NCBI RefSeq assembly: GCF_057098645.1 | Contig: NZ_CM169472.1 | Reading direction: 5' to 3' (one strand) | DNA length: 64,000 nucleotides | Shown: piece after piece, positions 1 through 64,000 of the stretch | Position numbering within the stretch: the first letter of the stretch is position 1 | Layout of the letters: every line of letters starts with the position of its first letter | Notes under the pieces: generated by a model | What the model saw: the letters and a program-made list of their open reading frames with translations, nothing else | Database searches by the model: none | What the model was told of the DNA's origin: nothing | Made by a program: the position numbers and the translations under genes

Positions 1-962
1 TCACTGGCGACACGCATCACGCGCATCTGTAACGGCGGTACGACCGCAAAGGTTGCTGCGCCCCACACCACCATGCTAATAGCTGCGCCGAACTCATTGC
101 GGGCCAGGAACGGGATTGCCAGCATAATCACCATCAGCAGCAACAAAAAGCCTTTCAACGTGCCGTTAACTGAACGATCTGCCAGTTTGCCGCCGAGATA
201 GTTACCGATAGAGAATCCGACACCAATCAGCACCAGCATTGCCGTGACGAACACTGGTGTTGCGTGGGTAATACTTTGCAGTACCGGAGAGATATAGGTG
301 TAGAGAGTAAACATTGCACCAGCTCCCAGTACCGTCGTCAGCAATGCAGACAGCACCTGTGGACGCATTAATACCGCCAGCTCTTTTTTCACTTCAGGTC
401 GTGCCCCTGCACCACCTTTAGGTAATGAGAAGAACAGACTTACCATTGAAATCACGCCCAGCCCCGCCGTTGCCAGAAATGACATCCGCCAGCCGATGGT
501 TTCACCCAACCAGGTCGCCGCCGGCACGCCACCGATATTTGCCAGGGTTAACCCCATAAACATAGTGGCAACTGCGCTGGCCTGTTTATGTTTTGGCACC
601 ACGCTTGCGGCCACGACTGAACCCAAACCAAAAAATGCTCCGTGATTCAGGCTGGTCAAAATGCGTGAAAGCATCAGGGTCATATAATCCGGCGCGATGG
701 CGGAAAGTACGTTGCCTAGCGTGAAAATTGCCATCAGGAAAATCAACGCACTGCGGCGGGCACGATGAGAAAGTAGAAGCGTCATCAGCGGCGCGCCAAC
801 CATTACGCCAACTGCATAGGCACTGATTAACATTCCGGCAGCGGGAATCGAGACATCCACACCGCGCGCAATGACGGGCAACAAGCCCATTGGCGAGAAC
901 TCCGTTGTCCCGATACCAAACGCGCCAATCGCCAGCGCCAGCAACGGATAGTTAATTTTCAT
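1..962 (-). CDS. ydhP: MFS transporter YdhP, partial (3' end lies beyond window start)
   Basis: Minus-strand reading from ATG at 960-962 gives MKINYPLLALA..., matching remembered YdhP N-terminus; open frame continues to position 1. Confidence 0.85.
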   Translation of the reverse strand, partial: MKINYPLLALAIGAFGIGTTEFSPMGLLPVIARGVDVSIPAAGMLISAYAVGVMVGAPLMTLLLSHRARRSALIFLMAIFTLGNVLSAIAPDYMTLMLSRILTSLNHGAFFGLGSVVAASVVPKHKQASAVATMFMGLTLANIGGVPAATWLGETIGWRMSFLATAGLGVISMVSLFFSLPKGGAGARPEVKKELAVLMRPQVLSALLTTVLGAGAMFTLYTYISPVLQSITHATPVFVTAMLVLIGVGFSIGNYLGGKLADRSVNGTLKGFLLLLMVIMLAIPFLARNEFGAAISMVVWGAATFAVVPPLQMRVMRVAS

Positions 963-1127
963 GCCTTATCTCCACCTCTTCGCGTCATTACGCGATATTC
1001 ATTAAAGTGGCGAAAGCATGACAGCAATCACAAAAAAATGAAAATAACAAAAAGAGAAAACACTTTTGCCATTTTGCTAACAAACAGGAAGGAGATGCGA
1101 GGGAGAACGCGCTCCCTCGAGAGGAAA

Positions 1128-1217
1128 TCAGTGCAGCGCGGCAGTCAAACCCACGGCTACGATCAAACCGAGGACGATAATCGTTGTTACCAGTGAAAAT
1201 TTAAGGTCGGTGCTCAT
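1128..1217 (-). CDS. ynhF: 29-aa hydrophobic small membrane protein (MSTDLKFSLVTTIIVLGLIVAVGLTAALH)
   Basis: Short minus-strand ORF with an AAGGAG Shine-Dalgarno about 7 nt upstream of the ATG; single predicted TM helix; matches my memory of K-12 small protein YnhF. Confidence 0.55.
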   Translation of the reverse strand: MSTDLKFSLVTTIIVLGLIVAVGLTAALH

Positions 1218-1455
1218 CAAGTTTTCTCCTTTTTTATTACCACACAAAAAGTGATATTACGCATTTTTACACACTGTGATGAAAAAATCTCCCGTCATTT
1301 ATAATGATAAGTGTTTTTACCACTTCCCCTTTTCGTCAAGATCGGCCAAAATTCCACGCTTACACTATTTGCGTACTGGCCATTGACCCCTTCCTGACGC
1401 TCCGTGTCGTTTTTCCGGCGTACCGCAACACTTTTGTTGTGCGTAAGGTGTGTAA

Positions 1456-1471
1456 AGGCAAACGTTTACCT
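1456..1471. promoter_or_regulatory. PurR operator (PUR box) in purR 5' leader
   Basis: aGGCAAACGTTTACCt contains the GCAAACGTTT core of the PUR box; purR is known to be autoregulated. Confidence 0.55.
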
Positions 1472-1515
1472 TGCGATTTTGCAGGAGCTGAAGTTAGGGT
1501 CTGGAGTGAAATGGA

Positions 1516-2541
1516 ATGGCAACAATAAAAGATGTAGCGAAACGAGCAAACGTTTCCACTACAACTGTGTCACACGTGATCAACAAAACACGTTTCGTCG
1601 CTGAAGAAACGCGCAACGCCGTGTGGGCAGCGATTAAAGAATTACACTACTCCCCTAGCGCGGTGGCGCGTAGCCTGAAGGTTAACCACACCAAGTCTAT
1701 CGGTTTGCTGGCGACCAGCAGCGAAGCGGCTTATTTTGCCGAGATCATTGAAGCAGTTGAAAAAAATTGCTTCCAGAAAGGTTACACCCTGATTCTGGGC
1801 AATGCGTGGAACAATCTTGAGAAACAGCGGGCTTATCTGTCGATGATGGCGCAAAAACGCGTCGATGGTCTGCTGGTGATGTGTTCTGAGTACCCAGAGC
1901 CGTTGCTGGCGATGCTGGAAGAGTATCGCCATATCCCAATGGTGGTGATGGACTGGGGTGAAGCAAAAGCTGACTTCACCGATGCGGTCATTGATAACGC
2001 GTTCGAAGGCGGCTACATGGCCGGGCGTTATCTGATTGAACGCGGTCACCGCGAAATCGGCGTTATACCCGGCCCGCTGGAACGTAACACTGGCGCAGGC
2101 CGCCTTGCCGGTTTTATGAAGGCGATGGAAGAAGCAATGATCAAGGTGCCGGAAAGCTGGATTGTGCAGGGTGACTTTGAACCTGAATCCGGTTATCGCG
2201 CCATGCAGCAAATCCTGTCGCAGCCGCATCGCCCTACTGCCGTCTTCTGTGGTGGCGATATCATGGCAATGGGCGCACTTTGTGCTGCTGATGAAATGGG
2301 GCTGCGCGTCCCGCAGGATGTTTCGCTGATCGGTTATGATAACGTGCGCAACGCCCGCTATTTTACGCCGGCGCTGACCACGATCCATCAGCCAAAAGAT
2401 TCGCTGGGTGAAACAGCGTTCAACATGCTGTTGGATCGTATCGTCAACAAACGTGAAGAACCGCAGTCCATTGAAGTGCATCCGCGCTTGATTGAACGCC
2501 GCTCCGTGGCTGACGGCCCGTTCCGCGACTATCGTCGTTAA
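1516..2541 (+). CDS. purR: Purine repressor PurR (LacI family)
   Basis: 341-aa [27 protein letters not shown]... with N-terminal HTH; recognised as PurR. Confidence 0.97.
1543..1558. promoter_or_regulatory. Second PUR box-like operator inside purR coding sequence
   Basis: cgaGCAAACGTTTCCa near-consensus PUR box about 30 bp into the ORF; purR is reported to have an operator within its coding region. Confidence 0.5.
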
Positions 2542-3470
2542 TCACCCGTTGCGGGAGTCTCTTCCGGCTCCCGCAGCCACTCCTTATTCAGCGTCTCACT
2601 ATCGCCGAGATACTCAAGCAACCAGGTTAACGCAGGCGACATATCATTTTGCTGCCATGTCAGACAACATGCCGAATCCGGAAAGGGGTTTTCCAGTTCT
2701 AATGCTACCCACTTCCCCTCATTAAGCCACGGTTTGGCGAAATGTGTTGGCACCATCCCTATGCATAATCCTGCAGAGATACAGGTTGCCGATGATTCCC
2801 AGTCAGGTACGACAAGTCTTTTTTGGTTATCCAGCAACCAGGTAATACGTTTAGGTAGCGTTCGCGAGGTGTCTTCGCGCACCAACGACGGCCAGTTGCG
2901 CAACGTATCATCGCTGAACGGGCCATCCATCAACGCCAGCGGGTGGTGACTGGCAACAACGCAACTCCAGCTTAGCATCCCCATATCCCGGAAGGCATAA
3001 CGACCGCCTACCGGAATCGCGCGTGTTGCGCCAATCGCCAGTTCCACGCGCCCGTCGGAAAGCGCATCCCAGACACCGTTGAACACTTCCTGAAAGACAA
3101 GAAGTTCGACATCATCAAAATGGCGATAAAAATCAACGATCATCTGCCGTGTACGTTCTGGCCTGACAATATTATCCACTGCGATAGCTAACTGACCGCG
3201 CCAGCCGTTCGCTATCTGCTGACATTGCTGCCGAGTGATCTGCATTTTTTTGACAACAGAGCGCCCTTCTTTGAGAAACCACGCTCCGGCAGCGGTCAGC
3301 TCCACATCACGGTGCCGTCGTTCAAACAGCGGCACCGCCAGCCACTCTTCCAGCTGACGTACGGTATAGCTGACCGCAGAAGGAACGCGATGCAGCTCCT
3401 GTGCCGCAGCGCTAAAACTACCATTACGCGCTACCGCATCAACAACTTCGAGTGAATATTCTGACCACAT
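2538..3470 (-). CDS. ydhB: LysR-family transcriptional regulator YdhB (PunR)
   Basis: 310-aa minus-strand ORF with LysR-type N-terminal HTH; stop codon overlaps purR stop in a shared TTAA. Confidence 0.9.
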
Positions 3471-3582
3471 AGTCTGCCTGCAAAATTTTTGAAACCAGTC
3501 ATCAAATATTACCGTTTCACAACACTAATTTCACTCCCTACACTTTGCGGCGGTGTTTAATTGAGAGATTTAGAGAATATAC

Positions 3583-4794
3583 ATGCAACCTGGGAAAAGA
3601 TTTTTAGTCTGGCTGGCGGGTTTGAGCGTACTCGGTTTTCTGGCAACCGATATGTATCTGCCTGCTTTCGCCGCCATACAGGCCGACCTGCAAACGCCTG
3701 CGTCTGCTGTCAGTGCCAGCCTTAGTCTGTTCCTTGCCGGTTTTGCCGCAGCCCAGCTTCTGTGGGGGCCGCTCTCCGACCGTTATGGTCGTAAACCGGT
3801 ATTATTAATCGGCCTGACAATTTTTGCGTTAGGTAGTCTGGGGATGCTGTGGGTAGAAAACGCCGCTATGCTGCTGGTATTGCGTTTTGTACAGGCTGTG
3901 GGTGTCTGCGCCGCGGCGGTTATCTGGCAAGCGTTAGTAACGGATTATTATCCTTCACAGAAAGTTAACCGAATTTTTGCGACCATCATGCCGCTGGTGG
4001 GTCTGTCTCCGGCCCTGGCTCCTCTGTTAGGAAGCTGGCTGCTGGTCCATTTTTCCTGGCAGGCGATTTTCGCCACCCTGTTTGCCATTACCGTTGTGCT
4101 GATTCTGCCTATTTTCTGGCTCAAACCCACGACGAAGGCCCGTAACAATAGTCAGGATGGTCTGACCTTTACCGACCTGCTACGTTCTAAAACCTATCGC
4201 GGCAACGTGCTGATATACGCAGCCTGTTCAGCCAGTTTTTTTGCATGGCTGACCGGTTCACCGTTCATCCTTAGTGAAATGGGCTACAGCCCGGCAGTTA
4301 TTGGTTTAAGTTATGTCCCGCAAACTATCGCGTTTCTGATTGGTGGTTATGGCTGTCGCGCCGCGCTGCAGAAATGGCAAGGCAAGCAGTTATTACCGTG
4401 GTTGCTGGTGCTGTTTGCTGTCAGCGTCATTGCGACCTGGGCTGCGGGCTTCATTAGCCATGTGTCGCTGGTCGAAATCCTGATCCCATTCTGTGTGATG
4501 GCGATTGCTAATGGCGCGATCTACCCGATTGTTGTCGCCCAGGCGCTGCGTCCCTTCCCACACGCAACTGGTCGCGCCGCAGCGTTGCAGAACACTCTTC
4601 AACTGGGTCTGTGCTTCCTCGCAAGTCTGGTAGTTTCCTGGCTGATCAGTATCAGCACGCCATTGCTCACCACCACCAGCGTGATGTTATCAACAGTAGT
4701 GCTGGTCGCGCTGGGTTACATGATGCAACGTTGTAAAGAAGTTGGCTGCCAGAATCATGGCAATGCCGAAGTCGCTCATAGCGAATCACACTGA
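3583..4794 (+). CDS. ydhC: MFS transporter YdhC (PunC, purine nucleoside transport)
   Basis: 403-aa multi-TM ORF divergent from ydhB. Confidence 0.9.
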
Positions 4795-5084
4795 TCTATA
4801 TCGATATACTTATACTTAGGCTGCTAACAAAATTTTGTTGTATGATTGAAATTAGCGGCCTATACTAATTTCGAGTTGTTAAAGCTACGATAAATATTAT
4901 GTTTTTACGGGGACAGGATCGTTCCCGACTCACTATGGATGGTCATTTCGGCAAGGGTTCTTCCTTTCCCTCTGTTCTACGTCGGATTATAGACTCGCGG
5001 TTTTTTCTGCGAGATTTCTCACAAAGCCCAAAAAGCGTCTACGCTGTTTTAAGGTTCTGATCACCGACCAGTGATGGAGAAACT
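4795..5084 (+). promoter_or_regulatory. cfa promoter and long 5' leader region
   Basis: 290-bp non-coding stretch upstream of cfa; cfa is known to have sigma70 and sigmaS promoters and an sRNA-targeted leader; exact sites not resolved by eye. Confidence 0.4.
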
Positions 5085-6233
5085 ATGAGTTCATCGTGTA
5101 TAGAAGAAGTCAGTGTACCGGATGACAACTGGTACCGTATCGCCAACGAATTACTTAGCCGTGCCGGTATAGCCATTAACGGTTCTGCCCCGGCGGATAT
5201 TCGTGTGAAAAACCCCGATTTTTTTAAACGCGTTCTGCAAGAAGGCTCTTTGGGGTTAGGCGAAAGTTATATGGATGGCTGGTGGGAATGTGACCGACTG
5301 GATATGTTTTTTAGCAAAGTCTTACGCGCAGGTCTCGAGAACCAACTCCCCCATCATTTCAAAGACACGCTGCGTATTGCCGGCGCTCGTCTCTTCAATC
5401 TGCAGAGTAAAAAACGTGCCTGGATAGTCGGCAAAGAGCATTACGATTTGGGTAATGACTTGTTCAGCCGCATGCTTGATCCCTTCATGCAATATTCCTG
5501 CGCTTACTGGAAAGATGCCGATAATCTGGAATCTGCCCAGCAGGCGAAGCTCAAAATGATTTGTGAAAAATTGCAGTTAAAACCAGGGATGCGCGTACTG
5601 GATATTGGCTGCGGCTGGGGCGGACTGGCGCACTACATGGCGTCTAATTATGACGTAAGCGTGGTTGGCGTCACCATTTCTGCCGAACAGCAAAAAATGG
5701 CTCAGGAACGCTGTGAAGGCCTGGATGTCACCATTTTGCTGCAAGATTATCGTGACCTGAACGACCAGTTTGATCGTATTGTTTCTGTGGGGATGTTCGA
5801 GCACGTCGGACCGAAAAATTACGATACCTATTTTGCGGTGGTGGATCGTAATTTGAAACCGGAAGGTATATTCCTGCTCCATACCATCGGTTCGAAAAAA
5901 ACCGATCTGAATGTTGATCCCTGGATTAATAAATATATTTTCCCGAACGGTTGCCTGCCCTCTGTACGCCAGATTGCTCAGTCCAGCGAACCCCACTTTG
6001 TGATGGAAGACTGGCATAACTTCGGTGCTGATTACGATACTACGTTGATGGCGTGGTATGAACGATTCCTCGCCGCATGGCCAGAAATTGCGGATAACTA
6101 CAGTGAACGCTTTAAACGAATGTTTACCTATTATCTGAATGCCTGTGCAGGTGCTTTCCGCGCCCGTGATATTCAGCTCTGGCAGGTGGTGTTCTCACGC
6201 GGTGTTGAAAACGGCCTTCGAGTGGCTCGCTAA
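5085..6233 (+). CDS. cfa: Cyclopropane-fatty-acyl-phospholipid synthase
   Basis: 382-aa ORF with SAM-binding motif VLDIGCGWGG; recognised as Cfa. Confidence 0.96.
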   Translation: MSSSCIEEVSVPDDNWYRIANELLSRAGIAINGSAPADIRVKNPDFFKRVLQEGSLGLGESYMDGWWECDRLDMFFSKVLRAGLENQLPHHFKDTLRIAGARLFNLQSKKRAWIVGKEHYDLGNDLFSRMLDPFMQYSCAYWKDADNLESAQQAKLKMICEKLQLKPGMRVLDIGCGWGGLAHYMASNYDVSVVGVTISAEQQKMAQERCEGLDVTILLQDYRDLNDQFDRIVSVGMFEHVGPKNYDTYFAVVDRNLKPEGIFLLHTIGSKKTDLNVDPWINKYIFPNGCLPSVRQIAQSSEPHFVMEDWHNFGADYDTTLMAWYERFLAAWPEIADNYSERFKRMFTYYLNACAGAFRARDIQLWQVVFSRGVENGLRVAR

Positions 6234-6243
6234 AGGCTATTCT

Positions 6244-6270
6244 ATCGCCCCCTCTCCGGGGGCGATTTCA
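6244..6270. terminator. Bidirectional rho-independent terminator between convergent cfa and ribC
   Basis: ATCGCCCCC-tctcc-GGGGGCGAT GC-rich inverted repeat followed by a T-rich tract. Confidence 0.6.
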
Positions 6271-6272
6271 GA

Positions 6273-6914
6273 TCAGGCTTCTGTACCTGGTTGATTCATG
6301 GCATTTTCTCGTGCCGCCAGCACACGTTCTACCGTATCTACCACTGCCTGAGTTTGTGGATCGATTTCAATGTTGACGCGTGCGCCAAGTTTTTTCTTCC
6401 CAAGAGTCGTGCGTTCCAGTGTTTCCGGAATTAAATGGACGCAAAAACGCGTTGGCGTGACTTCGCCGGCGGTCAGGCTAATACCGTCGATGCCAATAAA
6501 TCCTTTGTACAGGATATATTTCATCAACTGACTATCCTGGACTTTAAACCAGATCTGGCGATTATTTTCCGAGGTTAATATTTTCGCCACTTCAGCGGTG
6601 GTCATAATATGACCTGACATTAAGTGTCCGCCAATTTCATCACTGAATTTCGCCGCACGCTCAACGTTTACCCAATCCCCCACTTTTAAATCGCCAAGAT
6701 TGGTAATGCGCAACGTTTCTTTCATCAGGTCAAAACTGACATGGTTGCCGTTAATTTCCGTCACGGTCAGGCAGCAACCGTTATGCGCCACGGACGCACC
6801 GGTTTCCAGGCCGTCCAGCATGTGGTCGGGTAACTCCACCACATGCGTGCGAAAATTTGGTTTCTCGTCAATCGACACCAGTTTTGCGGTGCCCTGTACA
6901 ATCCCCGTAAACAT
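6273..6914 (-). CDS. ribC: Riboflavin synthase
   Basis: 213-aa [16 protein letters not shown]... with duplicated lumazine-binding halves. Confidence 0.95.
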
Positions 6915-7107
6915 ACTTACAACTCCTGAAATCAGTTAAGACATTCTGTTCAGCACAATAGCAGGTGGCAAACGCCCTTACCAGTGAAGGGGTAAGAATG
7001 ACTATTTTTTCACTGGAGAATTAATAAATCCTCGCTACAATAGACTGAATTTCCCCTGCTTCTTCTTTTTGCTGCCCATTCAGGCGGCTTTTTAGTCTCT
7101 CATATAA

Positions 7108-8502
<1,395 letters not shown>

Positions 8503-8509
8503 TAAAGAC

Positions 8510-8545
8510 AAGGCGCAACCTTCACGGGGTGCGCCTGTGTTTTTA
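8510..8545. terminator. Putative terminator between convergent mdtK and ydhQ
   Basis: AGGCGCA...TGCGCCT inverted repeat followed by GTGTTTTT. Confidence 0.4.
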
Positions 8546-9799
8546 CGCAGGCTGGAGCGTTGCGCCAATCCCGTCTTCGTCTGGCTGTAGTTTCAGTGCG
8601 TTACACAGAGTTTGCCGACTGGCATCTGTTATCTCAACGCGTATATCCCCGGTAACTTCCCCTTTCACATTGATGAAGTCAGGTGAAATTTCTTTCGCAC
8701 TGGTTTGCAGGCAAATCGCTCCCTCTCCGCGCAGGCGTTTCACTTTCAGTTGCACATGCGTTGCCGCACCAGTGATCAGCCACAGTTTTCCGCCATTCAG
8801 ATTGATGTTACCAACAATGAAAGTGACACTGTCACCTTTTACCGTACTGCCGTCGAGAATCAACACACCGCCCTGCTGTACAGTAATCGTTGATTGTTGC
8901 AGATCTGCGTCATAGCCAATAATCATTGAAGCGCCGTCCAGTAATGCAACACTCCCGGTCAGTTCAACCGGTGCGCGATCTTCCTCTACGACAAAATTTT
9001 CGTCCGCGCTGGTGGGTGACAACAGGATCACTGTTCCACCTTGTATTACCGCATTTTCCAGCGTACCGGCATGCACTTCAGCCCGACCACCCACATTCAC
9101 GGACAGGTTTTGCGTCTTACCGGAACTGTAGAGCTGAAGGCCATCCGTCCCCAGACGATAAATGGATCCATTCTCAACAATAGTGTCAGAGTCTTCACCA
9201 CCGAGATTATTCATGGTGCCACCAGCAAGCAACGTATCACTGGCTTTCCCGGCCAGCATAAAAACGCCGCCCTGATTAATCTCACAATTGCTGGCTTCCC
9301 CACCTGGATACACCAACAATTCACCACCTTCATCTACCACGACCGCTGAGGTTGTCCCATTAACCAACAGGCCGCCCTCTTGATCGAGAATGATTTTTTC
9401 CGCGCGATGTCCTTCCAGTACACGCAGGTTACCGCCATTTTCCAGCAACAAACCGCAGGCATAACCCTGATCAACGCTGAATTCACCTTCGGGATGGCGG
9501 CCATTAACCGTAGCGAGCGTAGAGAGACTAATTGCGCCTCCCTCGGACTGAACAATATCTGTGGCAATGGCACCGTCGCTGACCGATAGCGTGCCATTGT
9601 TACCGTACTGTGTGCATTTGGCGATCCCACCGGTTGCCACTTTCAACCAGCCAGCCCCCGTGACCACGGTATTTTCGGCTCTTCCGCCAGCTTCAACAAT
9701 CAACTCGCCTTCAGTAAGTTGCGTCGCGCCAATGACCTCGCCGATCTTAACAATTTGCACATTCCCGTCGCTCATCAAGTTTTTCGCATCAGACCCCAT
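8543..9799 (-). CDS. ydhQ: Autotransporter-passenger-like beta-helix protein YdhQ
   Basis: 418-aa Gly/Thr-rich repetitive ORF with no beta-barrel domain. Confidence 0.85.
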   Translation of the reverse strand: MGSDAKNLMSDGNVQIVKIGEVIGATQLTEGELIVEAGGRAENTVVTGAGWLKVATGGIAKCTQYGNNGTLSVSDGAIATDIVQSEGGAISLSTLATVNGRHPEGEFSVDQGYACGLLLENGGNLRVLEGHRAEKIILDQEGGLLVNGTTSAVVVDEGGELLVYPGGEASNCEINQGGVFMLAGKASDTLLAGGTMNNLGGEDSDTIVENGSIYRLGTDGLQLYSSGKTQNLSVNVGGRAEVHAGTLENAVIQGGTVILLSPTSADENFVVEEDRAPVELTGSVALLDGASMIIGYDADLQQSTITVQQGGVLILDGSTVKGDSVTFIVGNINLNGGKLWLITGAATHVQLKVKRLRGEGAICLQTSAKEISPDFINVKGEVTGDIRVEITDASRQTLCNALKLQPDEDGIGATLQPA

Positions 9800-10051
9800 G
9801 ATTTATTCCTTTGCTGCATCTGTGTGCCTTTATTGCTACCTAAGTGTAAAGGCTACGGAGGATTTATCCACGACAGATTTGAGATGGTGGCAAACAACTC
9901 TGTTTAAACTCTGATACACGAATTATTGGGTTGTATCAGATGTAAATGCGATCCTGAATAAAAATCGCCCTTGCAAATCAACAAAATATAGCCAATTTGC
10001 TTAAAAGCTCTGCAAATGGTCGAAATAGCGCAGAAAATTACGTTTTGCCTC

Positions 10052-10080
10052 TTGCCACCTTCCCACTCTGCCGCTAATAT
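10052..10080 (+). promoter_or_regulatory. valV-valW promoter (candidate sigma70 -35 and -10)
   Basis: TTGCCA, 17-bp spacer, TAATAT, then GC-rich discriminator TCGTCCCCG typical of stable-RNA promoters. Confidence 0.5.
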
Positions 10081-10106
10081 TCGTCCCCGTTGTCACCTAC
10101 AACGTT

Positions 10107-10183
10107 GCGTTCATAGCTCAGTTGGTTAGAGCACCACCTTGACATGGTGGGGGTCGTTGGTTCGAGTCCAATTGAACGCACCA
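10107..10183 (+). tRNA. valV: tRNA-Val (anticodon GAC)
   Basis: GCGTTCATAGCTCAGTTGGTTAGAGC...TTCGAGTCC...CGCACCA cloverleaf with encoded CCA. Confidence 0.92.
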
Positions 10184-10187
10184 TCCT

Positions 10188-10264
10188 GCGTCCGTAGCTC
10201 AGTTGGTTAGAGCACCACCTTGACATGGTGGGGGTCGGTGGTTCGAGTCCACTCGGACGCACCA
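10188..10264 (+). tRNA. valW: tRNA-Val (anticodon GAC), tandem copy
   Basis: GCGTCCGTAGCTCAGTTGGTTAGAGC...GGACGCACCA, 4 nt after valV. Confidence 0.92.
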
Positions 10265-10371
10265 GATTTTCTTAATCTGGTCTTCTACTTTTTCCCTCTG
10301 CTTCTTCTCTGTATCCAATACGTTAAAAGATTTACACTGTCTTCGTATGCGTTATCAGAAGGAGAATCGCT

Positions 10372-10677
10372 ATGGCAACTTTGTTACAACTTCATTTTTC
10401 TTTCAATGGCCCATTTGGCGACGCAATGGCTGAGCAGCTTAAACCGCTTGCTGAGTCGATTAATCAGGAACCTGGTTTTCTGTGGAAGGTATGGACCGAA
10501 AGTGAAAAGAACCACGAAGCCGGTGGGATCTACCTTTTCACTGATGAAAAAAGCGCCCTTGCCTATCTGGAAAAACACACTGCCCGACTGAAAAATCTCG
10601 GCGTTGAGGAAGTTATCGCCAAAGTTTTCGATGTCAATGAGCCACTGAGTCAAATCAATCAGGCAAAACTCGCCTGA
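10372..10677 (+). CDS. ydhR: Putative monooxygenase YdhR
   Basis: 101-aa [27 protein letters not shown]... Confidence 0.9.
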
Positions 10678-10689
10678 CAGATTTTAATC

Positions 10690-10712
10690 AAGGGCGGTTA
10701 GCGCCCTTTTCA
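10690..10712 (+). terminator. Rho-independent terminator after ydhR
   Basis: AGGGCG-gttag-CGCCCT hairpin followed by TTTT. Confidence 0.7.
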
Positions 10713-10802
10713 TCCCTGTCTGAAATTTCTCAAATTCTAAAAATTTCAACCAAACTTATCTGATAACACTAAATTCGAAAGAATGCGTACAGGTAAGTAA
10801 CA

Positions 10803-12407
10803 ATGAAAAAAATTGCTATTGTGGGTGCCGGGCCTACGGGGATCTACACCTTATCCTCGCTTCTACAGCAACAAACTCCACTTTCTATTTCTATCTTCGA
10901 GCAGGCTGACGAGGCCGGTGTCGGGATGCCATACAGTGATGAGGAAAACTCAAAAATGATGCTGGCAAATATTGCCAGTATTGAAATACCGCCGATTTAT
11001 TGTACGTATCTCGAATGGCTACAAAAGCAAGAAGCCAGCCATCTCCAGCGTTATGGCGTTAAAAAAGAAACCTTGCACGATCGTCAGTTTTTACCGCGAA
11101 TTCTGCTGGGCGAATATTTCCGCGATCAATTTTTACGATTAGTAGACCAGGCACGAAAGCAAAAATTTGCAGTGGCTGTTTATGAATCATGCCAGGTTAC
11201 CGATCTGCAAATTACAAATGCTGGCGTCATGCTCGCTACAAATCAGGATTTACCCAGCGAGACGTTTGATTTAGCGGTGATTGCCACGGGTCACGTCTGG
11301 CCTGATGAAGAAGAAGCAATCCGAACGTATTTTCCCAGCCCGTGGTCAGGCCTGATGGAAGCAAAGGTCGATGCGTGTAACATGGGTATTATGGGAACAT
11401 CCTTGAGCGGACTGGATGCGGCAATGGCAGTGGCAATTCAGCATGGTTCGTTCATTGAAGATGATAAACAACACGTCGTTTTTCACCGCGATAACGCAAG
11501 TGAAAAGCTAAATATTACGTTAATGTCGCGCACGGGTATTTTACCCGAAGCCGATTTCTATTGCCCTATTCCCTACGAGCCCTTACACATCGTCACTGAT
11601 CAGGCATTAAATGCTGAGATTCAAAAAGGCGAATATGGCCTTTTGGATCGGGTATTTAGATTGATAGTAGAGGAAATCAAGTTTGCTGATCCAGACTGGA
11701 GCCAACGCATAGCCTTAGAGAGCCTGAATGTCGATTCCTTTGCTCAAGCCTGGTTTGCCGAGCGCAAACAACGCGACCCATTTGACTGGGCAGAAAAAAA
11801 TCTCCAGGAAGTCGAACGCAATAAACGAGAAAAACATACTGTTCCCTGGCGTTATGTCATTCTGCGCCTGCATGAAGCAGTACAGGAAATTGTTCCACAT
11901 CTGAATGAACACGACCATAAACGGTTCAGTAAAGGCCTTGCCCGGGTTTTCATCGATAATTATGCCGCAATCCCTTCAGAGTCTATTCGTCGGCTGCTGG
12001 CCTTACGTGAAGCGGGAATCATTCATATTCTCGCTCTCAGTGAAGACTACAAAATGGAAATTAACGAGTCGCGCACCGTCCTGAAAACGGAAGACAACAG
12101 CTACTCGTTTGACGTTTTTATTGATGCCCGCGGGCAGCGTCCGCTTAAAGTGAAAGATATTCCTTTCCCTGGACTACGCGAACAATTACAGAAAACAGGG
12201 GATGAAATCCCTGATGTTGGTGAAGATTATACGTTACAGCAACCCGAAGATATTCGTGGGCGCGTAGCGTTCGGCGCGTTGCCCTGGTTAATGCACGACC
12301 AGCCTTTCGTTCAGGGACTTACGGCATGTGCAGAAATTGGTGAGGCGATGGCTCGGGCGGTCGTAAAACCTGCATCCCTTGCTCGTCGGCGTCTTTCGTT
12401 TGATTAA
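10803..12407 (+). CDS. ydhS: FAD/NAD(P)-binding protein YdhS
   Basis: 534-aa ORF with N-terminal Rossmann motif IAIVGAGPTG. Confidence 0.9.
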   Translation: MKKIAIVGAGPTGIYTLSSLLQQQTPLSISIFEQADEAGVGMPYSDEENSKMMLANIASIEIPPIYCTYLEWLQKQEASHLQRYGVKKETLHDRQFLPRILLGEYFRDQFLRLVDQARKQKFAVAVYESCQVTDLQITNAGVMLATNQDLPSETFDLAVIATGHVWPDEEEAIRTYFPSPWSGLMEAKVDACNMGIMGTSLSGLDAAMAVAIQHGSFIEDDKQHVVFHRDNASEKLNITLMSRTGILPEADFYCPIPYEPLHIVTDQALNAEIQKGEYGLLDRVFRLIVEEIKFADPDWSQRIALESLNVDSFAQAWFAERKQRDPFDWAEKNLQEVERNKREKHTVPWRYVILRLHEAVQEIVPHLNEHDHKRFSKGLARVFIDNYAAIPSESIRRLLALREAGIIHILALSEDYKMEINESRTVLKTEDNSYSFDVFIDARGQRPLKVKDIPFPGLREQLQKTGDEIPDVGEDYTLQQPEDIRGRVAFGALPWLMHDQPFVQGLTACAEIGEAMARAVVKPASLARRRLSFD

Positions 12408-12418
12408 AGGTAAAGCTA

Positions 12419-13231
12419 TCAGCACTCAACAAACTGATGCTGTTCATTAAGACGATAGCGGACTCCGGCTCGAATATTGTTTTCACCTTCAATGGCGACG
12501 GCGAAACGAACTCTTTCGCCGTCATGATATGCCAGTGCGGCGCTTCCTCCTGGCCCGAGAATAATTGAGTCGACCACGCCCGTGCTCACTACCGTTGAAT
12601 TTTCACCGCTGGCAATGATGTGTACATTGTCGCCGCTGTTGGCAATTCTGGCGTTTGCGCCAAAGCTGGCGATTTGCACCAGGTCACCATTACTAGCGAC
12701 ATGACATCGTTCACCCAATGTACAAACGCGTACTCGCATTCCGGTATTCGCAATCCGACTGCTATCTCCAGCGCTGCTTATCCGCGAAGAATTGCCGGTT
12801 ACAGCAACCCGTGCGCGCTCACCGGAGCTGCCAATGTGACTGTTAAAGCCGACACTTCCAATCCGCACGCTATAACCCATACTGGCAATTTGTGCAGCAT
12901 ACCCAGCGGTTGCGATTCTGGCGTTATCCTCACAACAGCCGATGCGAGCATGATCGTCGCTGCGGGCAAACTGACTGCAAAATGGTATCTCTCCGGGGTC
13001 TGTGGCCAGTTTTTGCATAGAGGAAACTTCCTGATGCGCGAAGTTTTCATCCGCCAGCCATTTTTTCCACGCATACTCAACCAGACTCTCCGCCCAGTCC
13101 GTATATCCTTCCTCAATCAGTGCATGATGAATATCGGCATAACTACCGCCGCGTGGGAAATGGCGCAGGAACCAGCGATACATCACCGCTCCGATACGCC
13201 ATTCTCGCAGGTCTGCTCGTGTAATGATCAT
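12419..13231 (-). CDS. ydhT: Uncharacterized protein YdhT (9-residue tandem repeat protein)
   Basis: 270-aa ORF; last gene of the ydhVWXUT cluster. Confidence 0.85.
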   Translation of the reverse strand: MIITRADLREWRIGAVMYRWFLRHFPRGGSYADIHHALIEEGYTDWAESLVEYAWKKWLADENFAHQEVSSMQKLATDPGEIPFCSQFARSDDHARIGCCEDNARIATAGYAAQIASMGYSVRIGSVGFNSHIGSSGERARVAVTGNSSRISSAGDSSRIANTGMRVRVCTLGERCHVASNGDLVQIASFGANARIANSGDNVHIIASGENSTVVSTGVVDSIILGPGGSAALAYHDGERVRFAVAIEGENNIRAGVRYRLNEQHQFVEC

Positions 13232-13234
13232 TCG

Positions 13235-14020
13235 TTAGTGCCGGTGATAGCCATCGACCATGCTTTTAAAGGTTTCGTGTGGCGTACGCCCCGTGGTGCA
13301 AAGATAAAGATGACCGAAGATAAAAAAGAGGCTTATAAATGCCAGAGCAAAATGCGCCTGCAATAACCAGTATCTTACGCCAGGAAACACATCTCCCACG
13401 GCTTGCGGATAGAGACACAGCAGCCCCGTCAATAGTAACAACGGCAGCAATCCATACATGACACCAACATAGGCAACCTGCTGTAAGGGATTAAATTTAG
13501 ACTGGGTTGTTGCCGGGAAAGGATGTTCTTCCCCCTGCATAATGCCAAACAAATAAAATCGCGTTTGTTTTGCCGCCCGCTCCAGCCAACCCTGACGACG
13601 AATGCGATAGTGGTGGCCATTACCCCCAACGGCATTGATCAGAACAAAGCCAAGCCAGCATGCCAGTAACAAAAATCCGCAAACTTCATGCACCGCAACC
13701 AGACTTTTAACCGCAGTTGCGCCCACCAGCGCAAAGTGATTTATCAGCCCACTTGCCAGCAACAATACAAAGAGTAACGCATTCGACCAGTGCCATAATC
13801 TGACCGCTTTGCTGTAAAGATAAATCCTCTCACCATGATCGGTGGCTGATTTCTTCACGCCACGAGCACGAAGCAAGGCGTGCTGCCCCAGCACCAACCA
13901 CATCCCAACCAGCAATACTCCGGCAATGATCAACCACACCGGCCAAAATTCGGGAGTGAACTGTGGCACATAGTTCGCTAACTGGCTCTGAAACTGTTCA
14001 GCATGTTGCGACGGGTTCAT
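13235..14020 (-). CDS. ydhU: Membrane cytochrome b-like subunit YdhU (PhsC family)
   Basis: 261-aa multi-TM ORF. Confidence 0.85.
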   Translation of the reverse strand: MNPSQHAEQFQSQLANYVPQFTPEFWPVWLIIAGVLLVGMWLVLGQHALLRARGVKKSATDHGERIYLYSKAVRLWHWSNALLFVLLLASGLINHFALVGATAVKSLVAVHEVCGFLLLACWLGFVLINAVGGNGHHYRIRRQGWLERAAKQTRFYLFGIMQGEEHPFPATTQSKFNPLQQVAYVGVMYGLLPLLLLTGLLCLYPQAVGDVFPGVRYWLLQAHFALAFISLFFIFGHLYLCTTGRTPHETFKSMVDGYHRH

Positions 14021-14685
14021 ACATTTTCCTTTTTAATCAAATGTTGACCGAACCGGCGATACAGATGCGGTTTCCCGGCACCAGGTAGCTGATATTGATA
14101 GTATTTATTATCCTGCAACCACGCCTGAATTTCTGGGCTATCTTCGCGACCAAAGATCAATGCGTGTTCCGGGCAGGCGCTGACGCAAATGGGCGGAAAG
14201 CCTTTTGCCAGTCGGGACTCAGCGCAGAAATCACATTTATCTGCCACTTTAGTGACAGGGTTAAGGTAGCGAACCTGGTACGGACAAGCGCCAATGCAAT
14301 AACTGCAGCCGATGTACTGCGATTTTTCTACCCGCACGATCCCCTGCTCATCACGCCACGACGCCCCTGTCGGGCATACGTCGATGCACGGAGCATCTTC
14401 GCAGTGCTGACATGACTGGCGAAAAAAGTGATACTGCGTTTCGTTGTCGTTATCGGTGACTGGAATGTGTGCTATCGATAAACGGCTTCCCTGAGCGGGG
14501 ACGTGATTGGTTTTACGGCATGCGCGGGCGCAAATATTACAGCCATTGCACCGTGACTCGTCATGAATCATGGCATACCGAACTTCCTTTTCTTGCCTCG
14601 TGTTCGCTAACAGAGAAGACGCAGAACCAGTAAAAAAGATTACTGTTCCCATCCCCAGAACAAATTTGCGTCGAGTGAAGGACAT
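14017..14685 (-). CDS. ydhX: 4Fe-4S ferredoxin-like protein YdhX with Tat signal
   Basis: Start chosen at MSFTRRKFVLG (twin-arginine motif) with AGGGGA Shine-Dalgarno; multiple CxxCxxCxxxCP clusters; 4-bp overlap with ydhU. Confidence 0.85.
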   Translation of the reverse strand: MSFTRRKFVLGMGTVIFFTGSASSLLANTRQEKEVRYAMIHDESRCNGCNICARACRKTNHVPAQGSRLSIAHIPVTDNDNETQYHFFRQSCQHCEDAPCIDVCPTGASWRDEQGIVRVEKSQYIGCSYCIGACPYQVRYLNPVTKVADKCDFCAESRLAKGFPPICVSACPEHALIFGREDSPEIQAWLQDNKYYQYQLPGAGKPHLYRRFGQHLIKKENV

Positions 14686-14748
14686 CTGATTATCCCCTAA
14701 TGCAGTGGCTGCAACTGTCCACCCTATCCATGACATCTCCCTGAAATT

Positions 14749-15396
14749 TCAGGGGTTCTGAAACTGCTCTACCTCGAACCATTCGCATAAGCCATAAGCC
14801 TTGCCATAGGTCATAAATCGCTCGCTAAACAAGTACAACACCGCCGTCGATGACTCCACCTGCCGTATATCGGCATATTCAGGTGCAACATCCATCGCGG
14901 CGATCGCGGCTTCAATCTGCGCTTCCTGGAAGTAATATGGCGCTTGCATCAGCATGGCGACTTTGTAAGGACGAGGATACGTCTGGCACTCAAAACGAAC
15001 GGCGTGTGCAATGGCGCGACAAATGTCCTGCTCCACAACTTGCAAAGACATCGCCGCGTAGTTTTCACTCATGGCCTGCGTTGAGTAATAGTAATCATCC
15101 TGGCTTCCCGTCATACACGCGATATCCGCGTAGTCTCCGTTCTGCTTGATGTTTTCCAGCAAAACTGACAGTTCCTCTTCTGCAACCGAATAGGGTGGCG
15201 AGAGAAACACGGTGCGCGCCACCAGCTGCCCAGCCGCAGAATGCTGGCGAATGAACTCTGCCAGGATTTCAGCCGGTTCTGGTTCCGTTACCGTATCAAC
15301 GGGGTGACGCATCCCCTGCAACCATTGCCGCTTCGCCTCGTCAACTTCGCTGACTTTCGCTAACGGCAATTCATCCCGATGGTTCATCTTACCCAT
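14749..15396 (-). CDS. ydhW: Uncharacterized protein YdhW
   Basis: 215-aa ORF. Confidence 0.85.
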   Translation of the reverse strand: MGKMNHRDELPLAKVSEVDEAKRQWLQGMRHPVDTVTEPEPAEILAEFIRQHSAAGQLVARTVFLSPPYSVAEEELSVLLENIKQNGDYADIACMTGSQDDYYYSTQAMSENYAAMSLQVVEQDICRAIAHAVRFECQTYPRPYKVAMLMQAPYYFQEAQIEAAIAAMDVAPEYADIRQVESSTAVLYLFSERFMTYGKAYGLCEWFEVEQFQNP

Positions 15397-15399
15397 TCC

Positions 15400-17247
<1,848 letters not shown>

Positions 17248-17287
17248 TTACTGATTTAGTGTATGATGGTGTTTTTGAGGTGCTCCA

Positions 17288-17563
17288 GTGGCTTCTGTTT
17301 CTATCAGCTGTCCCTCCTGTTCAGCTACTGACGGGGTGGTGCGTAACGGCAAAAGCACCGCCGGACATCAGCGCTATCTCTGCTCTCACTGCCGTAAAAC
17401 ATGGCAACTGCAGTTCACTTACACCGCTTCTCAACCCGGTACGCACCAGAAAATCATTGATATGGCCATGAATGGCGTTGGATGCCGGGCAACCGCCCGC
17501 ATTATGGGCGTTGGCCTCAACACGATTTTCCGCCATTTAAAAAACTCAGGCCGCAGTCGGTAA
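17288..17563 (+). CDS. insA: IS1 InsA
   Basis: 91-aa [42 protein letters not shown]... Confidence 0.95.
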
Positions 17564-17985
17564 CCTCGCGCATACAGCCGGGCAGTGACGTCATCGTCTG
17601 CGCGGAAATGGACGAACAGTGGGGATACGTCGGGGCTAAATCGCGCCAGCGCTGGCTGTTTTACGCGTATGACAGGCTCCGGAAGACGGTTGTTGCGCAC
17701 GTATTCGGTGAACGCACTATGGCGACGCTGGGGCGTCTTATGAGCCTGCTGTCACCCTTTGACGTGGTGATATGGATGACGGATGGCTGGCCGCTGTATG
17801 AATCCCGCCTGAAGGGAAAGCTGCACGTAATCAGCAAGCGATATACGCAGCGAATTGAGCGGCATAACCTGAATCTGAGGCAGCACCTGGCACGGCTGGG
17901 ACGGAAGTCGCTGTCGTTCTCAAAATCGGTGGAGCTGCATGACAAAGTCATCGGGCATTATCTGAACATAAAACACTATCAATAA
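17482..17985 (+). CDS. insB: IS1 InsB reading frame (expressed as InsAB' by -1 frameshift)
   Basis: InsB frame ...[21 protein letters not shown]...; A6C slippery motif AAAAAAC at 17539-17545. Confidence 0.9.
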
Positions 17986-18133
17986 GTTGGAGTCATTACC
18001 TACGCTGCTGACTCTGTCCCCAACACCAGATATTTTCCCTAACCCGATAGTGTATGAGAAAAGATTTAACGCCGATAAACTAATCCTTTATGGTTAGGAG
18101 AAAAAATAATGTGGTTATTCTGGGCTCTTAACA

Positions 18134-18147
18134 TTGATCATTATCAA
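18134..18147. promoter_or_regulatory. FNR box (TTGAT-N4-ATCAA), probable remnant of the ydhY operon promoter
   Basis: Perfect TTGATcattATCAA; the ydhYVWXUT operon is established as FNR-activated. Confidence 0.55.
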
Positions 18148-18387
18148 TTAAAATTACAAAGCAAGAAATTATAAGTGAACTGATATTTATTATCATTTGA
18201 AATAAATTTAACTTAAGCGACAATTATTTGTGACGGTCATTGCAGAAAATAAAAATAATATTATCGCTATAAATTAAAATACATACCGAAATTCGTATAA
18301 TTTCAGCAGTTGTTATTTAGAATGATTAACTGGACCGCAACTGAAGCAAGAATATCAGGATGAAGCTTATCGCCTCATCCTGAATGG

Positions 18388-18597
18388 TCATTTTACCAGT
18401 GCGTTAATGACGGTTTCCATCGCCTGCTTTTCCAGCTCACTGCGCTGAATGCGTTTATTGGCTAATGCTGTACGTAATACGCCTGCGATAACAATATGCT
18501 TTGGTTCCTGCCCCAGATCGCGCATTTCCAGCACAACTTTACCGACAACTCTGCACATTTCTCGGTACAGTTCATCCTCTTTTGTCCGATTTCCCAT
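18388..18597 (-). CDS. ydhZ: Small protein YdhZ (FumD)
   Basis: 69-aa ORF MGNRTKEDELYREMCRVVGKVVLEMRDLGQEPKH... Confidence 0.85.
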   Translation of the reverse strand: MGNRTKEDELYREMCRVVGKVVLEMRDLGQEPKHIVIAGVLRTALANKRIQRSELEKQAMETVINALVK

Positions 18598-18911
18598 TCT
18601 TTATACCTATTTATCATGCCAACTATCAGCATATATCAATCTAACCAATTAAACAAAAATCAAACAAAATCAGACAAATAACGCGATAAATTATTTTAAC
18701 TGTAGCAATTGAGCGATGATGTATTTATACACCGGATGAACTTTCACTTATCTTCACAGTGACAACCCCGGCACCAGACGTTGCGCAAACAGCGAAGTTT
18801 TTGCGTAACCTTTTCCCTGGAACGTTAAATCTTTGATAACAATTTATTGTCTAACAAGTTGTATATTTTTTGAAACGCTGTTTTTGTTTTCCTTTTGGAT
18901 TAATTTCAGCG

Positions 18912-18949
18912 TATAATGCGCACCAATTGACTCTTGAATGGTTTCAGCA
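18912..18949 (+). promoter_or_regulatory. pykF promoter -10 (TATAAT 18912-18917) with downstream Cra/FruR operator (18934-18949)
   Basis: TATAAT hexamer followed by TTGAATGGTTTCAGCA resembling the Cra TGAA-N4-TTCA palindrome; pykF is a known Cra-repressed gene. Confidence 0.5.
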
Positions 18950-19153
18950 CTTTGGACTGTAGAACTCAACGACTCAAAAACAGGCACTCACGTTGGGCTG
19001 AGACACAAGCACACATTCCTCTGCACGCTTTTTCGATGTCACCTATCCTTAAAGCGAGGCACCACCACTTTCGTAATACCGGATTCGCTTTCCGGCAGTG
19101 CGCCCAGAAAGCAAGTTTCTCCCATCCTTCTCAACTTAAAGACTAAGACTGTC

Positions 19154-20566
19154 ATGAAAAAGACCAAAATTGTTTGCACCATCGGACCGAAAACCGAATC
19201 TGAAGAGATGTTAGCTAAAATGCTGGACGCTGGCATGAACGTTATGCGTCTGAACTTCTCTCATGGTGACTATGCAGAACACGGTCAGCGCATTCAGAAT
19301 CTGCGCAACGTGATGAGCAAAACTGGTAAAACCGCCGCTATCCTGCTTGATACCAAAGGTCCGGAAATCCGCACCATGAAACTGGAAGGCGGTAACGACG
19401 TTTCTCTGAAAGCTGGTCAGACCTTTACTTTCACTACTGATAAATCTGTTATCGGCAACAGCGAAATGGTTGCGGTAACGTATGAAGGTTTCACAACTGA
19501 CCTGTCTGTTGGCAACACCGTACTGGTTGACGATGGTCTGATCGGTATGGAAGTTACTGCCATTGAAGGTAACAAAGTTATCTGTAAAGTGCTGAACAAC
19601 GGCGACCTGGGTGAAAACAAAGGTGTGAACCTGCCTGGCGTTTCCATTGCCCTGCCAGCACTGGCTGAAAAAGACAAACAGGACCTGATCTTTGGTTGCG
19701 AACAAGGCGTAGACTTTGTCGCTGCTTCCTTTATTCGTAAGCGTTCTGACGTTATCGAAATCCGTGAGCACCTGAAAGCGCACGGCGGCGAAAACATCCA
19801 CATCATCTCCAAAATCGAAAACCAGGAAGGCCTCAACAACTTCGACGAAATCCTCGAAGCCTCTGACGGCATCATGGTTGCGCGTGGCGACCTGGGTGTA
19901 GAAATCCCGGTAGAAGAAGTTATCTTCGCCCAGAAGATGATGATCGAAAAATGTATCCGTGCACGTAAAGTCGTTATCACTGCGACCCAGATGCTGGATT
20001 CCATGATCAAAAACCCACGCCCGACTCGCGCAGAAGCCGGTGACGTTGCAAACGCCATCCTCGACGGTACTGACGCAGTGATGCTGTCTGGTGAATCCGC
20101 AAAAGGTAAATACCCGCTGGAAGCGGTTTCTATCATGGCGACCATCTGCGAACGTACCGACCGCGTGATGAACAGCCGTCTCGAGTTCAACAATGACAAC
20201 CGTAAACTGCGCATTACCGAAGCGGTATGCCGTGGTGCCGTTGAAACTGCTGAAAAACTAGATGCTCCGCTGATCGTGGTTGCTACCCAGGGCGGTAAAT
20301 CTGCTCGCGCAGTACGTAAATACTTCCCGGATGCCACCATCCTGGCACTGACCACCAACGAAAAAACGGCTCATCAGTTGGTACTGAGCAAAGGCGTTGT
20401 GCCGCAGCTGGTTAAAGAGATCACTTCTACTGATGATTTCTACCGTCTGGGTAAAGAACTGGCTCTGCAGAGCGGTCTGGCACACAAAGGTGACGTTGTA
20501 GTTATGGTTTCTGGTGCACTGGTACCGAGCGGCACTACTAACACCGCATCTGTTCACGTCCTGTAA
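19154..20566 (+). CDS. pykF: Pyruvate kinase I
   Basis: 470-aa [23 protein letters not shown]...; the ORF-track 5' extension is rejected. Confidence 0.97.
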
Positions 20567-20596
20567 TATTGCTTTTGTGAATTAATTTGTATATCG

Positions 20597-20623
20597 AAGC
20601 GCCCTGATGGGCGCTTTTTTTAT
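20597..20623 (+). terminator. Rho-independent terminator after pykF
   Basis: AAGCGCCC-tgat-GGGCGCTT followed by TTTTTTT. Confidence 0.75.
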
Positions 20624-20802
20624 TTAATCGATAACCAGAAGCAATAAAAAATCAAATCGGATTTCACTATATAATCTCACTTTATCTAAGATGAATCCGA
20701 TGGAAGCATCCTGTTTTCTCTCAATTTTTTTATCTAAAACCCAGCGTTCGATGCTTCTTTGAGCGAACGATCAAAAATAAGTGCCTTCCCATCAAAAAAA
20801 TA

Positions 20803-20831
20803 TTCTCAACATAAAAAAGTTTGTGTAATAC
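20803..20831 (+). promoter_or_regulatory. lpp promoter
   Basis: TTCTCA, 17-bp spacer, TAATAC in an A-rich UP-like context about 45 bp upstream of lpp. Confidence 0.6.
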
Positions 20832-20864
20832 TTGTAACGCTACATGGAGATTAACTCAATCTAG

Positions 20865-21113
<249 letters not shown>

Positions 21114-21129
21114 TAGTACCTGTGAAGTG

Positions 21130-21161
21130 AAAAATGGCGCACATTGTGCGCCATTTTTTTG
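21130..21161. terminator. Bidirectional rho-independent terminator shared by convergent lpp and ldtE
   Basis: AAAAATGGCGCACA-tt-GTGCGCCATTTTTTT, with an A-run on one side and a T-run on the other. Confidence 0.8.
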
Positions 21162-21175
21162 TCTGCTATTTACCA

Positions 21176-22180
21176 TTACTGCGTCGCGCGTAACATATTC
21201 CCTTGCTCTGGTTCACCATTCTGCGCTGACTCTACTGAAGGCGCATTGCTGGCTGTGGGAGTTGCTCCACTGCTCACCGCAACCGGATACCCTGCCCGAC
21301 GATACAACGCTTTATCGACTAACTTCTGATCTACAGCCTTATTGTCTTTAAATTGCGTAAAGCCTGCTGGCAGTGTGTATGGCATTGTCTGAACGTTCTG
21401 CTGTTCTTCTGCCGATAGTGGTCGATGTACTTCAACATAACGCATCCCGTTAGGCTCCACGGAATATTTCACCGGTTCGTTGATCACTTTCACCGGCGTT
21501 CCCGTCCGCACGCTGGAGAACAAGGCTTTAATATCCGGTGCATTCATGCGAATACACCCTGAACTGACGCGCAAACCGACGCTGTCCGGCGCACTGGTGC
21601 CATGAATGAGGTATTCGCCATTACCATGCGCGAGGCGCAGTGCGTAACGTCCTAGCGGGTTATTTGGTCCGGCAGGAACGACTGGCGGTAATTTAATGCC
21701 ACGCTCCAGCGAACGTTGACGAATGCCTGCCGTAGGCGTCCAGGTTGGGTTAGGGATTTTCTGCCCCACACGCGTTTCCATCACCGGCGTTTCCAGCCCC
21801 TGCAAGCCAATACCTATCGGATAAACCTGCACGATATTTTCTCCCGGCGGATAATAATAAAGGCGCAGCTCTGCAAGGTTAACGATAATCCCCTGACGCG
21901 GCGCATCAGGTAATAACAGTTGCGAAGGAATAGTTATCGTCGTACCGGGTTTTGGCACCGGGGCGATAGTGTTATTGGCTTCAAGGATCAACATTGCCGC
22001 AGTATCAAAACGTCGGGCGATGGCCTGAAGGTTTTTATCCCCTTCCTGCACCGTATACGTTTGATTTTGCCCAACCAGTCGGCTTCCGGTTGGTGGTAGC
22101 GGATAATCAACCGCCCAGGCAGCCTGGATGGCGCTAAAAGCGCCGATAAGCGTGAGTGTAAGCAAAGACGCACGTTTCAT
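21176..22180 (-). CDS. ldtE: L,D-transpeptidase LdtE (YnhG)
   Basis: 334-aa ORF with signal peptide and catalytic region ...[20 protein letters not shown]... Confidence 0.9.
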
Positions 22181-22328
22181 TGTAAACCTCCTGTATTTGC
22201 CGGAGACTCACGCTGAAACGTCGGATGGCGCTTATGTTCACCTGAAACCGAAACACTCCTGTGCAGGTCAGTGTAAACATTGACCATCCGGCAATGTGAG
22301 CCAACCGGATGAAAGCTGTCCCTTTAGT

Positions 22329-22745
22329 TTAGCTAAGTGCAGCGGCTTTGGCGCGAATTGCGCGAATCATCGCTTCCAGACCTTGTGAACGAGATGGGGT
22401 GAGATGTTGGGTGAGCGCCATTTTTTCAAACCACGGACGCACATCGAAATTGACAATATCCTGCGGCGTCATCTGATCGTAGAGAATAAATACGACCGCA
22501 ATAAGCCCTTTTACAATCGCCGCATCGCTGTCGCCTTGCAATTCAATAATTCCCTGCGCATTCTGGCGCATGACAATCCACACCTGACTCTGGCAACCCT
22601 GAATGCTATTTTGTGGGCTTCTGTCTTCGTCGCGTAATTCTGGCAGACGCTGGCCCAGCTCAATAATGTAGAGATATTTCTCTTCCCAGTTGGCGCAGCG
22701 TAAAAAATTACGCAGCAATTTTTCTTTATCCGGCAATAAAGCCAT
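22329..22745 (-). CDS. sufE: Sulfur acceptor SufE
   Basis: 138-aa [34 protein letters not shown]... Confidence 0.95.
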
Positions 22746-22757
22746 AGTGCCTCCCTG

Positions 22758-23978
22758 TTATCCCAGCAGACGGTGAATACGTTGCAGGCCGGTCACCAGA
22801 CGATCCACTTCTTCATGGGTGTTATACATGGCCAGCGACGCCCGACACATCGCAGGGACGTTGTAATAGGCCATTAATGGCATAGCGCAGTGATGTCCGG
22901 TACGCACAGCAATGCCGTAATTATCGAGAAAACTGCCAACATCATAGGCGTGGTGTTTACCGAGATTAAAAGCAATAACGCCAAGCCTGTTCTGCGGACC
23001 ATAGAGAGTGAGATCCGGTACAGATTCCAACTGTGATAGCGCGTAATGCATCAGATTCTGTTCATACTCGGCTATGTTATTAAGCCCCAGCGCCGAAACA
23101 TACTCCAGCGCCGCGCCAAGACCAATGATGCCCCCGGTATTGGGTGTACCGGCTTCAAACCGCCATGGTGCTTTGGTCCAGGTAGTGCCTTCACTCAGGC
23201 TGACGGTGGCCATCATAGAACCGCCCCCTTCCCACGGCGGCATCTCCTGCAACAAGGCTTCTTTCACATAAAGAATGCCAATTCCGGTGGGGCCATACAG
23301 TTTATGCCCGGAGAACACGTAAAAGTCGCAATCCAGCGCCCGAACATCCACCGGATGATGCATCACCGCCTGAGCGCCATCCACCAGCACTTTTGCGCCA
23401 TGCTGGTGCGCAAGCGTGATCATTTCCGCCAGCGGATTTTCTGTTCCCATCACGTTGGAGACATGAGTAATTGCCAGCAGGCGAGTTTTCTCATCGAACA
23501 GATTAGGCAGCGTCTCCAGTTGCAACGTACCGTCGGGGTTGAGCGGGATCACACGCAGCTCTGCGCCAACGCGTGCGCAAAGCATCTGCCAGGGAACAAT
23601 GTTAGCGTGGTGCTCCATCTGACTTATGATGATGTTATCGCCCGCCCGCACGTTGCTGTTGCCCCAGCTATTGGCGACCAGATTGATCCCTTCCGTCGTG
23701 CCGCGGACGAACACCAGCTCTTCCGCCGAACGGGCATTAATAAACAGCGATGCCCGCTTGCGCACGTTCTCCATTTTCTCGGTCGCCTGGGCGCTTAAGG
23801 TATGAATACCACGATGCACCGCCGCGTAGCCATGACGATAAAACTCGGCCTCGGCGTCAATCACCTGGCTCGGTTTCTGCGCACTGGCGGCGCTGTCGAG
23901 ATAAGCCAGCGGCAAACCGTTTACCTCACGCGAAAGCACCGGAAAGTCGGCCCGCACTTTGTCGACGGAAAAAGTCAT
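22758..23978 (-). CDS. sufS: Cysteine desulfurase SufS
   Basis: 406-aa PLP-enzyme ORF. Confidence 0.96.
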
Positions 23979-25246
23979 CTTGCACCTCCTGGCAGCCGTT
24001 GACCGATTCGGGCCAGCACCTGCTGTTTAAGCCCCTCATCACGCAGTGCTTCCGTCAGTTCGGCAGCAAAGGCGTAAATGATCATCTGCTGGGCATCCTG
24101 CTGATTGATCCCGCGCGAGCGCAGATAGAACATCTGTTCATCATCAATACGCCCCACCGTCGCGCCGTGGCTGCATTTCACATCATCTGCATAGATTTCC
24201 AGCTGCGGTTTCGTATCCACTTCCGCCAGTTTGCCCATCAGCAGATTATTGTTGGTCATCTGACCATCCGTTTTGATGGCGTGCTGCGCGACGTTGATCA
24301 AACCGTTAAATACCGCGCGGCCTTTGTCGCTGACGATAGTTTTGTGCAACTGTCGGCTGTTACAAAAACCTTTATTGTGTTCCAGCCAGGTACGGGTATC
24401 ACACACCTCGTTTTTCACCGGCATCGCCAGGCTATTGATCCGCAACATGCTGTTTTCGCCATTGAGTTGCGTACTGGTGTTGTGTCGTAACACTGCGCCA
24501 CCCAGCAGGAAACTGTGGCTAAATGCGGTGGCATCGTCAGCCAGCAACAAATCGTTATGGGCAAAGTGGTGACTGACCGGGTTTTCAAACGCCAGCTTGA
24601 TATGCTGCAAGTGGGCATTCGCTGCGACGTTGATAGTGAACCGTGCCCCGGTAAAATGACGAGCATCATTAAGGCTGACAAAATGTTCGATCACCGTTGC
24701 TTCGGCACCTTCCGCCAGATCCAGATGATGTCGGTAATGGGCAGTGTTCACCTCTTCACCTGCCACGCCCTGGGTGATATGCATTAACAGCAATGGCTTT
24801 GCCGGCCGTTGACCGCGCTTCACGGCGATATGCGTCACGCTTTGTGCCAGGCTTTCCGTCAAATGCAGAAACACTTCCGCCTGAATAGCATCGGGTAACC
24901 CCTGACGGTCGTCGTTAATGCTCACTTCATACCCGCTGCCTTCAGTCGCATCGCTCAGCGCAGGCACGTAACGTCCATCGACAAACACCAGCCGCACGGC
25001 GTCTAACGTTAACGCTAAGGCATCTCGCTGCTGTGGGGATATCTCTCCCGCAATGCTGACAAACTGACTATTGGTCAGCCCTTCCAGCGGCGTATATTTC
25101 CAGTTTTCATGTTTACGTGTCGGCAGTCCGGTACGCAGCAATTGTTGTAAATGCTGTTGTGCTTGCGGGGAACGTTTCACCCCTTCAGCTTCAAACAAAT
25201 GATGCCACTGTTGCAGTGCGTTACTGCTGTTCGGTAAGCCAGCCAT
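23975..25246 (-). CDS. sufD: Fe-S cluster assembly protein SufD
   Basis: 423-aa ORF; 4-bp overlap with sufS. Confidence 0.95.
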
Positions 25247-25967
25247 AACCCTGCTCCTCCAGTTGTTTGACCAACGTGAAATCGCCGGATTTCACAATTC
25301 GTCCCTGATATAGCACATGGACGTAATCAGGCTTGATGTAGTCGAGAATGCGTTGGTAGTGCGTAACAATGATGAATGAGCGCTTGCCGTCACGCAGCGA
25401 GTTCACGCCATCGGCAACCACTTTTAATGCGTCAATATCCAGCCCGGAGTCCGATTCATCAAGAATGCATAACCCCGGTTCCAGCACCGCCATTTGCAAA
25501 ATATCGTTGCGCTTTTTCTCGCCGCCGGAAAAACCAACGTTTACCGAACGGGTTAATAAATCTTCCGGCATCTTCAGGAGAGCGATTTTCTCTTCCATCA
25601 AATCCTGAAAATCAAAGCGGTCGAGCGTTTCCTGGCCGCGATAGCTGCGCACCGCATTAAGTGCCGTTTGCAGGAAAAACTGGTTACTGACACCTGGAAT
25701 CTCCACCGGATACTGGAAGGCCATAAAGATGCCTTCGCCTGCACGATCTTCCGGCGACAGCGCAAGCAAATCTTTGCCTTTGAACTCAACCGTGCCGCCC
25801 GTCACTTCATAATCTTCGCGCCCGGCAAGCGTTGCCGATAAGGTACTTTTGCCCGAACCGTTTGGCCCCATAATGGCGTGAACTTCGCCGGGACGAACGT
25901 CGAGGCTTAATCCGCGCAGAATAGCTTTATCTTCCACGCTGACGTGTAAACCTTTAATACTTAACAT
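25221..25967 (-). CDS. sufC: Fe-S cluster assembly ATPase SufC
   Basis: 248-aa ORF with Walker A GPNGSGKST; overlaps sufD start. Confidence 0.96.
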   Translation of the reverse strand: MLSIKGLHVSVEDKAILRGLSLDVRPGEVHAIMGPNGSGKSTLSATLAGREDYEVTGGTVEFKGKDLLALSPEDRAGEGIFMAFQYPVEIPGVSNQFFLQTALNAVRSYRGQETLDRFDFQDLMEEKIALLKMPEDLLTRSVNVGFSGGEKKRNDILQMAVLEPGLCILDESDSGLDIDALKVVADGVNSLRDGKRSFIIVTHYQRILDYIKPDYVHVLYQGRIVKSGDFTLVKQLEEQGYGWLTEQQ

Positions 25968-25976
25968 GTTTATTCC

Positions 25977-27464
25977 TTATCCGACGCTGTGTTCAAGACT
26001 GATGGCGAGGAGTTTTTGTGCTTCAACGGCAAATTCCAGCGGCAGTTCCGAGAACACGTCTTTGCAGAAACCGTTAACAATCATCGAGATGGCGTCTTCT
26101 TCGCTGATCCCGCGCTGCAGGCAGTAAAACAGTTGATCTTCACCAATACGTGATGTTGTTGCCTCGTGCTCCAGTTGTGCGCTGTTATTGCGACATTCGA
26201 CATACGGGAAGGTATGCGCCCCACAATTAGCGCCAATCAGCATTGAGTCGCACTGAGTGAAATTGCGCGCATTGGTTGCCGTCGGCATGATTTTCACTAA
26301 GCCGCGATAACTGTTCTGACTATGTCCGGCAGAGATCCCTTTCGAGATAATGGTCGATTTGGTGTTTTTACCGATGTGGATCATCTTGGTGCCGGTATCC
26401 GCTTGCTGATGACCGCTGGTCAACGCCACTGAGTAAAACTCACCAATGGAGTTATCGCCGCGCAGAATGCAGCTGGGATATTTCCACGTAATCGCGGATC
26501 CGGTTTCTGATTGCGTCCATGACATTTTGCTGTTTTCGCCTTCGCACAGAGCACGCTTGGTGACGAAGTTGAGAATACCGCCGGTGTTGTTATCGCCAGG
26601 GAACCAGTTTTGTACCGTGGAATATTTCACCTCGGCGTTTTTATGGATGATGACTTCCACCACTGCCGCGTGTAACTGATAGCTGTCACGCACCGGAGCG
26701 GAACAGCCTTCAATGTAGCTGACGTAGCTGTCTTCGTCGGCCACCAGAATGGTGCGCTCAAACTGCCCGGTTTTTTCCGCGTTAATGCGAAAATAGGTGG
26801 AAAGTTCCATCGGGCAGCGCACGCCTTTAGGCACATAAATAAACGTACCGTCAGAGGCTACCGCCGCATTAAGCGCGGCAAAGAAGTTGTCATTCCCCGG
26901 CACCACGGTGCCGAGATATTTACGCACCAGTTCCGGGTGATCGTGGATCGCCTCACCAAAGGAACAGAAAATAATTCCCTGCTCCGCCAGTTTTTCGCGA
27001 TAAGTAGTGGCAACCGAAACTGAGTCGAAAATGGCATCCACCGCCACCTCTTTGCCTTCCCGCACGGGAACGCCCAACTGCTCAAACGCCGCCTCCACCT
27101 CTTTACTTAAAAAGGCGTTCGCGCCAGTTTGCTGCACCGCGCCAGGTTCAGACGCGCAAGTGTCGTCACAATTACCGCACGATGGTGCCGAGTAGTAGCT
27201 GTAATCCTGATAATTCAGCTTGTCGTAGTGCGCTTTCAACCAGTGCGGTTCTTCCATCTCCAGCCATGCGCGATAGGCGTTTAGACGAAACTCCAGCATC
27301 CACTCCGGCTCATTACGCTTCGCCGAAATTGCGCGCACCACCTCTTCGTTTATCCCCTTTGCCAGCTCATCGGTGGCTAACTGGGTGAAGAATCCTTCTT
27401 TATAATTCAGCGGGCCGCCGGTCCAGGTTTTGACATCGTCAGTTGCTTCAGTATTACGAGACAT
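25977..27464 (-). CDS. sufB: Fe-S cluster assembly scaffold SufB
   Basis: Start chosen at [14 protein letters not shown] (495 aa); upstream in-frame extension rejected. Confidence 0.95.
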
Positions 27465-27472
27465 AGTACCGC

Positions 27473-27841
27473 CTATACCCCAAAGCTTTCGCCACAGCCA
27501 CATTCATTCTGGGCTTTAGGGTTGTGAAATTTGAATATCTGATTAAGTCCTTCACGAACGAAATCGACTTCCGTGCCATCAATAAACGGCATCGCTTGCA
27601 GCGGGACAAACAGCTTCGCGCCGTCGTGTTCAAACAGCAGATCGTCTTTGTCCGGCTCGCTAACACTGTCGAGCACATAGCCAAAGCCCGCGCAGCCCGT
27701 TTGCTTCACACCTAAGCGCACGCCGACCATACCTGGCTGCTTTGCCACCAGCTCGCGGATGTGTATCGCCGCTGCGGGTGTCAGCGTTAAGCCTTGCCAG
27801 GCGAAATCCTGTGGGTTAAAGGTTCCTGAATGCATGTCCAT
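27473..27841 (-). CDS. sufA: Fe-S cluster A-type carrier SufA
   Basis: 122-aa ORF ending ...CGCGESFGV. Confidence 0.95.
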
Positions 27842-27884
27842 CGATTTACCTCACTTCATCGCTTTCAGCGTATAACAGCATGTT

Positions 27885-27903
27885 AGTGATAATGATTATC
27901 AGT
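27885..27903. promoter_or_regulatory. Fur box in the sufA promoter
   Basis: GTGATAATGATTATCAG matches the GATAATGATAATCATTATC Fur consensus, about 45 bp upstream of the sufA start. Confidence 0.6.
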
Positions 27904-28121
27904 TCAACCCAGCAAACGCAGGGGCTTTACCGTAAAACATGCTTTTTGCCTGCTTTTAATAAGCATAGACCCTGATGTGTGGGTTAACAGGCACGCTAAG
28001 AATTAGGTATCTCATTGTTAGATAATGGTTATTATCTAAGGAGCATTAAGGCTGTGATGAAAAAGAAAAGTTGTATTGAAAATGACTATTTAAGAGATAG
28101 GTAAAAAAGTGCAGCATTCAG

Positions 28122-28195
28122 AAATAAGAAAACCCTTAAGTCTGTGCGACACAGGCTTAAGGGTTTCTACCCCATCCGGCGCTTATCTCCGGCAC
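28122..28195 (-). ncRNA. rydB: Candidate small RNA RydB (structured RNA ending in an intrinsic terminator)
   Basis: Minus strand reads ...AAACCCTTAAG-cctgtgtcgcacagaC-TTAAGGGTTTTCTTATTT, a hairpin plus U-tract; the sufA-ydiH intergenic position matches my memory of rydB; 5' end approximate. Confidence 0.4.
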
Positions 28196-28388
28196 TCTCA
28201 GTGGCTTAGCTCTTGAAGGGGCGATAAGAATAATCTCATAAAGCTAACCCGCCGTTTTAACACAAACTGCGATTAGTATTATTTTTGAACAATATCAGGC
28301 GGGTAGATAAGCAGTATTAAGAAGGTCATCGAACCTGGACGGAGGTTAATCCAGGTCGATTTGGCGAACTTGCGGCATTAAGTCAGGA

Positions 28389-28577
28389 TCAATGCACGCC
28401 CAGACGCCAGGCAAAGTAGATTTCTTCTTTTAATTCAGCAGAAGAGAGAGTAAGCAGGTCAGCAAATTCAAGTTCTAGTTGTTTCAGACGTTTGAGATAT
28501 TGGGCAGGTGAAAGATTGCTCTGGTCACGGCGTAAAAATTCAATGGCCAGCTGGGTGGGATCAAGTTGAGTAGACAT
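28389..28577 (-). CDS. ydiH: Small protein YdiH
   Basis: 62-aa ORF MSTQLDPTQLAIEFLRRDQ... with GAGGA Shine-Dalgarno; longer upstream start rejected. Confidence 0.8.
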   Translation of the reverse strand: MSTQLDPTQLAIEFLRRDQSNLSPAQYLKRLKQLELEFADLLTLSSAELKEEIYFAWRLGVH

Positions 28578-28676
28578 AGCATCCTCGCTTTTAGACAAGA
28601 CCTGCACAGTATACCACCGTTTACTGTGCAGATAATGACCAAAAGCAATATGCGTCACACTTTTCTGGTGACAACG

Positions 28677-29087
28677 TCACAAAATGGCGGTCGTCAATCG
28701 TGACGAACAGCACAAACGCCCTTTCTCATCGAAGATTTCAATCTGCCAGACCTGGTGACGCGAACCGAGATGCAACGGTTTGCATACGCCGCGTACCCGC
28801 CCTTCTCGTGCCGAGCGGACGTGGTTAGCATTGATTTCCAGACCAACCACTTTTTGCTCACCTTCGGTACATAAATAACCGGCAACGGAACCGATACTTT
28901 CGGCCAGTACCACGGATGCACCTCCATGTAGCAACCCGAAAGGCTGCTTTGTCCGCGAGTCTACTGGCATTGTCGCTTCAAGGGTGTCATCACCAATATG
29001 TTCAAAGCGAATATCCAGTAACCCCACCATGTTTCCTTCACCCATGGCATTCAGTGCTTCCAGGGTGATTTTTCGTTTCCATATCAT
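28677..29087 (-). CDS. menI: 1,4-dihydroxy-2-naphthoyl-CoA thioesterase MenI (YdiI), hotdog fold
   Basis: 136-aa ORF MIWKRKITLEALNAMGEGNMVGLLDIRFEH... Confidence 0.9.
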   Translation of the reverse strand: MIWKRKITLEALNAMGEGNMVGLLDIRFEHIGDDTLEATMPVDSRTKQPFGLLHGGASVVLAESIGSVAGYLCTEGEQKVVGLEINANHVRSAREGRVRGVCKPLHLGSRHQVWQIEIFDEKGRLCCSSRLTTAIL

Positions 29088-32000
29088 TTAATAATCTCCA
29101 GTAAAGCCTGCACAGGATGGCGTACCCCCGTGCCTTCAACCCGTTTGACCTGACTACGGCAGGAATATCCGGTCGCCAGACAGCGGTTACGCGGCAGTCG
29201 CTGCATAGCCTGATGCCAGGATAACTCATAGATCCCGAGCGAATTTTTATGGTTTTTCGCTTCATGTCCGTAAGTCCCTGCCATGCCGCAGCAACCCACG
29301 CTGACATTTTCCAGTTTCGCGCCAAAACGGGCAAATATCGCGGCCCATTGTGCTGGCGCCCCCGGCAAGGAGGTAACTTCGGTACAGTGACCAAAGAAAT
29401 ACCATGATTCACCGCTGACTGTAGCCACTGGCTGTGACTCAAGTGCGCTTGCCAGCCATTCATTCGCCAGTAAGACGTTAAACTCGCCACGTTCCTCGCC
29501 CAGTGCCAGTTTATATTCATCGCGATAACAAAGTACCAGCGCCGGATCGACGCCTACCATTGGCATACCCAGCTTCGCCATACGGTTGAGGAAATCCGCC
29601 GTCTTTTTCGCCGTCTTCGCAAAACGATTAAGAAAACCTTTAATATGCTGGGCTTTGCCATTTGGCGAAAATGGCAGTAACACAGGCTGGAAACCTAATT
29701 TTTCGACCAGACGGACAAAATCCGCCACCACTTGCGCATCGTAATAGCTGGTAAAGGGGTCCTGCACCACCAACACCGTGCGCGCTTTCTGCTCTGCATT
29801 GAGAGCTTCAAGCTGTTCCAGCGTCATGTTTGCCGAGCGATGCCCCACCATTTGTTGTTGTAGCGAGGGGACCGACAGCAGCGGCAAATCAACCATGCCG
29901 ATATGTTTTTCCGAGAGTTTGCGCATCAGCGGCTGGTTAATGAAGAAGTTAAAGATTTTCGGCGCGCGTGCCATCAGCGGTGCGTAGCTCTCGACCGTAG
30001 CGACGAGGTGGTCGCGCAGCGGACGTAAATAACGGGTGTGATAGAGCTGCAGGAAACGAGAGCGAAACTCCGGCACATCAATTTTGATGGGGCACTGGGT
30101 CGAACAAGCTTTACAGGCCAGACAGCCCGACATCGCCTCTTTGACTTCGTGTGAGAAGTCATATTCGCCTTTATTCGCATGCCAGCTATTGCGCGTGCGG
30201 GCAATTAACGTCCGCAAACTGACGCCGGATTCAGGCAGTTCTTGTTCCAGTTTGAGTGGATCAACGCCGCGATCCGCCAACAAACGCAGCCATTCACGCA
30301 CCAGCGTTGCGCGCCCTTTCGGTGAATGAATCCGGTTCTGGGTGATCTTCATCGACGGACACATCGGACTACGGGCATCAAAGTTGAAGCATAAACCGTT
30401 GCCGTTACACTCCATCGCACCGCGCCACTGCTGGCGTACCGCAATGGGGATCTGCCGATCGAATGTACCGCGCTTCACCGCGTCCACTTTCATCATCGGC
30501 GCATCGAGACCTTCTGGCGGGCAAATCTTCCCTGGGTTGAGTCGGTTATGCGGATCAAATGCCGCTTTCACTTTGCGCAGTTCTGCAAAAAGTTCCTCAC
30601 CGAAAAACGCCGGGCTGTATTCAGCGCGAAAACCTTTGCCGTGCTCGCCCCACAACAAACCACCGTATTTCGCAGTCAGCGCCACCACGTCATCAGAGAT
30701 TTGCTTCATCAAAATCTCTTGTTGAGGATCGCACATATCCAGCGCTGGACGGACGTGCAAGACACCTGCGTCGACGTGACCGAACATACCGTAGCTTAAG
30801 CCGTGGCTGTCGAGCAGCGCGCGAAATTCAGCAATATAATCCGCCAGGTGTTCCGGCGGTACGCAGGTATCCTCAGCAAACGGAATTGGCTTAGCGGCAC
30901 CTTTGGCATTGCCAAGCAGACCAACGGCTTTTTTGCGCATTGCATAGATACGTTCAACCCCCGCCAGCTCACAGCACACCTGCCAGCCGATGACACCTGC
31001 TTGATGACTGGCGATCAGCTCATCCAACCGCGCACAGAGTGCATTTACCCGCTCATCAATCAGCGCCTCATCATCACCAGCAAATTCCACAATGTTCAGC
31101 CCGAGCATCTCTTTGTCAGGCACATCGGTAATCAACTCGCTGACGGAATGCCAGACAATATCTTCCCGCGCCAGATTCAGCACTTTTGAGTCCACCGTCT
31201 CTACCGAAAGCGCCCGCGCCTCAACCATAAACGGCGCGTTACGCAGCGCAGAGTCAAAAGAGTCATATTTGACATTCACCAGACGGCGCACTTTAGGCAA
31301 GCGCGTAATATCCAGCCGCGCTTCGGTAATAAAGGCCAGCGTCCCTTCTGAACCCGTCAGAATGCGCGTCAGGTCGAACTCGGTCATCTCATCGTTAAAG
31401 ACATGACGCAGATCGTAACCGGTAAGAAAGCGGTTAAGTTTGGGGAAGTTGTCGATGATTAACTGGCGTTGCTGACGGCAACGTTGATAAACCGTGTTAT
31501 AAATTCGCCCGATTGTGGTATTGGATTTACCCAGCGTTTCCGCCAGCTCGACGGGTAAAGGTTGCGTATCGAGAATATCGCCCCCCAACAACACCGCGCG
31601 TACGCCAAGTACGTGATCTGACGTTTTGCCATAGACCAGCGATCCCTGACCGGATGCATCGGTATTGATCATCCCACCGAGCGTTGCCCGGTTGCTGGTC
31701 GAAAGTTCCGGCGCAAAAAAGTAGCCGAACGGTTTCAGGTACTGATTGAGTTGATCTTTTATCACCCCGGCCTCAACGCGCACCCAGCCCTCTTCAGGGT
31801 TAATTTCGATGATGCAGTTCATATGGCGGGACATATCAACAATAATCCCCTGGTTGAGCGCCTGACCGTTAGTGCCGGTGCCGCCGCCGCGGGGGGTAAA
31901 GATCAGCGATGAATAGCGTTCCTGCGCGGCAAGACGGGCGATCAGCGCCACATCTGCGGTTGAACGCGGAAATACCACCGCATCGGGGAGAAGTTGGTAA

Positions 32001-32140
32001 ATACTGTTGTCGGTCGACATTGTCAGACGATCGGCATAACTTGTCGCCGTATCGCCGGTAAAACCTTGTTGCTCCAGCTCTTGCAAAAAATTAAGCACCA
32101 GTTGAACGACGCCGGGTGCCTGGGAAATCTGTGGAATCAT
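29084..32140 (-). CDS. ydiJ: FAD-linked oxidase with C-terminal Fe-S domain, YdiJ
   Basis: Start chosen at MIPQISQAPGVV (1018 aa); 4-bp overlap with menI. Confidence 0.9.
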   Translation of the reverse strand: MIPQISQAPGVVQLVLNFLQELEQQGFTGDTATSYADRLTMSTDNSIYQLLPDAVVFPRSTADVALIARLAAQERYSSLIFTPRGGGTGTNGQALNQGIIVDMSRHMNCIIEINPEEGWVRVEAGVIKDQLNQYLKPFGYFFAPELSTSNRATLGGMINTDASGQGSLVYGKTSDHVLGVRAVLLGGDILDTQPLPVELAETLGKSNTTIGRIYNTVYQRCRQQRQLIIDNFPKLNRFLTGYDLRHVFNDEMTEFDLTRILTGSEGTLAFITEARLDITRLPKVRRLVNVKYDSFDSALRNAPFMVEARALSVETVDSKVLNLAREDIVWHSVSELITDVPDKEMLGLNIVEFAGDDEALIDERVNALCARLDELIASHQAGVIGWQVCCELAGVERIYAMRKKAVGLLGNAKGAAKPIPFAEDTCVPPEHLADYIAEFRALLDSHGLSYGMFGHVDAGVLHVRPALDMCDPQQEILMKQISDDVVALTAKYGGLLWGEHGKGFRAEYSPAFFGEELFAELRKVKAAFDPHNRLNPGKICPPEGLDAPMMKVDAVKRGTFDRQIPIAVRQQWRGAMECNGNGLCFNFDARSPMCPSMKITQNRIHSPKGRATLVREWLRLLADRGVDPLKLEQELPESGVSLRTLIARTRNSWHANKGEYDFSHEVKEAMSGCLACKACSTQCPIKIDVPEFRSRFLQLYHTRYLRPLRDHLVATVESYAPLMARAPKIFNFFINQPLMRKLSEKHIGMVDLPLLSVPSLQQQMVGHRSANMTLEQLEALNAEQKARTVLVVQDPFTSYYDAQVVADFVRLVEKLGFQPVLLPFSPNGKAQHIKGFLNRFAKTAKKTADFLNRMAKLGMPMVGVDPALVLCYRDEYKLALGEERGEFNVLLANEWLASALESQPVATVSGESWYFFGHCTEVTSLPGAPAQWAAIFARFGAKLENVSVGCCGMAGTYGHEAKNHKNSLGIYELSWHQAMQRLPRNRCLATGYSCRSQVKRVEGTGVRHPVQALLEIIK

Positions 32141-32528
32141 TATATTGACCCTTTCCTGCGGTCTGTGATGTAGGTCGATACACTGTTCTTTCAGGCGGCT
32201 GCAATAGCGCACAGAAAGGTGATGTTTATTTACTCTATGGATTTCGAGTTGCAGGAAGGCGGCAAGCGAGTGAACTCCAGGAGCTTACAACAGTAAGTAA
32301 CTGGGGTGAACGAACGTAGCCGCAGCATATGCAACTTGAAATACGACGAGTAAATCGTTTGCGTGTTGCCTGAGTTGTTGTACCACATTTTTTTCTAACA
32401 CGCCCATCAGAATTAAGGGCAGAATCGGCCTGTTAAAAACCGCTGAAATTGCTCATCATTATGCAGGTGAGTTTCGCGTGTTCACGTCGCGTCGACGATT
32501 TGACGCACAAAAAAGGTGAAAAGTAGTT

Positions 32529-33641
32529 ATGGTAAATGTTCGTCAGCCCAGGGATGTCGCACAAATTCTGCTTTCGGTGCTGTTTTTAGCCATCATGATT
32601 GTGGCATGTCTGTGGATTGTTCAACCCTTTATTCTCGGCTTTGCATGGGCCGGTACGGTGGTTATCGCCACCTGGCCGGTATTGTTACGTTTGCAAAAGA
32701 TCATGTTTGGCCGCCGCTCTCTCGCCGTTCTGGTGATGACACTGTTATTAGTGATGGTGTTTATCATCCCTATTGCTTTGCTGGTTAACAGTATCGTCGA
32801 CGGCAGCGGCCCGCTAATTAAAGCCATTTCCAGCGGTGACATGACGTTACCCGATCTGGCGTGGCTTAATACCATTCCGGTGATTGGCGCGAAGCTATAT
32901 GCAGGCTGGCACAACTTGCTGGATATGGGGGGGACGGCGATCATGGCGAAAGTCCGCCCTTATATTGGCACCACCACCACCTGGTTCGTTGGGCAAGCGG
33001 CGCATATCGGGCGCTTTATGGTGCATTGTGCGCTGATGCTTCTCTTCAGTGCCCTGCTGTACTGGCGCGGTGAACAGGTGGCACAAGGCATTCGCCATTT
33101 TGCAACCCGTCTGGCAGGCGTTCGCGGAGATGCCGCCGTGCTGCTGGCGGCACAGGCTATCCGCGCGGTGGCGCTGGGTGTGGTGGTGACGGCGTTAGTA
33201 CAGGCAGTGCTTGGCGGTATCGGCCTCGCCGTATCCGGCGTACCTTATGCAACGTTGCTAACGGTGTTAATGATCCTCTCCTGCCTTGTCCAGCTTGGCC
33301 CGTTGCCGGTACTGATTCCGGCGATTATCTGGCTCTACTGGACCGGCGATACCACCTGGGGAACGGTATTGTTAGTGTGGAGCGGTGTGGTTGGCACGCT
33401 GGATAACGTCATCCGCCCAATGTTAATTCGCATGGGTGCCGATTTACCGCTGATCCTGATCCTCTCTGGCGTTATTGGTGGTTTGATTGCTTTCGGGATG
33501 ATCGGTCTGTTTATTGGTCCGGTTCTGTTAGCCGTTTCCTGGCGTCTGTTTGCCGCGTGGGTGGAAGAAGTCCCGCCGCCGACGGACCAACCGGAAGAAA
33601 TTCTCGAAGAACTTGGCGAAATCGAGAAACCGAATAAGTAA
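32529..33641 (+). CDS. ydiK: AI-2E-family inner-membrane transporter YdiK
   Basis: 370-aa multi-TM ORF. Confidence 0.9.
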   Translation: MVNVRQPRDVAQILLSVLFLAIMIVACLWIVQPFILGFAWAGTVVIATWPVLLRLQKIMFGRRSLAVLVMTLLLVMVFIIPIALLVNSIVDGSGPLIKAISSGDMTLPDLAWLNTIPVIGAKLYAGWHNLLDMGGTAIMAKVRPYIGTTTTWFVGQAAHIGRFMVHCALMLLFSALLYWRGEQVAQGIRHFATRLAGVRGDAAVLLAAQAIRAVALGVVVTALVQAVLGGIGLAVSGVPYATLLTVLMILSCLVQLGPLPVLIPAIIWLYWTGDTTWGTVLLVWSGVVGTLDNVIRPMLIRMGADLPLILILSGVIGGLIAFGMIGLFIGPVLLAVSWRLFAAWVEEVPPPTDQPEEILEELGEIEKPNK

Positions 33642-33647
33642 TTTCTC

Positions 33648-33674
33648 ATCAGGCGGCTCTGCCGCCTGATTGTT
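33648..33674 (+). terminator. Rho-independent terminator after ydiK
   Basis: ATCAGGCGG-ctct-GCCGCCTGAT followed by TGTT. Confidence 0.55.
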
Positions 33675-33826
33675 AACCACCGCTAATTGATATTTGCTTG
33701 CTCTTCCCCATATTTTCCTGCGTACCGCCATTCAGCTGGTAGTACCTGTCGCAAATTCTTTACAGTTTTTAAACTAATGAGACGAATCTGATCGACGCAA
33801 AAAGTCCGTATGCCTACTATTAGCTC

Positions 33827-33931
33827 ACGGTTATAAATCAACATATTGATTTATAAGCATGGAAATCCCCTGAGTGAAACAACGAATTGCTGTGTGTAGT
33901 CTTTGCCCATCTCCCACGATGGGCTTTTTTT
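33827..33931 (+). ncRNA. rprA: Small regulatory RNA RprA
   Basis: ACGGTTATAAATCAACATATTGATTTATAAGCATGGAAATCCCCTGAGTGAAACAACGAATTGCTGTGTGTAGTCTTTGCCCATCTCCCACGATGGGCTTTTTTT recognised as RprA, ending in a terminator hairpin and T-run. Confidence 0.9.
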
Positions 33932-34069
33932 TAACATTTTTCCGCTTCGCTACCTCGCCCCTCACTCTTTCCAATAATGTTGCACAAGATACTGTGACTC
34001 TCTTCAAGCCGTCAGCAAGCTGATAATGTTATTTATATTTTATTGTTTATTTCATGCAGCCATTACACG

Positions 34070-34426
34070 ATGAACGCTTATGAACTCCAGGCACTCCGCC
34101 ATATTTTTGCCATGACTATTGAAGAATGCGCGACCTGGATTGCCCAGACCGGTGACAGTGAAAGCTGGCGTCAATGGGAAAATGGCAAGTGTGCCATTCC
34201 TGATTGTGTAGTCGAGCAACTGTTGGCTATGCGTCAGCAAAGAAAAAAACATCTTCATGCCATCATAGAGAAAATAAATAACCGCATCGGCAACAACACC
34301 ATGCGTTTTTTCCCCGACTTAACCGCATTTCAACGAGTCTACCCTGATTGCAATTTTATTGACTGGAAGATCTATCAATCGGTAGCCGCTGAATTATATG
34401 CACACGATCTGGAGCGGCTTTGTTAA
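34070..34426 (+). CDS. ydiL: Uncharacterized protein YdiL
   Basis: 118-aa ORF from MNAYELQALRHIF... Confidence 0.8.
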   Translation: MNAYELQALRHIFAMTIEECATWIAQTGDSESWRQWENGKCAIPDCVVEQLLAMRQQRKKHLHAIIEKINNRIGNNTMRFFPDLTAFQRVYPDCNFIDWKIYQSVAAELYAHDLERLC

Positions 34427-34525
34427 TTTTTCCACAGAAAGGAATTGTCGTTGTTACAACAATAATGAATGGATACTGACACAACATCGCTACACTTTTT
34501 AAAGCACCTTTGCTAAGTAGAACCT

Positions 34526-35740
34526 ATGAAAAATCCCTATTACCCTACCGCACTTGGGTTGTATTTTAATTACCTAGTGCATGGTATGGGCGTCATTTTG
34601 ATGAGCCTGAATATGGCCTCGCTGGAGACACTTTGGCAGACTAATGCCGCGGGTGTCTCGATAGTTATCTCATCGCTGGGCATTGGTCGATTAAGTGTCT
34701 TGCTTTTTGCAGGATTATTATCCGATCGCTTTGGTCGCCGCCCTTTTATCATGCTCGGGATGTGCTGCTATATGGCCTTCTTTTTTGGCATCCTACACAC
34801 CAATAACATCATTATCGCTTATATTTTTGGCTTTCTGGCGGGAATGGCAAACAGTTTTCTCGATGCAGGCACTTATCCCAGTTTGATGGAAGCTTTTCCA
34901 CGCTCACCTGGGACAGCCAATATTTTAATTAAAGCATTTGTTTCCAGCGGACAATTTTTATTACCGCTAATCATTAGCCTGTTAGTGTGGGCTGAACTGT
35001 GGTTCGGTTGGTCCTTTATGATTGCTGCAGGCATTATGTTTATTAACGCTCTTTTTTTATACCGTTGTACGTTCCCACCCCATCCGGGTCGTCGCTTACC
35101 TGTCATAAAGAAAACCACCAGCTCTACGGAACATCGCTGTTCAATTATCGATTTAGCCAGTTATACCTTATATGGCTATATCTCAATGGCAACGTTTTAT
35201 CTGGTTAGCCAGTGGCTGGCACAGTACGGACAATTTGTTGCAGGCATGTCGTACACTATGTCGATCAAACTACTCAGTATCTACACCGTGGGTTCGCTGC
35301 TTTGTGTATTTATTACCGCTCCACTCATTCGTAATACCGTTCGCCCAACAACATTACTGATGCTGTACACCTTTATCTCATTTATTGCTCTGTTTACCGT
35401 CTGCCTGCATCCCACATTTTATGTGGTGATAATATTTGCTTTTGTCATTGGTTTTACCTCTGCTGGAGGTGTTGTGCAAATTGGCCTGACGTTAATGGCT
35501 GAACGTTTCCCTTACGCTAAAGGTAAAGCTACAGGGATCTATTACAGTGCGGGCAGTATTGCGACCTTTACTATTCCGTTGATTACGGCTCATCTGTCCC
35601 AAAGAAGTATTGCCGATATTATGTGGTTCGATACCGCCATCGCTGCCATCGGTTTTTTACTGGCACTGTTTATCGGCTTACGCAGCCGCAAAAAAACGCG
35701 GCATCACTCGCTAAAGGAAAATGTCGCTCCGGGTGGGTAA
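34526..35740 (+). CDS. ydiM: MFS transporter YdiM
   Basis: 404-aa multi-TM ORF. Confidence 0.85.
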   Translation: MKNPYYPTALGLYFNYLVHGMGVILMSLNMASLETLWQTNAAGVSIVISSLGIGRLSVLLFAGLLSDRFGRRPFIMLGMCCYMAFFFGILHTNNIIIAYIFGFLAGMANSFLDAGTYPSLMEAFPRSPGTANILIKAFVSSGQFLLPLIISLLVWAELWFGWSFMIAAGIMFINALFLYRCTFPPHPGRRLPVIKKTTSSTEHRCSIIDLASYTLYGYISMATFYLVSQWLAQYGQFVAGMSYTMSIKLLSIYTVGSLLCVFITAPLIRNTVRPTTLLMLYTFISFIALFTVCLHPTFYVVIIFAFVIGFTSAGGVVQIGLTLMAERFPYAKGKATGIYYSAGSIATFTIPLITAHLSQRSIADIMWFDTAIAAIGFLLALFIGLRSRKKTRHHSLKENVAPGG

Positions 35741-35966
35741 TGCAATATTCTTTTCAGGTCATGCAAGATCTTACGGATAAATAACTCTTTCTGCGCTAAC
35801 TAAGGAAAATCGCGATCAAAAAAAAACTATGACATGCAATATTCCTGGAAACATAAACTTTATGCCATGTACCCAGGGAAAATCATCTTCAGTATAGTAA
35901 TTATGTAAACCGTCGGAGAACAATACGTACGGTAACGAAATTATCTTTCAGCAAGGAGCTGTGAAA

Positions 35967-37232
35967 ATGTCTCAAAATAAGGCTTTCAGCACGCCATTTA
36001 TCCTGGCTGTTCTTTGTATTTACTTCAGCTACTTCCTGCACGGCATTAGTGTTATTACGCTTGCCCAAAATATGTCATCTCTGGCGGAAAAGTTTTCCAC
36101 TGACAACGCGGGCATTGCCTACTTAATTTCCGGTATCGGTTTGGGGCGATTGATCAGTATTTTATTCTTCGGTGTGATCTCCGATAAGTTTGGTCGTCGG
36201 GCGGTGATATTAATGGCAGTAATAATGTATCTGCTATTCTTCTTTGGTATTCCCGCTTGCCCGAATTTAACTCTCGCCTACGGTCTGGCAGTGTGCGTAG
36301 GTATCGCTAACTCAGCGCTGGATACGGGTGGCTACCCCGCGCTCATGGAATGCTTTCCGAAAGCCTCTGGTTCGGCGGTCATACTGGTTAAAGCGATGGT
36401 GTCATTCGGGCAAATGTTCTACCCAATGCTGGTGAGCTATATGTTGCTCAATAATATCTGGTACGGCTATGGGCTGATTATTCCGGGTATTCTGTTTGTA
36501 CTGATCACGCTGATGCTGTTGAAAAGCAAATTCCCCAGCCAGTTGGTGGACGCCAGCGTAGCTAATGAATTACCGCAAATGAACAGCAAACCGTTAGTCT
36601 GGCTGGAAGGTGTTTCATCGGTACTGTTCGGTGTAGCCGCATTCTCGACCTTTTATGTGATTGTGGTGTGGATGCCCAAATATGCGATGGCTTTTGCTGG
36701 TATGTCAGAAGCTGAGGCATTAAAAACCATCTCTTATTACAGTATGGGCTCGTTGGTCTGTGTCTTTATTTTTGCCGCACTACTGAAAAAAATGGTCCGG
36801 CCCATCTGGGCTAATGTATTTAACTCTGCACTGGCAACAATAACAGCAGCCATTATCTACCTGTACCCTTCTCCACTGGTGTGTAATGCCGGCGCCTTTG
36901 TTATCGGTTTCTCAGCAGCTGGCGGCATTTTACAGCTCGGTGTTTCGGTCATGTCAGAGTTTTTCCCAAAAAGCAAAGCCAAAGTCACCAGTATTTATAT
37001 GATGATGGGTGGACTGGCTAACTTTGTTATTCCGCTGATTACCGGTTATCTGTCGAACATCGGCCTGCAATATATCATTGTTCTCGATTTTACTTTCGCG
37101 CTGCTGGCCCTGATTACCGCAATTATTGTTTTTATCCGCTATTACCGCGTTTTTATTATTCCTGAGAATGATGTGCGGTTTGGCGAGCGCAAATTTAGCA
37201 CCCGGTTAAACACAATTAAGCATAGAGGTTAA
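35967..37232 (+). CDS. ydiN: MFS transporter YdiN
   Basis: 421-aa multi-TM ORF paralogous to ydiM. Confidence 0.85.
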
Positions 37233-37243
37233 AGGAGTTAATT

Positions 37244-48196: not shown

Positions 48197-50568
48197 TTCA
48201 GTTCAGCCAGGCTTAACCAGGTTTGCACCACGGTGTCCGGATTCAGAGACAGGCTATCGATCCCCTCTTCCATCAACCATGCGGCAAAGTCTTCGTGGTC
48301 GGACGGACCCTGACCGCAAATCCCGACATATTTGCCCTGTTTCTTCGCGGCACGGATAGCCATCGACAGCAGTGCTTTCACCGCATCGTTGCGCTCATCG
48401 AACAATTCAGACACCACGCCGGAGTCACGGTCCAGACCGAGCGCCAGCTGCGTCATATCGTTTGAGCCAATTGAGAAGCCGTCGAAATATTCGAGGAACT
48501 GCTCGGCCAGCAAGGCGTTGGACGGGATTTCACACATCATGATGATTTTCAGCCCGTTCTCGCCACGTTTCAGCCCCTGACGCGCCAGTTCTTCAACCAC
48601 CGCTTTCGCCTGATCTACGGTACGCACGAACGGGATCATGATCTCAACGTTGGTCAGCCCCATGTCGTTGCGCACACGTTTCACTGCTTCACACTCCAGC
48701 GCGAAACAGTCGCGGAAGCTGTCGGAAACATAGCGGCCCGCGCCACGGAAGCCGAGCATCGGGTTCTCTTCATCTGGCTCGTAACGCTCACCACCGACCA
48801 GGTTGGCATATTCGTTCGATTTAAAATCAGAGAGACGGACAATGACGCGCTTCGGATAAAACGCGGCACCCAGCGTCGCGATCCCTTCAGTCAGACGACC
48901 AACGTAAAATTCACGCGGAGAATCAAAACCTTTCATCATCTCGCGGATTTCGTTTTGCAACTGCGGTTCCTGATCGTCAAACTCAAGCAGTGCGCGTGGG
49001 TGGACGCCAATCATACGGTTGATGATAAATTCCAGACGCGCAAGTCCCACGCCTTCGTTCGGCAGACAGGCGAAGTCGAAAGCTCGGTCCGGGTTACCGA
49101 CGTTCATCATCACTTTCAACGGCAGATCCGGCATCGTTTCTACGCTGGAGCTTTTCACGCTAAATTCCAGCAACTCCGCATAGACGTAACCGGTATCACC
49201 TTCGGCACAAGAAACAGTGACGTTCTCACCGTCTTTCATCCGTTCTGTTGCATCACCACAGCCCACTACCGCCGGAATGCCCAGTTCACGAGCGATGATC
49301 GCCGCGTGACAGGTACGACCGCCACGGTTGGTGACGATGGCAGATGCTTTCTTCATGATCGGTTCCCAGTCCGGGTCGGTCATGTCAGTGACCAGCACGT
49401 CACCAGGTTCGATGCGGTTCATTTCGCTGATATCATGGATGACTTTCACCGGACCCGCACCGATGCGATGACCGATAGCACGGCCTTCGGCGATAATCTT
49501 ACCCTGTGAATGCAGCGTATAACGCTCCATGACCTGACCGCGTGAGCGCACGGTTTCCGGACGCGCCTGCACAATGAACAGTTTACCGGTGTGGCCATCT
49601 TTCGCCCACTCAATATCCATCGGGCGACCGTAGTGTTTCTCAATTTGTACGGCCTGTTTTGCCAGTTCCTGCACTTCTTCGTTGGTCAGCGAGAAGATGT
49701 CACGCTGTTCCTGCGGTACGTCTTCGATTTTAACCTGCTTGCCGTGCTCCTGGGTCGGCGCGTAAACCATGCGGATTTTTTTCGACCCCATGGTGCGGCG
49801 CACGATAGCCGGGCGATTCGCCGCCAGTGTCGGTTTATGCACGTAAAACTCATCCGGGTTAACCGCACCCTGCACGACCATCTCACCAAGGCCCCATGCG
49901 GATGTGATAAACACCACCTGGTCAAAGCCGGATTCGGTATCAATGGAGAACATCACGCCAGATGATGCGAGGTCAGAGCGCACCATCCGTTGAACACCGG
50001 CGGAGAGCGCCACACCACGGTGATCGTAACCCTGGTGCACACGATAAGAGATGGCGCGATCGTTAAACAGAGAAGCAAATACATGTTTCACTGCCACGAG
50101 AACGGCGTCAAAACCCTGAACGTTGAGGAAGGTTTCCTGCTGACCGGCAAAAGAAGCGTCCGGCATATCTTCTGCGGTGGCGGAGGAGCGCACCGCAAAA
50201 GAGGCATTTTCGTCATCAGCGGAAAGCTGTGCATAGGCTTCTCGGATGGCGTTTTCCAGCTCAGGCTGGAAGGGAGTGTCGATAATCCACTGGCGGATTT
50301 GCGCGCCCGCTTTCGCAAGCTGAGTAACATCGTCAATATCCGTTTTATCCAGCAGTTCATAAATGCGCTGGTTTACGCCGCTTTGGTCCAGAAACTGGTT
50401 AAACGCGTCGGCGGTTGTGGCGAAACCATTCGGAACGGAAACACCCATTCCGGAAAGGTTAGTAATCATTTCACCCAGGGAGGCATTTTTGCCCCCAACC
50501 CTGTCTACATCATTCATGCCGAGTTGGTTATACCAAAGCACCAGCGGTGACGAGCCATTGTTGGACAT
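48190..50568 (-). CDS. ppsA: Phosphoenolpyruvate synthase
   Basis: 792-aa [37 protein letters not shown]... Confidence 0.97.
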
Positions 50569-50654
50569 CGAACAATCCTTTTGTGATAAATGAACGGTTT
50601 GAGAAACACATTTCTGCGCATTTATCTTTGCATATTTAACCGGATGAAAAAAAC

Positions 50655-50670
50655 GGTGAATCGTTCAAGC
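50655..50670. promoter_or_regulatory. Candidate Cra (FruR) activator site upstream of ppsA
   Basis: GGTGAATCGTTCAAGC resembles the Cra half-site palindrome; ppsA is a known Cra-activated gene. Confidence 0.45.
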
Positions 50671-50900
50671 AAATATATTTTTTTACTTTTTAAGACTGAT
50701 CCCAGCGTTGCGCAAATCTGCTCTCTTCGACAATTTCCACATAAACCATCGGTATAAACGAAACCATAAAAATGAAATGCTGTTTTCATAAAAAATAAAA
50801 TTGAAGGTTCATTTTATAAACCAGACATAACGTTCTACGCTTCTGTGCGTTTTTAATTTATGCTTTCATAGAATTATGTCTGCATCACGGGAAGAACAAA

Positions 50901-51734
50901 ATGGATAATGCTGTTGATCGCCACGTTTTTTATATTTCTGATGGTACGGCAATAACTGCGGAGGTATTAGGACACGCAGTAATGTCACAATTTCCCGTCA
51001 CTATCAGCAGCATCACGCTGCCGTTTGTCGAAAATGAGAGCCGTGCACGGGCAGTGAAGGATCAGATTGACGCAATTTATCACCAGACAGGCGTGCGCCC
51101 GCTGGTCTTCTACTCCATCGTGTTGCCGGAGATTCGCGCCATCATCTTGCAAAGTGAAGGCTTTTGCCAGGATATCGTTCAGGCGCTGGTTGCCCCGCTA
51201 CAACAAGAGATGAAACTGGATCCAACGCCGATTGCTCATCGTACCCATGGCCTTAACCCTAATAATCTCAATAAATATGATGCGCGCATTGCGGCGATTG
51301 ATTACACCCTCGCCCACGATGACGGCATTTCGTTGCGCAATCTGGATCAGGCTCAGGTGATCCTGCTCGGTGTTTCTCGCTGTGGTAAAACCCCCACCAG
51401 TCTGTATCTGGCAATGCAATTTGGTATCCGCGCGGCAAACTACCCCTTTATTGCCGACGATATGGATAATCTGGTGCTACCCGCGTCGCTCAAACCGCTT
51501 CAGCATAAATTGTTCGGCCTGACTATCGACCCGGAACGTCTGGCGGCGATTCGCGAGGAACGTCGGGAGAACAGTCGCTATGCCTCGCTTCGTCAGTGCA
51601 GGATGGAAGTCGCGGAAGTGGAAGCCTTGTACCGTAAAAATCAGATCCCGTGGATTAACAGTACCAATTATTCGGTAGAAGAGATTGCCACCAAGATCCT
51701 CGATATCATGGGCCTTAGTCGCCGAATGTACTAG
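50901..51734 (+). CDS. ppsR: PEP synthase regulatory protein PpsR (bifunctional kinase/pyrophosphorylase)
   Basis: 277-aa ORF with P-loop GVSRCGKT. Confidence 0.95.
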
Positions 51735-51746
51735 AGAACTAGTGCA
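51727..51746. promoter_or_regulatory. TrpR operator at the aroH promoter
   Basis: TGTACTAGAGAACTAGTGCA matches the GTACTAG...AACTAGT Trp operator palindrome; aroH is a known TrpR target. Confidence 0.55.
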
Positions 51747-51890
51747 TTAGCTTATTTTTTTGTTATCATGCTAACCACCCGGCGAGGTGTGACACACCTC
51801 GCACTTGAAATCAGCAGCGATTGGTTTATCGTGATGCGCATCACTTCCCGGCAGTCCTGCCGTAGAAGCAACAAATTTCTGAGACTTGTA

Positions 51891-52937
51891 ATGAACAGAA
51901 CTGACGAACTCCGTACTGCGCGTATTGAGAGCCTGGTAACGCCCGCCGAACTCGCGCTACGGTATCCCGTAACGCCTGGCGTCGCCACCCATGTCACCGA
52001 CTCCCGCCGCAGAATTGAAAAAATACTGAATGGTGAAGATAAGCGACTGTTGGTCATTATTGGCCCCTGCTCGATCCACGATCTCACCGCTGCAATGGAG
52101 TACGCCACCCGTCTGCAGTCGCTGCGCAACCAGTACCAGTCACGGCTGGAAATCGTAATGCGCACCTATTTTGAAAAACCACGAACTGTTGTCGGCTGGA
52201 AAGGACTAATCTCCGATCCAGATTTAAACGGCAGCTATCGGGTAAATCACGGTCTGGAGCTGGCGCGCAAATTACTTTTACAGGTAAATGAGCTGGGCGT
52301 CCCAACCGCGACTGAGTTCCTCGATATGGTGACCGGTCAGTTTATTGCTGATTTAATCAGTTGGGGCGCGATTGGCGCACGTACTACCGAAAGTCAGATC
52401 CACCGTGAAATGGCTTCGGCACTCTCCTGTCCGGTAGGTTTTAAAAATGGTACCGATGGCAACACGCGGATTGCTGTGGATGCTATCCGCGCAGCCCGCG
52501 CCAGCCATATGTTCCTCTCGCCAGACAAAAATGGTCAGATGACCATCTATCAGACCAGCGGCAACCCGTATGGCCACATTATTATGCGTGGCGGCAAAAA
52601 ACCGAATTATCATGCCGATGATATCGCCGCAGCCTGCGATACACTGCACGAGTTTGATTTACCTGAACATCTGGTGGTGGATTTCAGCCACGGTAACTGC
52701 CAGAAGCAGCACCGTCGCCAGTTAGAAGTTTGTGAGGATATTTGTCAGCAAATCCGCAATGGCTCTACGGCGATTGCTGGAATTATGGCGGAAAGTTTCC
52801 TGCGCGAAGGAACGCAAAAAATCGTCGGCAGTCAGCCGCTCACTTACGGTCAATCCATTACCGACCCGTGTCTGGGCTGGGAAGATACCGAACGCCTGGT
52901 CGAAAAACTCGCCTCTGCGGTAGATACCCGCTTCTGA
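51891..52937 (+). CDS. aroH: DAHP synthase, Trp-sensitive
   Basis: 348-aa ORF from MNRTDELRTARIESLVTPAEL...; upstream in-frame extension rejected. Confidence 0.96.
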   Translation: MNRTDELRTARIESLVTPAELALRYPVTPGVATHVTDSRRRIEKILNGEDKRLLVIIGPCSIHDLTAAMEYATRLQSLRNQYQSRLEIVMRTYFEKPRTVVGWKGLISDPDLNGSYRVNHGLELARKLLLQVNELGVPTATEFLDMVTGQFIADLISWGAIGARTTESQIHREMASALSCPVGFKNGTDGNTRIAVDAIRAARASHMFLSPDKNGQMTIYQTSGNPYGHIIMRGGKKPNYHADDIAAACDTLHEFDLPEHLVVDFSHGNCQKQHRRQLEVCEDICQQIRNGSTAIAGIMAESFLREGTQKIVGSQPLTYGQSITDPCLGWEDTERLVEKLASAVDTRF

Positions 52938-53068
52938 ATGCGTGCCCATTCCTGATGGGATGGGCATTTCTGCGCAACTTGTTGTCTTCTCAACACATTA
53001 CTGCTTGCTCTGGTCAGCTATAATATTGATAATAAGAATCATTGTTATATCAATTATTATTAATTTTT

Positions 53069-53260
53069 ATGCGTTATACGGATAGCAGAAAACTCACGCC
53101 TGAAACGGATGCCAATCACAAGACCGCTTCCCCGCAGCCTATTCGGCGAATTTCCAGCCAGACACTGTTAGGTCCGGATGGCAAACTGATTATCGATCAT
53201 GACGGGCAAGAATATCTGCTCCGTAAAACTCAGGCTGGCAAGCTGCTGTTGACCAAGTAG
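53069..53260 (+). CDS. ydiE: HemP-like small protein YdiE
   Basis: 63-aa [21 protein letters not shown]... Confidence 0.8.
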
Positions 53261-53263
53261 CCT

Positions 53264-54739
<1,476 letters not shown>

Positions 54740-54762
54740 TTAAACACCAGCAAACAGGAGGG

Positions 54763-55476
54763 TTATCGCTGAACCAACGTCGTTATCTGATTTATGGGAA
54801 CGGCAGGCCACAGGCATCCCTGGAGAGCATGGAAATCGAAGTGGGTAATCTGTGCCAATATTTCTGGCGTATCAATGCCCCCCGCGATAATGCAATTGCA
54901 ACAAGGGGAAATTTGCGCCTGGATCGCACGAATAAACGGTTCGAAGGAGCGATGCGTGATTTGTTGCTGAATAAAACTTTTATCCAGCATGACGCGGGTG
55001 AAAAGACCATCAAAAACCGCTTTCATTGTGCTATTGCCTGCTCCCAAATTACCTAACACAAGGGGATACACTTGCGATAAGGATAAAAGACCGCGATTAT
55101 CTTTTCCTTCATTGAGATGCGGGTAATTCTCATTAATCAACAGTTCAATAAACGGATATTTTAATAGTTCGCCTGCGTAATTATCCCTCTCTAATAATAA
55201 TGTAGCCACTTGTGGCGTTAAATTAAGCCAGGCAAAGAGTTTATGTTGAATAAAAAAATGTTGGCATGATTTTAGTAATTCCAACTGCTCTGAAAATAAT
55301 TGCCAATGTTGCTCCTCGGTAAGTTGCGCTATAACCCGACTCGTCGGGATACGCACCGTGCCATCTTCACTGGAGAAATGGGTAATTAACTCAACGCCGA
55401 CAAGGACTTGCTGGTTATCTCTTATCGGCAGGAAATAGCAATCAGAATGATAAAGATTCTCCAAAAAAATCTTCAT
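54763..55476 (-). CDS. ydiV: Anti-FlhDC factor YdiV (degenerate EAL domain)
   Basis: 237-aa ORF MKIFLENLYHSDCYFLPIRDNQQ... Confidence 0.9.
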   Translation of the reverse strand: MKIFLENLYHSDCYFLPIRDNQQVLVGVELITHFSSEDGTVRIPTSRVIAQLTEEQHWQLFSEQLELLKSCQHFFIQHKLFAWLNLTPQVATLLLERDNYAGELLKYPFIELLINENYPHLNEGKDNRGLLSLSQVYPLVLGNLGAGNSTMKAVFDGLFTRVMLDKSFIQQQITHRSFEPFIRAIQAQISPCCNCIIAGGIDTPEILAQITHFDFHALQGCLWPAVPINQITTLVQR

Positions 55477-55722
55477 GGTAACCGTCCCTCTCGAAGGATG
55501 TTTTTCAGTATCCGGCTAAAAGGGATGAGACCATAAGACATAACAATTACAGAAGGAGTAACTTTCATTTGTTCCATGTTAACCACTTTTTCAGGGGTCC
55601 TTTTTTTAGATTATCCTGATTATAAACGAATAATCCATTTACGGAATTTTTGTCTGCAAAATACTACTGTATTCTGGAGTAAATGGACGGCGATGTATCA
55701 TCGCCGTCCAATTTTCGACATA

Positions 55723-56187
55723 CTAGATTCGTCTCGCCTGCCAGAAATTTTTCTGCCAATAGACATTATCAAGTGAGGAACGCATCACTCCCTTGCTGGT
55801 AGAGGCGTGGATAAATTGGTTGTTGGTATCGTAAATACCTACATGCAAACCATTTTGTCCGGAACCCGTTTTGAAAAAGACCAGGTCACCAGGCAGCAAC
55901 TCGTCTTTATCAATTTGCGTGCCGATAGAGGCTTGTTCTTTGGTTTCTCGGGGCAGCTGCAAATCGAAACGATCGCGCATCGTCACAACCACAAATCCCG
56001 AACAGTCCACACCGCGCCGCGTCATGCCACCATAACGATACGGCGTGCCATGCCAGCTTTGTAGCTGGTCGTTCAAACCGGCAATAACGGTAATCGAATC
56101 AGAAAGTCTGGCATTTGGCGGCGGTGCTTTATGGTGGCTACACCCGGCCAGAAACAGTGCTGTGATCAAAATAAGGCAGAAACGCAT
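55723..56187 (-). CDS. nlpC: NlpC/P60-family lipoprotein
   Basis: 154-aa ORF with lipobox LAGC and Cys/His peptidase core. Confidence 0.9.
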   Translation of the reverse strand: MRFCLILITALFLAGCSHHKAPPPNARLSDSITVIAGLNDQLQSWHGTPYRYGGMTRRGVDCSGFVVVTMRDRFDLQLPRETKEQASIGTQIDKDELLPGDLVFFKTGSGQNGLHVGIYDTNNQFIHASTSKGVMRSSLDNVYWQKNFWQARRI

Positions 56188-56264
56188 TCCGTACGGTTCC
56201 TCTGTTTTTTATTCTTGCATTAATTTAGCGTCGTAATTACCCGATTTTCAAGAGACTAATGAAA

Positions 56265-57014
56265 TCAGATGGTCGAAATCAGCATTCTGTGACCTTCGAT
56301 ATCCAGACGGCGAAAATTCATCCCATAGGCCTGCGCCAGATTTGGCGGCGTGAGCACCTCTTCTCTGCGTCCACTGGCCAGCATTTTTCCACCTTTTAGC
56401 AACCACGCCCGATGCGCATGACGCAATGTGTGGTTGAGATCGTGACTGCTCATCACAATCGCCAGTCCTTGCTGACACAGAGCGCTCAGAATTTTGTCTA
56501 ACGCACTTTGTTGCGCAACATCAAGACTGTTCATCGGCTCATCAAGAAGCAGCAATTGGCCTGCGGGATTGGCTTGTGGTGTGATTTGCAGCACCACCGC
56601 AGCAAGACGTACGCGTTGCCATTCACCGCCGGAAAGTTGATTGGTGCTACGTCCGAGTTTGTCATCAAGAGCCAGCGCCCCTGCGACATCATTCAGTAGT
56701 TCGGTACGCGTTTTATCGTGCTGATGCAGTGTCAGGTAGTGCCAGACCGGCATTGCAAACGGCGGCGTCTGCTGTTGTGAAAGATAGGCGCGATGCAACG
56801 CGAGTTTTGTTGCGGACCATGCTTCCAGTGGTTGCCCCGCGAACTGAATGCTTCCCTTACCGCTGGTCATTCCGGCCATTCGCGCCAGTAAGGTACTCTT
56901 ACCCGCGCCATTCGGCCCCACCAGGTGCAGGATCTCCCCAGCCCGAATCTCGCCAGAAAGCGGCCCCAGGCGGGTAGATTCCGCAACATCCTGTAACTGC
57001 ATCACAATAGACAT
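56265..57014 (-). CDS. btuD: Vitamin B12 ABC transporter ATPase
   Basis: 249-aa ORF with Walker [10 protein letters not shown]. Confidence 0.95.
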
Positions 57015-57565
57015 TATTTTGCCAACGCCAGTTTAATGCTTTCCATCACAATGGGATCTTCCGGCGTCATATCCGGGGAAAAACGCTGGATGACCAATCC
57101 GTCCCTGCCAACTAAAAATTTCTCAAAATTCCATAAAATATCATCAGGGTACAGCGGTGCACGACCTTTGCTGACCATACGGGCATAGAATCCGCTCTCT
57201 TCCGGCGCGACTGCGGTCGGCGCTGCGGCAATCAATTTTTGATACAGCGGATGGCGTCCTTCGCCGTTAACTTCAATCTTACTGAACATCGGGAACGTCA
57301 CCCCCCATGTGGTGGTACAGTAAGTTTTAATCTCTTCATCGCTGCCCGGTTCTTGTTCCAGAAACTGGTTGCACGGGAATCCCAGCACCACAAAACCTCG
57401 ATCGGCCCAGGCTTTCTGAATATTCTCCAACTGCTCATATTGCGGCGTTAAGCCACACTTTGAGGAGACATTGACAATCAACAGCACATTACCGGCGTAC
57501 TTCTCCAGCGTGGTCACTTCACCGTCGATATCTTTCACTACGGTCGTCAGAATGGAATCTTGCAT
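57014..57565 (-). CDS. btuE: Thioredoxin/glutathione peroxidase BtuE
   Basis: 183-aa ORF; stop overlaps btuD start. Confidence 0.95.
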
Positions 57566-57627
57566 CGTTTCTCCTGGGTGTGGTCAGTAAAAATCTTAGC
57601 TTTTAATCATAGACCGTCTTTTTGCGG

Positions 57628-58608
57628 CTAACGTCCTGCTTTTAACAATAACCAGATAAACACCGGCGCACCCAACGTTGCGGTGACCACGCCAATAGGT
57701 AGCTCTGCGGCAGCTAATGCCAGGCGCGCTACAATATCGGCCAGCAGCAATGCGCTCGCCCCTGCCAGCGCGCAGCCGGGAAGTAATACGCGATGATCGG
57801 TTAAACCACACAACCGAAGAATATGTGGGATCACCAGACCAATAAAGCCGATAGCACCCGCCAGCGCCACACTGACGCCAACCATCCAGCCGGTCGCTGC
57901 TACCAGCACATTGCGCCAGAACCACAGGGGTAAACCCAGTTGCCGCGCCGAGATCTCGCCAAGTGCTAACATATTCATCGGCCTGGACTGACAACAGATC
58001 CACAACAACACGGGGATCAATGCCAGCATCAGCCAGCTTTGCCGCCAGTCTACGCCGCCAAAACCGCCCATCATCCAGTACATCAACTGACGTAAATCAA
58101 CAGAGGTGGAAAAGTAGATAGCCCACGTCATTAGTGCGCTACAGATAATCCCTAATGCAACGCCAGCCAGCAATAACCGACTGGTCGAAAGATGACGACG
58201 GGCGAAACGTAAGAGTATTAAAGTGATGATAAGCGCGCCAGCAATCGCACACAGCCCTAGCACCCAGTTGGGGAGTTGCCCTTGCCCAAGCAATACCGCG
58301 GCGATAAGCCCCACGCCTGCGCCGTTAGAGACGCCAAGTAGTCCAGGTTCTGCCTGAGGATTTTCAAACAACGCCTGCATTACAGCGCCGGATATAGCCA
58401 GCGCCGCACCAACCAGCAATACAGCCAGCGTACGTGGCAGGCGAATTTGCCAGACGAACAGTTCGCCACGAGGAGAAAACCAGTCACCTGGCGAGATCCA
58501 TTGTTCACCGGCGCAAAGGCTTAAGAGAAGCGCCAGCAGCATCAAAACTGACAGGCATAATAACCAGCGAATATTTTGTCGCTGTTGTTGGCGGGCAAGT
58601 GTCAGCAT
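57628..58608 (-). CDS. btuC: Vitamin B12 ABC transporter permease
   Basis: 326-aa multi-TM ORF. Confidence 0.95.
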
Positions 58609-58670
58609 GGTATCCGTTCTGCTGAAGTGTCATGGCGTTGATTTTACGGTGACTCTTCGACAGTGAAAAG

Positions 58671-58696
58671 AAAAAAGGCCGCAGAGCGGCCTTTTT
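58671..58696 (-). terminator. Rho-independent terminator after ihfA
   Basis: On the minus strand GGCCGC-tct-GCGGCC followed by TTTTTT. Confidence 0.7.
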
Positions 58697-58708
58697 AGTT
58701 AGATCAGA

Positions 58709-59008
58709 TTACTCGTCTTTGGGCGAAGCGTTTTCGACCCGGCTTTTTAACTTCTGCCCGGGTCTGAAGGTCACCACGCGCCGTGCTGTAATGGGAATAT
58801 CCTCGCCCGTTTTCGGGTTACGTCCCGGGCGTTGATTCTTATCACGCAGATCGAAGTTACCAAAACCAGAGAGTTTCACCTGTTCGCCGTTTTCCAGAGC
58901 GCGACGGATCTCTTCGAAAAACAGTTCAACCAGTTCTTTGGCATCCCGCTTGCTAAGCCCAAGCTTATCAAACAGATATTCTGACATTTCAGCTTTTGTA
59001 AGCGCCAT
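58709..59008 (-). CDS. ihfA: Integration host factor alpha subunit
   Basis: 99-aa [55 protein letters not shown]... Confidence 0.97.
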
Positions 59009-59012
59009 AGGT

Positions 59013-61403
<2,391 letters not shown>

Positions 61404-61414
61404 CTATTCCTGCC

Positions 61415-62440
<1,026 letters not shown>

Positions 62441-62608
62441 TTAGAGCCTATCCCATCAGGCTATTTTACTTGCCATTTTGGTCCCGGGCAGTGCTCGAAA
62501 TCCTCACGTACTTAAGTACGCTCCGGTTTCTCCGCACTGGCCGTATCCAGACTGGCTGCGACAATTACGCCTGATAGACTGGCTTTTTATTTTTCAAAAC
62601 GCGCATAC

Positions 62609-62634
62609 AAAAAAAGCCTCCACTGGGAGGCTTT
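62609..62634 (-). terminator. pheST attenuator terminator
   Basis: On the minus strand AAAGCCTCC-cagt-GGAGGCTTTTTTT directly downstream of the pheM leader peptide. Confidence 0.7.
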
Positions 62635-62680
62635 CAGGCGCTGTTTTCCGTTTCTCTTCTCACGCGCTAGCCTCCTGGAT

Positions 62681-62725
62681 TCAGGTGCTAAAGTAAAAAA
62701 AGAAGCGGAAAATAGCAGCATTCAT
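62681..62725 (-). CDS. pheM: pheST operon leader peptide ([14 protein letters not shown])
   Basis: 14-codon minus-strand ORF with five Phe codons, followed by the attenuator hairpin. Confidence 0.85.
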
Positions 62726-62811
62726 TGCTTGCGTTACCTTTTGGTACTCTTCAAAAGACCTTTATTGAAAAGGCTACGGCGATAAAAGTCAATGTTTTGA
62801 TGGCGTTGAAA

Positions 62812-62840
62812 CGAAAAGAGGGAGACTAGCTCCCTCTTTC
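62812..62840 (-). terminator. Terminator after rplT
   Basis: On the minus strand AAAGAGGGAG-ctag-TCTCCCTCTTTTCGTTTC. Confidence 0.6.
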
Positions 62841-62847
62841 AACTGGC

Positions 62848-63231
<384 letters not shown>

Positions 63232-63256
63232 TTAAAAAGTTAAAAACGTTAACGGC

Positions 63257-63478
<222 letters not shown>

Positions 63479-63550
63479 TTAATAAACGAAACAAAGGCGA
63501 ACAAAGCCTGTGAAGCCCGAAGGCTCCACAGACAGTGCTACTTGAAGGCC

Positions 63551-64000
<450 letters not shown>

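What the first reader, a model, noticed from the sequence alone, without database searches (positions are those of the whole stretch)
1128..1217. 29-codon hydrophobic ORF with a consensus Shine-Dalgarno between ydhP and purR
MSTDLKFSLVTTIIVLGLIVAVGLTAALH is a single-TM micro-protein with an AAGGAG ribosome-binding site. Such genes are easy to miss in automated annotation. It matches my memory of YnhF.
Basis: partly seen in the sequence, partly recalled or inferred. Interest (0 to 1): 0.3.

Follow-up and report, generated by a model that had tools for sequence, protein, structure and literature searches.

The report
cydH (ynhF), small oxidase subunit gene
The 29-codon ORF is real and is the known E. 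coli gene cydH (formerly ynhF), which encodes a one-helix membrane peptide already seen in solved structures as the fourth subunit of the cytochrome bd-I respiratory oxidase, so the finding is correct but ordinary.

Summary
On the minus strand, window 1217..1128 encodes MSTDLKFSLVTTIIVLGLIVAVGLTAALH plus a TGA stop. AAGGAG lies 8 nt upstream of the ATG. The gene sits between ydhP and purR.

The peptide is 100% identical to chain H of PDB 6RKO (YnhF/CydH, cytochrome bd-I). It scores 50.2 bits against NCBIfam NF033411 (cutoff 30). RefSeq annotates it as cydH.

I anchored on purR in 80 Enterobacteriaceae species. All 80 keep an ATG, exactly 29 codons and a stop, 287-304 nt upstream of purR and divergent from it. 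Variation is concentrated at third codon positions. pN/pS is 0.22 in frame, against 1.33 and 1.47 in the shifted frames.

Published cryo-EM and mass spectrometry place the formyl-Met peptide on CydA, where it shields heme b595.

It misses the strand, the newer name and the known role.

One side result: Rfam's "sRNA" family STnc550 covers this ORF and the whole cydH-purR intergenic region. Its consensus structure shows no covariation support in my alignment.

Novelty: already known. Interest: low.

The parts
1128..1217 (-). cydH (ynhF) coding sequence: ATG 1217-1215, 29 codons, TGA 1130-1128. It encodes MSTDLKFSLVTTIIVLGLIVAVGLTAALH.
   Evidence: translation. (100% identical to PDB 6RKO chain H). 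(NF033411, 50.2 bits against a cutoff of 30). (RefSeq cydH annotation). (80 of 80 species keep it; pN/pS 0.22).
1226..1231 (-). Shine-Dalgarno AAGGAG, 8 nt upstream of the ATG.
   Evidence: sequence. (a GGAG core is kept in most of the 80 species).
1263..1271 (-). Candidate extended -10 promoter element, TG-n-AAAAAT (TGTAAAAAT in the window). Inferred, not shown.
   Evidence: in 81 sequences this block is nearly invariant, and the 'n' position switches freely between T and C. The simple two-hexamer promoter scan found nothing on this strand. No transcription start data were available to me.
1283..1290 (-). Conserved AGATTTTT block upstream of the candidate -10. Function unknown; possibly a regulator or UP-like element.
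   Evidence: nearly invariant across Enterobacteriaceae.
1098..1119 (-). GC-rich hairpin CGAGGGAG-CGCGTT-CTCCCTCG, starting 9 nt after the stop codon. Probably a 3'-end or terminator hairpin, but it lacks a clear U tract in E. coli.
   Evidence: a hairpin is present in nearly all species with differing but complementary stems. Mean MFE is -16.7 against -8.1 for shuffles, and z < -2 in 73 of 79. Only 8 of 79 have TTTT after the stem.
1125..1515 (-). Span matched by Rfam RF02081 'STnc550 sRNA'. It covers the cydH ORF, its SD, and the entire cydH-purR intergenic region.
   Evidence: 396.5 bits, full-length match. (no covariation support for the Rfam consensus structure on 81 sequences).

Best explanation
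This is cydH (ynhF, b4602; also called cydY), a free-standing small gene. It lies away from the cydABX operon, between ydhP and purR, and is divergent from purR. It is translated from the ATG at 1217 using the AAGGAG Shine-Dalgarno. The product is a 29-residue peptide that keeps its N-formyl-methionine and is almost entirely one transmembrane helix: a short polar head (MSTDLK), a hydrophobic stretch from about S8 to L28, and a C-terminal His. Shown by others: the peptide is a stoichiometric fourth subunit of E. coli cytochrome bd-I. It sits in a cleft of CydA formed by TM1 and TM8 or TM9 (papers differ on the helix number), on the side opposite CydX, and it covers heme b595. Inferred from those structures: it blocks the oxygen or ligand entry route used by the Geobacillus enzyme. 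The same pocket binds menaquinone in mycobacterial bd oxidases. Oxygen would therefore reach heme d only through the narrow CydB channel. Shown here: the gene evolves as a protein-coding sequence under purifying selection in every Enterobacteriaceae species sampled, always at the same place next to purR. Inferred here: transcription comes from a nearby extended -10 promoter (TGnAAAAAT) and ends at a conserved GC hairpin just after the stop codon.
For: Identity: one search finds 29/29 identity to 6RKO chain H, with the same sequence in 8 PDB entries. One search gives 50.2 bits against NF033411 (cutoff 30). Searches show RefSeq annotates cydH between ydhP and purR, and the region is present in 5425 of 5426 complete E. 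coli genomes. One search shows the exact sequence on at least 1000 contigs, named YnhF/CydH. Coding selection: one search finds the ORF in 80 of 80 species, 287-304 nt from purR. One search finds ATG in 80 of 80, 90 nt in 80 of 80, a stop in 80 of 80, and entropy by codon position of 0.49, 0.29 and 1.30. One search gives pN/pS of 0.22 (JC dN/dS 0.14) in frame, against 1.33 and 1.47 in the shifted frames. One search shows M1, L5, T11, T12, L16, I19, V20 and A26 are invariant. Protein existence and role, from the literature: PMC6853902 reports cryo-EM density identified by MS as YnhF, production at low oxygen, retained fMet, and blocking of the channel to heme b595. PMC8951039, PMC8585947 (absent from bd-II) and PMC8413341 (the same pocket holds MK-9 in M. 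tuberculosis) agree. PMC12529367 detected the intact protein by top-down MS with 100% coverage and a formylated Met.
Against: Nothing argues against the identification. The gaps concern function. None of the papers I could read reports a cydH deletion phenotype, so the 'blocking' role remains a structural inference. The promoter and terminator assignments are my inferences from conservation alone. Rfam files the same stretch as an sRNA. A two-hybrid screen recovered CydH with RNase E, but its authors attribute that to generic TM-helix contacts.
Confidence: 0.97

Rival explanations
1. The locus is a non-coding small RNA (Rfam STnc550), and the ORF is incidental.
For:: RF02081 'Enterobacterial sRNA STnc550' matches window 1515..1125 on the same strand at 396.5 bits over its full length.
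Against: The last ~90 positions of the model are the cydH codons, with the lower-case (variable) consensus letters falling mostly at third codon positions, and the model includes the SD. Selection is frame-specific. The protein has been seen by cryo-EM and MS. The Rfam consensus structure shows no covariation above shuffles or slid controls on 81 sequences: 13 pairs with double changes against 13.1 expected. Its best helix is the invariant PurR operator palindrome. The likeliest reconciliation is that STnc550 is the cydH mRNA, or simply the conserved intergenic DNA. I could not read the paper that defined STnc550.
Confidence: 0.02
2. The real product is longer, starting either at the in-frame TTG at 1247 (39 aa, as listed by the ORF finder) or at the TTG directly before the ATG (30 aa).
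For: One search lists the 39-aa TTG ORF. One database member carries that N-terminal extension (P0014). The TTG at codon -1 is kept in nearly all species.
Against: In at least 49 of the 80 species an in-frame stop lies 4-6 codons upstream of the ATG, so the 39-aa form cannot be conserved. The AAGGAG would fall inside that longer ORF. The deposited chain and the top-down MS proteoform are the 29-residue fMet-Ser-Thr form. The conserved TTG may simply be spacer sequence.
Confidence: 0.02
3. It is a chance ORF, or the real gene is the overlapping plus-strand ORF 1038..1196 (52 aa).
For: The antisense frame is stop-free across the cydH region in 79 of 80 species.
Against: That openness follows from composition. 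Stops in that antisense frame require sense codons TAY or CAN, which are rare in a hydrophobic helix. The antisense ORF has no conserved start or length: it is absent in 16 species and ranges from 20 to 110 aa in the rest. The sense ORF is invariant in length and start.
Confidence: 0.005

Closest known systems
CydH / CydY / YnhF of E. coli cytochrome bd-I (PDB 6RKO chain H; NCBIfam NF033411)
   Same: Identical 29-residue sequence, the same position between ydhP and purR, and the same SD and start codon. It is this gene.
   Different: Nothing differs.
CydX (YbgT), with AppX and CydS: the other single-helix subunits of bd oxidases
   Same: Small one-helix peptides that bind CydA/AppC and were missed by early annotation. 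CydX is also part of bd-I.
   Different: I detected no sequence relationship: the NCBIfam scan returned only NF033411. CydX is encoded in the cydABX operon, binds the opposite face of CydA near heme b558, and is needed for assembly or stability. CydH is encoded elsewhere and covers heme b595.
Rfam RF02081 STnc550 (Enterobacterial sRNA)
   Same: Same DNA and same strand: window 1515..1125, a full-length match at 396.5 bits.
   Different: It is filed as a non-coding sRNA with a consensus structure. Here the 3' quarter is a protein-coding sequence under purifying selection, and the structure is not supported by covariation.

Membership tests
CydH/YnhF (NCBIfam NF033411, cytochrome bd-I oxidase subunit CydH) | Sequence scores above the curated cutoff of the family model over its full length. 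| tested here: met
   50.2 bits against a cutoff of 30, residues 1-29 aligned to profile positions 1-29 of 29.
CydH/YnhF (NCBIfam NF033411, cytochrome bd-I oxidase subunit CydH) | Identity or similarity to the chain modelled as the fourth subunit in solved bd-I structures. | tested here: met
   29/29 identical to 6RKO chain H; the same sequence occurs in 8 entries and 12 chains.
CydH/YnhF (NCBIfam NF033411, cytochrome bd-I oxidase subunit CydH) | A peptide of about 29 residues consisting of a single hydrophobic transmembrane helix. | tested here: met
   Kyte-Doolittle mean is 1.63 over the whole peptide, and the best 19-residue window scores 2.53, starting at residue 10; length is 29 codons in 80 of 80 species.
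CydH/YnhF (NCBIfam NF033411, cytochrome bd-I oxidase subunit CydH) | Stand-alone gene outside the cyd operon, between ydhP and purR. | tested here: met
   Searches show the order sodB-ydhP-cydH-purR-punR. One search shows the position relative to purR is kept in 80 species.
CydH/YnhF (NCBIfam NF033411, cytochrome bd-I oxidase subunit CydH) | Evolves as a translated gene: purifying selection in frame, with conserved start and stop. | tested here: met
   pN/pS is 0.22 in frame against 1.33 and 1.47 off frame, and every third codon position varies.
CydH/YnhF (NCBIfam NF033411, cytochrome bd-I oxidase subunit CydH) | Physical association with CydA of cytochrome bd-I, and expression of the peptide. 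| not testable with these tools
   Taken from the literature only: PMC6853902, PMC8951039, PMC12529367.
Rfam RF02081 STnc550 sRNA | Match to the covariance model above the gathering score. | tested here: met
   396.5 bits against a gathering score of 48.
Rfam RF02081 STnc550 sRNA | A conserved RNA secondary structure supported by compensatory changes. | tested here: not met
   13 pairs show double changes against 13.1 in shuffles (322 of 500 shuffles reach the observed value). The covariation score of 0.062 is close to the slid controls (0.039-0.056). Caveat: the Rfam structure was mapped onto a MAFFT alignment, not onto a model-guided one.

The most novel reading that the evidence does not exclude
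The RNA catalogued as sRNA STnc550 could be a long-leader form of the cydH mRNA. It would start near the purR start codon and run antisense through the purR promoter, the purR 5' UTR and PurR operator O1. Transcription of the oxidase subunit gene and of the purine repressor gene would then interfere with each other, making it a dual-function coding and antisense RNA. My data neither show nor exclude this. They show only that the Rfam span is not supported as a structured RNA, and that a conserved promoter-like element lies close to the ORF.
Probability: 0.07. Interest if true: 0.45.

Novelty: already known. Interest (0 to 1): 0.08.

Why it matters
For the scan, this is a true positive. A tool-less reader found a 29-codon gene that classical annotation missed for decades. 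Biologically it adds nothing new: the gene, the protein, its structure and its partner complex are all published. Two small by-products may be useful. First, it is a clean comparative demonstration that so short a gene shows an unambiguous coding signature: 80 of 80 species, and pN/pS of 0.22 against more than 1.3 off frame. Second, the Rfam family STnc550 is largely this coding gene plus purR control DNA, which matters to anyone using Rfam hits to label 'non-coding' RNAs in enterobacterial genomes.

Tried and rejected
I therefore anchored on purR to collect syntenic loci. That sample reaches only Enterobacteriaceae (PurR at least 92% identical). The claim that homologues occur more widely in Proteobacteria rests on the literature and was not tested here.

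Pfam has no model for the peptide.

The original discovery and expression papers (Hemm et al. 2008 and 2010, recalled from memory) were not held. The cap on papers stopped me from reading the source of STnc550, and a text search for STnc550 found nothing.

On regulation, a published FNR ChIP peak is assigned to ynhF/purR. The only FNR-like sequence nearby has 2 mismatches and overlaps the start codon. That match class is no more frequent in the window than in shuffles (50 observed against 37 ± 7). The ArcA supplementary files do not mention the locus. I therefore assign no oxygen regulator.

The simple sigma-70 scan found no promoter on the cydH strand and did not call the post-stop hairpin a terminator.

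I considered and rejected the 39-aa TTG ORF and the antisense 52-aa ORF.

The Rfam STnc550 structure was tested and found unsupported.

Full report
**Observation**

Reading the window shows a minus-strand ORF with ATG at 1217-1215, 29 sense codons and TGA at 1130-1128. The hexamer AAGGAG lies at 1231-1226, leaving an 8-nt spacer (AAAACTTG) before the ATG.

The ORF lies between the 5' end of ydhP and purR. ydhP starts at 962 on the minus strand and is cut by the window start. purR occupies 1516-2541 on the plus strand and is divergent from the ORF. The strand was not stated.

As a chance check, I scanned the 64-kb window for ATG ORFs of 20-50 codons that have AGGAG or GGAGG 5-12 nt upstream and a TM-like hydropathy window. 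This ORF is the only one. Dinucleotide shuffles gave a mean of 0.11 per window.

**Identity**

The peptide is identical over all 29 residues to chain H of PDB 6RKO. That chain is deposited as 'Uncharacterized protein YnhF / Cytochrome bd-I ubiquinol oxidase CydH', and the same sequence occurs in 8 entries.

It scores 50.2 bits against NCBIfam NF033411 (small_mem_YnhF, product name cytochrome bd-I oxidase subunit CydH), whose cutoff is 30. Pfam has no model for it.

A 701-bp stretch around it is present in 5425 of 5426 complete E. coli genomes, and every listed hit carries the annotation 'cydH: cytochrome bd-I accessory subunit CydH' between ydhP and purR. The exact sequence is on at least 1000 contigs in the protein collection, under the names YnhF and CydH. 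Its 90% cluster consists of single-substitution variants.

**Independent test of coding function**

The homology tools refuse queries this short. I therefore fetched 80 purR loci, one per species, from Escherichia, Citrobacter, Salmonella, Enterobacter, Klebsiella, Raoultella, Kosakonia, Kluyvera, Leclercia, Lelliottia, Trabulsiella, Pluralibacter, Franconibacter and others.

- **Presence and position.** A CydH-like ORF is present in 80 of 80, always divergent from purR and 287-304 nt from it. Identity to E. coli falls as low as 48%.
- **Start, length and stop.** All 80 start with ATG, are exactly 90 nt long, and end in TGA (63) or TAA (17). There are 78 distinct DNA sequences but only 53 distinct proteins.
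- **Codon-position pattern.** Mean column entropy is 0.49, 0.29 and 1.30 for codon positions 1, 2 and 3. All 28 third positions vary.
- **Selection.** Nei-Gojobori pN/pS is 0.22 in frame (Jukes-Cantor dN/dS 0.14), against 1.33 and 1.47 in the two shifted frames.
- **Conserved residues.** M1, L5, T11, T12, L16, I19, V20 and A26 are invariant. K6, S8, L9, L18, T25, L28 and H29 are nearly so.

Its conservation part clearly fails: the ORF is conserved. I did not examine ribosome-profiling data, but translation is shown directly by mass spectrometry and cryo-EM.

**Alternatives at the same place**

- **The 39-aa TTG ORF.** The ORF finder lists a 39-aa ORF starting at TTG 1247. It is not conserved: in at least 49 of the 80 species an in-frame stop lies 4-6 codons upstream of the ATG.
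- **A 30-aa form.** An in-frame TTG directly before the ATG is kept almost everywhere. However, the deposited chain and the top-down MS proteoform begin with fMet-Ser-Thr.
- **The antisense ORF.** The plus-strand ORF at 1038..1196 has no conserved start or length. Its frame stays open because a hydrophobic helix rarely uses the codons (TAY, CAN) that would create antisense stops.

**What it does (from the literature)**

Thesseling et al. 2019 (PMC6853902) found an unexpected fourth single-helix subunit in the cryo-EM map of E. coli bd-I and identified it by LC-MS/MS as YnhF. They noted that it is made at low oxygen and retains its formyl-Met. They also noted that the gene lies between ydhP and purR rather than in cydABX, and proposed the name CydY. 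In their model the subunit blocks the spacious oxygen entry site that leads to heme b595, so that oxygen reaches heme d through a narrow channel from CydB.

Other papers add the following.

- The review PMC8951039 places CydH in the cleft between TM1 and TM9 of CydA, stabilised by a lipid. It says homologues occur in the proteobacterial clade together with long-Q-loop bd oxidases. (A later preprint, names the interface as helices 1 and 8.)
- bd-II lacks such a subunit (PMC8585947).
- In M. tuberculosis the equivalent pocket binds menaquinone-9 (PMC8413341).
- Newer E. coli structures again show the CydA-CydB-CydX-CydH heterotetramer.
- Top-down proteomics detected intact, formylated CydH with 100% sequence coverage (PMC12529367).

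The physical association and the existence of the protein are therefore shown. The 'blocking' function is a structural inference. I found no deletion phenotype in the papers I could read.

**Surroundings**

On the cydH strand, the 81-sequence alignment shows a nearly invariant TG-n-AAAAAT at 1271-1263, in which the 'n' position switches freely between T and C. That is the pattern expected of an extended -10 element. An invariant AGATTTTT lies at 1290-1283. I propose the first as the cydH promoter, but this is inference only. The two-hexamer scan found nothing on this strand, and I had no transcription start data.

Nine nt after the stop codon lies a GC hairpin (1119-1098). It recurs in nearly all species with different but complementary stems: mean MFE is -16.7 against -8.1 for shuffles, and z < -2 in 73 of 79. 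A U tract is usually missing, with TTTT present in only 8 of 79.

The two PurR operators of purR, which GalR also binds, are at 1456-1470 and 1544-1559 (sequences in PMC5110547).

A published FNR ChIP peak is assigned to ynhF/purR (PMC3688515 Table S5). The only FNR-like sequence close by, TTGATGAGCACCGA at 1220-1207, has two mismatches and overlaps the start codon. That match class is no more frequent in the window than in shuffles. The ArcA supplementary files do not mention the locus. I therefore do not assign an oxygen regulator.

**A side result**

Rfam family RF02081, 'Enterobacterial sRNA STnc550', matches window 1515..1125 on the cydH strand over its full length at 396.5 bits. The model's last ~90 positions are the cydH codons, and the SD is inside the model. 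Its most stable consensus helix is the PurR operator palindrome.

I mapped the Rfam consensus structure onto the 81-sequence alignment. It shows no covariation beyond the controls. Thirteen pairs have changes on both sides, against 13.1 in shuffles. The covariation score of 0.062 is close to the slid controls at 0.039-0.056. The caveat is that I used a MAFFT alignment rather than a model-guided one.

The conservation that sustains this 'sRNA' family is better explained by three things: a protein-coding gene, its promoter, and purR control DNA. Whether a long transcript really spans the region remains open. I could not read the paper that defined STnc550.

**Verdict**

The feature is the already known gene cydH/ynhF, so novelty is 'already known' and interest is low.

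The most novel reading still open is a long-leader cydH/STnc550 transcript antisense to the purR control region. I give it about 7%.

Noticed in passing
window 1125-1515 (minus strand): Rfam RF02081 'STnc550 sRNA' matches this span over its full length (396.5 bits). The span contains the cydH CDS, its SD, and the purR promoter and operator DNA. The Rfam consensus structure has no covariation support on 81 Enterobacteriaceae sequences, and its best helix is the PurR operator palindrome.
   Followed up: partly
window 1263-1271 and 1283-1290 (minus strand): Two nearly invariant blocks lie upstream of cydH. One is TG-n-AAAAAT, where the n position alternates freely between T and C, as expected for an extended -10. 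The other is AGATTTTT. In many species ATTTTTG and CAAAAAT form an inverted repeat spaced about 12-13 nt apart. No regulator could be assigned.
   Followed up: partly
window 1098-1119 (minus strand): A GC-rich hairpin just after the cydH stop codon is conserved across species with compensating stem changes. It usually lacks a U tract, so it is not a canonical intrinsic terminator. ydhP follows 136 nt later on the same strand.
   Followed up: partly
window 1207-1220: An FNR-like sequence, TTGATGAGCACCGA (2 mismatches to TTGAT-N4-ATCAA), overlaps the cydH start codon. A published FNR ChIP peak is assigned to ynhF/purR (PMC3688515 Table S5). By my own rough coordinate conversion, which relies on a purR coordinate recalled from memory, the peak centre falls near the 5' end of cydH.
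   Followed up: partly
window 1218-1220 (minus strand): An in-frame TTG directly precedes the ATG (TTGATG). It is kept in nearly all 80 species. It could be an alternative start, part of a DNA site, or just a preferred spacer.
   Followed up: no
window 1456-1470 and 1544-1559: The two known PurR autoregulatory operators of purR (AGGCAAACGTTTACC and GAGCAAACGTTTCCAC) are present. Both are also reported as GalR ChIP sites (PMC5110547). In Salmonella, MarA and RamA binding is reported for purR<>ynhF (PMC10268841).
   Followed up: partly
L082 (E. coli PCN061), locus 469-1166: An IS1A copy is inserted between ydhP and cydH in one E. coli genome. cydH and the intergenic region towards purR are left intact.
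   Followed up: yes
window 17259-18026 and 18134-18147: An IS1-like element (overlapping ORFs at 17288-17563 and 17482-17985) sits next to fumD (18388-18597, minus strand). A perfect FNR consensus, TTGATCATTATCAA, lies between them. In the closest annotated genome (14EC033) an IS1 interrupts the adjacent ferredoxin-like gene. Only 17 of 5426 E. coli genomes cover at least 80% of window 17700-18600, so this IS1 junction is uncommon.
   Followed up: partly

Follow-up and report, generated by a model that had tools for sequence, protein, structure and literature searches.

In the stretch of DNA analysed here (64,000 nucleotides of contig NZ_CM169472.1 from RefSeq assembly GCF_057098645.1, hereafter the window), the genes for the purine-synthesis repressor PurR and the purine-nucleoside-uptake activator PunR (YdhB) lie tail to tail, and their coding sequences end in a common TTAA (Table 1). 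PunR has been characterised experimentally, and the gene context of purR, punR and punC is constant across Enterobacteria (PMC8376909). A sequence-only reading of the window had reported that purR and ydhB (punR) overlap by this 4-bp stop signal, and the overlap is confirmed by the sequence itself (...CGT CGT TAA TCA...), by the open reading frames and by the RefSeq annotation. The punR stop codon is the complement of positions 2538-2540; the two coding sequences have 4 bp in common, and the two stop codons 2 nt. RefSeq annotates identical ends for both genes in E. coli O145 RM9872 and also in K-12 MG1655; the K-12 positions are 1737844..1738869 for purR and 1738866..1739798 for punR (subtracting 1736328 from a K-12 position gives the window position). 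Of 5,423 complete E. coli genomes, 5,127 carry the 81-nt junction at an identity of 99% or more. Bases 1400-3600 of the window match O145:H28 strains at 100% identity and reach 95% or more in 5,423 of 5,426 complete E. coli genomes.

Table 1. Features of the purR/punR junction, in window positions
Feature	Position	Strand	Details and basis
purR transcription start	1359	+	K-12 1737687; SMRT-Cappable-seq full-length reads ending at the hairpin
purR CDS	1516..2541	+	341 aa; ends CGT-TAA; TAA stop 2539-2541; ORF list and RefSeq
punR (ydhB) CDS	2538..3470	-	310-aa form; ORF list and RefSeq
TTAA overlap	2538..2541	.	both TAA stops lie within it; read from the sequence
Seven extra punR codons 304-310 (E-T-P-A-T-G-D)	2541..2561	-	span the loop and the 5' arm of the hairpin
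GC-rich hairpin	2548..2577	.	5' arm 2548-2559, loop 2560-2565, 3' arm 2566-2577
punR codon 304 (GAG)	2559..2561	-	edge of the hairpin loop; stop position (TAA, TAG or TGA) of 303-aa orthologues
C-over-G stretch	2578..2660	+	possible Rho loading region, suggested by GC skew; matches the C>G of PMC6061677
purR mRNA steady-state 3' end	2579..2580	+	K-12 1738907/1738908; Term-seq and SMRT-Cappable-seq

The overlap is an ordinary feature whose annotation is found in all E. coli genomes, and it falls into a known class, that of 4-nt convergent overlaps. CTAA, TTAA, CTAG and TTAG account, as tetramers, for the jump that the length distribution of convergent overlaps shows at 4 nt (Lillo & Krakauer 2007, PMC2174442); the same study counted 58 convergent overlaps in E. 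coli and 1,890 across 58 genomes, only 1,218 of which were 5 nt or longer. At the purR/punR junction both partners are real protein-coding genes, as judged from the open reading frames, RefSeq and orthologues of both in 78 species, and the overlap is exactly 4 nt, formed by a tetramer of the YTAR type that is TTAA here and TTAA or CTAA in relatives. The TTAA is not beyond chance in any interesting sense, because the complement of purR Y-TAA is TTA-R; the CGY-TAA end of purR thereby closes one of the three reading frames of the minus strand. At the E. coli junction the second minus-strand frame stops at the neighbouring TCA (2542-2544), and the third alone stays open, for 98 nt. The usual origin proposed for convergent overlaps is the loss of a stop codon followed by 3' extension (PMC2716372).

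A GC-rich hairpin begins 7 nt past the purR stop and lies within punR codons 299-308. A perfect 8-bp inverted repeat (2550-2557 and 2568-2575) extends to a 12-bp stem with a 6-nt loop, with a predicted free energy of -23.2 kcal/mol on the plus strand (purR sense; z -5.85) and -15.9 kcal/mol on the minus strand (punR sense). In a comparative scan with one genome per species, which covered 80 Enterobacteriaceae loci with a PunR relative and 78 species that also have purR, the hairpin was found at the same place in all 78 species (78 distinct sequences, each folded separately). Its mean free energies were -21.1 kcal/mol on the plus strand and -20.7 kcal/mol on the minus strand, with mean z values of -4.2 and -3.2, respectively, against dinucleotide shuffles. 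A strand preference expressed through G-U pairs was sought and no asymmetry was seen (37 versus 40 species; Wilcoxon p 0.46).

The pairing of the two arms has been maintained through sequence change. When stem pairs were tabulated from the coding 3' arm, with the register set by an invariant Trp codon, several Watson-Crick types occurred per stem position (for example, GC 32, UA 12, AU 12 and CG 5 at one position, and AU 43, CG 18 and GU 10 at another), and the 3' arm alone took 42 distinct sequences. Swapping arms between species weakened the fold from a native mean of -20.0 kcal/mol to -14.8 kcal/mol in the chimeras, and none of 5000 permutations reached the native mean; these covariation statistics ignore phylogeny, and the pairs are those of each sequence's own minimum-energy fold. 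A MAFFT alignment passed to RNAalifold did not recover the hairpin, since the register of the 5' arm differs from lineage to lineage and the arm is misaligned. The 5' arm is complementary both where it is coding (the 310-aa forms of PunR) and where it is non-coding (the 303-aa forms), so protein constraint does not explain its complementarity. Judged by these comparisons of sequence, the hairpin appears to be the selected, conserved element of the purR/punR junction. We also considered a REP or other repeated palindromic element and rejected it: the hairpin has a single match in the 64-kb window at up to three mismatches and one place per E. coli genome, and a search of Rfam returned no family matching it.

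The end of punR has been far less constant than the hairpin. At loci with both genes, purR is always convergent to punR and always encodes 341 aa. A 4-nt overlap with a 310-aa PunR occurs in 27 of the 78 species; gaps of 14-22 nt, with a PunR of 303 aa, occur in 45, a single species has a 45-nt gap and again 303 aa, and the remaining five have gaps of 1, 3 or 5 nt and a PunR of 307-309 aa. Counted by locus, the genes overlap by 4 nt in 29 of the 80 with both genes, are separated by 14-45 nt in 46 and by 1-5 nt in 5. Thus the overlap is absent from 51 of the 78 related species, which keep both the tight convergence and the hairpin, and tail-to-tail spacing is 22 nt or less in nearly all of the 78. 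A neighbour-joining tree built from purR plus punR requires at least nine changes among the three junction states, and its Fitch root set does not include the overlap. Where a gap is present, the punR stop falls wholly in the hairpin loop in 32 species and across an arm and the loop in 12.

What would happen if the loop stop were lost can be read from the same sequences. In species with in-frame spacers, the next stop would fall at -4 in 9 species and at +5 in 4, and in out-of-frame species translation would mostly read 39-972 nt into purR; punR forms that read so far into purR were found in none of the 78 species. We suggest, from these sequence comparisons, that TTAA or CTAA is a safe landing site for a lost stop and not a conserved device. 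An alternative is that the overlap was selected for itself, either through a functional seven-residue tail on PunR or through genome compaction. The 310-aa form is fixed in E. coli as well as throughout a large Escherichia/Citrobacter/Salmonella clade, as such selection would have it, but the tail is hypervariable, with 25 distinct versions among 28 sequences, and its composition follows the 5' arm of the hairpin. Across the 310-aa orthologues, mean pairwise identity is 31% over the seven final residues, compared with 87% over the 13 before them. Moreover, the 303-aa forms are in the majority and the overlap saves only about 21 nt, and we find selection for the overlap itself barely credible.

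The 3' end of the purR mRNA is itself already present in public 3'-end tables. Term-seq of LB cultures at OD 0.4 placed it at 1738907 (+), and another growth condition gave 1738908, with the printed sequence putting the end at ...GGCTCCCGCAGCCA|CTCC; the site is classed as "primary" with respect to purR and as "antisense" with respect to ydhB (Adams et al. 2021, PMC7815308, Supplementary file 1). SMRT-Cappable-seq independently recovered full-length primary transcripts that start at 1737687, end at 1738908 and cover b1658 alone (Yan et al. 2018, PMC6131387, Supplementary Data 1). In M9, 266 reads were counted at the start, 120 ended at the site and 24 passed it, with a median extension of 36.5 nt; the rich-medium counts were 143, 92 and 15, with a median extension of 30.5 nt (PMC6131387). 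From these counts, about 14-17% of full-length purR reads pass the end. No entry for the locus was found in the TERMITe supplements, and no minus-strand end that could be assigned to punR was present in the Term-seq or SMRT-Cappable-seq tables.

Thus, the purR transcript does not halt before punR: its end lies 2-3 nt beyond the stem and 38-39 nt beyond the purR stop, inside punR. The sequence-only reading had proposed that the transcripts of the two genes necessarily run antisense into each other. The geometry bears this out almost by necessity, since without intergenic space each mRNA must carry some antisense to the other gene, and for purR the mapped end agrees.

Intrinsic terminators place the 3' end 7-9 nt after the stem, within a U-tract. 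The sequence that follows the stem in the purR sense is CACUCCUUAUUC, and across 77 species no U-tract followed the stem on either strand (mean of 2 U in 9 nt, maximum of 4). A consensus terminator scan flagged nothing at the purR/punR junction. For comparison, sgrS in the same Term-seq table ends after 8 U (PMC7815308). A canonical intrinsic terminator is ruled out by the absent U-tract and by a 3' end only 2-3 nt past the stem. One site that the scan returned on the minus strand, at 2418-2402, was dismissed, as 4 sites were found against 3.4 expected by chance.

The purR end has more in common with ends of another kind. Rho-dependent transcripts have precise ends just after stable stem-loops without a U-rich tail; the sequence downstream of these ends, some of which lie inside downstream coding regions, is richer in C than in G, and the stem-loop protects against PNPase and RNase II (Dar & Sorek 2018, PMC6061677). 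At purR, a stable stem-loop lies directly upstream of a precise 3' end in two data sets, the sequence beyond it is low in U, and C exceeds G downstream, with a GC skew of -0.23 to -0.30 on the plus strand in 80-nt windows covering 2520-2659. A list of Rho regions based on bicyclomycin has no entry at K-12 1738200-1739599, for which low expression could be the explanation (Adams et al., Supplementary file 2), and our search of the literature on purR with bicyclomycin turned up only an unrelated paper on sRNA kinetic modelling. From these analyses, the purR end resembles a hairpin-protected end, possibly Rho-dependent, or a bidirectional one. As a rough division, we give Rho action followed by trimming a little under an even chance, with a bidirectional, collision-driven or weak intrinsic mechanism being possible and other processing somewhat unlikely.

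Overlapping bidirectional terminators have been described at convergent gene pairs as being neither intrinsic-like nor Rho-dependent, and the mode of action proposed for them is that polymerases pause and collide (Ju et al. 2019, summarised in bioRxiv 10.1101/2022.10.23.513370). The purR/punR junction has one hairpin common to two convergent units and stable in both senses. Such equal stability fits the bidirectional idea; simple Watson-Crick dominance would fit too. Other convergent junctions of the window offer a comparison. Those of cfa/ribE, mdtK/ydhQ, lpp/ldtE, ydiO/ydiP and fadK/ppsA have gaps of 39-62 nt with one strong GC hairpin each, and ydhS/ydhT has an 11-nt gap (the RM9872 annotation served as the window baseline, with an indel after about 17.2 kb and three junctions relocated). 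At cfa/ribE, the published ends (cfa at 1742597 on the plus strand and ribC at 1742568 on the minus strand) flank one hairpin, and the RNAs overlap by about 30 nt. The purR/punR junction is the cfa/ribE architecture, but with coding sequence grown into the hairpin.

One possibility is therefore that the TTAA is a backstop and that the hairpin is the true terminator, either a non-canonical intrinsic one or an overlapping bidirectional one of the kind described by Ju et al., at which polymerases pause and are released by head-on and trailing collisions, with neither Rho nor exonuclease trimming involved. The hairpin sits exactly at the convergent junction, its near-equal stability in the two senses holds both for the mean energies and for the number of species favouring each strand, no Rho region is called at purR/punR, the bidirectional class is described as neither intrinsic-like nor Rho-dependent, and cfa/ribE is alike in having both-strand 3' ends that flank one hairpin. 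Against these points, the purR end falls nearer the stem than the 7-9 nt of an intrinsic terminator and a U-tract is found in no species; collisions would need appreciable transcription from both sides and punR looks weakly expressed; and no punR 3' end flanking the hairpin is seen in the tables of either method. We regard a true terminator of this kind as unlikely.

We consider it probable that the TTAA is an incidental backstop and that the two genes are packed around one selected stem-loop that defines the purR end. The two genes sit tail to tail around the stem-loop, and most Enterobacteriaceae have the punR stop inside the loop or at its edge, so that the protein has 303 aa and 14-22 nt separate punR from purR. 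The loop stop is absent from Escherichia, from most Citrobacter, from Salmonella arizonae and from several further lineages (E. coli has GAG there), and seven poorly conserved codons are then read through the 5' arm until punR reaches the next in-frame stop, which the complement of purR CGY-TAA (TTAR) provides automatically. The hairpin defines where the purR mRNA ends at steady state, 2-3 nt past the stem. Transcription itself would end downstream, probably through Rho acting on untranslated C-rich RNA, and 3'-to-5' exonucleases would trim the RNA back to the hairpin, which would then protect the purR mRNA. Since neither strand has a U-tract, Rho with trimming seems the likeliest route. As the hairpin is equally stable in both senses, it may likewise serve punR, or it may be a point of pausing or collision for converging polymerases.

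The sequence-only reading had further suggested that the shared TTAA allows transcriptional interference between purR and punR, and we found no support for this: the TTAA is labile, the stable overlap is short and read-through is minor. A broader version is that the overlapping ends couple PurR and PunR by interference or antisense, such that transcribing one gene would, by collision of polymerases or by RNA duplexes, reduce how strongly its partner is expressed. The purR mRNA does extend 38-39 nt antisense into punR, a minority of full-length reads go further, and the tail-to-tail arrangement with spacing of 22 nt or less persists in nearly all 78 species for two genes that act in the same physiology (PMC8376909). 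There are precedents as well, namely the crosstalk of the convergent 3'-overlapping pair arfA/mscL in E. coli (PMC10070815) and collision-driven termination at convergent pairs (bioRxiv 10.1101/2022.10.23.513370). Nevertheless, the TTAA is dispensable, being missing in 51 of 78 species and subject to at least nine changes of state, and the stable overlap, which the hairpin bounds, is short, with read-through reaching a median of only 30-36 nt. Transcripts of punR, moreover, were so scarce that neither data set gave a 3' end for them, and few collisions would therefore be expected. The punR gene appears to be weakly expressed, and its promoter is predicted to be sigma-24-dependent (PMC8376909). 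Our search of the literature found no report of cis effects between purR and punR, and the paper that characterises PunR makes no mention of convergence, overlap or antisense with purR (PMC8376909). We consider coupling by interference or antisense to be quite unlikely, and we infer that the TTAA has no regulatory role, yet two purine regulators that stay adjacent across a whole family could still be functionally coupled in some way.

One form that such coupling could take, which we hold to be very unlikely, is that the hairpin and the gene ends embedded in it make up a reciprocal control point. If polymerases paused or collided at the hairpin, the outputs of purR and punR would become mutually dependent. 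Alternatively, in lineages with the 310-aa form, such as E. coli, a punR mRNA trimmed to the hairpin would be stop-less, because the punR stop lies 7 nt beyond the hairpin, and would be dealt with as a non-stop message. How far punR transcripts extend into purR would then determine the yield of PunR.

The overlap by itself matters little, and purR/punR cautions against inferring regulation from overlapping stop codons. The only mildly new point is the evolutionary picture, in which a stop in the hairpin loop is lost and regained and the opposite strand provides a backstop. In this respect, the pair is a worked example of how a convergent overlap originates: the hairpin is kept, the loop stop is repeatedly lost and regained, and the neighbour's stop limits the damage of each loss. 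The 303-aa and 310-aa forms of PunR also make a convenient natural pair for work on hairpin-defined 3' ends inside coding sequences.

The purR/punR junction can be set beside several known systems. Like an intrinsic terminator, it has a GC-rich stem of about 12 bp a few nucleotides past a stop codon; unlike one, it has no U-tract, its 3' end is 2-3 rather than 7-9 nt from the stem, and the terminator scan was negative. With the stem-loops of Dar & Sorek (PMC6061677) it shares a precise end past a stem-loop, the missing U tail, the excess of C over G downstream and an end in the coding sequence of the next gene, but theirs depend on Rho and exonucleases and no Rho region is called at purR. Bidirectional terminators (Ju et al.; can/hpt, PMC6131387) resemble it in having a single hairpin at a convergent junction, a non-intrinsic look and stability in both senses; at purR/punR, by contrast, the purR end alone is mapped, the hairpin is inside a coding sequence and not intergenic, and punR is apparently poorly expressed.

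Regulatory 3'-overlap pairs of the excludon-like kind, including arfA/mscL (PMC10070815), likewise have convergent mRNAs that are complementary at their 3' ends. Their overlap is long or has a demonstrated effect on the partner's expression, whereas the stable overlap of purR/punR is about 40 nt at most and no such effect is documented for it. The closest match is the class of YTAR overlaps (PMC2174442), which likewise comprises convergent genes overlapping by exactly 4 nt, here through a TTAA with a stop on each strand. The purR/punR overlap arose by 3' extension following stop loss, the origin usually proposed for such overlaps (PMC2716372). There is no essential difference between that class and the purR/punR overlap; what the junction adds is that the ancestral stop position, in the hairpin loop, and the repeated toggling between states are visible in its relatives.

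Term-seq (Adams et al., PMC7815308) places two 3' ends early in purR, one in the leader 11 nt 5' of the ATG and one within the gene at +108, and both are entered as "No" in a column that appears to record Rho-dependence. A pur-box-like sequence precedes each of the two ends by some tens of nucleotides. It is possible that these ends are connected with autoregulation of purR, or else they may be decay intermediates. The region upstream of purR also holds a strong match to the enterobacterial sRNA STnc550 (311.6 bits, E = 3e-80), which overlaps the cydH/ynhF small ORF and extends as far as the purR start codon, which places the match antisense to the purR leader.

Coordinates of the features discussed
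Feature	Window position	Strand	Other coordinate	Basis
STnc550	at least 1200-1515 (search range started at 1200)	-		Rfam search
cydH/ynhF	1128-1217	-		
Pur-box-like GCAAACGTTT	1458-1467 and 1546-1555			sequence match
purR leader 3' end	1505	+	K-12 1737833	PMC7815308
purR internal 3' end	1624	+	K-12 1737952	PMC7815308
cfa/ribE junction	6233-6273			
ribC 3' end		-	K-12 1742568	PMC7815308, PMC6131387
cfa 3' end		+	K-12 1742597	PMC7815308, PMC6131387
fumD	about 222 nt lower than in RM9872		RM9872 18605-18813	RM9872 annotation
ydiO	about 222 nt lower than in RM9872		RM9872 40870-42020	RM9872 annotation

Up to about 17.2 kb, the window differs from E. coli O145 RM9872, the closest RefSeq record, only by scattered single-base changes. 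From about 17234 onward, an indel shifts the coordinates by about -222 nt relative to RM9872, and the strain of the window is therefore related to RM9872 yet different from it. The RM9872 record carries fumD and ydiO as frameshifted pseudogenes in its annotation, a status that refers to that record.

The purR/punR junction itself varies among relatives. Among the species compared, only Enterobacter sp. kpr-6 has a wide gap (45 nt), which is due to an insertion of about 28 nt that carries a second hairpin (GGCCTGCGGTTTTACGCTGCAGGCC) and is placed between the purR stop codon and the conserved hairpin. The third junction type occurs in the Enterobacteriaceae MAG UBA5654 and two Superficieibacter species (loci L067, L077 and L069), where punR encodes 309 aa and its stop codon, which reads TTA or TCA on the purR strand, is separated from the preceding purR TAA by a single base (TAAgTTA or TAAgTCA), such that the two stop codons almost abut without overlapping.

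A further convergent pair in the window, cfa and ribE, is separated by a gap of 39 nt that holds one strong GC hairpin. Published tables of 3' ends place those of the cfa and ribC mRNAs on either side of this hairpin in K-12, and because these ends flank the hairpin, the mRNAs have an overlap of about 30 nt. The cfa/ribE layout is the intergenic counterpart of the purR/punR layout.

Follow-up and report, generated by a model that had tools for sequence, protein, structure and literature searches.

What is a protein built largely from short tandem repeats doing in an operon for a metalloenzyme? YdhT is encoded by the last gene of ydhYVWXUT, which specifies a Class V tungsten/molybdenum oxidoreductase and for which control by FNR, NarL, and NarP has been described. 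We examined this gene in a 64,000-nucleotide stretch of contig NZ_CM169472.1 (hereafter, the window). The ydh operon is the sole operon of its class to have been touched experimentally and its physiological role is not established, and YdhT itself is named merely as a subunit or gene of the enzyme without an assigned function (PMC13328260). Our literature search found no functional study of YdhT. Other reports place an RcdA SELEX peak inside ydhT (PMC3535384) and give ydhS and ydhT as a convergent overlapping pair (PMC12288877). The "YdhT" that appears beside panF in PMC5120140 is a typographical error for yhdT.

The ydhT gene and its truncated operon

The translation of the ydhT reading frame (Table 1) is exactly the string quoted in an earlier, sequence-only reading of this DNA. 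The protein scores 490.3 bits (E=1.5e-147) with the YdhT equivalog model NF007410, whose cut-off is 300, and residues 2-270 are covered. O145 strains have an identical ydhT (100%), and of 5426 complete E. coli genomes, 5417 carry the gene. Rfam had no match in positions 12000-13600, and between 12200 and 13400 no candidate promoter or terminator exceeded shuffle expectation.

Part of the operon is missing from the window. The DNA from 15001 to 17233 is 100% identical to that of strain RM9872 and diverges beyond this point. An IS1 element stands in place of the first 269 bp of ydhV, the whole of ydhY, and a further 68 bp upstream (BLAST breaks versus RM9872 at 13815/14800). Judged from this comparison, the operon in this strain has lost its 5′ end to IS1, from the promoter through ydhY into ydhV.

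Table 1. Features of ydhT and of the surrounding operon remainder, in window coordinates
Feature	Coordinates	Strand	Residues	Description	Basis
ydhT CDS	12419-13231	-		270 codons + stop; last gene of ydhYVWXUT	ORF, NCBIfam NF007410, RM9872 annotation
Final degenerate unit (aa 219-227) and conserved C-terminal beta cap	12422-12577	-	219-270		AF2 strands, entropy, dN/dS
Thirteen canonical nonapeptide units	12578-12928	-	102-218	consensus [DE]-N-[AVS]-[RH]-[IV]-A-S-x-G	
Two degenerate leading units	12929-12979	-	~84-101	..CSQFARSD DHARIGCCE	register; AF2 strands 87-90, 96-99
Low-confidence linker	12980-12997	-	79-84		pLDDT <50 (AF2)
N-terminal helical head YdhT_N (PF27195)	12998-13231	-	1-78		five AF2 helices
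ydhU	13235-14020	-		PhsC-like cytochrome b membrane subunit	ORF, RM9872 annotation
ydhX, ydhW, and 3′ 1833 bp of ydhV	14017-17232	-		operon remainder surviving in the window	ORFs
IS1 element	17233-18000	+			terminal repeat 17233-17255, 0 mismatches; InsA/InsB ORFs

Nonapeptide repeats and their predicted fold

The sequence-only reading had described about 13 tandem nine-residue repeats with Gly at every ninth position, and this description stands. Thirteen units follow one another in perfect register, with Gly at position 9 and Ile or Val at position 5 in all 13. Self-alignment reveals a significant periodicity, in that BLOSUM62 self-similarity reaches z = 11.3, 10.3, 9.7, and 10.0 at lags of 9, 18, 27, and 36 residues (1000 shuffles) and z <= 1 at all other lags. 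The array does occupy the proposed span of 12600-12950, but it is slightly wider, and the periodic region reaches from 12551 to 12982 once the degenerate units on both flanks are included. The proposed 27-bp periodicity of the DNA likewise exists but is weak. At lags of 27, 54, and 81, identity is 0.43, 0.46, and 0.42 versus ~0.28 elsewhere (z = 6.6, 7.4, and 5.6 in codon shuffles), and the mean unit-to-unit identity is 45% for DNA and 34% for protein. Tandem Repeats Finder detected no 27-bp array and reported just a 14-bp, two-copy chance match. On the strength of these identities, the array of YdhT is an old, diverged protein repeat and does not stem from a recent duplication of DNA.

Within the units, position 4 is Arg, His, or Gln in 12 of 13 copies and is conserved unit by unit across orthologs. 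Positions 2, 4, and 6 are at least as conserved as the core positions 3, 5, and 7; examples from the conserved rows are Q114, R141, R150, and R166. The repeat region has a net charge of +1 and a pI of 7.9, and the pI of the whole protein is 6.2.

AlphaFold2 (AF2), given a shallow input alignment of 16 sequences, models YdhT with a mean pLDDT of 89.8 and a pTM of 0.85. The model is not a non-repetitive globular fold. Rather, it has a repetitive solenoid array (pLDDT 84-97) in which each unit supplies one four-residue strand and strands recur every nine residues. Two units (18 residues) probably make up each coil of a flattened two-sheet solenoid. In the model, the units add strands to a continuous parallel superhelix, which would place YdhT among the beta-solenoids, and its fold class is already known. 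Indels among YdhT homologs are multiples of nine residues. A Foldseek search against the PDB returned no significant match (the best was CAP, E=0.09), and matches in BFVD were to uncharacterized phage proteins only.

The segments at either end of the array are distinctive as well. The modeled head consists of helices at residues 5-11, 15-24, 31-41, 44-58, and 62-76, includes the motif YRWFLRxFPxGGxY, and corresponds to Pfam PF27195 (YdhT_N), which YdhT homologs carry in precomputed annotation. A profile built from 26 diverse heads found no match in the PDB or in local Pfam; its sole PDB alignment, to a TPR protein at E=0.69, was rated as chance, as were scattered Pfam hits of individual members. 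The linker is the most variable segment across YdhT orthologs, with a column entropy of 1.69 at residues 79-101 versus 0.57 in the repeats and 0.38 in the cap, and the Limnobaculum, Edwardsiella, and Proteus orthologs carry insertions there. The C-terminal cap (modeled strands 220-225, 230-236, 241-247, 258-261, and 267-269) bears the motif LGPGGxAALAYHDGERxRFAVAxEGENxIRAGVxYRLN..FVEC and is the best conserved portion of the entire family. A profile of this C-terminal module had no PDB match, and a Pfam scan of its members gave scattered chance matches only. Full-length YdhT matched nothing among PDB sequences and only sub-threshold noise in local Pfam-A (DUF6876 at E=0.035, MSSS, and Asp_decarbox). 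Cysteines as metal or Fe-S ligands were considered and rejected, because Cys is not conserved among the aligned homologs.

The resemblance to beta-helix or bactofilin-like proteins put forward in the sequence-only reading holds in part. A beta-helix fits the AF2 strands, but Pfam searches at E<=10 yielded no match to bactofilin or left-handed beta-helix families, and the period is nine rather than six. Accordingly, both bactofilin (PF04519) and hexapeptide repeats (PF00132; z=0.4 at lag 6 versus 11.3 at lag 9) were rejected. Pentapeptide repeats (PF00805; z=-1.2 at lag 5 and -2.0 at lag 10), collagen-like repeats (PF01391; z=-0.2 at lag 3, with Gly at every ninth rather than every third residue), and RTX/HemolysinCabind repeats (PF00353; no GGxGxD turn in the unit consensus) met the same fate, and none had a Pfam match in YdhT.

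Several known solenoids provide useful comparisons. The RTX beta-roll (GGxGxDxUx), exemplified by the CyaA RTX blocks (PDB 6sus) and related to the Ca2+-dependent region IV solenoid of MpAFP (PDB 3p4g), shares the nine-residue period. However, YdhT has a single Gly per unit, lacks the GGxG turn and the conserved Ca2+-binding Asp, has a core of Ile/Val and small residues, and is cytoplasmic, without a signal peptide or secretion signal. The two-sheet right-handed helices of the MinC/SufD type and the CARP-domain beta-solenoids (the CAP C-terminal domain, 1k8f; RP2, 3bh6; TBCC, 9m1n) differ from YdhT in repeat length and motif, show no sequence kinship or significant Foldseek match to it, and lack its particular head and cap domains. 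Curli CsgA-type solenoids (PDB 8c50 and 8enq) have 19-23-residue repeats with Gln/Asn ladders and are secreted and amyloid-forming, whereas YdhT is a cytoplasmic protein with a nine-residue unit and a cap at either end.

Operon membership and phage relatives

It had been considered unexpected to find such repeats in an oxidoreductase operon. This view is reasonable, yet ydhT belongs to the operon consistently. Species loci were collected with a YdhW profile whose motifs reach Enterobacterales only, and the order Y-V-W-X-U-T is present in all 45 enterobacterial loci from nine genera, with ydhT last, after ydhU. The gene is full length in 42 of the 45, the other three reflecting the end of a locus, genome decay in a symbiont, and a truncation associated with an integrase. 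The Edwardsiella operon, from which ydhU is absent, also ends in ydhT. In the window, 3 nt separate the ydhU stop (13235) from the ydhT start (13231), and across loci the two genes have either this spacing or an overlap. The genes that flank the operon vary from genus to genus.

Comparisons with other Escherichia species gave dN/dS values of 0.04-0.09 for ydhT overall, 0.03-0.09 for the repeats, and 0.01-0.04 for the cap. YdhT is the fastest-evolving protein of the operon, its E. coli and Proteus orthologs being 34% identical, against 80% for YdhV. The subunits encoded by Class V oxidoreductase operons differ in other phyla (PMC13328260), and thus YdhT would not be needed for the core enzyme.

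YdhT also belongs to a large, mainly phage-borne family, which the sequence-only reading had missed. A profile searched against 1.84 billion representatives found 1188 matches at a threshold of E<=1e-3, of which 490 reached E<=1e-10. As far as this homology indicates, roughly 1,200 protein clusters contain the module of repeats and cap, most of them located in phages and mobile elements, within early or accessory regions. The module has no Pfam representative in the copy searched and no PDB structure; PHROG 4433 matches YdhT (E=2.8e-6). Source names for ten family members are "hypothetical protein," plus one Macro-domain name. In the literature, no paper was retrieved for DUF7666, PF27195, or phrog_4433, and combining nonapeptide repeat, solenoid, and prophage brought up nothing relevant.

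These homologs share with YdhT the nonapeptide unit SSGxxA[RQ]IG, with [RQK] retained at position 4 in the phage relatives, and the C-terminal motif LGxGGCAAL..DGxRxRF..YVGENGIKA..Y.LN of the cap. Some also carry the YdhT_N head, and heads are interchangeable in the family (YdhT_N-like, DUF7666, Macro, or PcfJ-like). Unlike those of YdhT, the units of the phage homologs are near-identical, and their copy number ranges from a few to nearly 30 between proteins of at least 90% identity, changing in whole-unit steps. Furthermore, the homologs are not found beside oxidoreductase genes, and all are uncharacterized. For example, ORF55 of Edwardsiella phage GF-2 directly follows N, phiKX1_180 of a Komagataeibacter phage is preceded by an antirepressor gene, and gp50 of Paracoccus phage Shpa has helicase and primase genes upstream. 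Dulem virus 31 and metagenomic phage contigs follow the same early, replication, or accessory-region pattern.

In our phylogenetic tree, the operon-linked YdhT proteins form one clade (100 of 100 bootstraps) nested among phage-type sequences, and the closest outgroup of this clade is a phage protein. Every relative outside the operon belongs to a phage or mobile element and lacks a neighboring oxidoreductase, and therefore the ancestral function of the module is likely to be unrelated to redox enzymes.

Candidate functions of YdhT

The reading we prefer, about which our confidence is evenly balanced, is that YdhT is a capped solenoid that was captured once into the ydh operon and now assists the Ydh complex as a protein-binding factor, such as an adaptor, scaffold, or maturation factor. 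According to the model, YdhT would be a cytoplasmic, non-enzymatic protein with a five-helix head, a rigid rod of about 15-16 units, and a capping beta domain, where each unit would supply one short strand and one Gly-containing turn. A single lineage of the module probably joined ydhYVWXUT once, in an ancestor of the Enterobacterales, and has since been co-inherited with the operon; its array is diverged, stable in length, and under purifying selection. Binding could occur through the outward-facing rows at positions 2, 4, and 6 (Asn, Arg/His/Gln, and Ala) and through the head and cap, such that YdhT would be neither an enzyme nor a self-polymerizing filament. The most likely putative role is to bind or assist the Ydh complex without catalysing a reaction, and both the co-inheritance and the purifying selection are compatible with a putative scaffold or assembly role, as the sequence-only reading had suggested. 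A fused YdhW-(G4S)6-YdhT model, a crude AF2 run with one partner, a 15-species paired alignment, and no interface metrics, gave a pTM of 0.43 and a mean pLDDT of 75.5; there was no confident interface, the confidence for YdhT was lowered, and a direct YdhW-YdhT complex thus gained no support. The rapid evolution of YdhT, the differing subunit sets of other phyla, the phage setting of all non-operon relatives, and the tendency of AF2 to over-predict solenoids weigh against our preferred reading as well.

Perhaps YdhT is instead a phage-derived gene that is unrelated to the oxidoreductase, for instance an exclusion or defence gene, an anti-defence remnant, or a host-manipulation gene, and simply uses the 3′ end of the operon as an expression site. 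We consider this rather unlikely. The genomic locations of the non-operon relatives, the phage outgroup, and the rapid evolution of YdhT would all fit this explanation, but its fixed position and complete co-occurrence over nine genera with differing flanking genes, the preserved translational-coupling distance to ydhU, and the strong purifying selection would not, and PADLOC-DB 2.0 gave 0 defence families at E<=1. Machine learning places ydhT among gene clusters tied to the infection outcome of one phage (PMC12579225), although that association is correlative. Similarly, a Serratia symbiotica clone evolved under prophage activation carries a 54-bp deletion, exactly two units, in "ydhT_1," but this clone is also a dam mutant and its phenotype is not ascribed to ydhT_1 (PMC12505973). 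Distinctly less probable still is that the Arg/His ladders on the faces of the solenoid bind a polyanion (polyphosphate, nucleic acid, or the head groups of phospholipids), or that YdhT mimics nucleic acid. The conserved position-4 residues of YdhT and its phage relatives suggest such ladders, and pentapeptide repeats, another class of beta-solenoid, are known as DNA mimics. However, the repeats are near neutral, neither strongly basic as for a binder nor acidic as for a mimic, position 1 offers acidic residues with which the Arg ladder could simply pair, and YdhT matches no nucleic-acid-binding family in Pfam or NCBIfam.

It is very improbable that the solenoid is an AF2 artefact and that the repeats are really flexible, low-complexity, or collagen-like. 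A known tendency of AF2 is to predict too many confident beta-solenoids when given repeats (PMC11795689), the input alignment was shallow, some family members have weak Collagen matches in Pfam, and the phage GF-2 homolog is annotated as a "putative collagen-like protein." That artefact was described for perfect repeats, though, and the units of YdhT are imperfect. They show a solenoid-type pattern of an invariant turn Gly, an alternating Ile/Val core, and Asn/Asp at the turn, they are under strong purifying selection, they change in number by whole units only, and they have no Gly-X-Y periodicity. We are equally doubtful that YdhT is a bactofilin-like cytoskeletal protein that polymerizes end to end into filaments. 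Bactofilins are also bacterial, cytoplasmic, non-enzymatic beta-helical repeat proteins, as is predicted for YdhT, and the small Ala/Gly rows on the flat faces could allow lateral packing. Nevertheless, YdhT has no bactofilin match, its period of nine with one strand per unit differs, and bactofilins have disordered tails around a polymerizing core where the YdhT model has folded end domains. The head, which is confidently placed, and the cap would block stacking at both ends of the rod, and therefore the model argues against head-to-tail polymerization.

The significance of these findings is moderate, given that the fold class is known and the mechanism is only proposed. More tentatively, it seems possible that the family represents a widespread and undescribed architecture of phages and mobile elements in which a swappable head, a solenoid spacer whose adjustable length shifts rapidly by whole units, and a conserved C-terminal domain are deployed in phage-host conflict, and that one member was domesticated by enterobacteria, frozen in length, and recruited as a dedicated accessory subunit of a respiratory molybdo/tungsto-enzyme. 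If true, this would be an exaptation from phage to metabolic operon. Among the clusters that share the module, some are fused to Macro or DUF7666 domains, and the hypervariable repeat number of the phage members lends itself to testing, either as a ruler of length or as variation driven by slippage. For E. coli, YdhT still counts among the functionally unassigned proteins of K-12-type genomes. As a predicted rigid, capped solenoid with conserved surface rows that is fixed in its operon throughout the sampled Enterobacterales, it offers a concrete target for studying how the Ydh complex may be assembled.

The ydhT gene and its nonapeptide repeats

NCBIfam equivalog model NF007410 matches the minus-strand reading frame examined here with 490 bits (E=1.5e-147), which identifies it as E. 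coli ydhT. Its DNA is 100% identical to ydhT of E. coli O145 strains, and of 5426 complete E. coli genomes, 5417 carry the gene. The repeat string quoted in the sequence-only reading occurs exactly in the ydhT translation, and this observation is therefore confirmed. Residues 102-218 of YdhT form 13 units in perfect register when written in rows of nine, with the consensus [DE]-N-[AVS]-[RH]-[IV]-A-S-x-G. Position 9 is Gly in all 13 units, as had been claimed, and position 5 is Ile or Val in 13 of 13. Self-similarity scored with BLOSUM62 reaches z = 11.3, 10.3, 9.7 and 10.0 at lags of 9, 18, 27 and 36 relative to 1000 shuffles, with peaks at multiples of nine only. The proposed 27-bp periodicity of the DNA also holds, with identities of 0.43, 0.46 and 0.42 at lags of 27, 54 and 81 over a background of ~0.28 (z = 6.6, 7.4 and 5.6 versus codon shuffles). 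Because the units share a mean identity of just 45% in DNA and Tandem Repeats Finder did not detect the array in ydhT, the repeat is judged to be ancient and kept at the protein level.

Positions of ydhT, IS1 and the parts of YdhT (aa, residues of YdhT; otherwise nucleotides of the window)
Feature	Position	Strand	Remarks
ydhT ORF	12419-13231	-	270 aa
IS1	17233-18000		exact terminal repeat at 17233; insA/insB ORFs
Five helices	aa 5-76		AlphaFold2
Low-confidence linker	aa 79-84		AlphaFold2
Two degenerate leading units	aa 84-101
One 4-residue strand per nine residues	aa 87 to ~225		AlphaFold2
One degenerate trailing unit	aa 219-227
C-terminal beta domain	aa 230-269		AlphaFold2

In the O145 reference strain RM9872, the gene order is ydhS > < ydhT-ydhU(phsC)-ydhX-ydhW-ydhV-ydhY. 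In the window, ydhT starts 3 nt beyond the end of the ydhU stop codon. The convergent ydhS (+, stop at 12407) and ydhT (-, stop codon 12419-12421) are separated by 11 bp, and a terminator-like hairpin was not found in this gap (12407-12419). The ydhS-ydhT pair has been named among convergent overlapping ('excludon') pairs by an RNA-seq tool (PMC12288877), and genomic SELEX has placed a binding peak of the transcription factor RcdA within ydhT, between ydhS and ydhU (PMC3535384). An antisense frame of 248 aa (12620-13366, +) and a second same-strand frame of 105 aa (12799-13116, -) are also open over ydhT, and these long frames are probably by-products of the repeat codon pattern. Some database proteins (P0035, P0044) start in this second frame and then pass into that of YdhT, which suggests frameshifted gene calls. 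Another Gly-rich protein with beta-helix-type repeats, unrelated to YdhT, is encoded 2.6 kb away by ydhQ (8543-9799, -), annotated as 'AIDA repeat-containing protein'.

The 5′ end of the operon has been lost in the window. IS1 stands in place of 984 bp of RM9872 sequence, made up of the initial 269 bp of ydhV, the whole of ydhY and 68 bp upstream. In the interrupted operon, the segment at 15400-17232 adjoins IS1, and the IS1-ydhV junction does not occur as a single contiguous match in any complete E. coli genome of the collection. The operon of this strain therefore lacks its promoter and first gene. Since ydhT itself is intact, the IS1 insertion must be recent, and transcription of ydhT from the native operon promoter has probably ceased here.

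Predicted fold

With a 16-sequence alignment (A1), AlphaFold2 modelled YdhT at a mean pLDDT of 89.8 and a pTM of 0.85. The beta-helix proposed from the repeats is supported by this prediction, in which each nonapeptide contributes one strand, and we infer that two units make up each coil of the solenoid. For perfect repeats, a known weakness of AlphaFold2 is the over-prediction of confident solenoids (PMC11795689). We argue that the YdhT solenoid is real because its units are imperfect (34% identity), because they show the pattern required of a solenoid (Gly and Asn/Asp in the turn, with I/V alternating in the core), because the repeats are under purifying selection, and because homologs differ in whole units only.

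The analogies to bactofilins and left-handed helices did not survive membership tests. Pfam-A searches at E<=10 gave no Bactofilin, Hexapep, HemolysinCabind, Pentapeptide or Collagen match, and the self-similarity signal is absent at lags of 3, 5 and 6, which places YdhT outside the bactofilin, left-handed hexapeptide, RTX, pentapeptide and collagen families. In geometry, YdhT resembles the beta-rolls of RTX proteins and MpAFP. Structure comparison of the model also scored three-sided pectate-lyase and tailspike helices, with bactofilin absent from the top 60, and Foldseek returned no significant match in the PDB. End-to-end polymerisation in the manner of bactofilins was also considered; the rod carries a folded, conserved domain at either end, which speaks against it.

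Relatives in phages and mobile elements

A word-indexed search with YdhT recovered 47 proteins, close relatives only, all with a precomputed Pfam PF27195 (YdhT_N) assignment. A HMMER profile search of 1.84 billion cluster representatives yielded 1188 proteins at E<=1e-3, with 490 of them reaching E<=1e-10. Most have the repeats and C-terminal domain in common with YdhT but differ at their N-termini. The best 150 matches included 147 new sequences, which a rough sort by regex divided into 40 YdhT_N-like heads, 32 DUF7666-like heads (KAYKGF..CRGFQYEVGKTY..GFHACENPLDV), 13 'CGxGLHG' domain heads, at times preceded by a Macro domain, 43 other heads, including PcfJ-like and collagen-triplet N-termini, and 19 fragments (<180 aa). 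Common to all head classes is the C-terminal motif LGxGGCAAL-x3-DGxRxRF-x-VAYVGENGIKA-x3-Y-x-LN-x2-G-x-FVE. For this module and for the YdhT_N head alike, the PDB gave no relative and the local Pfam copy no model.

YdhT is matched by PHROG 4433, a family of unknown function (E=2.8e-6). Among the tblastn homologs, ORF55 of Edwardsiella phage GF-2 (36% identity over aa 1-243) lies directly downstream of the N antiterminator gene, gene 180 of Komagataeibacter phage phiKX1 follows an antirepressor, gp50 of Paracoccus phage Shpa follows a helicase and primase, and the homolog in Dulem virus 31 follows a replisome organiser and endonuclease; further phages carry homologs too. Metagenomic members reside on contigs that resemble phages and carry genes for terminase, integrase, primase and Bro-N. 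In every case, the phage and metagenomic relatives occupy early, replication or accessory regions and never lie among structural genes. Structure matches in BFVD are uncharacterised phage proteins throughout, including DUF7666 proteins and proteins of Pseudomonas phage EL and Xanthomonas phage Xp10 (43L).

Some of these rods are nearly perfect, such as the ~26 SSG[DNY]xA[RQ]IG units of GF-2 ORF55. Furthermore, six phage or mobile-element proteins in one >=90%-identity cluster (P0070 and P0195-P0199; locus L060, 7001-8641), built of near-identical SQLSASG[DWN]x units, have lengths of 375, 384, 447, 501, 546 and 609 aa. Relative to P0070, the other five differ by exactly -19, -18, -11, -5 and +7 units. 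The length of the solenoid in these elements is hypervariable. In Serratia symbiotica, a gene annotated ydhT_1 has been reported with an in-frame deletion of 54 bp (PMC12505973), equal to two repeat units. Unlike the phage relatives, Escherichia YdhTs are all 270 aa with diverged units.

Association with the ydh operon and possible function

The bond between ydhT and the operon is close and of long standing. A survey with a YdhW profile, whose patterns reach Enterobacterales only, gave 45 loci at one genome per species (Escherichia, Citrobacter, Limnobaculum, Leminorella, Budvicia, Brenneria, Proteus, Serratia and Symbiopectobacterium). By tblastn, the order Y-V-W-X-U-T is present in 45 of 45, and ydhT is full length in 42. 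Two of the exceptions are a locus ending inside the gene and a decaying symbiont genome. The third comes from Citrobacter sp. NCU1, which has two ydh operons (L020 and L032): in the second, ydhT breaks off after ~37 codons and is followed by a fragment like the N-terminus of a P4-type integrase (L032, ~9146-9260), which suggests that an integrative element inserted in the gene. Flanking genes vary between genera. In Edwardsiella tarda (L004, 3690-8954), the order is ydhY-V-W-X-T, with the cytochrome b gene ydhU absent and ydhT kept; this operon adjoins the nap nitrate reductase cluster, and its YdhT has 317 aa and 41% identity. In other phyla, Class V oxidoreductase operons differ in their sets of subunits (PMC13328260).

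YdhT is the fastest-evolving product of the operon, with 34% identity between E. coli and Proteus (YdhW, 41%; YdhU, 61%; YdhV, 80%). Even so, purifying selection on YdhT is clear. In comparisons with four other Escherichia lineages, dN/dS amounts to 0.04-0.09 for the whole protein, 0.03-0.09 for the repeats and 0.01-0.04 for the cap. An alignment of 19 orthologs from Escherichia and Citrobacter shows the lowest per-unit column entropies at positions 9 (0.08), 2 (0.33), 4 (0.45) and 6 (0.47) and the highest at position 3 (1.14). The low values at positions 2, 4 and 6 indicate that constraint on the presumed outward rows is no weaker than on the core. In a neighbour-joining tree of head plus cap, operon-linked YdhTs form one clade (100/100 bootstraps) nested among YdhT_N proteins of the phage type; its nearest neighbours are GF-2 ORF55 and a protein from a phage contig. 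The simplest history is that the ydh operon captured a phage gene once and that the gene was co-inherited thereafter.

The literature names YdhT in operon-member lists or tables only. Given its co-inheritance, coupling distance and selection, we prefer to view YdhT as a factor without catalytic activity that would serve the Ydh complex in a binding or accessory role, through the rigid solenoid surface together with head and cap. The scaffold role suggested earlier is plausible. A crude AlphaFold2 trial on YdhW-(G4S)6-YdhT with a paired 15-species alignment gave a pTM of 0.43 and no confident interface, a result that speaks neither for nor against other partners. The main rival is that YdhT retains a phage-derived function unrelated to the Ydh enzyme, which the distribution of the family and two weak phage-related mentions (PMC12579225, PMC12505973) would favor. 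Nucleic acid binding or DNA mimicry is weakened as an explanation by the near-neutral charge of the repeat region.

The literature searched contains no description of the module family, of its rods of variable length or of the route from phage to operon. YdhT is a catalogued protein with a fold of a known class, and the significance of these findings is moderate. Besides the single capture by the ydh operon, what the analysis adds is the recognition that the nonapeptide solenoid and its conserved cap are a large module, found mainly in phages.

Follow-up and report, generated by a model that had tools for sequence, protein, structure and literature searches.

The window, by which we mean the whole stretch of DNA analysed (64,000 nt), carries the small RNA gene rydB on its minus strand, in the spacer between ydiH and sufA. 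The locus is the E. coli rydB gene already catalogued under that name, so that the RydB call made from the bare sequence is correct but not new. With a probability of roughly 85%, we explain the locus as a gene whose transcript starts near G28222, is terminated by the hairpin downstream of the RNA body, and accumulates as a species of about 61 nt, ending at 28162, after the hairpin has been removed. According to this explanation, a conserved extended -10 promoter would direct initiation at or near G28222, and the polymerase would pass through a conserved core of about 55 nt and stop at the hairpin and U-tract (28167..28120) to give a primary transcript of about 100-105 nt. A ribonuclease would then remove the hairpin from the terminated precursor, leaving the species of about 61 nt that ends at 28162, and the terminator would shield the suf control region from read-through originating at a very active rydB. 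The features that the account relies on are these, in window coordinates:

27473-27841, minus strand: sufA, flanking the spacer
27882-27900: Fur-box-like site GTTAGTGATAATGATTATC just upstream of sufA, with three mismatches to the 19-nt consensus, 0 expected
28120..28132, minus strand: U-rich tract of the putative terminator, UUUUCUUAUUUCU, 10 U in 13 nt, read from the sequence
28129..28167, minus strand: putative terminator hairpin, the feature flagged by the sequence-only reading, assigned from fold energy, covariation and RepRanger
28162..28222, minus strand: RydB RNA body, or conserved core, placed by the full-length RF00118 match and the K-12 Term-seq 3' end
28167..28234, minus strand: equivalent of the 68 nt annotated as rydB (ncRNA, b4430) in K-12, NC_000913.3 1764713-1764780
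28230..28238, minus strand: putative extended -10 element TGAGATTAT, lying in a conserved block
28255..28284, minus strand: conserved upstream block AATAATACTAATCGCAGTTTGTGTTAAAA, about -62 to -33, which travels with the gene
28389-28577, minus strand: ydiH, flanking the spacer

An Rfam scan of the whole window at the gathering threshold, a search proposed by the sequence-only reading as a check on its RydB candidate, matches the rydB covariance model RF00118 to 28222..28162 on the minus strand. The match spans the full model (1-61 of 61) and scores 81.6 bits (E = 9.2e-18), compared with a gathering score of 50 bits. A permissive Rfam scan of the spacer returns, beyond rydB, only chance hairpin matches to microRNA precursors, and this result together with the full-length match identifies the locus as rydB. 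All 68 nt annotated as rydB in K-12 are identical in the window by alignment. Across the 372-column alignment of the spacer to K-12, the differences amount to two single-base indels and one substitution, every one of them outside rydB. The gene order ydiH-rydB-sufA, with all genes on the same strand, is likewise that of K-12. Compared with the catalogued RydB (Rfam RF00118; b4430; synonyms tpe7 and IS082), the locus has the same sequence, the same strand and the same place between ydiH and sufA; the biology is the same, and coordinates and annotation alone differ. The sequence-only reading had put the RNA element at 28100-28200. Its choice of RydB stands, on the strength of the RF00118 match and the identity to K-12, but the hairpin that it flagged is better described as a terminator 3' of the RydB body, and an interval that covers this hairpin cuts off the 5' 22 nt of RydB.

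RefSeq annotates sufB, sufA, ydiH, menI and ydiJ around the spacer, all on the minus strand, and places no feature between sufA and ydiH. Neither in the O145 lineage nor in the sampled E. coli genomes does automatic RefSeq annotation include rydB, which is named only in the curated K-12 record; without a covariance-model search, the spacer therefore appears to contain nothing. An 851-nt slice around the locus is 100% identical to E. coli O145:H28 chromosomes. The slice around rydB occurs in 5421 of 5426 complete E. coli genomes, as a single-copy sequence with a median of one place per genome, and the E. coli copy is non-prophage. The region had been described as having no protein-coding potential, and the reading frames agree: no ORF longer than 35 aa overlaps 28100-28260, where only ORFs of 20-35 aa are present. 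A small protein encoded in the spacer was considered and rejected, since only these short ORFs are available and the variation consists of paired compensatory changes rather than codon-like ones.

Elsewhere in the window, at 1125-1515 (minus), 10107-10261 (plus), 10226-10388 (minus), 33827-33934 (plus), 58609-58767 (minus) and 62607-62731 (minus), lie other Rfam matches above threshold. They are to STnc550, two tRNAs, RprA, STnc540 and the Phe leader, with in addition an HPnc0260 "antisense" match that shares positions with one of the tRNAs and probably owes its score to that tRNA.

The hairpin is as strong as had been claimed from the letters alone. An inverted repeat with 17-nt arms (28130-28146 and 28150-28166), 94% complementary and 3 nt apart, folds as minus-strand RNA from G28167 to U28129 into twelve outer pairs, a 1x1 C.A mismatch, five inner pairs and a UCG loop, for a stem of 17-18 bp. 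Its fold energy is -22.0 kcal/mol, compared with -8.6 +/- 2.6 for 200 dinucleotide shuffles (z = -5.2, 0 of 200 as good). The motif AACCCTTAAG..CTTAAGGGTT that forms the stem has a single occurrence in the window, with 0 expected by chance. The U-tract said to follow the hairpin is also present, and its first three or four U pair with an A-tract at the base of the stem. The Rfam model takes in no more than the first 5-6 nt of the 5' arm, and the K-12 annotation ends immediately ahead of the hairpin. A simple promoter and terminator scan of 27700-28800 does not call the hairpin, because its rule demands an uninterrupted stem beside a T-run, and the internal mismatch breaks this stem.

Comparison among genomes supports an RNA structure. 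In 27 distinct syntenic loci, from Escherichia, Citrobacter, Salmonella, Leclercia and Silvania, 93% of cells in the stem are paired, compared with 19-62% when the pairing partners are slid, and both sides change in 7 of the 17 pairs. Within this suf-linked clade the AACCCTTAAG...CTTAAGGGTT stem is kept, the inner stem and loop are variable, and every one of the 27 aligned loci has a T-rich tail after the hairpin. In genera outside the clade the sequence of the hairpin is not conserved, unlike that of the core, and unrelated GC-rich units of hairpin plus T-tract take its place. Counted over all genera, a hairpin (dG <= -8) with a T-rich tail lies within 70 nt after the core in 58 of 81 loci, the sequences being unrelated between genera. 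The preservation of pairing by compensatory changes, together with the substitution of unrelated hairpin and T-tract units in other genera, leads us to read the hairpin and U-tract as the intrinsic terminator of rydB. Pair counts alone do not discriminate the strands, with 14 G.U and 30 unpaired cells on the minus strand and 20 G.U and 24 unpaired cells on the plus strand; the minus strand is assigned from the U-tract and the orientation of the gene.

A near-perfect palindrome upstream of a heavily regulated promoter might instead be a site for a protein acting on suf at the DNA level, or a REP-like element, with no role as RNA structure. We regard this as highly improbable, since the inner stem and loop vary between species with pairing kept, and a sequence-specific protein site would not tolerate such changes. 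As for a REP-like element, the motif has no second copy in the window, rydB is a single-copy locus in E. coli, and the RepRanger table enters rydB under Rho-independent terminator (RIT), not under REP. Read as a terminator, the element shares with other Rho-independent terminators a stable stem-loop followed by a U-rich tract, an upstream A-tract that pairs with the first U residues, and compensatory changes. It differs in that its stem is long, at 17-18 bp, and rather A/U-rich at the base, and in that the steady-state RydB 3' end lies inside the 5' arm, not at the U-tract.

The element had been placed between sufA and ydiH, upstream of the Fur-regulated suf promoter, and the Fur-box-like site at 27882-27900 agrees with that placement. 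This site is consistent with the known control of suf by Fur. The suf control region begins a few tens of bases beyond the hairpin. Since the suf promoter, controlled by Fur and OxyR, lies about 250 nt downstream of the hairpin and on the same strand, the terminator should shield suf from read-through. In the same region, a perfect 9-nt inverted repeat, TTAGATAAT/ATTATCTAA, with 4 nt between its arms, lies at 28018-28039 (z = -4.6 as RNA). Rich in A/T, this repeat precedes the start codon of sufA by about 180-200 nt and looks similar to a Fur or IHF-type site. The IHF site of the suf promoter lies around these positions.

Such a location raises the question of whose transcription is stopped. 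The hairpin might serve mainly to terminate or insulate transcription arriving from menI-ydiH, and thereby to protect suf, its adjacency to RydB being secondary. All the genes are on the minus strand with the hairpin between ydiH and the suf control region, and the clade in which sufA lies downstream of rydB is precisely the one that keeps the hairpin in its long, 17-bp form. However, a separate hairpin directly follows ydiH, at about 28328-28360 (z = -2.2), and RydB homologs with neither ydiH nor sufA nearby also have a terminator directly after the core. We consider it somewhat unlikely that insulation is the main role; such a role is nonetheless compatible with service as the rydB terminator and does not exclude it. 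The separate hairpin, CGACCUGGAU...GUCCAGGUUCG at 28328-28360 on the minus strand, begins directly past the ydiH stop codon, has no clear U-tract, and is possibly a structure of the ydiH 3' end; the z score given for it belongs to an 83-nt stretch.

Evidence for the 3' end of the RNA comes from K-12. Published Term-seq data (Adams et al. 2021, PMC7815308, Supplementary file 1) include a 3' end labelled rydB at 1764708 on the minus strand. This position corresponds to 28162 of the window, where the Rfam model ends, 5-6 bases inside the hairpin's 5' arm. Under two growth conditions this end has average counts of 2.17 and 4.14 million; the tRNA aspV, by comparison, has 3.5 million (PMC7815308). 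In the curated Term-seq lists for K-12 from the same study, the equivalent of 28162 is the only end given for rydB, and none is found at the U-tract. Each 61-nt string in the table has its 3' end at position 51, as checked on the ends of the tRNAs aspU and aspV in the same table, and the RydB terminus accordingly reads ...GGGGUAGAAACC, in a sequence that K-12 and the window share. Because this abundant end falls within the hairpin's 5' arm, a mature RydB of about 61 nt most likely has no terminator; the hairpin is probably absent from the mature RNA, the terminator being removed after transcription. The missing ends at the U-tract are compatible with rapid trimming of a terminated precursor; termination itself is inferred from the anatomy of the element and from covariation.

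In Salmonella, rydB is annotated at 1450415-1450519, a length of 105 nt that corresponds to the core plus the terminator. This annotation, which supports the hairpin as terminator, also speaks for a different account, in which the hairpin belongs to the functional mature RNA, and RydB is a small RNA of about 105 nt that, like the majority of base-pairing sRNAs in enterobacteria, retains the stem-loop and U-tail of its terminator. A terminator stem with a U-tail is the usual Hfq-binding module, and this also counts in favor of the longer RNA. We nevertheless judge it quite improbable. The K-12 3' end at the equivalent of 28162 has millions of reads, with no curated end at the U-tract; neither the Rfam model nor the K-12 annotation extends over the whole hairpin; enrichment on Hfq is weak; and outside the suf-linked clade the core is conserved where the hairpin sequence is not. 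The three published lengths, 68 nt in K-12, 61 nt in Rfam and 105 nt in Salmonella, may be reconciled as views of a precursor made of core plus terminator and of a processed core. The original description of RydB, by Wassarman et al. in 2001, reportedly showed a Northern band of about 60 nt.

RNase P M1 RNA, tmRNA and 6S RNA are stable RNAs that lose their terminators by 3' processing. RydB would resemble them in being very abundant, in having a mature 3' end upstream of its terminator, and in having a terminal helix that joins its ends; we infer this resemblance from the features described here.

For the 5' end, the K-12 annotation and the RNA defined by Rfam and Term-seq disagree, the former beginning about 12 nt earlier and ending 5 nt earlier. 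Conservation starts abruptly at G28222, and the closing helix P1 begins there too. The putative -10 element TGAGATTAT ends 7 nt upstream of G28222, and a t(g/a)TGAGAnnATTCT block stands directly upstream of the core in most of 80 loci from a survey of species-representative genomes, non-syntenic ones included. Based on the abrupt onset of conservation, the start of P1 and the TGAGAnnATTCT block 7 nt upstream, and in agreement with the Rfam model, transcription most likely starts at or near G28222. The annotated K-12 5' end (28234) falls inside the conserved -10-like element and for this reason is probably about 12 nt too far upstream. Upstream conservation that extends to non-syntenic loci speaks for a promoter of rydB's own, presumably the extended -10. 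A consensus promoter scan of 27700-28800 does not call this promoter, as the -10-like element has no good -35; given the rules of the scan, its silence on promoter and hairpin does not weigh against either. Farther upstream, the block AATAATACTAATCGCAGTTTGTGTTAAAA, whose consensus in the RydB family is cTAATAnT-N7-GCA-N6-GTTAAA, stands at the same position in most loci and accompanies the RNA gene in chromosomal, megaplasmid or plasmid, and prophage contexts. It is too distant from the -10 to be a normal -35, and could be an UP element or a regulator site.

The survey applied a degenerate pattern of the RydB core to species-representative genomes. It returned 80 loci from genera that include Escherichia, Salmonella, Citrobacter, Klebsiella, Raoultella, Leclercia, Enterobacter, Pantoea, Erwinia, Mixta, Hafnia, Mangrovibacter and Shimwellia. 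About 45 of the roughly 55 nt of the core are invariant or nearly so across these genera, loops and junctions included; the invariant loops are AAGAGCUAAGCC and GAGAUAAGC. In the RNA body, helix P1 (G28222/CCCC with GGGG/U28169) closes a region of two internal hairpins and is followed by a short 3' tail ...GUAGAAACC. Among 52 distinct homologs, P1 changes on both sides in four of its five pairs, as in the variants GCTCC/GGAGC, GTTCC/GGAAC, GCCCT/AGGGC and ATCCC/GGGAT, and 97-99% of cells are paired, compared with 37-51% when the pairing partners are slid. The internal hairpins P2 and P3 show no variation in the 52 distinct sequences, P2 being partly fixed by the search pattern; covariation is thus confined to P1, and invariance neither supports nor contradicts P2 and P3. 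The fold stability of the core is not unusual relative to shuffled sequences (z = -0.01).

The remark made from sequence alone that the function of RydB is largely unknown is still valid, as a 2024 preprint lists no known targets or transcription factors for it. RydB expression has been reported as SoxR-dependent, as ppGpp-repressed in Salmonella, and as linked to CRP. AZT represses RydB 20-fold, and deletion of sspA relieves that repression 69-fold. RydB has been classed among the Hfq-independent sRNAs; its enrichment in Hfq co-immunoprecipitation is only 2.5-fold, 4 versus 10 reads. The invariant loops and junctions, the high abundance and the processed 3' end favor an RNA that binds protein. 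That RydB is a structured, Hfq-independent, protein-binding RNA rather than a seed-pairing sRNA is a guess, one that we hold at slightly less than even odds.

Secondary literature describes RydB as lowering rpoS expression, the reported phenotype being that of multicopy RydB. RydB might therefore be an antisense sRNA that pairs directly with the rpoS mRNA leader and so lowers RpoS. A full-length duplex of RydB with the 567-nt rpoS leader, in a calculation that ignores the intramolecular structure of both RNAs, scores -54.9 compared with -44.8 +/- 3.6 for shuffled sequences (3 of 300 as good), at a site about -437 from the AUG. At the best site for short interactions, however, shuffled sequences do as well in 22 of 100 cases for 14 nt and in 15 of 100 for 20 nt. 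The weak association with Hfq and the absence of known targets in the 2024 preprint also speak against direct pairing, which we consider unlikely.

The arrangement menI/ydiH-rydB-sufA accounts for only about 33 of the 80 genomic loci. The order ydiH-rydB-sufA is the same in the Escherichia, Salmonella, Citrobacter, Leclercia and Silvania loci. Outside the group formed by Escherichia, Salmonella, Citrobacter and Leclercia (loci in the series L006-L082), the core is not beside suf and is found in several unrelated contexts, among them the following:

Pantoea and Erwinia: PTS EIIC, then rydB, then LysR
Klebsiella and Raoultella: aldehyde dehydrogenase, then rydB
Mangrovibacter: a large upstream ORF (cluster c15), which looked like a periplasmic peptide-binding protein, then rydB, then an MscS-like protein

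In two Pantoea genomes rydB is present twice (L008/L009 and L014/L022), and plasmids of about 500 kb in Rahnella and Pantoea carry further copies (H15-H27). Most Citrobacter loci (e.g. L003, L004, L012, L033, L058) have an insertion of about 1.8 kb between ydiH and rydB, with rydB remaining by sufA; the insertion carries a gene for a metallo-beta-lactamase-fold protein and a divergent LysR regulator. Two entries look like contamination or mis-binning in public records. One, a 300-nt low-coverage contig labelled Microvirga antarctica (L066), is identical in the RydB region to Salmonella enterica subsp. diarizonae (L073), and the other, a metagenome-assembled genome labelled Raoultella (L052), is identical across the RydB region to Citrobacter braakii (L033).

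Three genome loci (L017, L042, L080) have a RydB-like gene between the genes for a phage Q antiterminator and an endolysin. A search of IMG/VR with the core pattern finds 44 viral contigs with a RydB-family gene (L083-L126). In 35 of the 44, the RydB gene lies 190-450 nt upstream of genes for holin, endolysin and Rz-like spanin, and genes for NinG and Q, from three Q families, lie upstream of viral RydB genes. All 13 loci tested against RF00118, chromosomal and prophage, pass its threshold, with scores of 55.8-81.7 bits. Among GenBank phage genomes (50,697 records), none has a RydB-like sequence, and a search of the literature available to us found no paper linking RydB to prophages.

Between Q and the RydB module, matches to the small RNA family STnc100 (RF02076, Rfam) occur at three loci:

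L042, 11842-12021, minus strand: STnc100
L108, 2320-2499, minus strand: STnc100
L090, 4653-4835, plus strand: STnc100

A promoter-like TTGACT-17-CACAAT site and a terminator stand ahead of each match. With STnc100 and RydB both located between Q and the lysis genes, the phages of these three loci would carry a string of small-RNA genes before the lysis cassette. The possibility that prophage RydB is simply the PR'-tR' leader RNA was considered and rejected for the loci examined. In two loci, a separate promoter-like site, a terminator and STnc100 intervene after Q, and in another group RydB comes after a promoter-like site, a terminator and a pair of tRNA genes. By its gene arrangement, prophage RydB appears as an additional small-RNA gene in the late leader.

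Five viral contigs (L091-L095; e.g. L091 4290-4567, minus strand) have a row tRNA-Gly(UCC)-tRNA-Asn(GUU)-RydB on one strand, in which the usual RydB promoter block is absent. In two more (L111 954-1404, L118 2399-2910), tRNA genes are adjacent to RydB in a same-strand row, with RydB followed by tRNA-Asn and tRNA-Phe, or with tRNA-Gly upstream of RydB. These arrangements suggest that the RNA may be co-transcribed with the tRNAs and processed in the manner of tRNA.

Small RNAs and tRNAs of lambdoid late leaders offer a comparison, among them the tRNA genes of Stx phages and StxS, which these phages produce from PR'-tR' and which is an Hfq-binding activator of RpoS (PMC7547250). RydB genes likewise lie between Q and the lysis genes, and both RNAs affect RpoS, but StxS activates it and RydB is reported to lower it. 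The RydB module differs also in being downstream of a separate unit of PR'-like promoter, terminator and STnc100, and the copy in the window lies outside any prophage.

The rydB call alone adds no new biology, the gene being catalogued already. What goes beyond the catalogue is confined to the relatives in phages and beside tRNA genes, and to the probable trimming of the RNA within its own terminator. The RydB 3' end is among the most abundant in published E. coli Term-seq lists, yet RydB has no known target, and the link of its relatives to phages and tRNA clusters is a concrete new handle on its function. Tentatively, and with the odds somewhat against it, we suggest that RydB, instead of being a typical base-pairing sRNA of the chromosome, may belong to a mobile family of small, highly structured, 3'-processed stable RNAs that move as promoter-core-terminator modules, of which the ydiH-sufA copy would be a long-fixed, domesticated member, with a conserved partner that matters to phage and host alike. 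If this is true, that partner would be a protein or the machinery of RNA processing or translation.

What the first reader, a model, noticed from the sequence alone, without database searches (positions are those of the whole stretch)
34043..37232. AT-rich block ydiL-ydiM-ydiN with duplicated MFS transporters
ydiL, ydiM and ydiN look visibly more AT-rich than the flanking suf and aroD genes. ydiM and ydiN are paralogous MFS transporters placed immediately upstream of the quinate/shikimate dehydrogenase ydiB and aroD. This suggests a horizontally acquired or duplicated uptake module for hydroaromatic substrates whose substrates are undefined.
Basis: inference. Interest (0 to 1): 0.3.

Follow-up and report, generated by a model that had tools for sequence, protein, structure and literature searches.

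The report
AT-rich ydiL-ydiM-ydiN transporter block
This AT-rich stretch of the E. coli chromosome is an old, conserved set of genes (a small regulator-like protein and two distantly related membrane transporters) next to quinate/shikimate enzymes, not a recently imported island, and most of this was already published.

Summary
Window 34043-37232 has 44.1% GC against 50.0% for the window, and only 1.9% of equal-sized windows are as low. ydiM and ydiN are full-length MFS paralogues (37% identity) directly upstream of ydiB-aroD.

- The block is core: about 98% of 5,426 E. coli genomes carry it, it is syntenic in Salmonella and Citrobacter, and dN/dS is 0.03-0.16.
- It has no tRNA, integrase or flanking repeats.
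- ydiM and ydiN are AT-rich largely through amino-acid composition (FYMINK-rich), a family trait in every host. Their third-position GC tracks the host. ydiN codon usage is typical.
- ydiM and ydiN are ancient paralogues, not a local duplication. YdiM is closer to Firmicute transporters (about 47%) than to YdiN (36%).

The hydroaromatic link is supported by context. In relatives the same block carries a QuiR-type shikimate-sensing LysR regulator between ydiM and ydiN, and a shikimate kinase after ydiL. The E. coli lineage lacks both. Ancient exchange with Firmicutes is plausible but unproven. Substrates remain untested.

The shikimate linkage, the Firmicute affinity and YdiL's Aca2 fold were published in 2021-2023. 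A conserved 24-nt box shared by the ydiN and ydiQ promoters is a new side observation.

The parts
33827..33934 (+). rprA small RNA. It lies inside the AT-rich zone just upstream of ydiL and is context, not part of the transporter module.
   Evidence: Rfam RF00034, 118.5 bits against a gathering score of 70. Terminator hairpin at 33905-33924 followed by a T-run.
34070..34426 (+). ydiL, a 118-aa Aca2/YdiL-family helix-turn-helix protein and presumed DNA-binding regulator.
   Evidence: Pfam Aca2_YdiL 205.9 bits. PDB 1S4K at E 9e-46 and Aca2 at E 2e-14. GC 0.456. GC3 stays about 0.44 in every host. dN/dS 0.07-0.16.
34427..34525 (.). ydiL-ydiM spacer (99 nt, GC 0.354). In Serratia, Symbiopectobacterium, Brenneria and Prodigiosinella a shikimate kinase gene occupies this position.
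   Evidence: Spacer GC. Shikimate kinase: Pfam SKI E 3.5e-47, found in L022, L023, L025, L029, L038 and L051. No homologue in this part of the window.
34526..35740 (+). ydiM, a 404-aa MFS transporter of the type found between ydiB-like and aroD-like genes in Klebsiella and Firmicutes.
   Evidence: Pfam MFS_1 135 bits. Identity is about 62% to the Klebsiella type, about 47% to Firmicute homologues and 36% to the YdiN clade. GC3 0.462 against 0.565 expected. dN/dS 0.06-0.09.
35741..35966 (.). ydiM-ydiN spacer (226 nt, GC 0.358). It is the presumed ydiN promoter region. Relatives carry a divergent QuiR-type LysR gene here; E. coli has none.
   Evidence: The quiR-like gene lies between ydiM and ydiN in L022-L032, L038 and L051. 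It is absent from the window and from 5,426 E. coli genomes at blastn sensitivity.
35835..35858 (+). Conserved 24-nt box TGCAATATTCCTGGAAACATAAAC, 132 nt upstream of the ydiN ATG. A TATAGT -10-like hexamer lies 34 nt downstream of the box.
   Evidence: Exact pattern match. The same box lies upstream of ydiN in most Enterobacterales loci, with or without quiR. Its role is inferred.
35967..37232 (+). ydiN, a 421-aa MFS transporter and first gene of the tightly spaced ydiN-ydiB-aroD run.
   Evidence: Pfam MFS_1 115 bits. Orthologues at 64-98% identity occur only in Proteobacteria and are always followed by ydiB-aroD-ydiF. GC3 0.526, z = -1.1. dN/dS 0.03-0.07.
37244..38110 (+). ydiB, NAD(P)-dependent quinate/shikimate dehydrogenase.
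   Evidence: NCBIfam NF009390 667.6 bits against a cut-off of 349.
38141..38899 (+). aroD, type I 3-dehydroquinate dehydratase.
   Evidence: TIGR01093 293 bits; Pfam DHquinase_I.
39045..48133 (.). ydiF, ydiO (frameshifted here), ydiP (minus strand, 1-nt deletion here), ydiQ, ydiR, ydiS, ydiT and fadK. These encode a CoA-transferase, an acyl-CoA dehydrogenase, an AraC regulator, ETF-type proteins and an acyl-CoA ligase. They travel with ydiN-ydiB-aroD in every Enterobacterales locus and in Sutterella.
   Evidence: Annotation. Synteny. Frameshifts.
42947..42970 (+). Second copy of the box (TGCAAGATTGTTGGCAAGGAAAAC), 126 nt upstream of ydiQ in the ydiP/ydiQ divergent spacer.
   Evidence: 2 mismatches, with 0.07 matches expected per window. 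Conserved at this position in most block-bearing loci.

Best explanation
ydiL-ydiM-ydiN is the upstream part of an old, chromosomally fixed block for handling hydroaromatic acids (quinate, shikimate, 3-dehydroshikimate).

**The transporters.** ydiM and ydiN encode two anciently diverged 12-helix MFS carriers. ydiN is packed against ydiB (NAD-linked quinate/shikimate dehydrogenase) and aroD (type I dehydroquinase).

**Most likely mechanism (inferred).** Proton-coupled movement of quinate or shikimate-type acids across the inner membrane is coupled to YdiB and AroD. Imported quinate would go to dehydroquinate, then dehydroshikimate, and enter the chorismate pathway as a salvage route. Under overflow the same steps would run in reverse, with export.

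**Why it is AT-rich (shown).**
- The transporter family and YdiL are rich in FYMINK residues, in every host.
- The spacers are AT-rich.
- In Escherichia the whole ydiL-to-ydiF stretch has a mild third-position GC deficit.
- Recent import is not the cause.

**Regulation (inferred).** Relatives keep a QuiR-type shikimate-sensing LysR activator between ydiM and ydiN, and a shikimate kinase after ydiL. The Escherichia/Salmonella/Citrobacter/Kosakonia lineage lacks both. This leaves YdiL and possibly the AraC-type YdiP as the local regulators.

**Origin (inferred).** The family's distribution suggests an ancient exchange of a quiR/ydiB/MFS/aroD module between Firmicutes and Enterobacterales.
For: **Composition**
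- Region GC is 0.441, in the 1.9th percentile of the window.
- Amino-acid composition accounts for about 80% of the GC deficit of ydiN, 55% for ydiL and 35% for ydiM. This compares expected GC given the amino acids with observed GC.
- FYMINK/GARP ratios are 1.49 (YdiN), 1.35 (YdiL) and 1.27 (YdiM). These rank 1st, 3rd and 5th of 53 proteins. Other membrane proteins in the window give 0.48-0.84. Homologues from Klebsiella, Sutterella and Firmicutes give 1.0-1.8.
- In 34 loci, ydiM and ydiN GC3 track neighbouring genes (r = 0.82 and 0.90) and are not lower than them.

**Core status**
- At least 80% of the query is covered in 5303-5318 of 5426 E. coli genomes.
- The order is the same in Salmonella, Citrobacter and other Escherichia species.
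- dN/dS is 0.03-0.16, with intact ORFs.
- No tRNA gene or island-type repeats are present.

**Paralogy**
- 37% identity.
- NJ bootstrap support is 100 for the YdiN clade, 100 for the YdiM clade and 100 for YdiM plus the Klebsiella type. The split YdiM+Klebsiella-type+Firmicutes against YdiN+outgroup gets 85. YdiM+YdiN monophyly gets 0.

**Hydroaromatic context**
- Every YdiM/YdiN homologue locus with enough flank carries a ydiB-like gene, and most also carry an aroD-like gene.
- A LysR gene is associated in 48 loci. Its effector domain matches Listeria QuiR (Lmo0488, PDB 5TED) at E 9e-66 and 3e-64.
- QuiR binds shikimate and activates the qui operons (bioRxiv 10.1101/2025.04.08.647683).
- A shikimate kinase gene follows ydiL in six loci from four genera; in two loci it is fragmented.

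**Published support**
- ydiN, ydiB and aroD are co-induced under carbon limitation. Deleting ydiN raised shikimate titre about 1.3-fold (PMC4585142, PMC8788726).
- About 75% of YdiM/YdiN homologues lie next to a shikimate-pathway gene, and about 57% of the top hits are Firmicutes (PMC10588857).
Against: - No transport assay exists for either protein, and neither direction nor substrate is known.
- YdiM has been linked experimentally to bo3 oxidase activity and copper/iron uptake (PMC10588857) and to isoprenol tolerance (cited there).
- Neither protein reaches the NCBIfam aromatic-acid:H+ symporter model (about 40 bits against a cut-off of 418).
- Neither has a relative of solved structure.
- E. 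coli has ShiA as its known shikimate importer, and it lacks QuiR. The inducible logic seen in relatives therefore cannot be assumed here.
- About 2% of E. coli strains have lost ydiM and/or ydiN through IS1 deletions while keeping ydiB-aroD. The transporters are therefore dispensable.
- The tree root rests on one distant outgroup (PunC, about 20% identity). Long-branch attraction between YdiN and the outgroup is possible.
Confidence: 0.62

Rival explanations
1. The block is a recently acquired foreign island. AT-rich DNA was imported from a low-GC donor, is probably silenced by H-NS, and is not yet adapted to E. coli.
For: - GC is 6 points below the window mean.
- ydiM GC3 has z = -4.5 and ydiM CAI is 5th lowest of 53.
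- Homologues are abundant in Firmicutes (PMC10588857).
- ydiL was not expressed in 22 laboratory conditions in Salmonella (PMC8434428).
- The ydiL promoter is off in culture and on in the mouse gut (PMC6561318).
Against: - The block is present in about 98% of E. coli genomes.
- It is syntenic in Salmonella, Citrobacter and all Escherichia species sampled.
- GC3 equals the neighbours' in 34 loci from hosts of differing GC.
- ydiN codon usage is typical.
- dN/dS is 0.03-0.16.
- There is no tRNA, integrase or flanking repeat.
- IslandViewer found no island at ydiL in Salmonella (PMC8434428).
Confidence: 0.04
2. ydiM and ydiN are the product of a tandem duplication in the enterobacterial lineage. 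YdiN then diverged quickly.
For: - The genes are adjacent, on the same strand, and alignable over their full length.
- YdiN orthologues are confined to Proteobacteria.
- YdiN sits on a long branch, so its position next to the distant outgroup could be an artefact.
- Tandem pairs of this transporter family also occur in Sporolactobacillus and Bacillus massiliigorillae.
Against: - YdiM is 47% (up to 58%) identical to Firmicute homologues but only 36% to YdiN. YdiN is equally distant from all groups, at 36-37%.
- The split grouping YdiN+YdiM+Klebsiella-type against Firmicutes has 0 of 100 bootstrap support.
- YdiN evolves more slowly than YdiM today: dN is 0.022 against 0.066 versus E. albertii. 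This argues against a generally fast YdiN clock.
Confidence: 0.12
3. The transporters are not hydroaromatic carriers. YdiM imports a metal or another small molecule needed for bo3 oxidase, or acts as a general efflux pump. The linkage to ydiB-aroD is historical only.
For: - A ydiM deletion lowers bo3 quinol oxidase activity and alters copper uptake kinetics (PMC10588857).
- There is no match to a curated aromatic-acid transporter model.
- E. coli lacks QuiR.
Against: - The gene order ydiB/MFS/aroD with a QuiR-type regulator recurs across phyla: Lactobacillaceae, Megasphaera, Paenibacillus, Clostridium and Klebsiella. This is hard to explain without a shared substrate.
- Fusions of YdiM homologues to chorismate mutase are reported (PMC10588857).
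- A ydiN deletion changes shikimate titre (PMC8788726).
Confidence: 0.2

Closest known systems
Listeria monocytogenes qui1/qui2 operons under QuiR (Lmo0488, PDB 5TED)
   Same: - The LysR regulator found next to ydiB/MFS/aroD in relatives matches the QuiR effector domain at E 9e-66 and 3e-64.
- The operons combine quinate/shikimate dehydrogenase and dehydroquinase functions and respond to shikimate (bioRxiv 10.1101/2025.04.08.647683).
   Different: - The E. coli block has no QuiR gene.
- Listeria channels the flux to protocatechuate through a dehydroshikimate dehydratase. I did not look for such a gene here, and from my own knowledge E. coli K-12 has none.
YdiM/YdiN subfamily as described by Khalfaoui-Hassani and colleagues, PLoS One 2023 (PMC10588857; TC 2.A.1.15.12 and 2.A.1.15.13; B. 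subtilis YfkL)
   Same: These are the same genes. That paper already reports the paralogy, the restriction to Enterobacterales, the Firmicute majority among homologues, the linkage to ydiB, aroD and aroK in about 75% of cases, and the Klebsiella ydiB-ydiM-aroD arrangement.
   Different: The sections of that paper I read do not mention base composition, the QuiR-type regulator or its absence in E. coli, co-transfer with ydiF through fadK, or the shared promoter box.
ShiA, the characterised E. coli shikimate/dehydroshikimate:H+ importer
   Same: It is an MFS carrier for a shikimate-pathway intermediate in the same organism. It is discussed together with YdiN in shikimate-production work (PMC8788726).
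   Different: From my own knowledge, ShiA belongs to a different MFS family (metabolite:H+ symporters), lies elsewhere on the chromosome, and is not linked to ydiB or aroD. I did not compare the sequences here.
Aca2, the anti-CRISPR-associated repressor of phage ZF40
   Different: YdiL is a core chromosomal gene with no anti-CRISPR gene upstream. In four genera it is followed within about 10 nt by a shikimate kinase gene.
Carnitine (Cai/Fix) and caffeate (Car) enoyl-CoA reduction systems
   Same: The genes downstream of aroD have the same part list: CoA-transferase (ydiF), acyl-CoA dehydrogenase (ydiO), ETF-type proteins (ydiQRST) and acyl-CoA ligase (fadK), as annotated. The comparison of part lists is from my own knowledge.
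   Different: No substrate is known. The genes have been assigned to anaerobic fatty-acid oxidation (my own knowledge). A link to hydroaromatics is only suggested by synteny and the shared box.

Membership tests
Major facilitator superfamily (Pfam MFS_1) | Match to the MFS_1 profile above the gathering score across both six-helix halves | tested here: met
   YdiM 135.1 bits and YdiN 114.9 bits, against a cut-off of 33.4. The matches cover residues 12-349 and 18-335.
Major facilitator superfamily (Pfam MFS_1) | Motif A (G-x-x-x-D-R/K-x-G-R-R/K) in the loop between helices 2 and 3 | tested here: met
   YdiM has GLLSDRFGRRP and YdiN has [11 protein letters not shown] (translations). G69, S72, D73, F75, G76 and R77 are invariant or nearly so in alignment A1.
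Aromatic acid:H+ symporter family (TC 2.A.1.15; NCBIfam TIGR00895) | Score at or above the curated cut-off of the family model | tested here: not met
   YdiM 39.7 bits and YdiN 40.9 bits, against a cut-off of 418.55, with only the N-terminal 80-90 residues aligned. The TCDB numbers 2.A.1.15.12 and 2.A.1.15.13 are quoted from PMC10588857.
Aromatic acid:H+ symporter family (TC 2.A.1.15; NCBIfam TIGR00895) | Demonstrated transport of an aromatic or hydroaromatic acid | not testable with these tools
   No assay is reported in the papers read.
Horizontally acquired genomic island | Base composition differs from the host | tested here: met
   GC 0.441 against 0.500, in the 1.9th percentile.
Horizontally acquired genomic island | Synonymous codon usage differs from host genes | tested here: inconclusive
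   ydiN is typical (z = -1.1, bias 0.219, 4th lowest of 53). ydiL has z = -1.4. ydiM has z = -4.5, but ydiF (-3.9), ydhS (-4.0) and ydiV (-3.5) are similar. GC3 matches the neighbours' in 34 other loci.
Horizontally acquired genomic island | Variable presence among strains of the species | tested here: not met
   Present in about 98% of 5,426 genomes. The exceptions examined are IS1 deletions.
Horizontally acquired genomic island | Mobility hallmarks: tRNA or integrase at the border and flanking direct repeats | tested here: not met
   No tRNA gene in 28000-44000. Only short, chance-level repeats. No integrase is annotated.
Aca2/YdiL family (Pfam PF08965) | Full-length profile match | tested here: met
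   205.9 bits against 23.8, covering residues 1-118 of 118. PDB 1S4K at E 9e-46.
Aca2/YdiL family (Pfam PF08965) | Anti-CRISPR operon context (an acr gene directly upstream, in a phage or mobile element) | tested here: not met
   The upstream neighbour is the sRNA gene rprA, then ydiK. [quoted passage not shown]
QuiR-controlled quinate/shikimate module | Adjacent QuiR-type LysR regulator | tested here: not met
   Absent from the window: the only LysR hit is PunR, at 21% identity. Absent from E. coli genomes at blastn sensitivity. Present in relatives.
QuiR-controlled quinate/shikimate module | YdiB-type quinate/shikimate dehydrogenase and type I dehydroquinase next to the transporter | tested here: met
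   NF009390 at 667.6 bits and TIGR01093 at 293 bits. Intergenic gaps are 11 nt and 30 nt.
QuiR-controlled quinate/shikimate module | Dehydroshikimate dehydratase giving protocatechuate | not tested
   No search was made for this enzyme in the window or the loci.
Local tandem gene duplication | The two copies are each other's closest relatives | tested here: not met
   YdiM+YdiN monophyly has 0 of 100 bootstrap support. YdiM is 47-62% identical to other clades and 36% to YdiN. The root depends on one distant outgroup.

The most novel reading that the evidence does not exclude
ydiN-ydiB-aroD is not a stand-alone salvage unit. It is the entry arm of one conserved regulon of about 14 kb: ydiL-ydiM-ydiN-ydiB-aroD-ydiF-ydiO-ydiP-ydiQRST-fadK.

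**Evidence for a single unit**
- The whole set moves together. It is intact in Enterobacterales at different chromosomal sites. It is also found in the gut betaproteobacterium Sutterella at 50-84% amino-acid identity.
- The ydiN and ydiQ promoters share a conserved 24-nt box, possibly bound by the AraC-type YdiP.

**Proposed chemistry**
- The downstream genes have the same part list as the carnitine (Cai/Fix) and caffeate (Car) systems.
- The block could therefore import shikimate-type cyclohexene carboxylates, activate them as CoA thioesters, and reduce the ring double bond with ETF-delivered electrons.
- That would be an anaerobic electron sink in the gut. It is a candidate route for the long-known microbial conversion of dietary quinate and shikimate to reduced cyclohexane carboxylates.
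Probability: 0.1. Interest if true: 0.6.

Novelty: already known. Interest (0 to 1): 0.22.

Why it matters
**The finding as stated is ordinary.**
- The genes are annotated and core.
- Their link to the shikimate pathway and their Firmicute affinity were published in 2023.
- YdiL's Aca2 fold was published in 2021.

**The useful correction.** A visible GC dip does not by itself mark foreign DNA. Here much of the dip, about 80% for ydiN, comes from the amino-acid make-up of a transporter family.

**What remains of modest value**
- The comparative picture predicts shikimate or quinate as the signal and cargo. The Escherichia/Salmonella lineage lacks the QuiR-type sensor and the shikimate kinase that relatives retain.
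- The shared box upstream of ydiN and ydiQ gives a concrete handle on two poorly understood E. coli operons.
- If the transporters do carry quinate or shikimate, this bears on how gut enterobacteria use abundant plant acids. It also bears on shikimate-production strains.

Tried and rejected
- **First coordinate map.** Mapping UTME-3 coordinates onto the whole window failed. The window and that strain differ by indels outside the centre. I redid it by blastn and offset search.
- **First tree.** The first NJ tree used a Kimura distance that gave undefined values for the outgroup, so the supports are unreliable. I repeated it with Poisson distances and cite only that run.
- **CAI.** I treat CAI as secondary to the window-internal measures.
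- **Promoter and terminator scan.** The consensus scan of 33600-39100 found no more sites than shuffles did. It does not define the operon structure.
- **PDB searches.** Sequence searches with YdiM and YdiN found nothing.
- **QuiR in the window.** The first tblastn of the QuiR-like protein against the window missed even PunR. This looked like a search artefact. A repeat with default settings and with phmmer found PunR only, and nothing in 33600-37300.
- **Literature.** Searches linking ydiO or ydiF to shikimate or quinate found nothing relevant. Published YdiP ChIP-exo (glucose M9) lists no site at ydiN or ydiQ.
- **TyrR.** I considered whether the conserved box is a TyrR box. By eye it fits the TGTAAA-N6-TTTACA consensus poorly, so I rejected this.
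- **Sutterella and 'Martelella'.** The regions upstream of ydiN gave no informative ORFs.
- **H-NS.** Binding could not be assessed. The one search gave only table mentions.

Full report
**What the window is.** The central part of the window is E. coli chromosome. Positions 33600-37300 are 100% identical to strain UTME-3 and 97-99% identical to thousands of other genomes.

Transferred annotation and blastn mapping give this order:
- ydiJ (minus strand)
- ydiK 32529-33641
- rprA 33827-33934 (Rfam, 118.5 bits)
- ydiL 34070-34426
- ydiM 34526-35740
- ydiN 35967-37232
- ydiB 37244-38110
- aroD 38141-38899
- ydiF 39045-40640
- ydiO, ydiP (minus strand), ydiQRST and fadK

**Checking the observation.** The interval 34043-37232 has GC 0.441, against 0.500 for the window. 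Only 1.9% of 3190-bp windows are as low, and apart from one other trough near 17956 they are this same locus. Per gene, ydiL (0.456), ydiM (0.447) and ydiN (0.458) rank 4th, 2nd and 5th lowest of 53 genes. The median is 0.511, the suf genes are 0.487-0.553 and aroD is 0.509. The spacers are lower still, at 0.354 and 0.358, as is usual for intergenic DNA here (mean 0.42). YdiM and YdiN align over their full length at 37% identity, E 5e-86, and both are Pfam MFS_1 proteins.

**Where the low GC comes from.** For each gene I computed the GC expected from its amino-acid sequence under the pooled synonymous codon usage of the other window genes.

| Gene | Expected GC | Observed GC | GC3 observed / expected | z | Share of deficit from amino acids |
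|---|---|---|---|---|---|
| ydiN | 0.468 | 0.458 | 0.526 / 0.552 | -1.1 | about 80% |
| ydiL | 0.480 | 0.456 | 0.470 / 0.531 | -1.4 | about 55% |
| ydiM | 0.487 | 0.447 | 0.462 / 0.565 | -4.5 | about 35% |

- ydiN's codon-bias distance of 0.219 is the 4th most typical of 53.
- ydiM is the lowest z in the window, but ydhS (-4.0), ydiF (-3.9) and ydiV (-3.5) are comparable.
- The proteins are unusually rich in residues with AT-rich codons. FYMINK/GARP is 1.49 for YdiN, 1.35 for YdiL and 1.27 for YdiM. These rank 1st, 3rd and 5th of 53. Other membrane proteins in the window (PunC, MdtK, YdiK, BtuC, PhsC) give 0.48-0.84.
- The bias is a family trait. Homologues in Klebsiella (1.26), GC-rich Sutterella (1.00-1.15) and Firmicutes (1.17-1.80) share it.
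- In 34 loci from other hosts, mean GC3 of ydiM (0.582) and ydiN (0.573) is not below that of ydiB, aroD and ydiF (0.54-0.56). It tracks them (r = 0.82 and 0.90). In Escherichia the whole ydiL-to-ydiF stretch, except aroD, has modestly low GC3 (0.44-0.53).
- ydiL behaves differently. Its GC3 stays near 0.44 (range 0.32-0.51) whatever the host (r = 0.30). I cannot explain this.

**Is it an island?** No.
- The block covers at least 80% of the query in 5303 of 5426 E. coli genomes. The figures are 5313 for ydiL+ydiM and 5318 for ydiN.
- Two exceptions I opened are IS1-mediated deletions inside ydiL-ydiM-ydiN that leave ydiB-aroD intact.
- The order ydiJ/ydiK/ydiL/ydiM/ydiN/ydiB/aroD/ydiF is the same in other Escherichia species, Citrobacter and Salmonella.
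- All three genes are intact and under purifying selection. dN/dS is 0.03-0.16 against four Escherichia lineages. ydiL and ydiM evolve two to three times faster than ydiN.
- There is no tRNA gene, no integrase and no meaningful flanking repeat.

**Wider distribution.** A scan of one genome per species, followed by tblastn annotation of the 80 loci, gave three patterns.
- *YdiN orthologues (64-98% identity).* These occur in Escherichia, Citrobacter, Kosakonia, Serratia, Yersinia, Brenneria, Dickeya, Prodigiosinella, Symbiopectobacterium and the betaproteobacterium Sutterella, with Telmatospirillum at 51%. Among loci at 64% identity or more, every one with enough flank has ydiN followed by ydiB-aroD-ydiF-ydiO. 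Most then have ydiP and ydiQRST.
- *Upstream flank.* Outside Escherichia, Citrobacter and Salmonella the upstream flank is different: no ydiK or ydiJ lies within 10 kb. The unit that is conserved is therefore the whole run of about 14 kb from ydiL to fadK, not ydiLMN.
- *Sutterella.* It carries ydiN-ydiB-aroD-ydiF-ydiO with a divergent ydiQRST-fadK at 51-84% amino-acid identity to E. coli. YdiF is 83% identical. From general knowledge this is too high for vertical descent between these classes, so the block has moved horizontally as a whole. Its GC3 of 0.66-0.89 shows it is fully adapted there.

**The paralogues.** Below about 45% identity to YdiN, the hits are Lactobacillaceae, Sporolactobacillus, Bacillus, Paenibacillus, Clostridium and Megasphaera/Colibacter, plus Klebsiella, Phytobacter and one Kosakonia.
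- In these, a single transporter usually sits between a ydiB-like and an aroD-like gene. It resembles YdiM (42-61%) more than YdiN (34-43%).
- In a neighbour-joining tree with Poisson distances and 100 bootstraps, the YdiN clade, the YdiM clade and YdiM+Klebsiella-type each get 100.
- The split YdiM+Klebsiella-type+Firmicutes against YdiN+outgroup gets 85. A grouping of YdiN with YdiM gets 0.
- Mean identities: YdiM-Klebsiella type 62%, YdiM-Firmicutes 47%, YdiM-YdiN 36%, YdiN-Firmicutes 37%.
- The two E. coli genes are therefore ancient paralogues, not a local duplication. The caveat is that the root depends on one distant outgroup (PunC).
- The Klebsiella cluster (YdiB 51%, YdiM 58-61%, AroD 55-57% to E. 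coli) is a separate version at another locus. No E. coli genome has it.

**Genes that relatives have and E. coli lacks.**
- *QuiR-type regulator.* In Yersinia, Serratia, Symbiopectobacterium, Brenneria, Dickeya and Prodigiosinella, a 300-aa LysR-type gene lies between ydiM and ydiN, divergent from ydiN.
  - Homologues lie just after aroD in Klebsiella and Phytobacter (64-66% identity).
  - In many Firmicute loci, notably the Lactobacillaceae, a homologue lies divergently just upstream of ydiB-MFS-aroD; in others it is a few kb away (31-53% identity).
  - Its effector domain matches PDB 5TED (Lmo0488) at E 9e-66. The next best hit, BenM, scores 1e-25. The Klebsiella copy scores 3e-64.
  - Lmo0488 is QuiR. 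It was crystallised with shikimate and is the shikimate-dependent activator of the Listeria qui operons (bioRxiv 10.1101/2025.04.08.647683).
  - Escherichia, Citrobacter, Kosakonia and Salmonella have no such gene, and no E. coli genome matches it at blastn sensitivity.
  - QuiR diverges in parallel with YdiM across the same clades, so loss in the Enterobacteriaceae lineage is the simpler reading. This is an inference.
- *Shikimate kinase.* In Serratia, Symbiopectobacterium, Brenneria and Prodigiosinella a shikimate kinase gene starts about 10 nt after ydiL. It matches Pfam SKI at E 3.5e-47. This ties YdiL itself to the pathway.

**How it most likely works.**
- *Shown:* the gene content, the order, the conservation, the regulator homology and the basis of the composition.
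- *Inferred:* YdiN, and probably YdiM, move quinate or shikimate-type acids across the membrane. YdiB and AroD connect these acids to dehydroquinate and dehydroshikimate, and so to chorismate synthesis. Flow could run either way depending on supply.
- *Published support:* ydiN, ydiB and aroD are co-induced under carbon limitation in a shikimate producer (reviewed in PMC4585142). Deleting ydiN gave a 1.3-fold rise in shikimate titre (PMC8788726). The 2023 phylogenomic analysis supports the linkage (PMC10588857).
- *Against a simple reading:* the same 2023 paper ties ydiM to bo3 oxidase activity and metal uptake. The proteins do not reach the curated aromatic-acid symporter model. No structure or assay exists.
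- *YdiL:* it is an Aca2-fold helix-turn-helix protein. Its promoter is silent in culture and active in the mouse gut (PMC6561318).

**A side observation.**
- The ydiM-ydiN spacer contains a conserved box, TGCAATATTCCTGGAAACATAAAC, at 35835-35858. This is 132 nt before the ydiN ATG. A TATAGT hexamer lies 34 nt downstream of the box.
- A second copy with two mismatches lies at 42947-42970, 126 nt before ydiQ, in the ydiP/ydiQ divergent spacer. The chance expectation is 0.07 matches per window.
- In 38 block-bearing loci (1.6 Mb scanned), 62 of 63 matches with up to two mismatches lie upstream of ydiN or ydiQ. This holds in genomes with and without quiR.
- ydiP (AraC family) is present in all Enterobacterales block loci with enough downstream flank. 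Weaker homologues are present in Sutterella seckii (50%) and next to aroD in Megasphaera paucivorans (37%).
- A shared regulator is the natural reading, and YdiP is the obvious candidate. This is inference. Published YdiP ChIP-exo in glucose minimal medium reports no site here.
- Both ydiO and ydiP appear frameshifted in this window.

**Novelty and verdict.** The finding as written describes annotated core genes. Their paralogy, shikimate linkage, enterobacterial restriction and Firmicute relatives were published in 2023 (PMC10588857). YdiL's relation to Aca2 was published in 2021 (PMC8434428). I rate it as already known and of low interest.

The points I did not find in the papers read are:
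- the amino-acid basis of the GC dip;
- the absence of the QuiR-type regulator and shikimate kinase from the Escherichia lineage;
- the block-level transfer to Sutterella;
- the box shared by the ydiN and ydiQ promoters.

The last two leave open a more interesting reading. The whole ydiL-to-fadK run may be one regulon that couples hydroaromatic import to CoA-dependent reduction. I give this about 10%.

Noticed in passing
window 35835-35858 and 42947-42970: A conserved 24-nt box (TGCAA[T/G]A-N4-TG-N2-AAC-N2-AAAC) lies upstream of both ydiN and ydiQ. In 38 related loci, 62 of 63 matches sit at these two promoters, whether or not quiR is present. This suggests a shared regulator, possibly YdiP.
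   Followed up: partly
window 40600-41804 (ydiO) and 41847-42757 (ydiP): ydiO is frameshifted near 41540, as also flagged in UTME-3. ydiP has a 1-nt deletion in an A-run near 42143 relative to UTME-3, which breaks the frame around codon 205, within the AraC DNA-binding region. This could be real decay or a homopolymer sequencing error.
   Followed up: partly
window 34070-34426 and ydiL in loci L003-L051: ydiL third-position GC stays near 0.44 (0.32-0.51) in every host. That is on average 0.105 below neighbouring genes and barely correlated with them (r = 0.30). ydiM and ydiN track the host. I have no explanation.
   Followed up: partly
L084 (E. coli PEC414) and L085 (E. coli USMARC-51688): About 2% of E. 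coli genomes lack part of ydiL-ydiM-ydiN. The two cases opened are IS1-mediated deletions that keep ydiB-aroD.
   Followed up: partly
L037 and L040 (Sutterella seckii and S. wadsworthensis): A gut betaproteobacterium carries ydiN-ydiB-aroD-ydiF-ydiO plus a divergent ydiQRST-fadK at 51-84% amino-acid identity to E. coli, with host-like GC3 (0.66-0.89). This indicates an old horizontal transfer of the whole block.
   Followed up: partly
L077-L082 (Klebsiella, Phytobacter, Kosakonia sp. S29): These genomes have a distinct ydiB-MFS-aroD-quiR cluster only 51-61% identical to the E. coli proteins and at another locus. Their type I dehydroquinase in this cluster is therefore not a simple orthologue of E. 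coli aroD.
   Followed up: no
L069 (Megasphaera paucivorans) 5561-16899: A quiR-like gene lies a few kb upstream of ydiB-MFS-aroD. That cluster is followed by a ydiP-like AraC gene (37%) and a ydiF-like CoA-transferase (60%). This echoes the enterobacterial linkage in a Firmicute.
   Followed up: no
window 32529-38899 versus L004-L006: Synonymous divergence from other Escherichia lineages is uneven. Against Escherichia sp. E1V33, dS is 0.50-0.84 for ydiL, ydiM and ydiN but 0.11 for ydiK and aroD. This suggests recombination mosaicism around the block.
   Followed up: no
window 15400-17300: The window differs from UTME-3 by indels in the ydhY/ydhV region. ydhY gave no match, and only residues from nucleotide 270 onward of ydhV aligned.
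   Followed up: no

Follow-up and report, generated by a model that had tools for sequence, protein, structure and literature searches.

The best-supported outcome of our analysis is that the perfect palindrome lying between the two tandem promoters of aroH appears to be selected as a hairpin in the transcript initiated at the upstream promoter, aroHp1, as judged from comparison of sequences between genera. We propose that it is a structured element close to the 5' end of the TrpR-controlled transcript, which it probably stabilises, and that in Escherichia and Salmonella it doubles as a predicted secondary CRP site; we would give this combined proposal about an even chance of being correct. 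The palindrome itself is real and under selection. It is a modest regulatory detail, probably one that has gone undescribed, and not a new kind of system.

The analysed DNA, referred to below as the window, is a stretch of 64,000 nucleotides of Escherichia coli DNA from contig NZ_CM169472.1 (RefSeq assembly GCF_057098645.1). In its coordinates, the region is organised as follows.

48190-50568, minus strand: ppsA, from the gene layout
50901-51734, plus strand: ppsR coding sequence, the upstream neighbour of aroH
51728-51745, plus strand: TrpR operator core GTACTAGAGAACTAGTGC, conserved in Enterobacteriaceae alignments
51764-51769, plus strand: -10 element TATCAT of aroHp1, the TrpR-controlled upstream promoter; conserved as TATCAT, TATTAT or TATGAT
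51782-51802, plus strand: the palindrome (RNA stem-loop), at +9 to +29 of the aroHp1 transcript and -58 to -38 from the aroHp2 start
51805-51832, plus strand: aroHp2 as found in the promoter scan, with -35 TTGAAA (51805-51810), a 16-bp spacer and -10 TATCGT (51827-51832)
51845-51869, plus strand: second hairpin, CUUCC-CGGCA-GUCC-UGCCG-UA-GAAG, common to both transcripts, from the leader fold
51891-52937, plus strand: aroH coding sequence, Trp-sensitive DAHP synthase of 348 aa

A perfect palindrome with 10-bp arms, located 3' of the TrpR operator and promoter and 5' of the aroH start codon, was the core of the original prediction, and it was confirmed in all these respects. The left arm GCGAGGTGTG (51782-51791) and the right arm CACACCTCGC (51793-51802) are exact reverse complements separated by a single A (51792), and the element is placed between the operator (51728-51745) and the ATG at 51891. 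As had also been stated, no T-tract comes after it: the next bases are ACTTGAAATCAGC, and the 3' flank reads ACTTGAAATC.

Perfect arms of at least 10 bp with a loop of at most 8 are found at only 8 distinct loci in the window (15 nested hits), while first-order Markov simulations of the window produced 0.6 hits on average and never more than 3 in 60 runs. The remaining seven palindromes of this kind are located at 12497-12523, 21131-21157, 33648-33670, 33831-33856, 55684-55710, 58672-58696 and 62815-62839; several of them lie between runs of A and T and resemble intrinsic terminators working in both directions. When up to 3 mismatches were allowed, no second copy of the 21-mer was found in the window (0 expected), and the 41-bp palindrome region mapped to a median of one place per genome in a sensitive blastn search of 5,422 E. 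coli genomes. A repeat family (REP/BIME, ERIC and similar) was therefore ruled out, the palindrome being single-copy both per genome and in the window. A scan of 50500-53400 on both strands with Rfam 15 returned no covariance-model match at E<=1. Within E. coli the element is nearly fixed. The 201-bp stretch around it is present at 95-100% identity in 5,422 of 5,426 complete genomes, in the annotated ppsR-aroH spacer, and the 41 bp around the palindrome are at least 99% identical in 5261 of 5422. Six divergent strains showed an invariant palindrome and a variable spacer between the operator and the -10 element.

Interpretation of the palindrome depends on where transcription of aroH begins. 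The gene is under the control of TrpR and is not known to be subject to attenuation, and the sequence at 51728-51745 is what we take, from established knowledge of the TrpR regulon, to be its operator. The -35 region of aroHp1 lies inside this operator, and the stop codon of ppsR (TAG, 51732-51734) is likewise situated within its core. The operator palindrome followed by TTATTTTTTT resembled an intrinsic terminator in our scan (51725-51762), and in E. coli the operator may double as a ppsR terminator hairpin; the T-run 3' of it is present in Escherichia and Salmonella, not in Enterobacter.

The promoter starts were back-calculated from two recent supplements. A 2022 preprint, in which the promoters are named aroHp1 and aroHp2, gives guide-RNA sites and distances from their PAM-proximal ends to the starts (bioRxiv 10.1101/2022.07.14.500123, Table S3). 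Mapped onto the window, these distances place the aroHp1 start at 51773/51774, an indirect value with an uncertainty of ±1 nt, and the aroHp2 start at 51839/51840, 66 bp further 3'. In the second source (PMC11878033, 2025, Tables S3/S4) the aroH 5' UTR was taken as 51 nt beginning with ATCACTTCC, that is at window position 51840, and thus a start of aroHp2 near 51840 is backed by both. The leader is about 117 nt long when transcription begins at aroHp1 and 51 nt when it begins at aroHp2. Since the palindrome lies between the two starts, it is transcribed from aroHp1 only. Its earlier description as part of the aroH leader is thus correct for aroHp1 transcripts and does not apply to aroHp2, for which it is promoter-upstream DNA, the -35 element of aroHp2 beginning 3 bp after the palindrome ends.

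Upstream of the annotated ATG, no stop codon interrupts the aroH frame for 41 codons, counted from another ATG at 51768 (51768-51890); a stop-free run of this length has a chance probability of about 0.14, and the extension is probably meaningless, as the ATG at 51768 is upstream of the aroHp1 start. Control of aroH by the GcvB sRNA was rejected: no significant regulation was reported, with a fusion devoid of the palindrome (PMC11878033).

Folding of the aroH 5' UTR, one of the checks proposed together with the original prediction, recovered the palindrome stem-loop in both the MFE and the centroid structure. As a loop of 1 nt cannot close in RNA, the predicted hairpin consists of a 9-bp stem and a UGA loop, with a free energy of -14.2 kcal/mol alone and -15.6 kcal/mol in context. 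Eight unpaired nucleotides separate the aroHp1 start (~51774) from the stem (51782). An effect of the hairpin on translation, raised earlier as one of its potential roles, is unlikely, the distance to the ribosome-binding site being about 90 nt; no pairing to that site was obvious by eye. The SD/anti-SD-like content of the arms (GAGGUG/CACCUC) was dropped as an explanation because Enterobacter-type stems lack it. The second hairpin of the leader (51845-51869), placed 3' of the aroHp2 start, is highly conserved in sequence across Enterobacterales and shows few G·U or compensatory variants, and Proteus, Providencia and Moellerella carry a different sequence at its position.

The evidence which bears most directly on the function of the palindrome comes from comparison of aroH upstream regions, taken from 80 species-level genomes and from further contigs reached through AroH homologues. 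In 14 sequences representing seven genera, namely Escherichia, Salmonella (enterica, salamae, arizonae), Enterobacter, Lelliottia, Huaxiibacter, Pseudenterobacter and Leclercia, the interval between the aroHp1 -10 and the aroHp2 -35 elements (the slot, 32-35 nt) has a common layout: 10-12 unpaired nucleotides, a hairpin of -13 to -16 kcal/mol, 1-4 nt and then TTGAAA. Four types of stem occupy this slot.

E. coli and Salmonella type: left GCGAGGTGTG, right CACACCTCGC
Enterobacter group type: left TCGGGGCG, right CGCCCCGA
Pseudenterobacter type: left GCGGAGCG, right CGCTCCGC
Leclercia type: left CAGGGCAC, right GTGCCCTG

The stem sequences differ between genera, with compensatory changes and G·U pairs. 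As the hairpin and its position are conserved while the sequence is not, the element would be expected to act as RNA, and the pattern suggests that RNA structure is what has been selected. In 11 of the 14 sequences, dinucleotide shuffling of the segment gave p values of 0.001-0.02, the exceptions being S. arizonae (0.09), E. cloacae (0.13) and E. albertii (0.82). The hairpin of S. enterica differs by one A>G change, which converts a U-A pair into U·G; such a pair is tolerated in RNA, whereas in a DNA palindrome it is a mismatch, and the change hints at a role as RNA. Moreover, E. coli and Salmonella are identical at 20 of 21 positions of the hairpin and at only 5 of 12 in the nucleotides just 5' of it (Fisher p=0.0012).

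A plain MAFFT alignment proved unsuitable for the analysis of covariation, as stems of different hairpin types were mis-registered in it, and a covariance model built from the Escherichia and Salmonella sequences (Infernal) was used to align all 14 instead. In this alignment, which is fitted to the structure and hence inflates pairing, so that its values are support and not proof, 90.6% of the cells are paired, double-sided changes are found in 7 of the 10 pairs, and the covariation score is 0.300, as compared to 0.128 ± 0.026 for shuffles (0 of 500 reaching the observed value) and to no more than 0.083 for slid partners. The earlier suggestion of an RNA hairpin is thus supported by conservation of structure, with compensatory changes, across genera.

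Not all relatives have the hairpin, however. In E. albertii it is degenerate (-6 to -7.5 kcal/mol, p=0.8), and it is absent from the slot in Klebsiella oxytoca, Kosakonia, Pseudocitrobacter and Pluralibacter. Two rearrangements were noted in Citrobacter. In C. youngae (L040, ~2370-2440) a deletion of about 30 bp takes out the palindrome slot together with the aroHp2 -35 element, and in C. freundii (L087, ~330-500) an inserted sequence folds into a hairpin of about 45 nt (-31.8 kcal/mol for the leader fold) which replaces the palindrome hairpin; no recognisable aroHp2 -35 element is present in the latter species. As the hairpin is missing or degenerate in some relatives that have both promoters, it must be regarded as dispensable. 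Conservation across Enterobacteriaceae, which had been named as a check on the palindrome, was therefore found in part: the hairpin and its position are kept in seven genera, but the stem sequence differs between them and several genera have no hairpin there.

The DNA of the palindrome could also be recognised by a protein. Two sequences related to the CRP consensus are located in the spacer.

51788-51803, plus strand: candidate CRP site 1, TGTGA-CACACC-TCGCA, with its centre at 51795.5 (the dyad of the palindrome is at 51792)
51830-51845, plus strand: CRP site 2, CGTGATGCGCATCACT, with its centre at 51837.5, from the motif score and PMC4287617 Table 1

A ChIP-seq study of CRP in ETEC H10407 (Haycocks et al. 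2015, PMC4287617) lists in its Table 1 a high-confidence peak assigned to aroH and, under it, two sites found by MEME. One of them, AGTGATGCGCATCACG, is the reverse complement of 51830-51845 (site 2), and the other, TGCGAGGTGTGTCACA, is the reverse complement of 51788-51803 (site 1), which comprises the apical and right part of the palindrome. When a position weight matrix was derived from the 105 other published sites of that table, site 1 (TGTGACACACCTCGCA) scored 12.9 bits, which equals the training median and ranks fourth among 63,985 window positions, so that it has the strength of a genuine TGTGA-N6-TCACA motif; site 2, with 14.7 bits, ranks first. The tabulated 'peak centre' coordinates require caution. 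Compared with NC_017633.1 (L097-L103), they fall about 189 bp below the motif centres (170-205 in six of six cases), and their reuse needs a correction of this size. The published aroH coordinate corresponds to window position 51626, offset by 169.5 from site 1 and by 211.5 from site 2, and after correction the peak falls midway between the sites, at a resolution of ChIP-seq which cannot separate them. The corrected peak agrees with occupancy of both sites but is no proof of it. The supplement text of a K-12 Crp ChIP-exo study did not contain aroH. Nevertheless, the presence of a CRP motif below a ChIP-seq peak reported for CRP lends support to the view, put forward with the original prediction, that the palindrome might be a protein-binding site.

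The positions of the two sites are informative as to the likely consequence of CRP binding. Site 2 is centred at -2.5 from the aroHp2 start (+64 from aroHp1) and includes the final 3 bases of the aroHp2 -10 element plus the start itself, and thus CRP bound there should repress aroHp2. The centre of site 1, 42 bp away from that of site 2, is at -44.5 from the aroHp2 start and about +22 from the aroHp1 start. This is none of the canonical activating positions (about -41.5, -61.5 and so on), and so repression is the likelier outcome if the site is functional; a class II activator role of site 1 for aroHp2 is unsupported with the centre at -44.5, and repression of aroHp1 would be the simpler reading if CRP occupied this candidate site.

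One might therefore suppose that the palindrome is purely a secondary CRP operator acting at the DNA level, with the hairpin arising as a by-product of an extended palindromic protein site, and that CRP at sites 1 and 2 would repress both aroHp1, as a roadblock at +22, and aroHp2. The score and rank of the site 1 motif would fit this, as would the location of both motifs under the ChIP-seq peak, whose calibrated centre is between them. Strong CRP-like palindromes (15.6-17.9 bits) are also found in the inter-promoter slot of Pluralibacter, Escherichia sp. ESNIH1, Enterobacter sp. ENT03 and Phytobacter, in several cases where the slot has no hairpin of the kind described above. These, however, are separated from site 2 by 48 and not 42 bp, being placed 6 bp further upstream, and no geometry is conserved. 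The symmetry of CRP also does not explain the palindrome, because the two dyads are 3.5 bp apart and GCGAGG (51782-51787), which pairs with CCTCGC, extends outside the left half-site. Furthermore, equally strong hairpins occur in Enterobacter, Lelliottia, Huaxiibacter, Pseudenterobacter and Leclercia, in whose slot no CRP motif was found (scores below 0). The motif of site 1 itself is retained in Salmonella (12.4 bits; 9.3 in arizonae), lost in E. albertii and absent from the Enterobacter group. Taken together, a role confined to CRP binding seems rather unlikely to us, and selection of the hairpin in the aroHp1 transcript is preferred.

As to the downstream promoter, site 2 is found again at about -61 from the ATG in Yersinia, Serratia, Rahnella, Hafnia, Edwardsiella, Proteus, Providencia, Budvicia and Pantoea, and the hexamers of aroHp2 with their exact 16-bp spacing are kept, over a spacer of variable sequence, in Yersinia, Serratia, Rahnella, Hafnia, Edwardsiella, Erwinia, Pantoea, Budvicia, Providencia and Proteus. 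The promoter and the overlapping CRP site (51805-51845) are retained together well outside Enterobacteriaceae, in Yersinia, Serratia, Rahnella, Hafnia, Edwardsiella, Proteus, Providencia and Budvicia. It was mainly within that family that the TrpR operator and aroHp1 could be recognised at the place they occupy in E. coli. aroHp2 is the older feature, and the distribution suggests an ancient aroH promoter controlled by CRP and independent of TrpR. The deeply conserved aroHp2 with its overlapping CRP site is arguably a more notable feature of the spacer than the palindrome.

The proximity of the hairpin to aroHp2 raises another possibility, that in the nascent RNA it pauses or otherwise modulates RNA polymerase arriving from aroHp1 over the aroHp2 core promoter, and that the tandem promoters are coordinated or insulated in this way. 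In every genus that bears the hairpin, 1-4 nt separate its end from the aroHp2 -35 element, and a hairpin-dependent pause about 11 nt downstream would presumably place the polymerase on the -35/-10 region of aroHp2. Nevertheless, the fixed distance follows automatically from the constrained spacing of the two promoters, and a consensus pause signal was looked for and not found; we consider such a function very unlikely.

Even less probable, in our opinion, is that the hairpin defines or stabilises the 3' ends of read-through transcripts from ppsR, or serves as their weak terminator. It begins 48 nt after the ppsR stop codon, and hairpins are found in the ppsR-aroH spacer of several distant genera; yet it has no U-tract, a terminator-like structure (the operator palindrome with its T-run) is already present upstream, and its position tracks the -10 element of aroHp1, at a fixed 10-12 nt, and not the stop codon of ppsR. 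In a Term-seq supplement (PMC7815308) no 3' end was listed for aroH, and the sole entry for ppsR was antisense and far upstream. The original statement that the palindrome is not an obvious terminator stands accordingly, as the terminator scan was also silent there, and an intrinsic terminator or attenuator was ruled out in view of the 3' flank ACUUGAAAUCAGC, devoid of a U-tract.

Finally, a palindrome produced by chance and devoid of function, for which one could invoke its dispensability in E. albertii and Citrobacter youngae, is scarcely credible given its frequency far above the chance expectation in the window, its conservation between E. coli and Salmonella without that of the flank, and the independent hairpins in the same slot of other genera, for which a rough binomial estimate (at least 4 of about 16 sequence types at p<=0.02, the types being counted by eye and their kinship ignored) gives 2.4e-4.

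How, then, might a hairpin selected in the aroHp1 transcript work? Of the two promoters, aroHp1, repressed by TrpR and starting at about 51774, alone transcribes the palindrome, and according to our proposal its RNA would carry a stem-loop of 9-10 bp at +9 to +29 of the leader of about 117 nt. This structure might constitute a barrier close to the 5' end and delay 5'-end-dependent decay of the long transcript, one way being to impede RNase E scanning inwards from that end. Among the roles which may be ascribed to the hairpin, protection from such decay is the one that we favour, although we hold it loosely. The stretch 51788-51803, at the apex and right side of the palindrome, would in Escherichia and Salmonella additionally be read as a CRP site in DNA, probably as the weaker partner of the stronger and ancient site 2 over the -10 element and start of aroHp2, and CRP bound at both sites would most plausibly exert repression and not activation.

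A bolder version of this scheme can be formulated, which we regard as doubtful. A single element of 21 bp might be read twice, as a CRP operator in the DNA between tandem promoters and as a protective hairpin in the RNA of the upstream promoter only, and among Enterobacteriaceae the slot might have switched between three states, namely a palindromic CRP site (TGTGATGCGCATCACA types), a hairpin of pure GC kind (Enterobacter types) and the hybrid of Escherichia and Salmonella. Because a palindrome bound by a protein dimer is already a hairpin, functions of a protein site and of an RNA structure could be exchanged by few compensatory substitutions.

aroH is a classic representative of the TrpR regulon and is commonly engineered in strains meant to produce aromatic amino acids. 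If the hairpin indeed tunes the stability of the TrpR-regulated transcript, it would offer a simple handle on aroH expression that leaves the operator untouched. If CRP binds both sites, entry into the shikimate pathway would be tied to carbon status, which is of relevance as phosphoenolpyruvate is a substrate and ppsA and ppsR adjoin aroH; such a link was not found in the literature searched. The conserved aroHp2 with its overlapping CRP site may prove to be the more important feature. The overlap of the palindrome with a predicted CRP site has already been published, as one row of a table (PMC4287617). This ETEC ChIP-seq table was the only place in the literature where the sequence of the hairpin or palindrome was found, and our search for CRP control of aroH likewise returned nothing beyond that row. 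In the same literature we found no description of the conservation of the hairpin structure or of its placement between aroHp1 and aroHp2, nor any experiment on the hairpin.

Among known systems, terminator and attenuator hairpins of the trp leader kind resemble the aroH element in that a perfect GC-rich stem is found in the leader of a gene regulated by tryptophan. The aroH leader differs from them in the lack of a U-tract, and no obvious alternative antiterminator pairing is seen in its fold. Another analogy is provided by tandem CRP sites acting as repressor or roadblock elements, positioned over the -10 element and start of a promoter or just 3' of the start. The shared features are the half-sites TGTGA-N6-TC(A/G)CA, a published in vivo CRP peak assigned to the region, the 42-bp spacing (four helical turns) and the location of site 2 over the -10 element and start of aroHp2. 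The candidate site 1, on the other hand, lies at -44.5 from aroHp2 and +22 from aroHp1, neither a canonical class I nor a class II position, and the motif is missing from the Enterobacter-type hairpins in the slot.

The stabilising stem-loops of the ompA/papA type in 5' UTRs, and obstacles to RNase E scanning, resemble the aroH element in placing a stable, GC-rich hairpin close to the start of a long leader, here 3' of the aroHp1 start, with no U-tract and no involvement of the ribosome-binding site, and in the conservation of structure over sequence, which for aroH is expressed by compensatory changes in 7 of 10 pairs of the structure-fitted alignment. The aroH element differs from them in that its DNA is at the same time the upstream region of a second promoter and contains a CRP motif. 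In classic protective hairpins of the ompA type, no more than 2-4 nt may precede the stem, whereas the aroH hairpin is preceded by about 8 unpaired nucleotides, counted from a database start that is indirect and uncertain by ±1 nt. The simplest stabiliser model therefore fits poorly, but a barrier to RNase E scanning would still be compatible with a gap of 8 nt. By these comparisons, the element works like a structural element of the 5' UTR and, in part, like a CRP operator.
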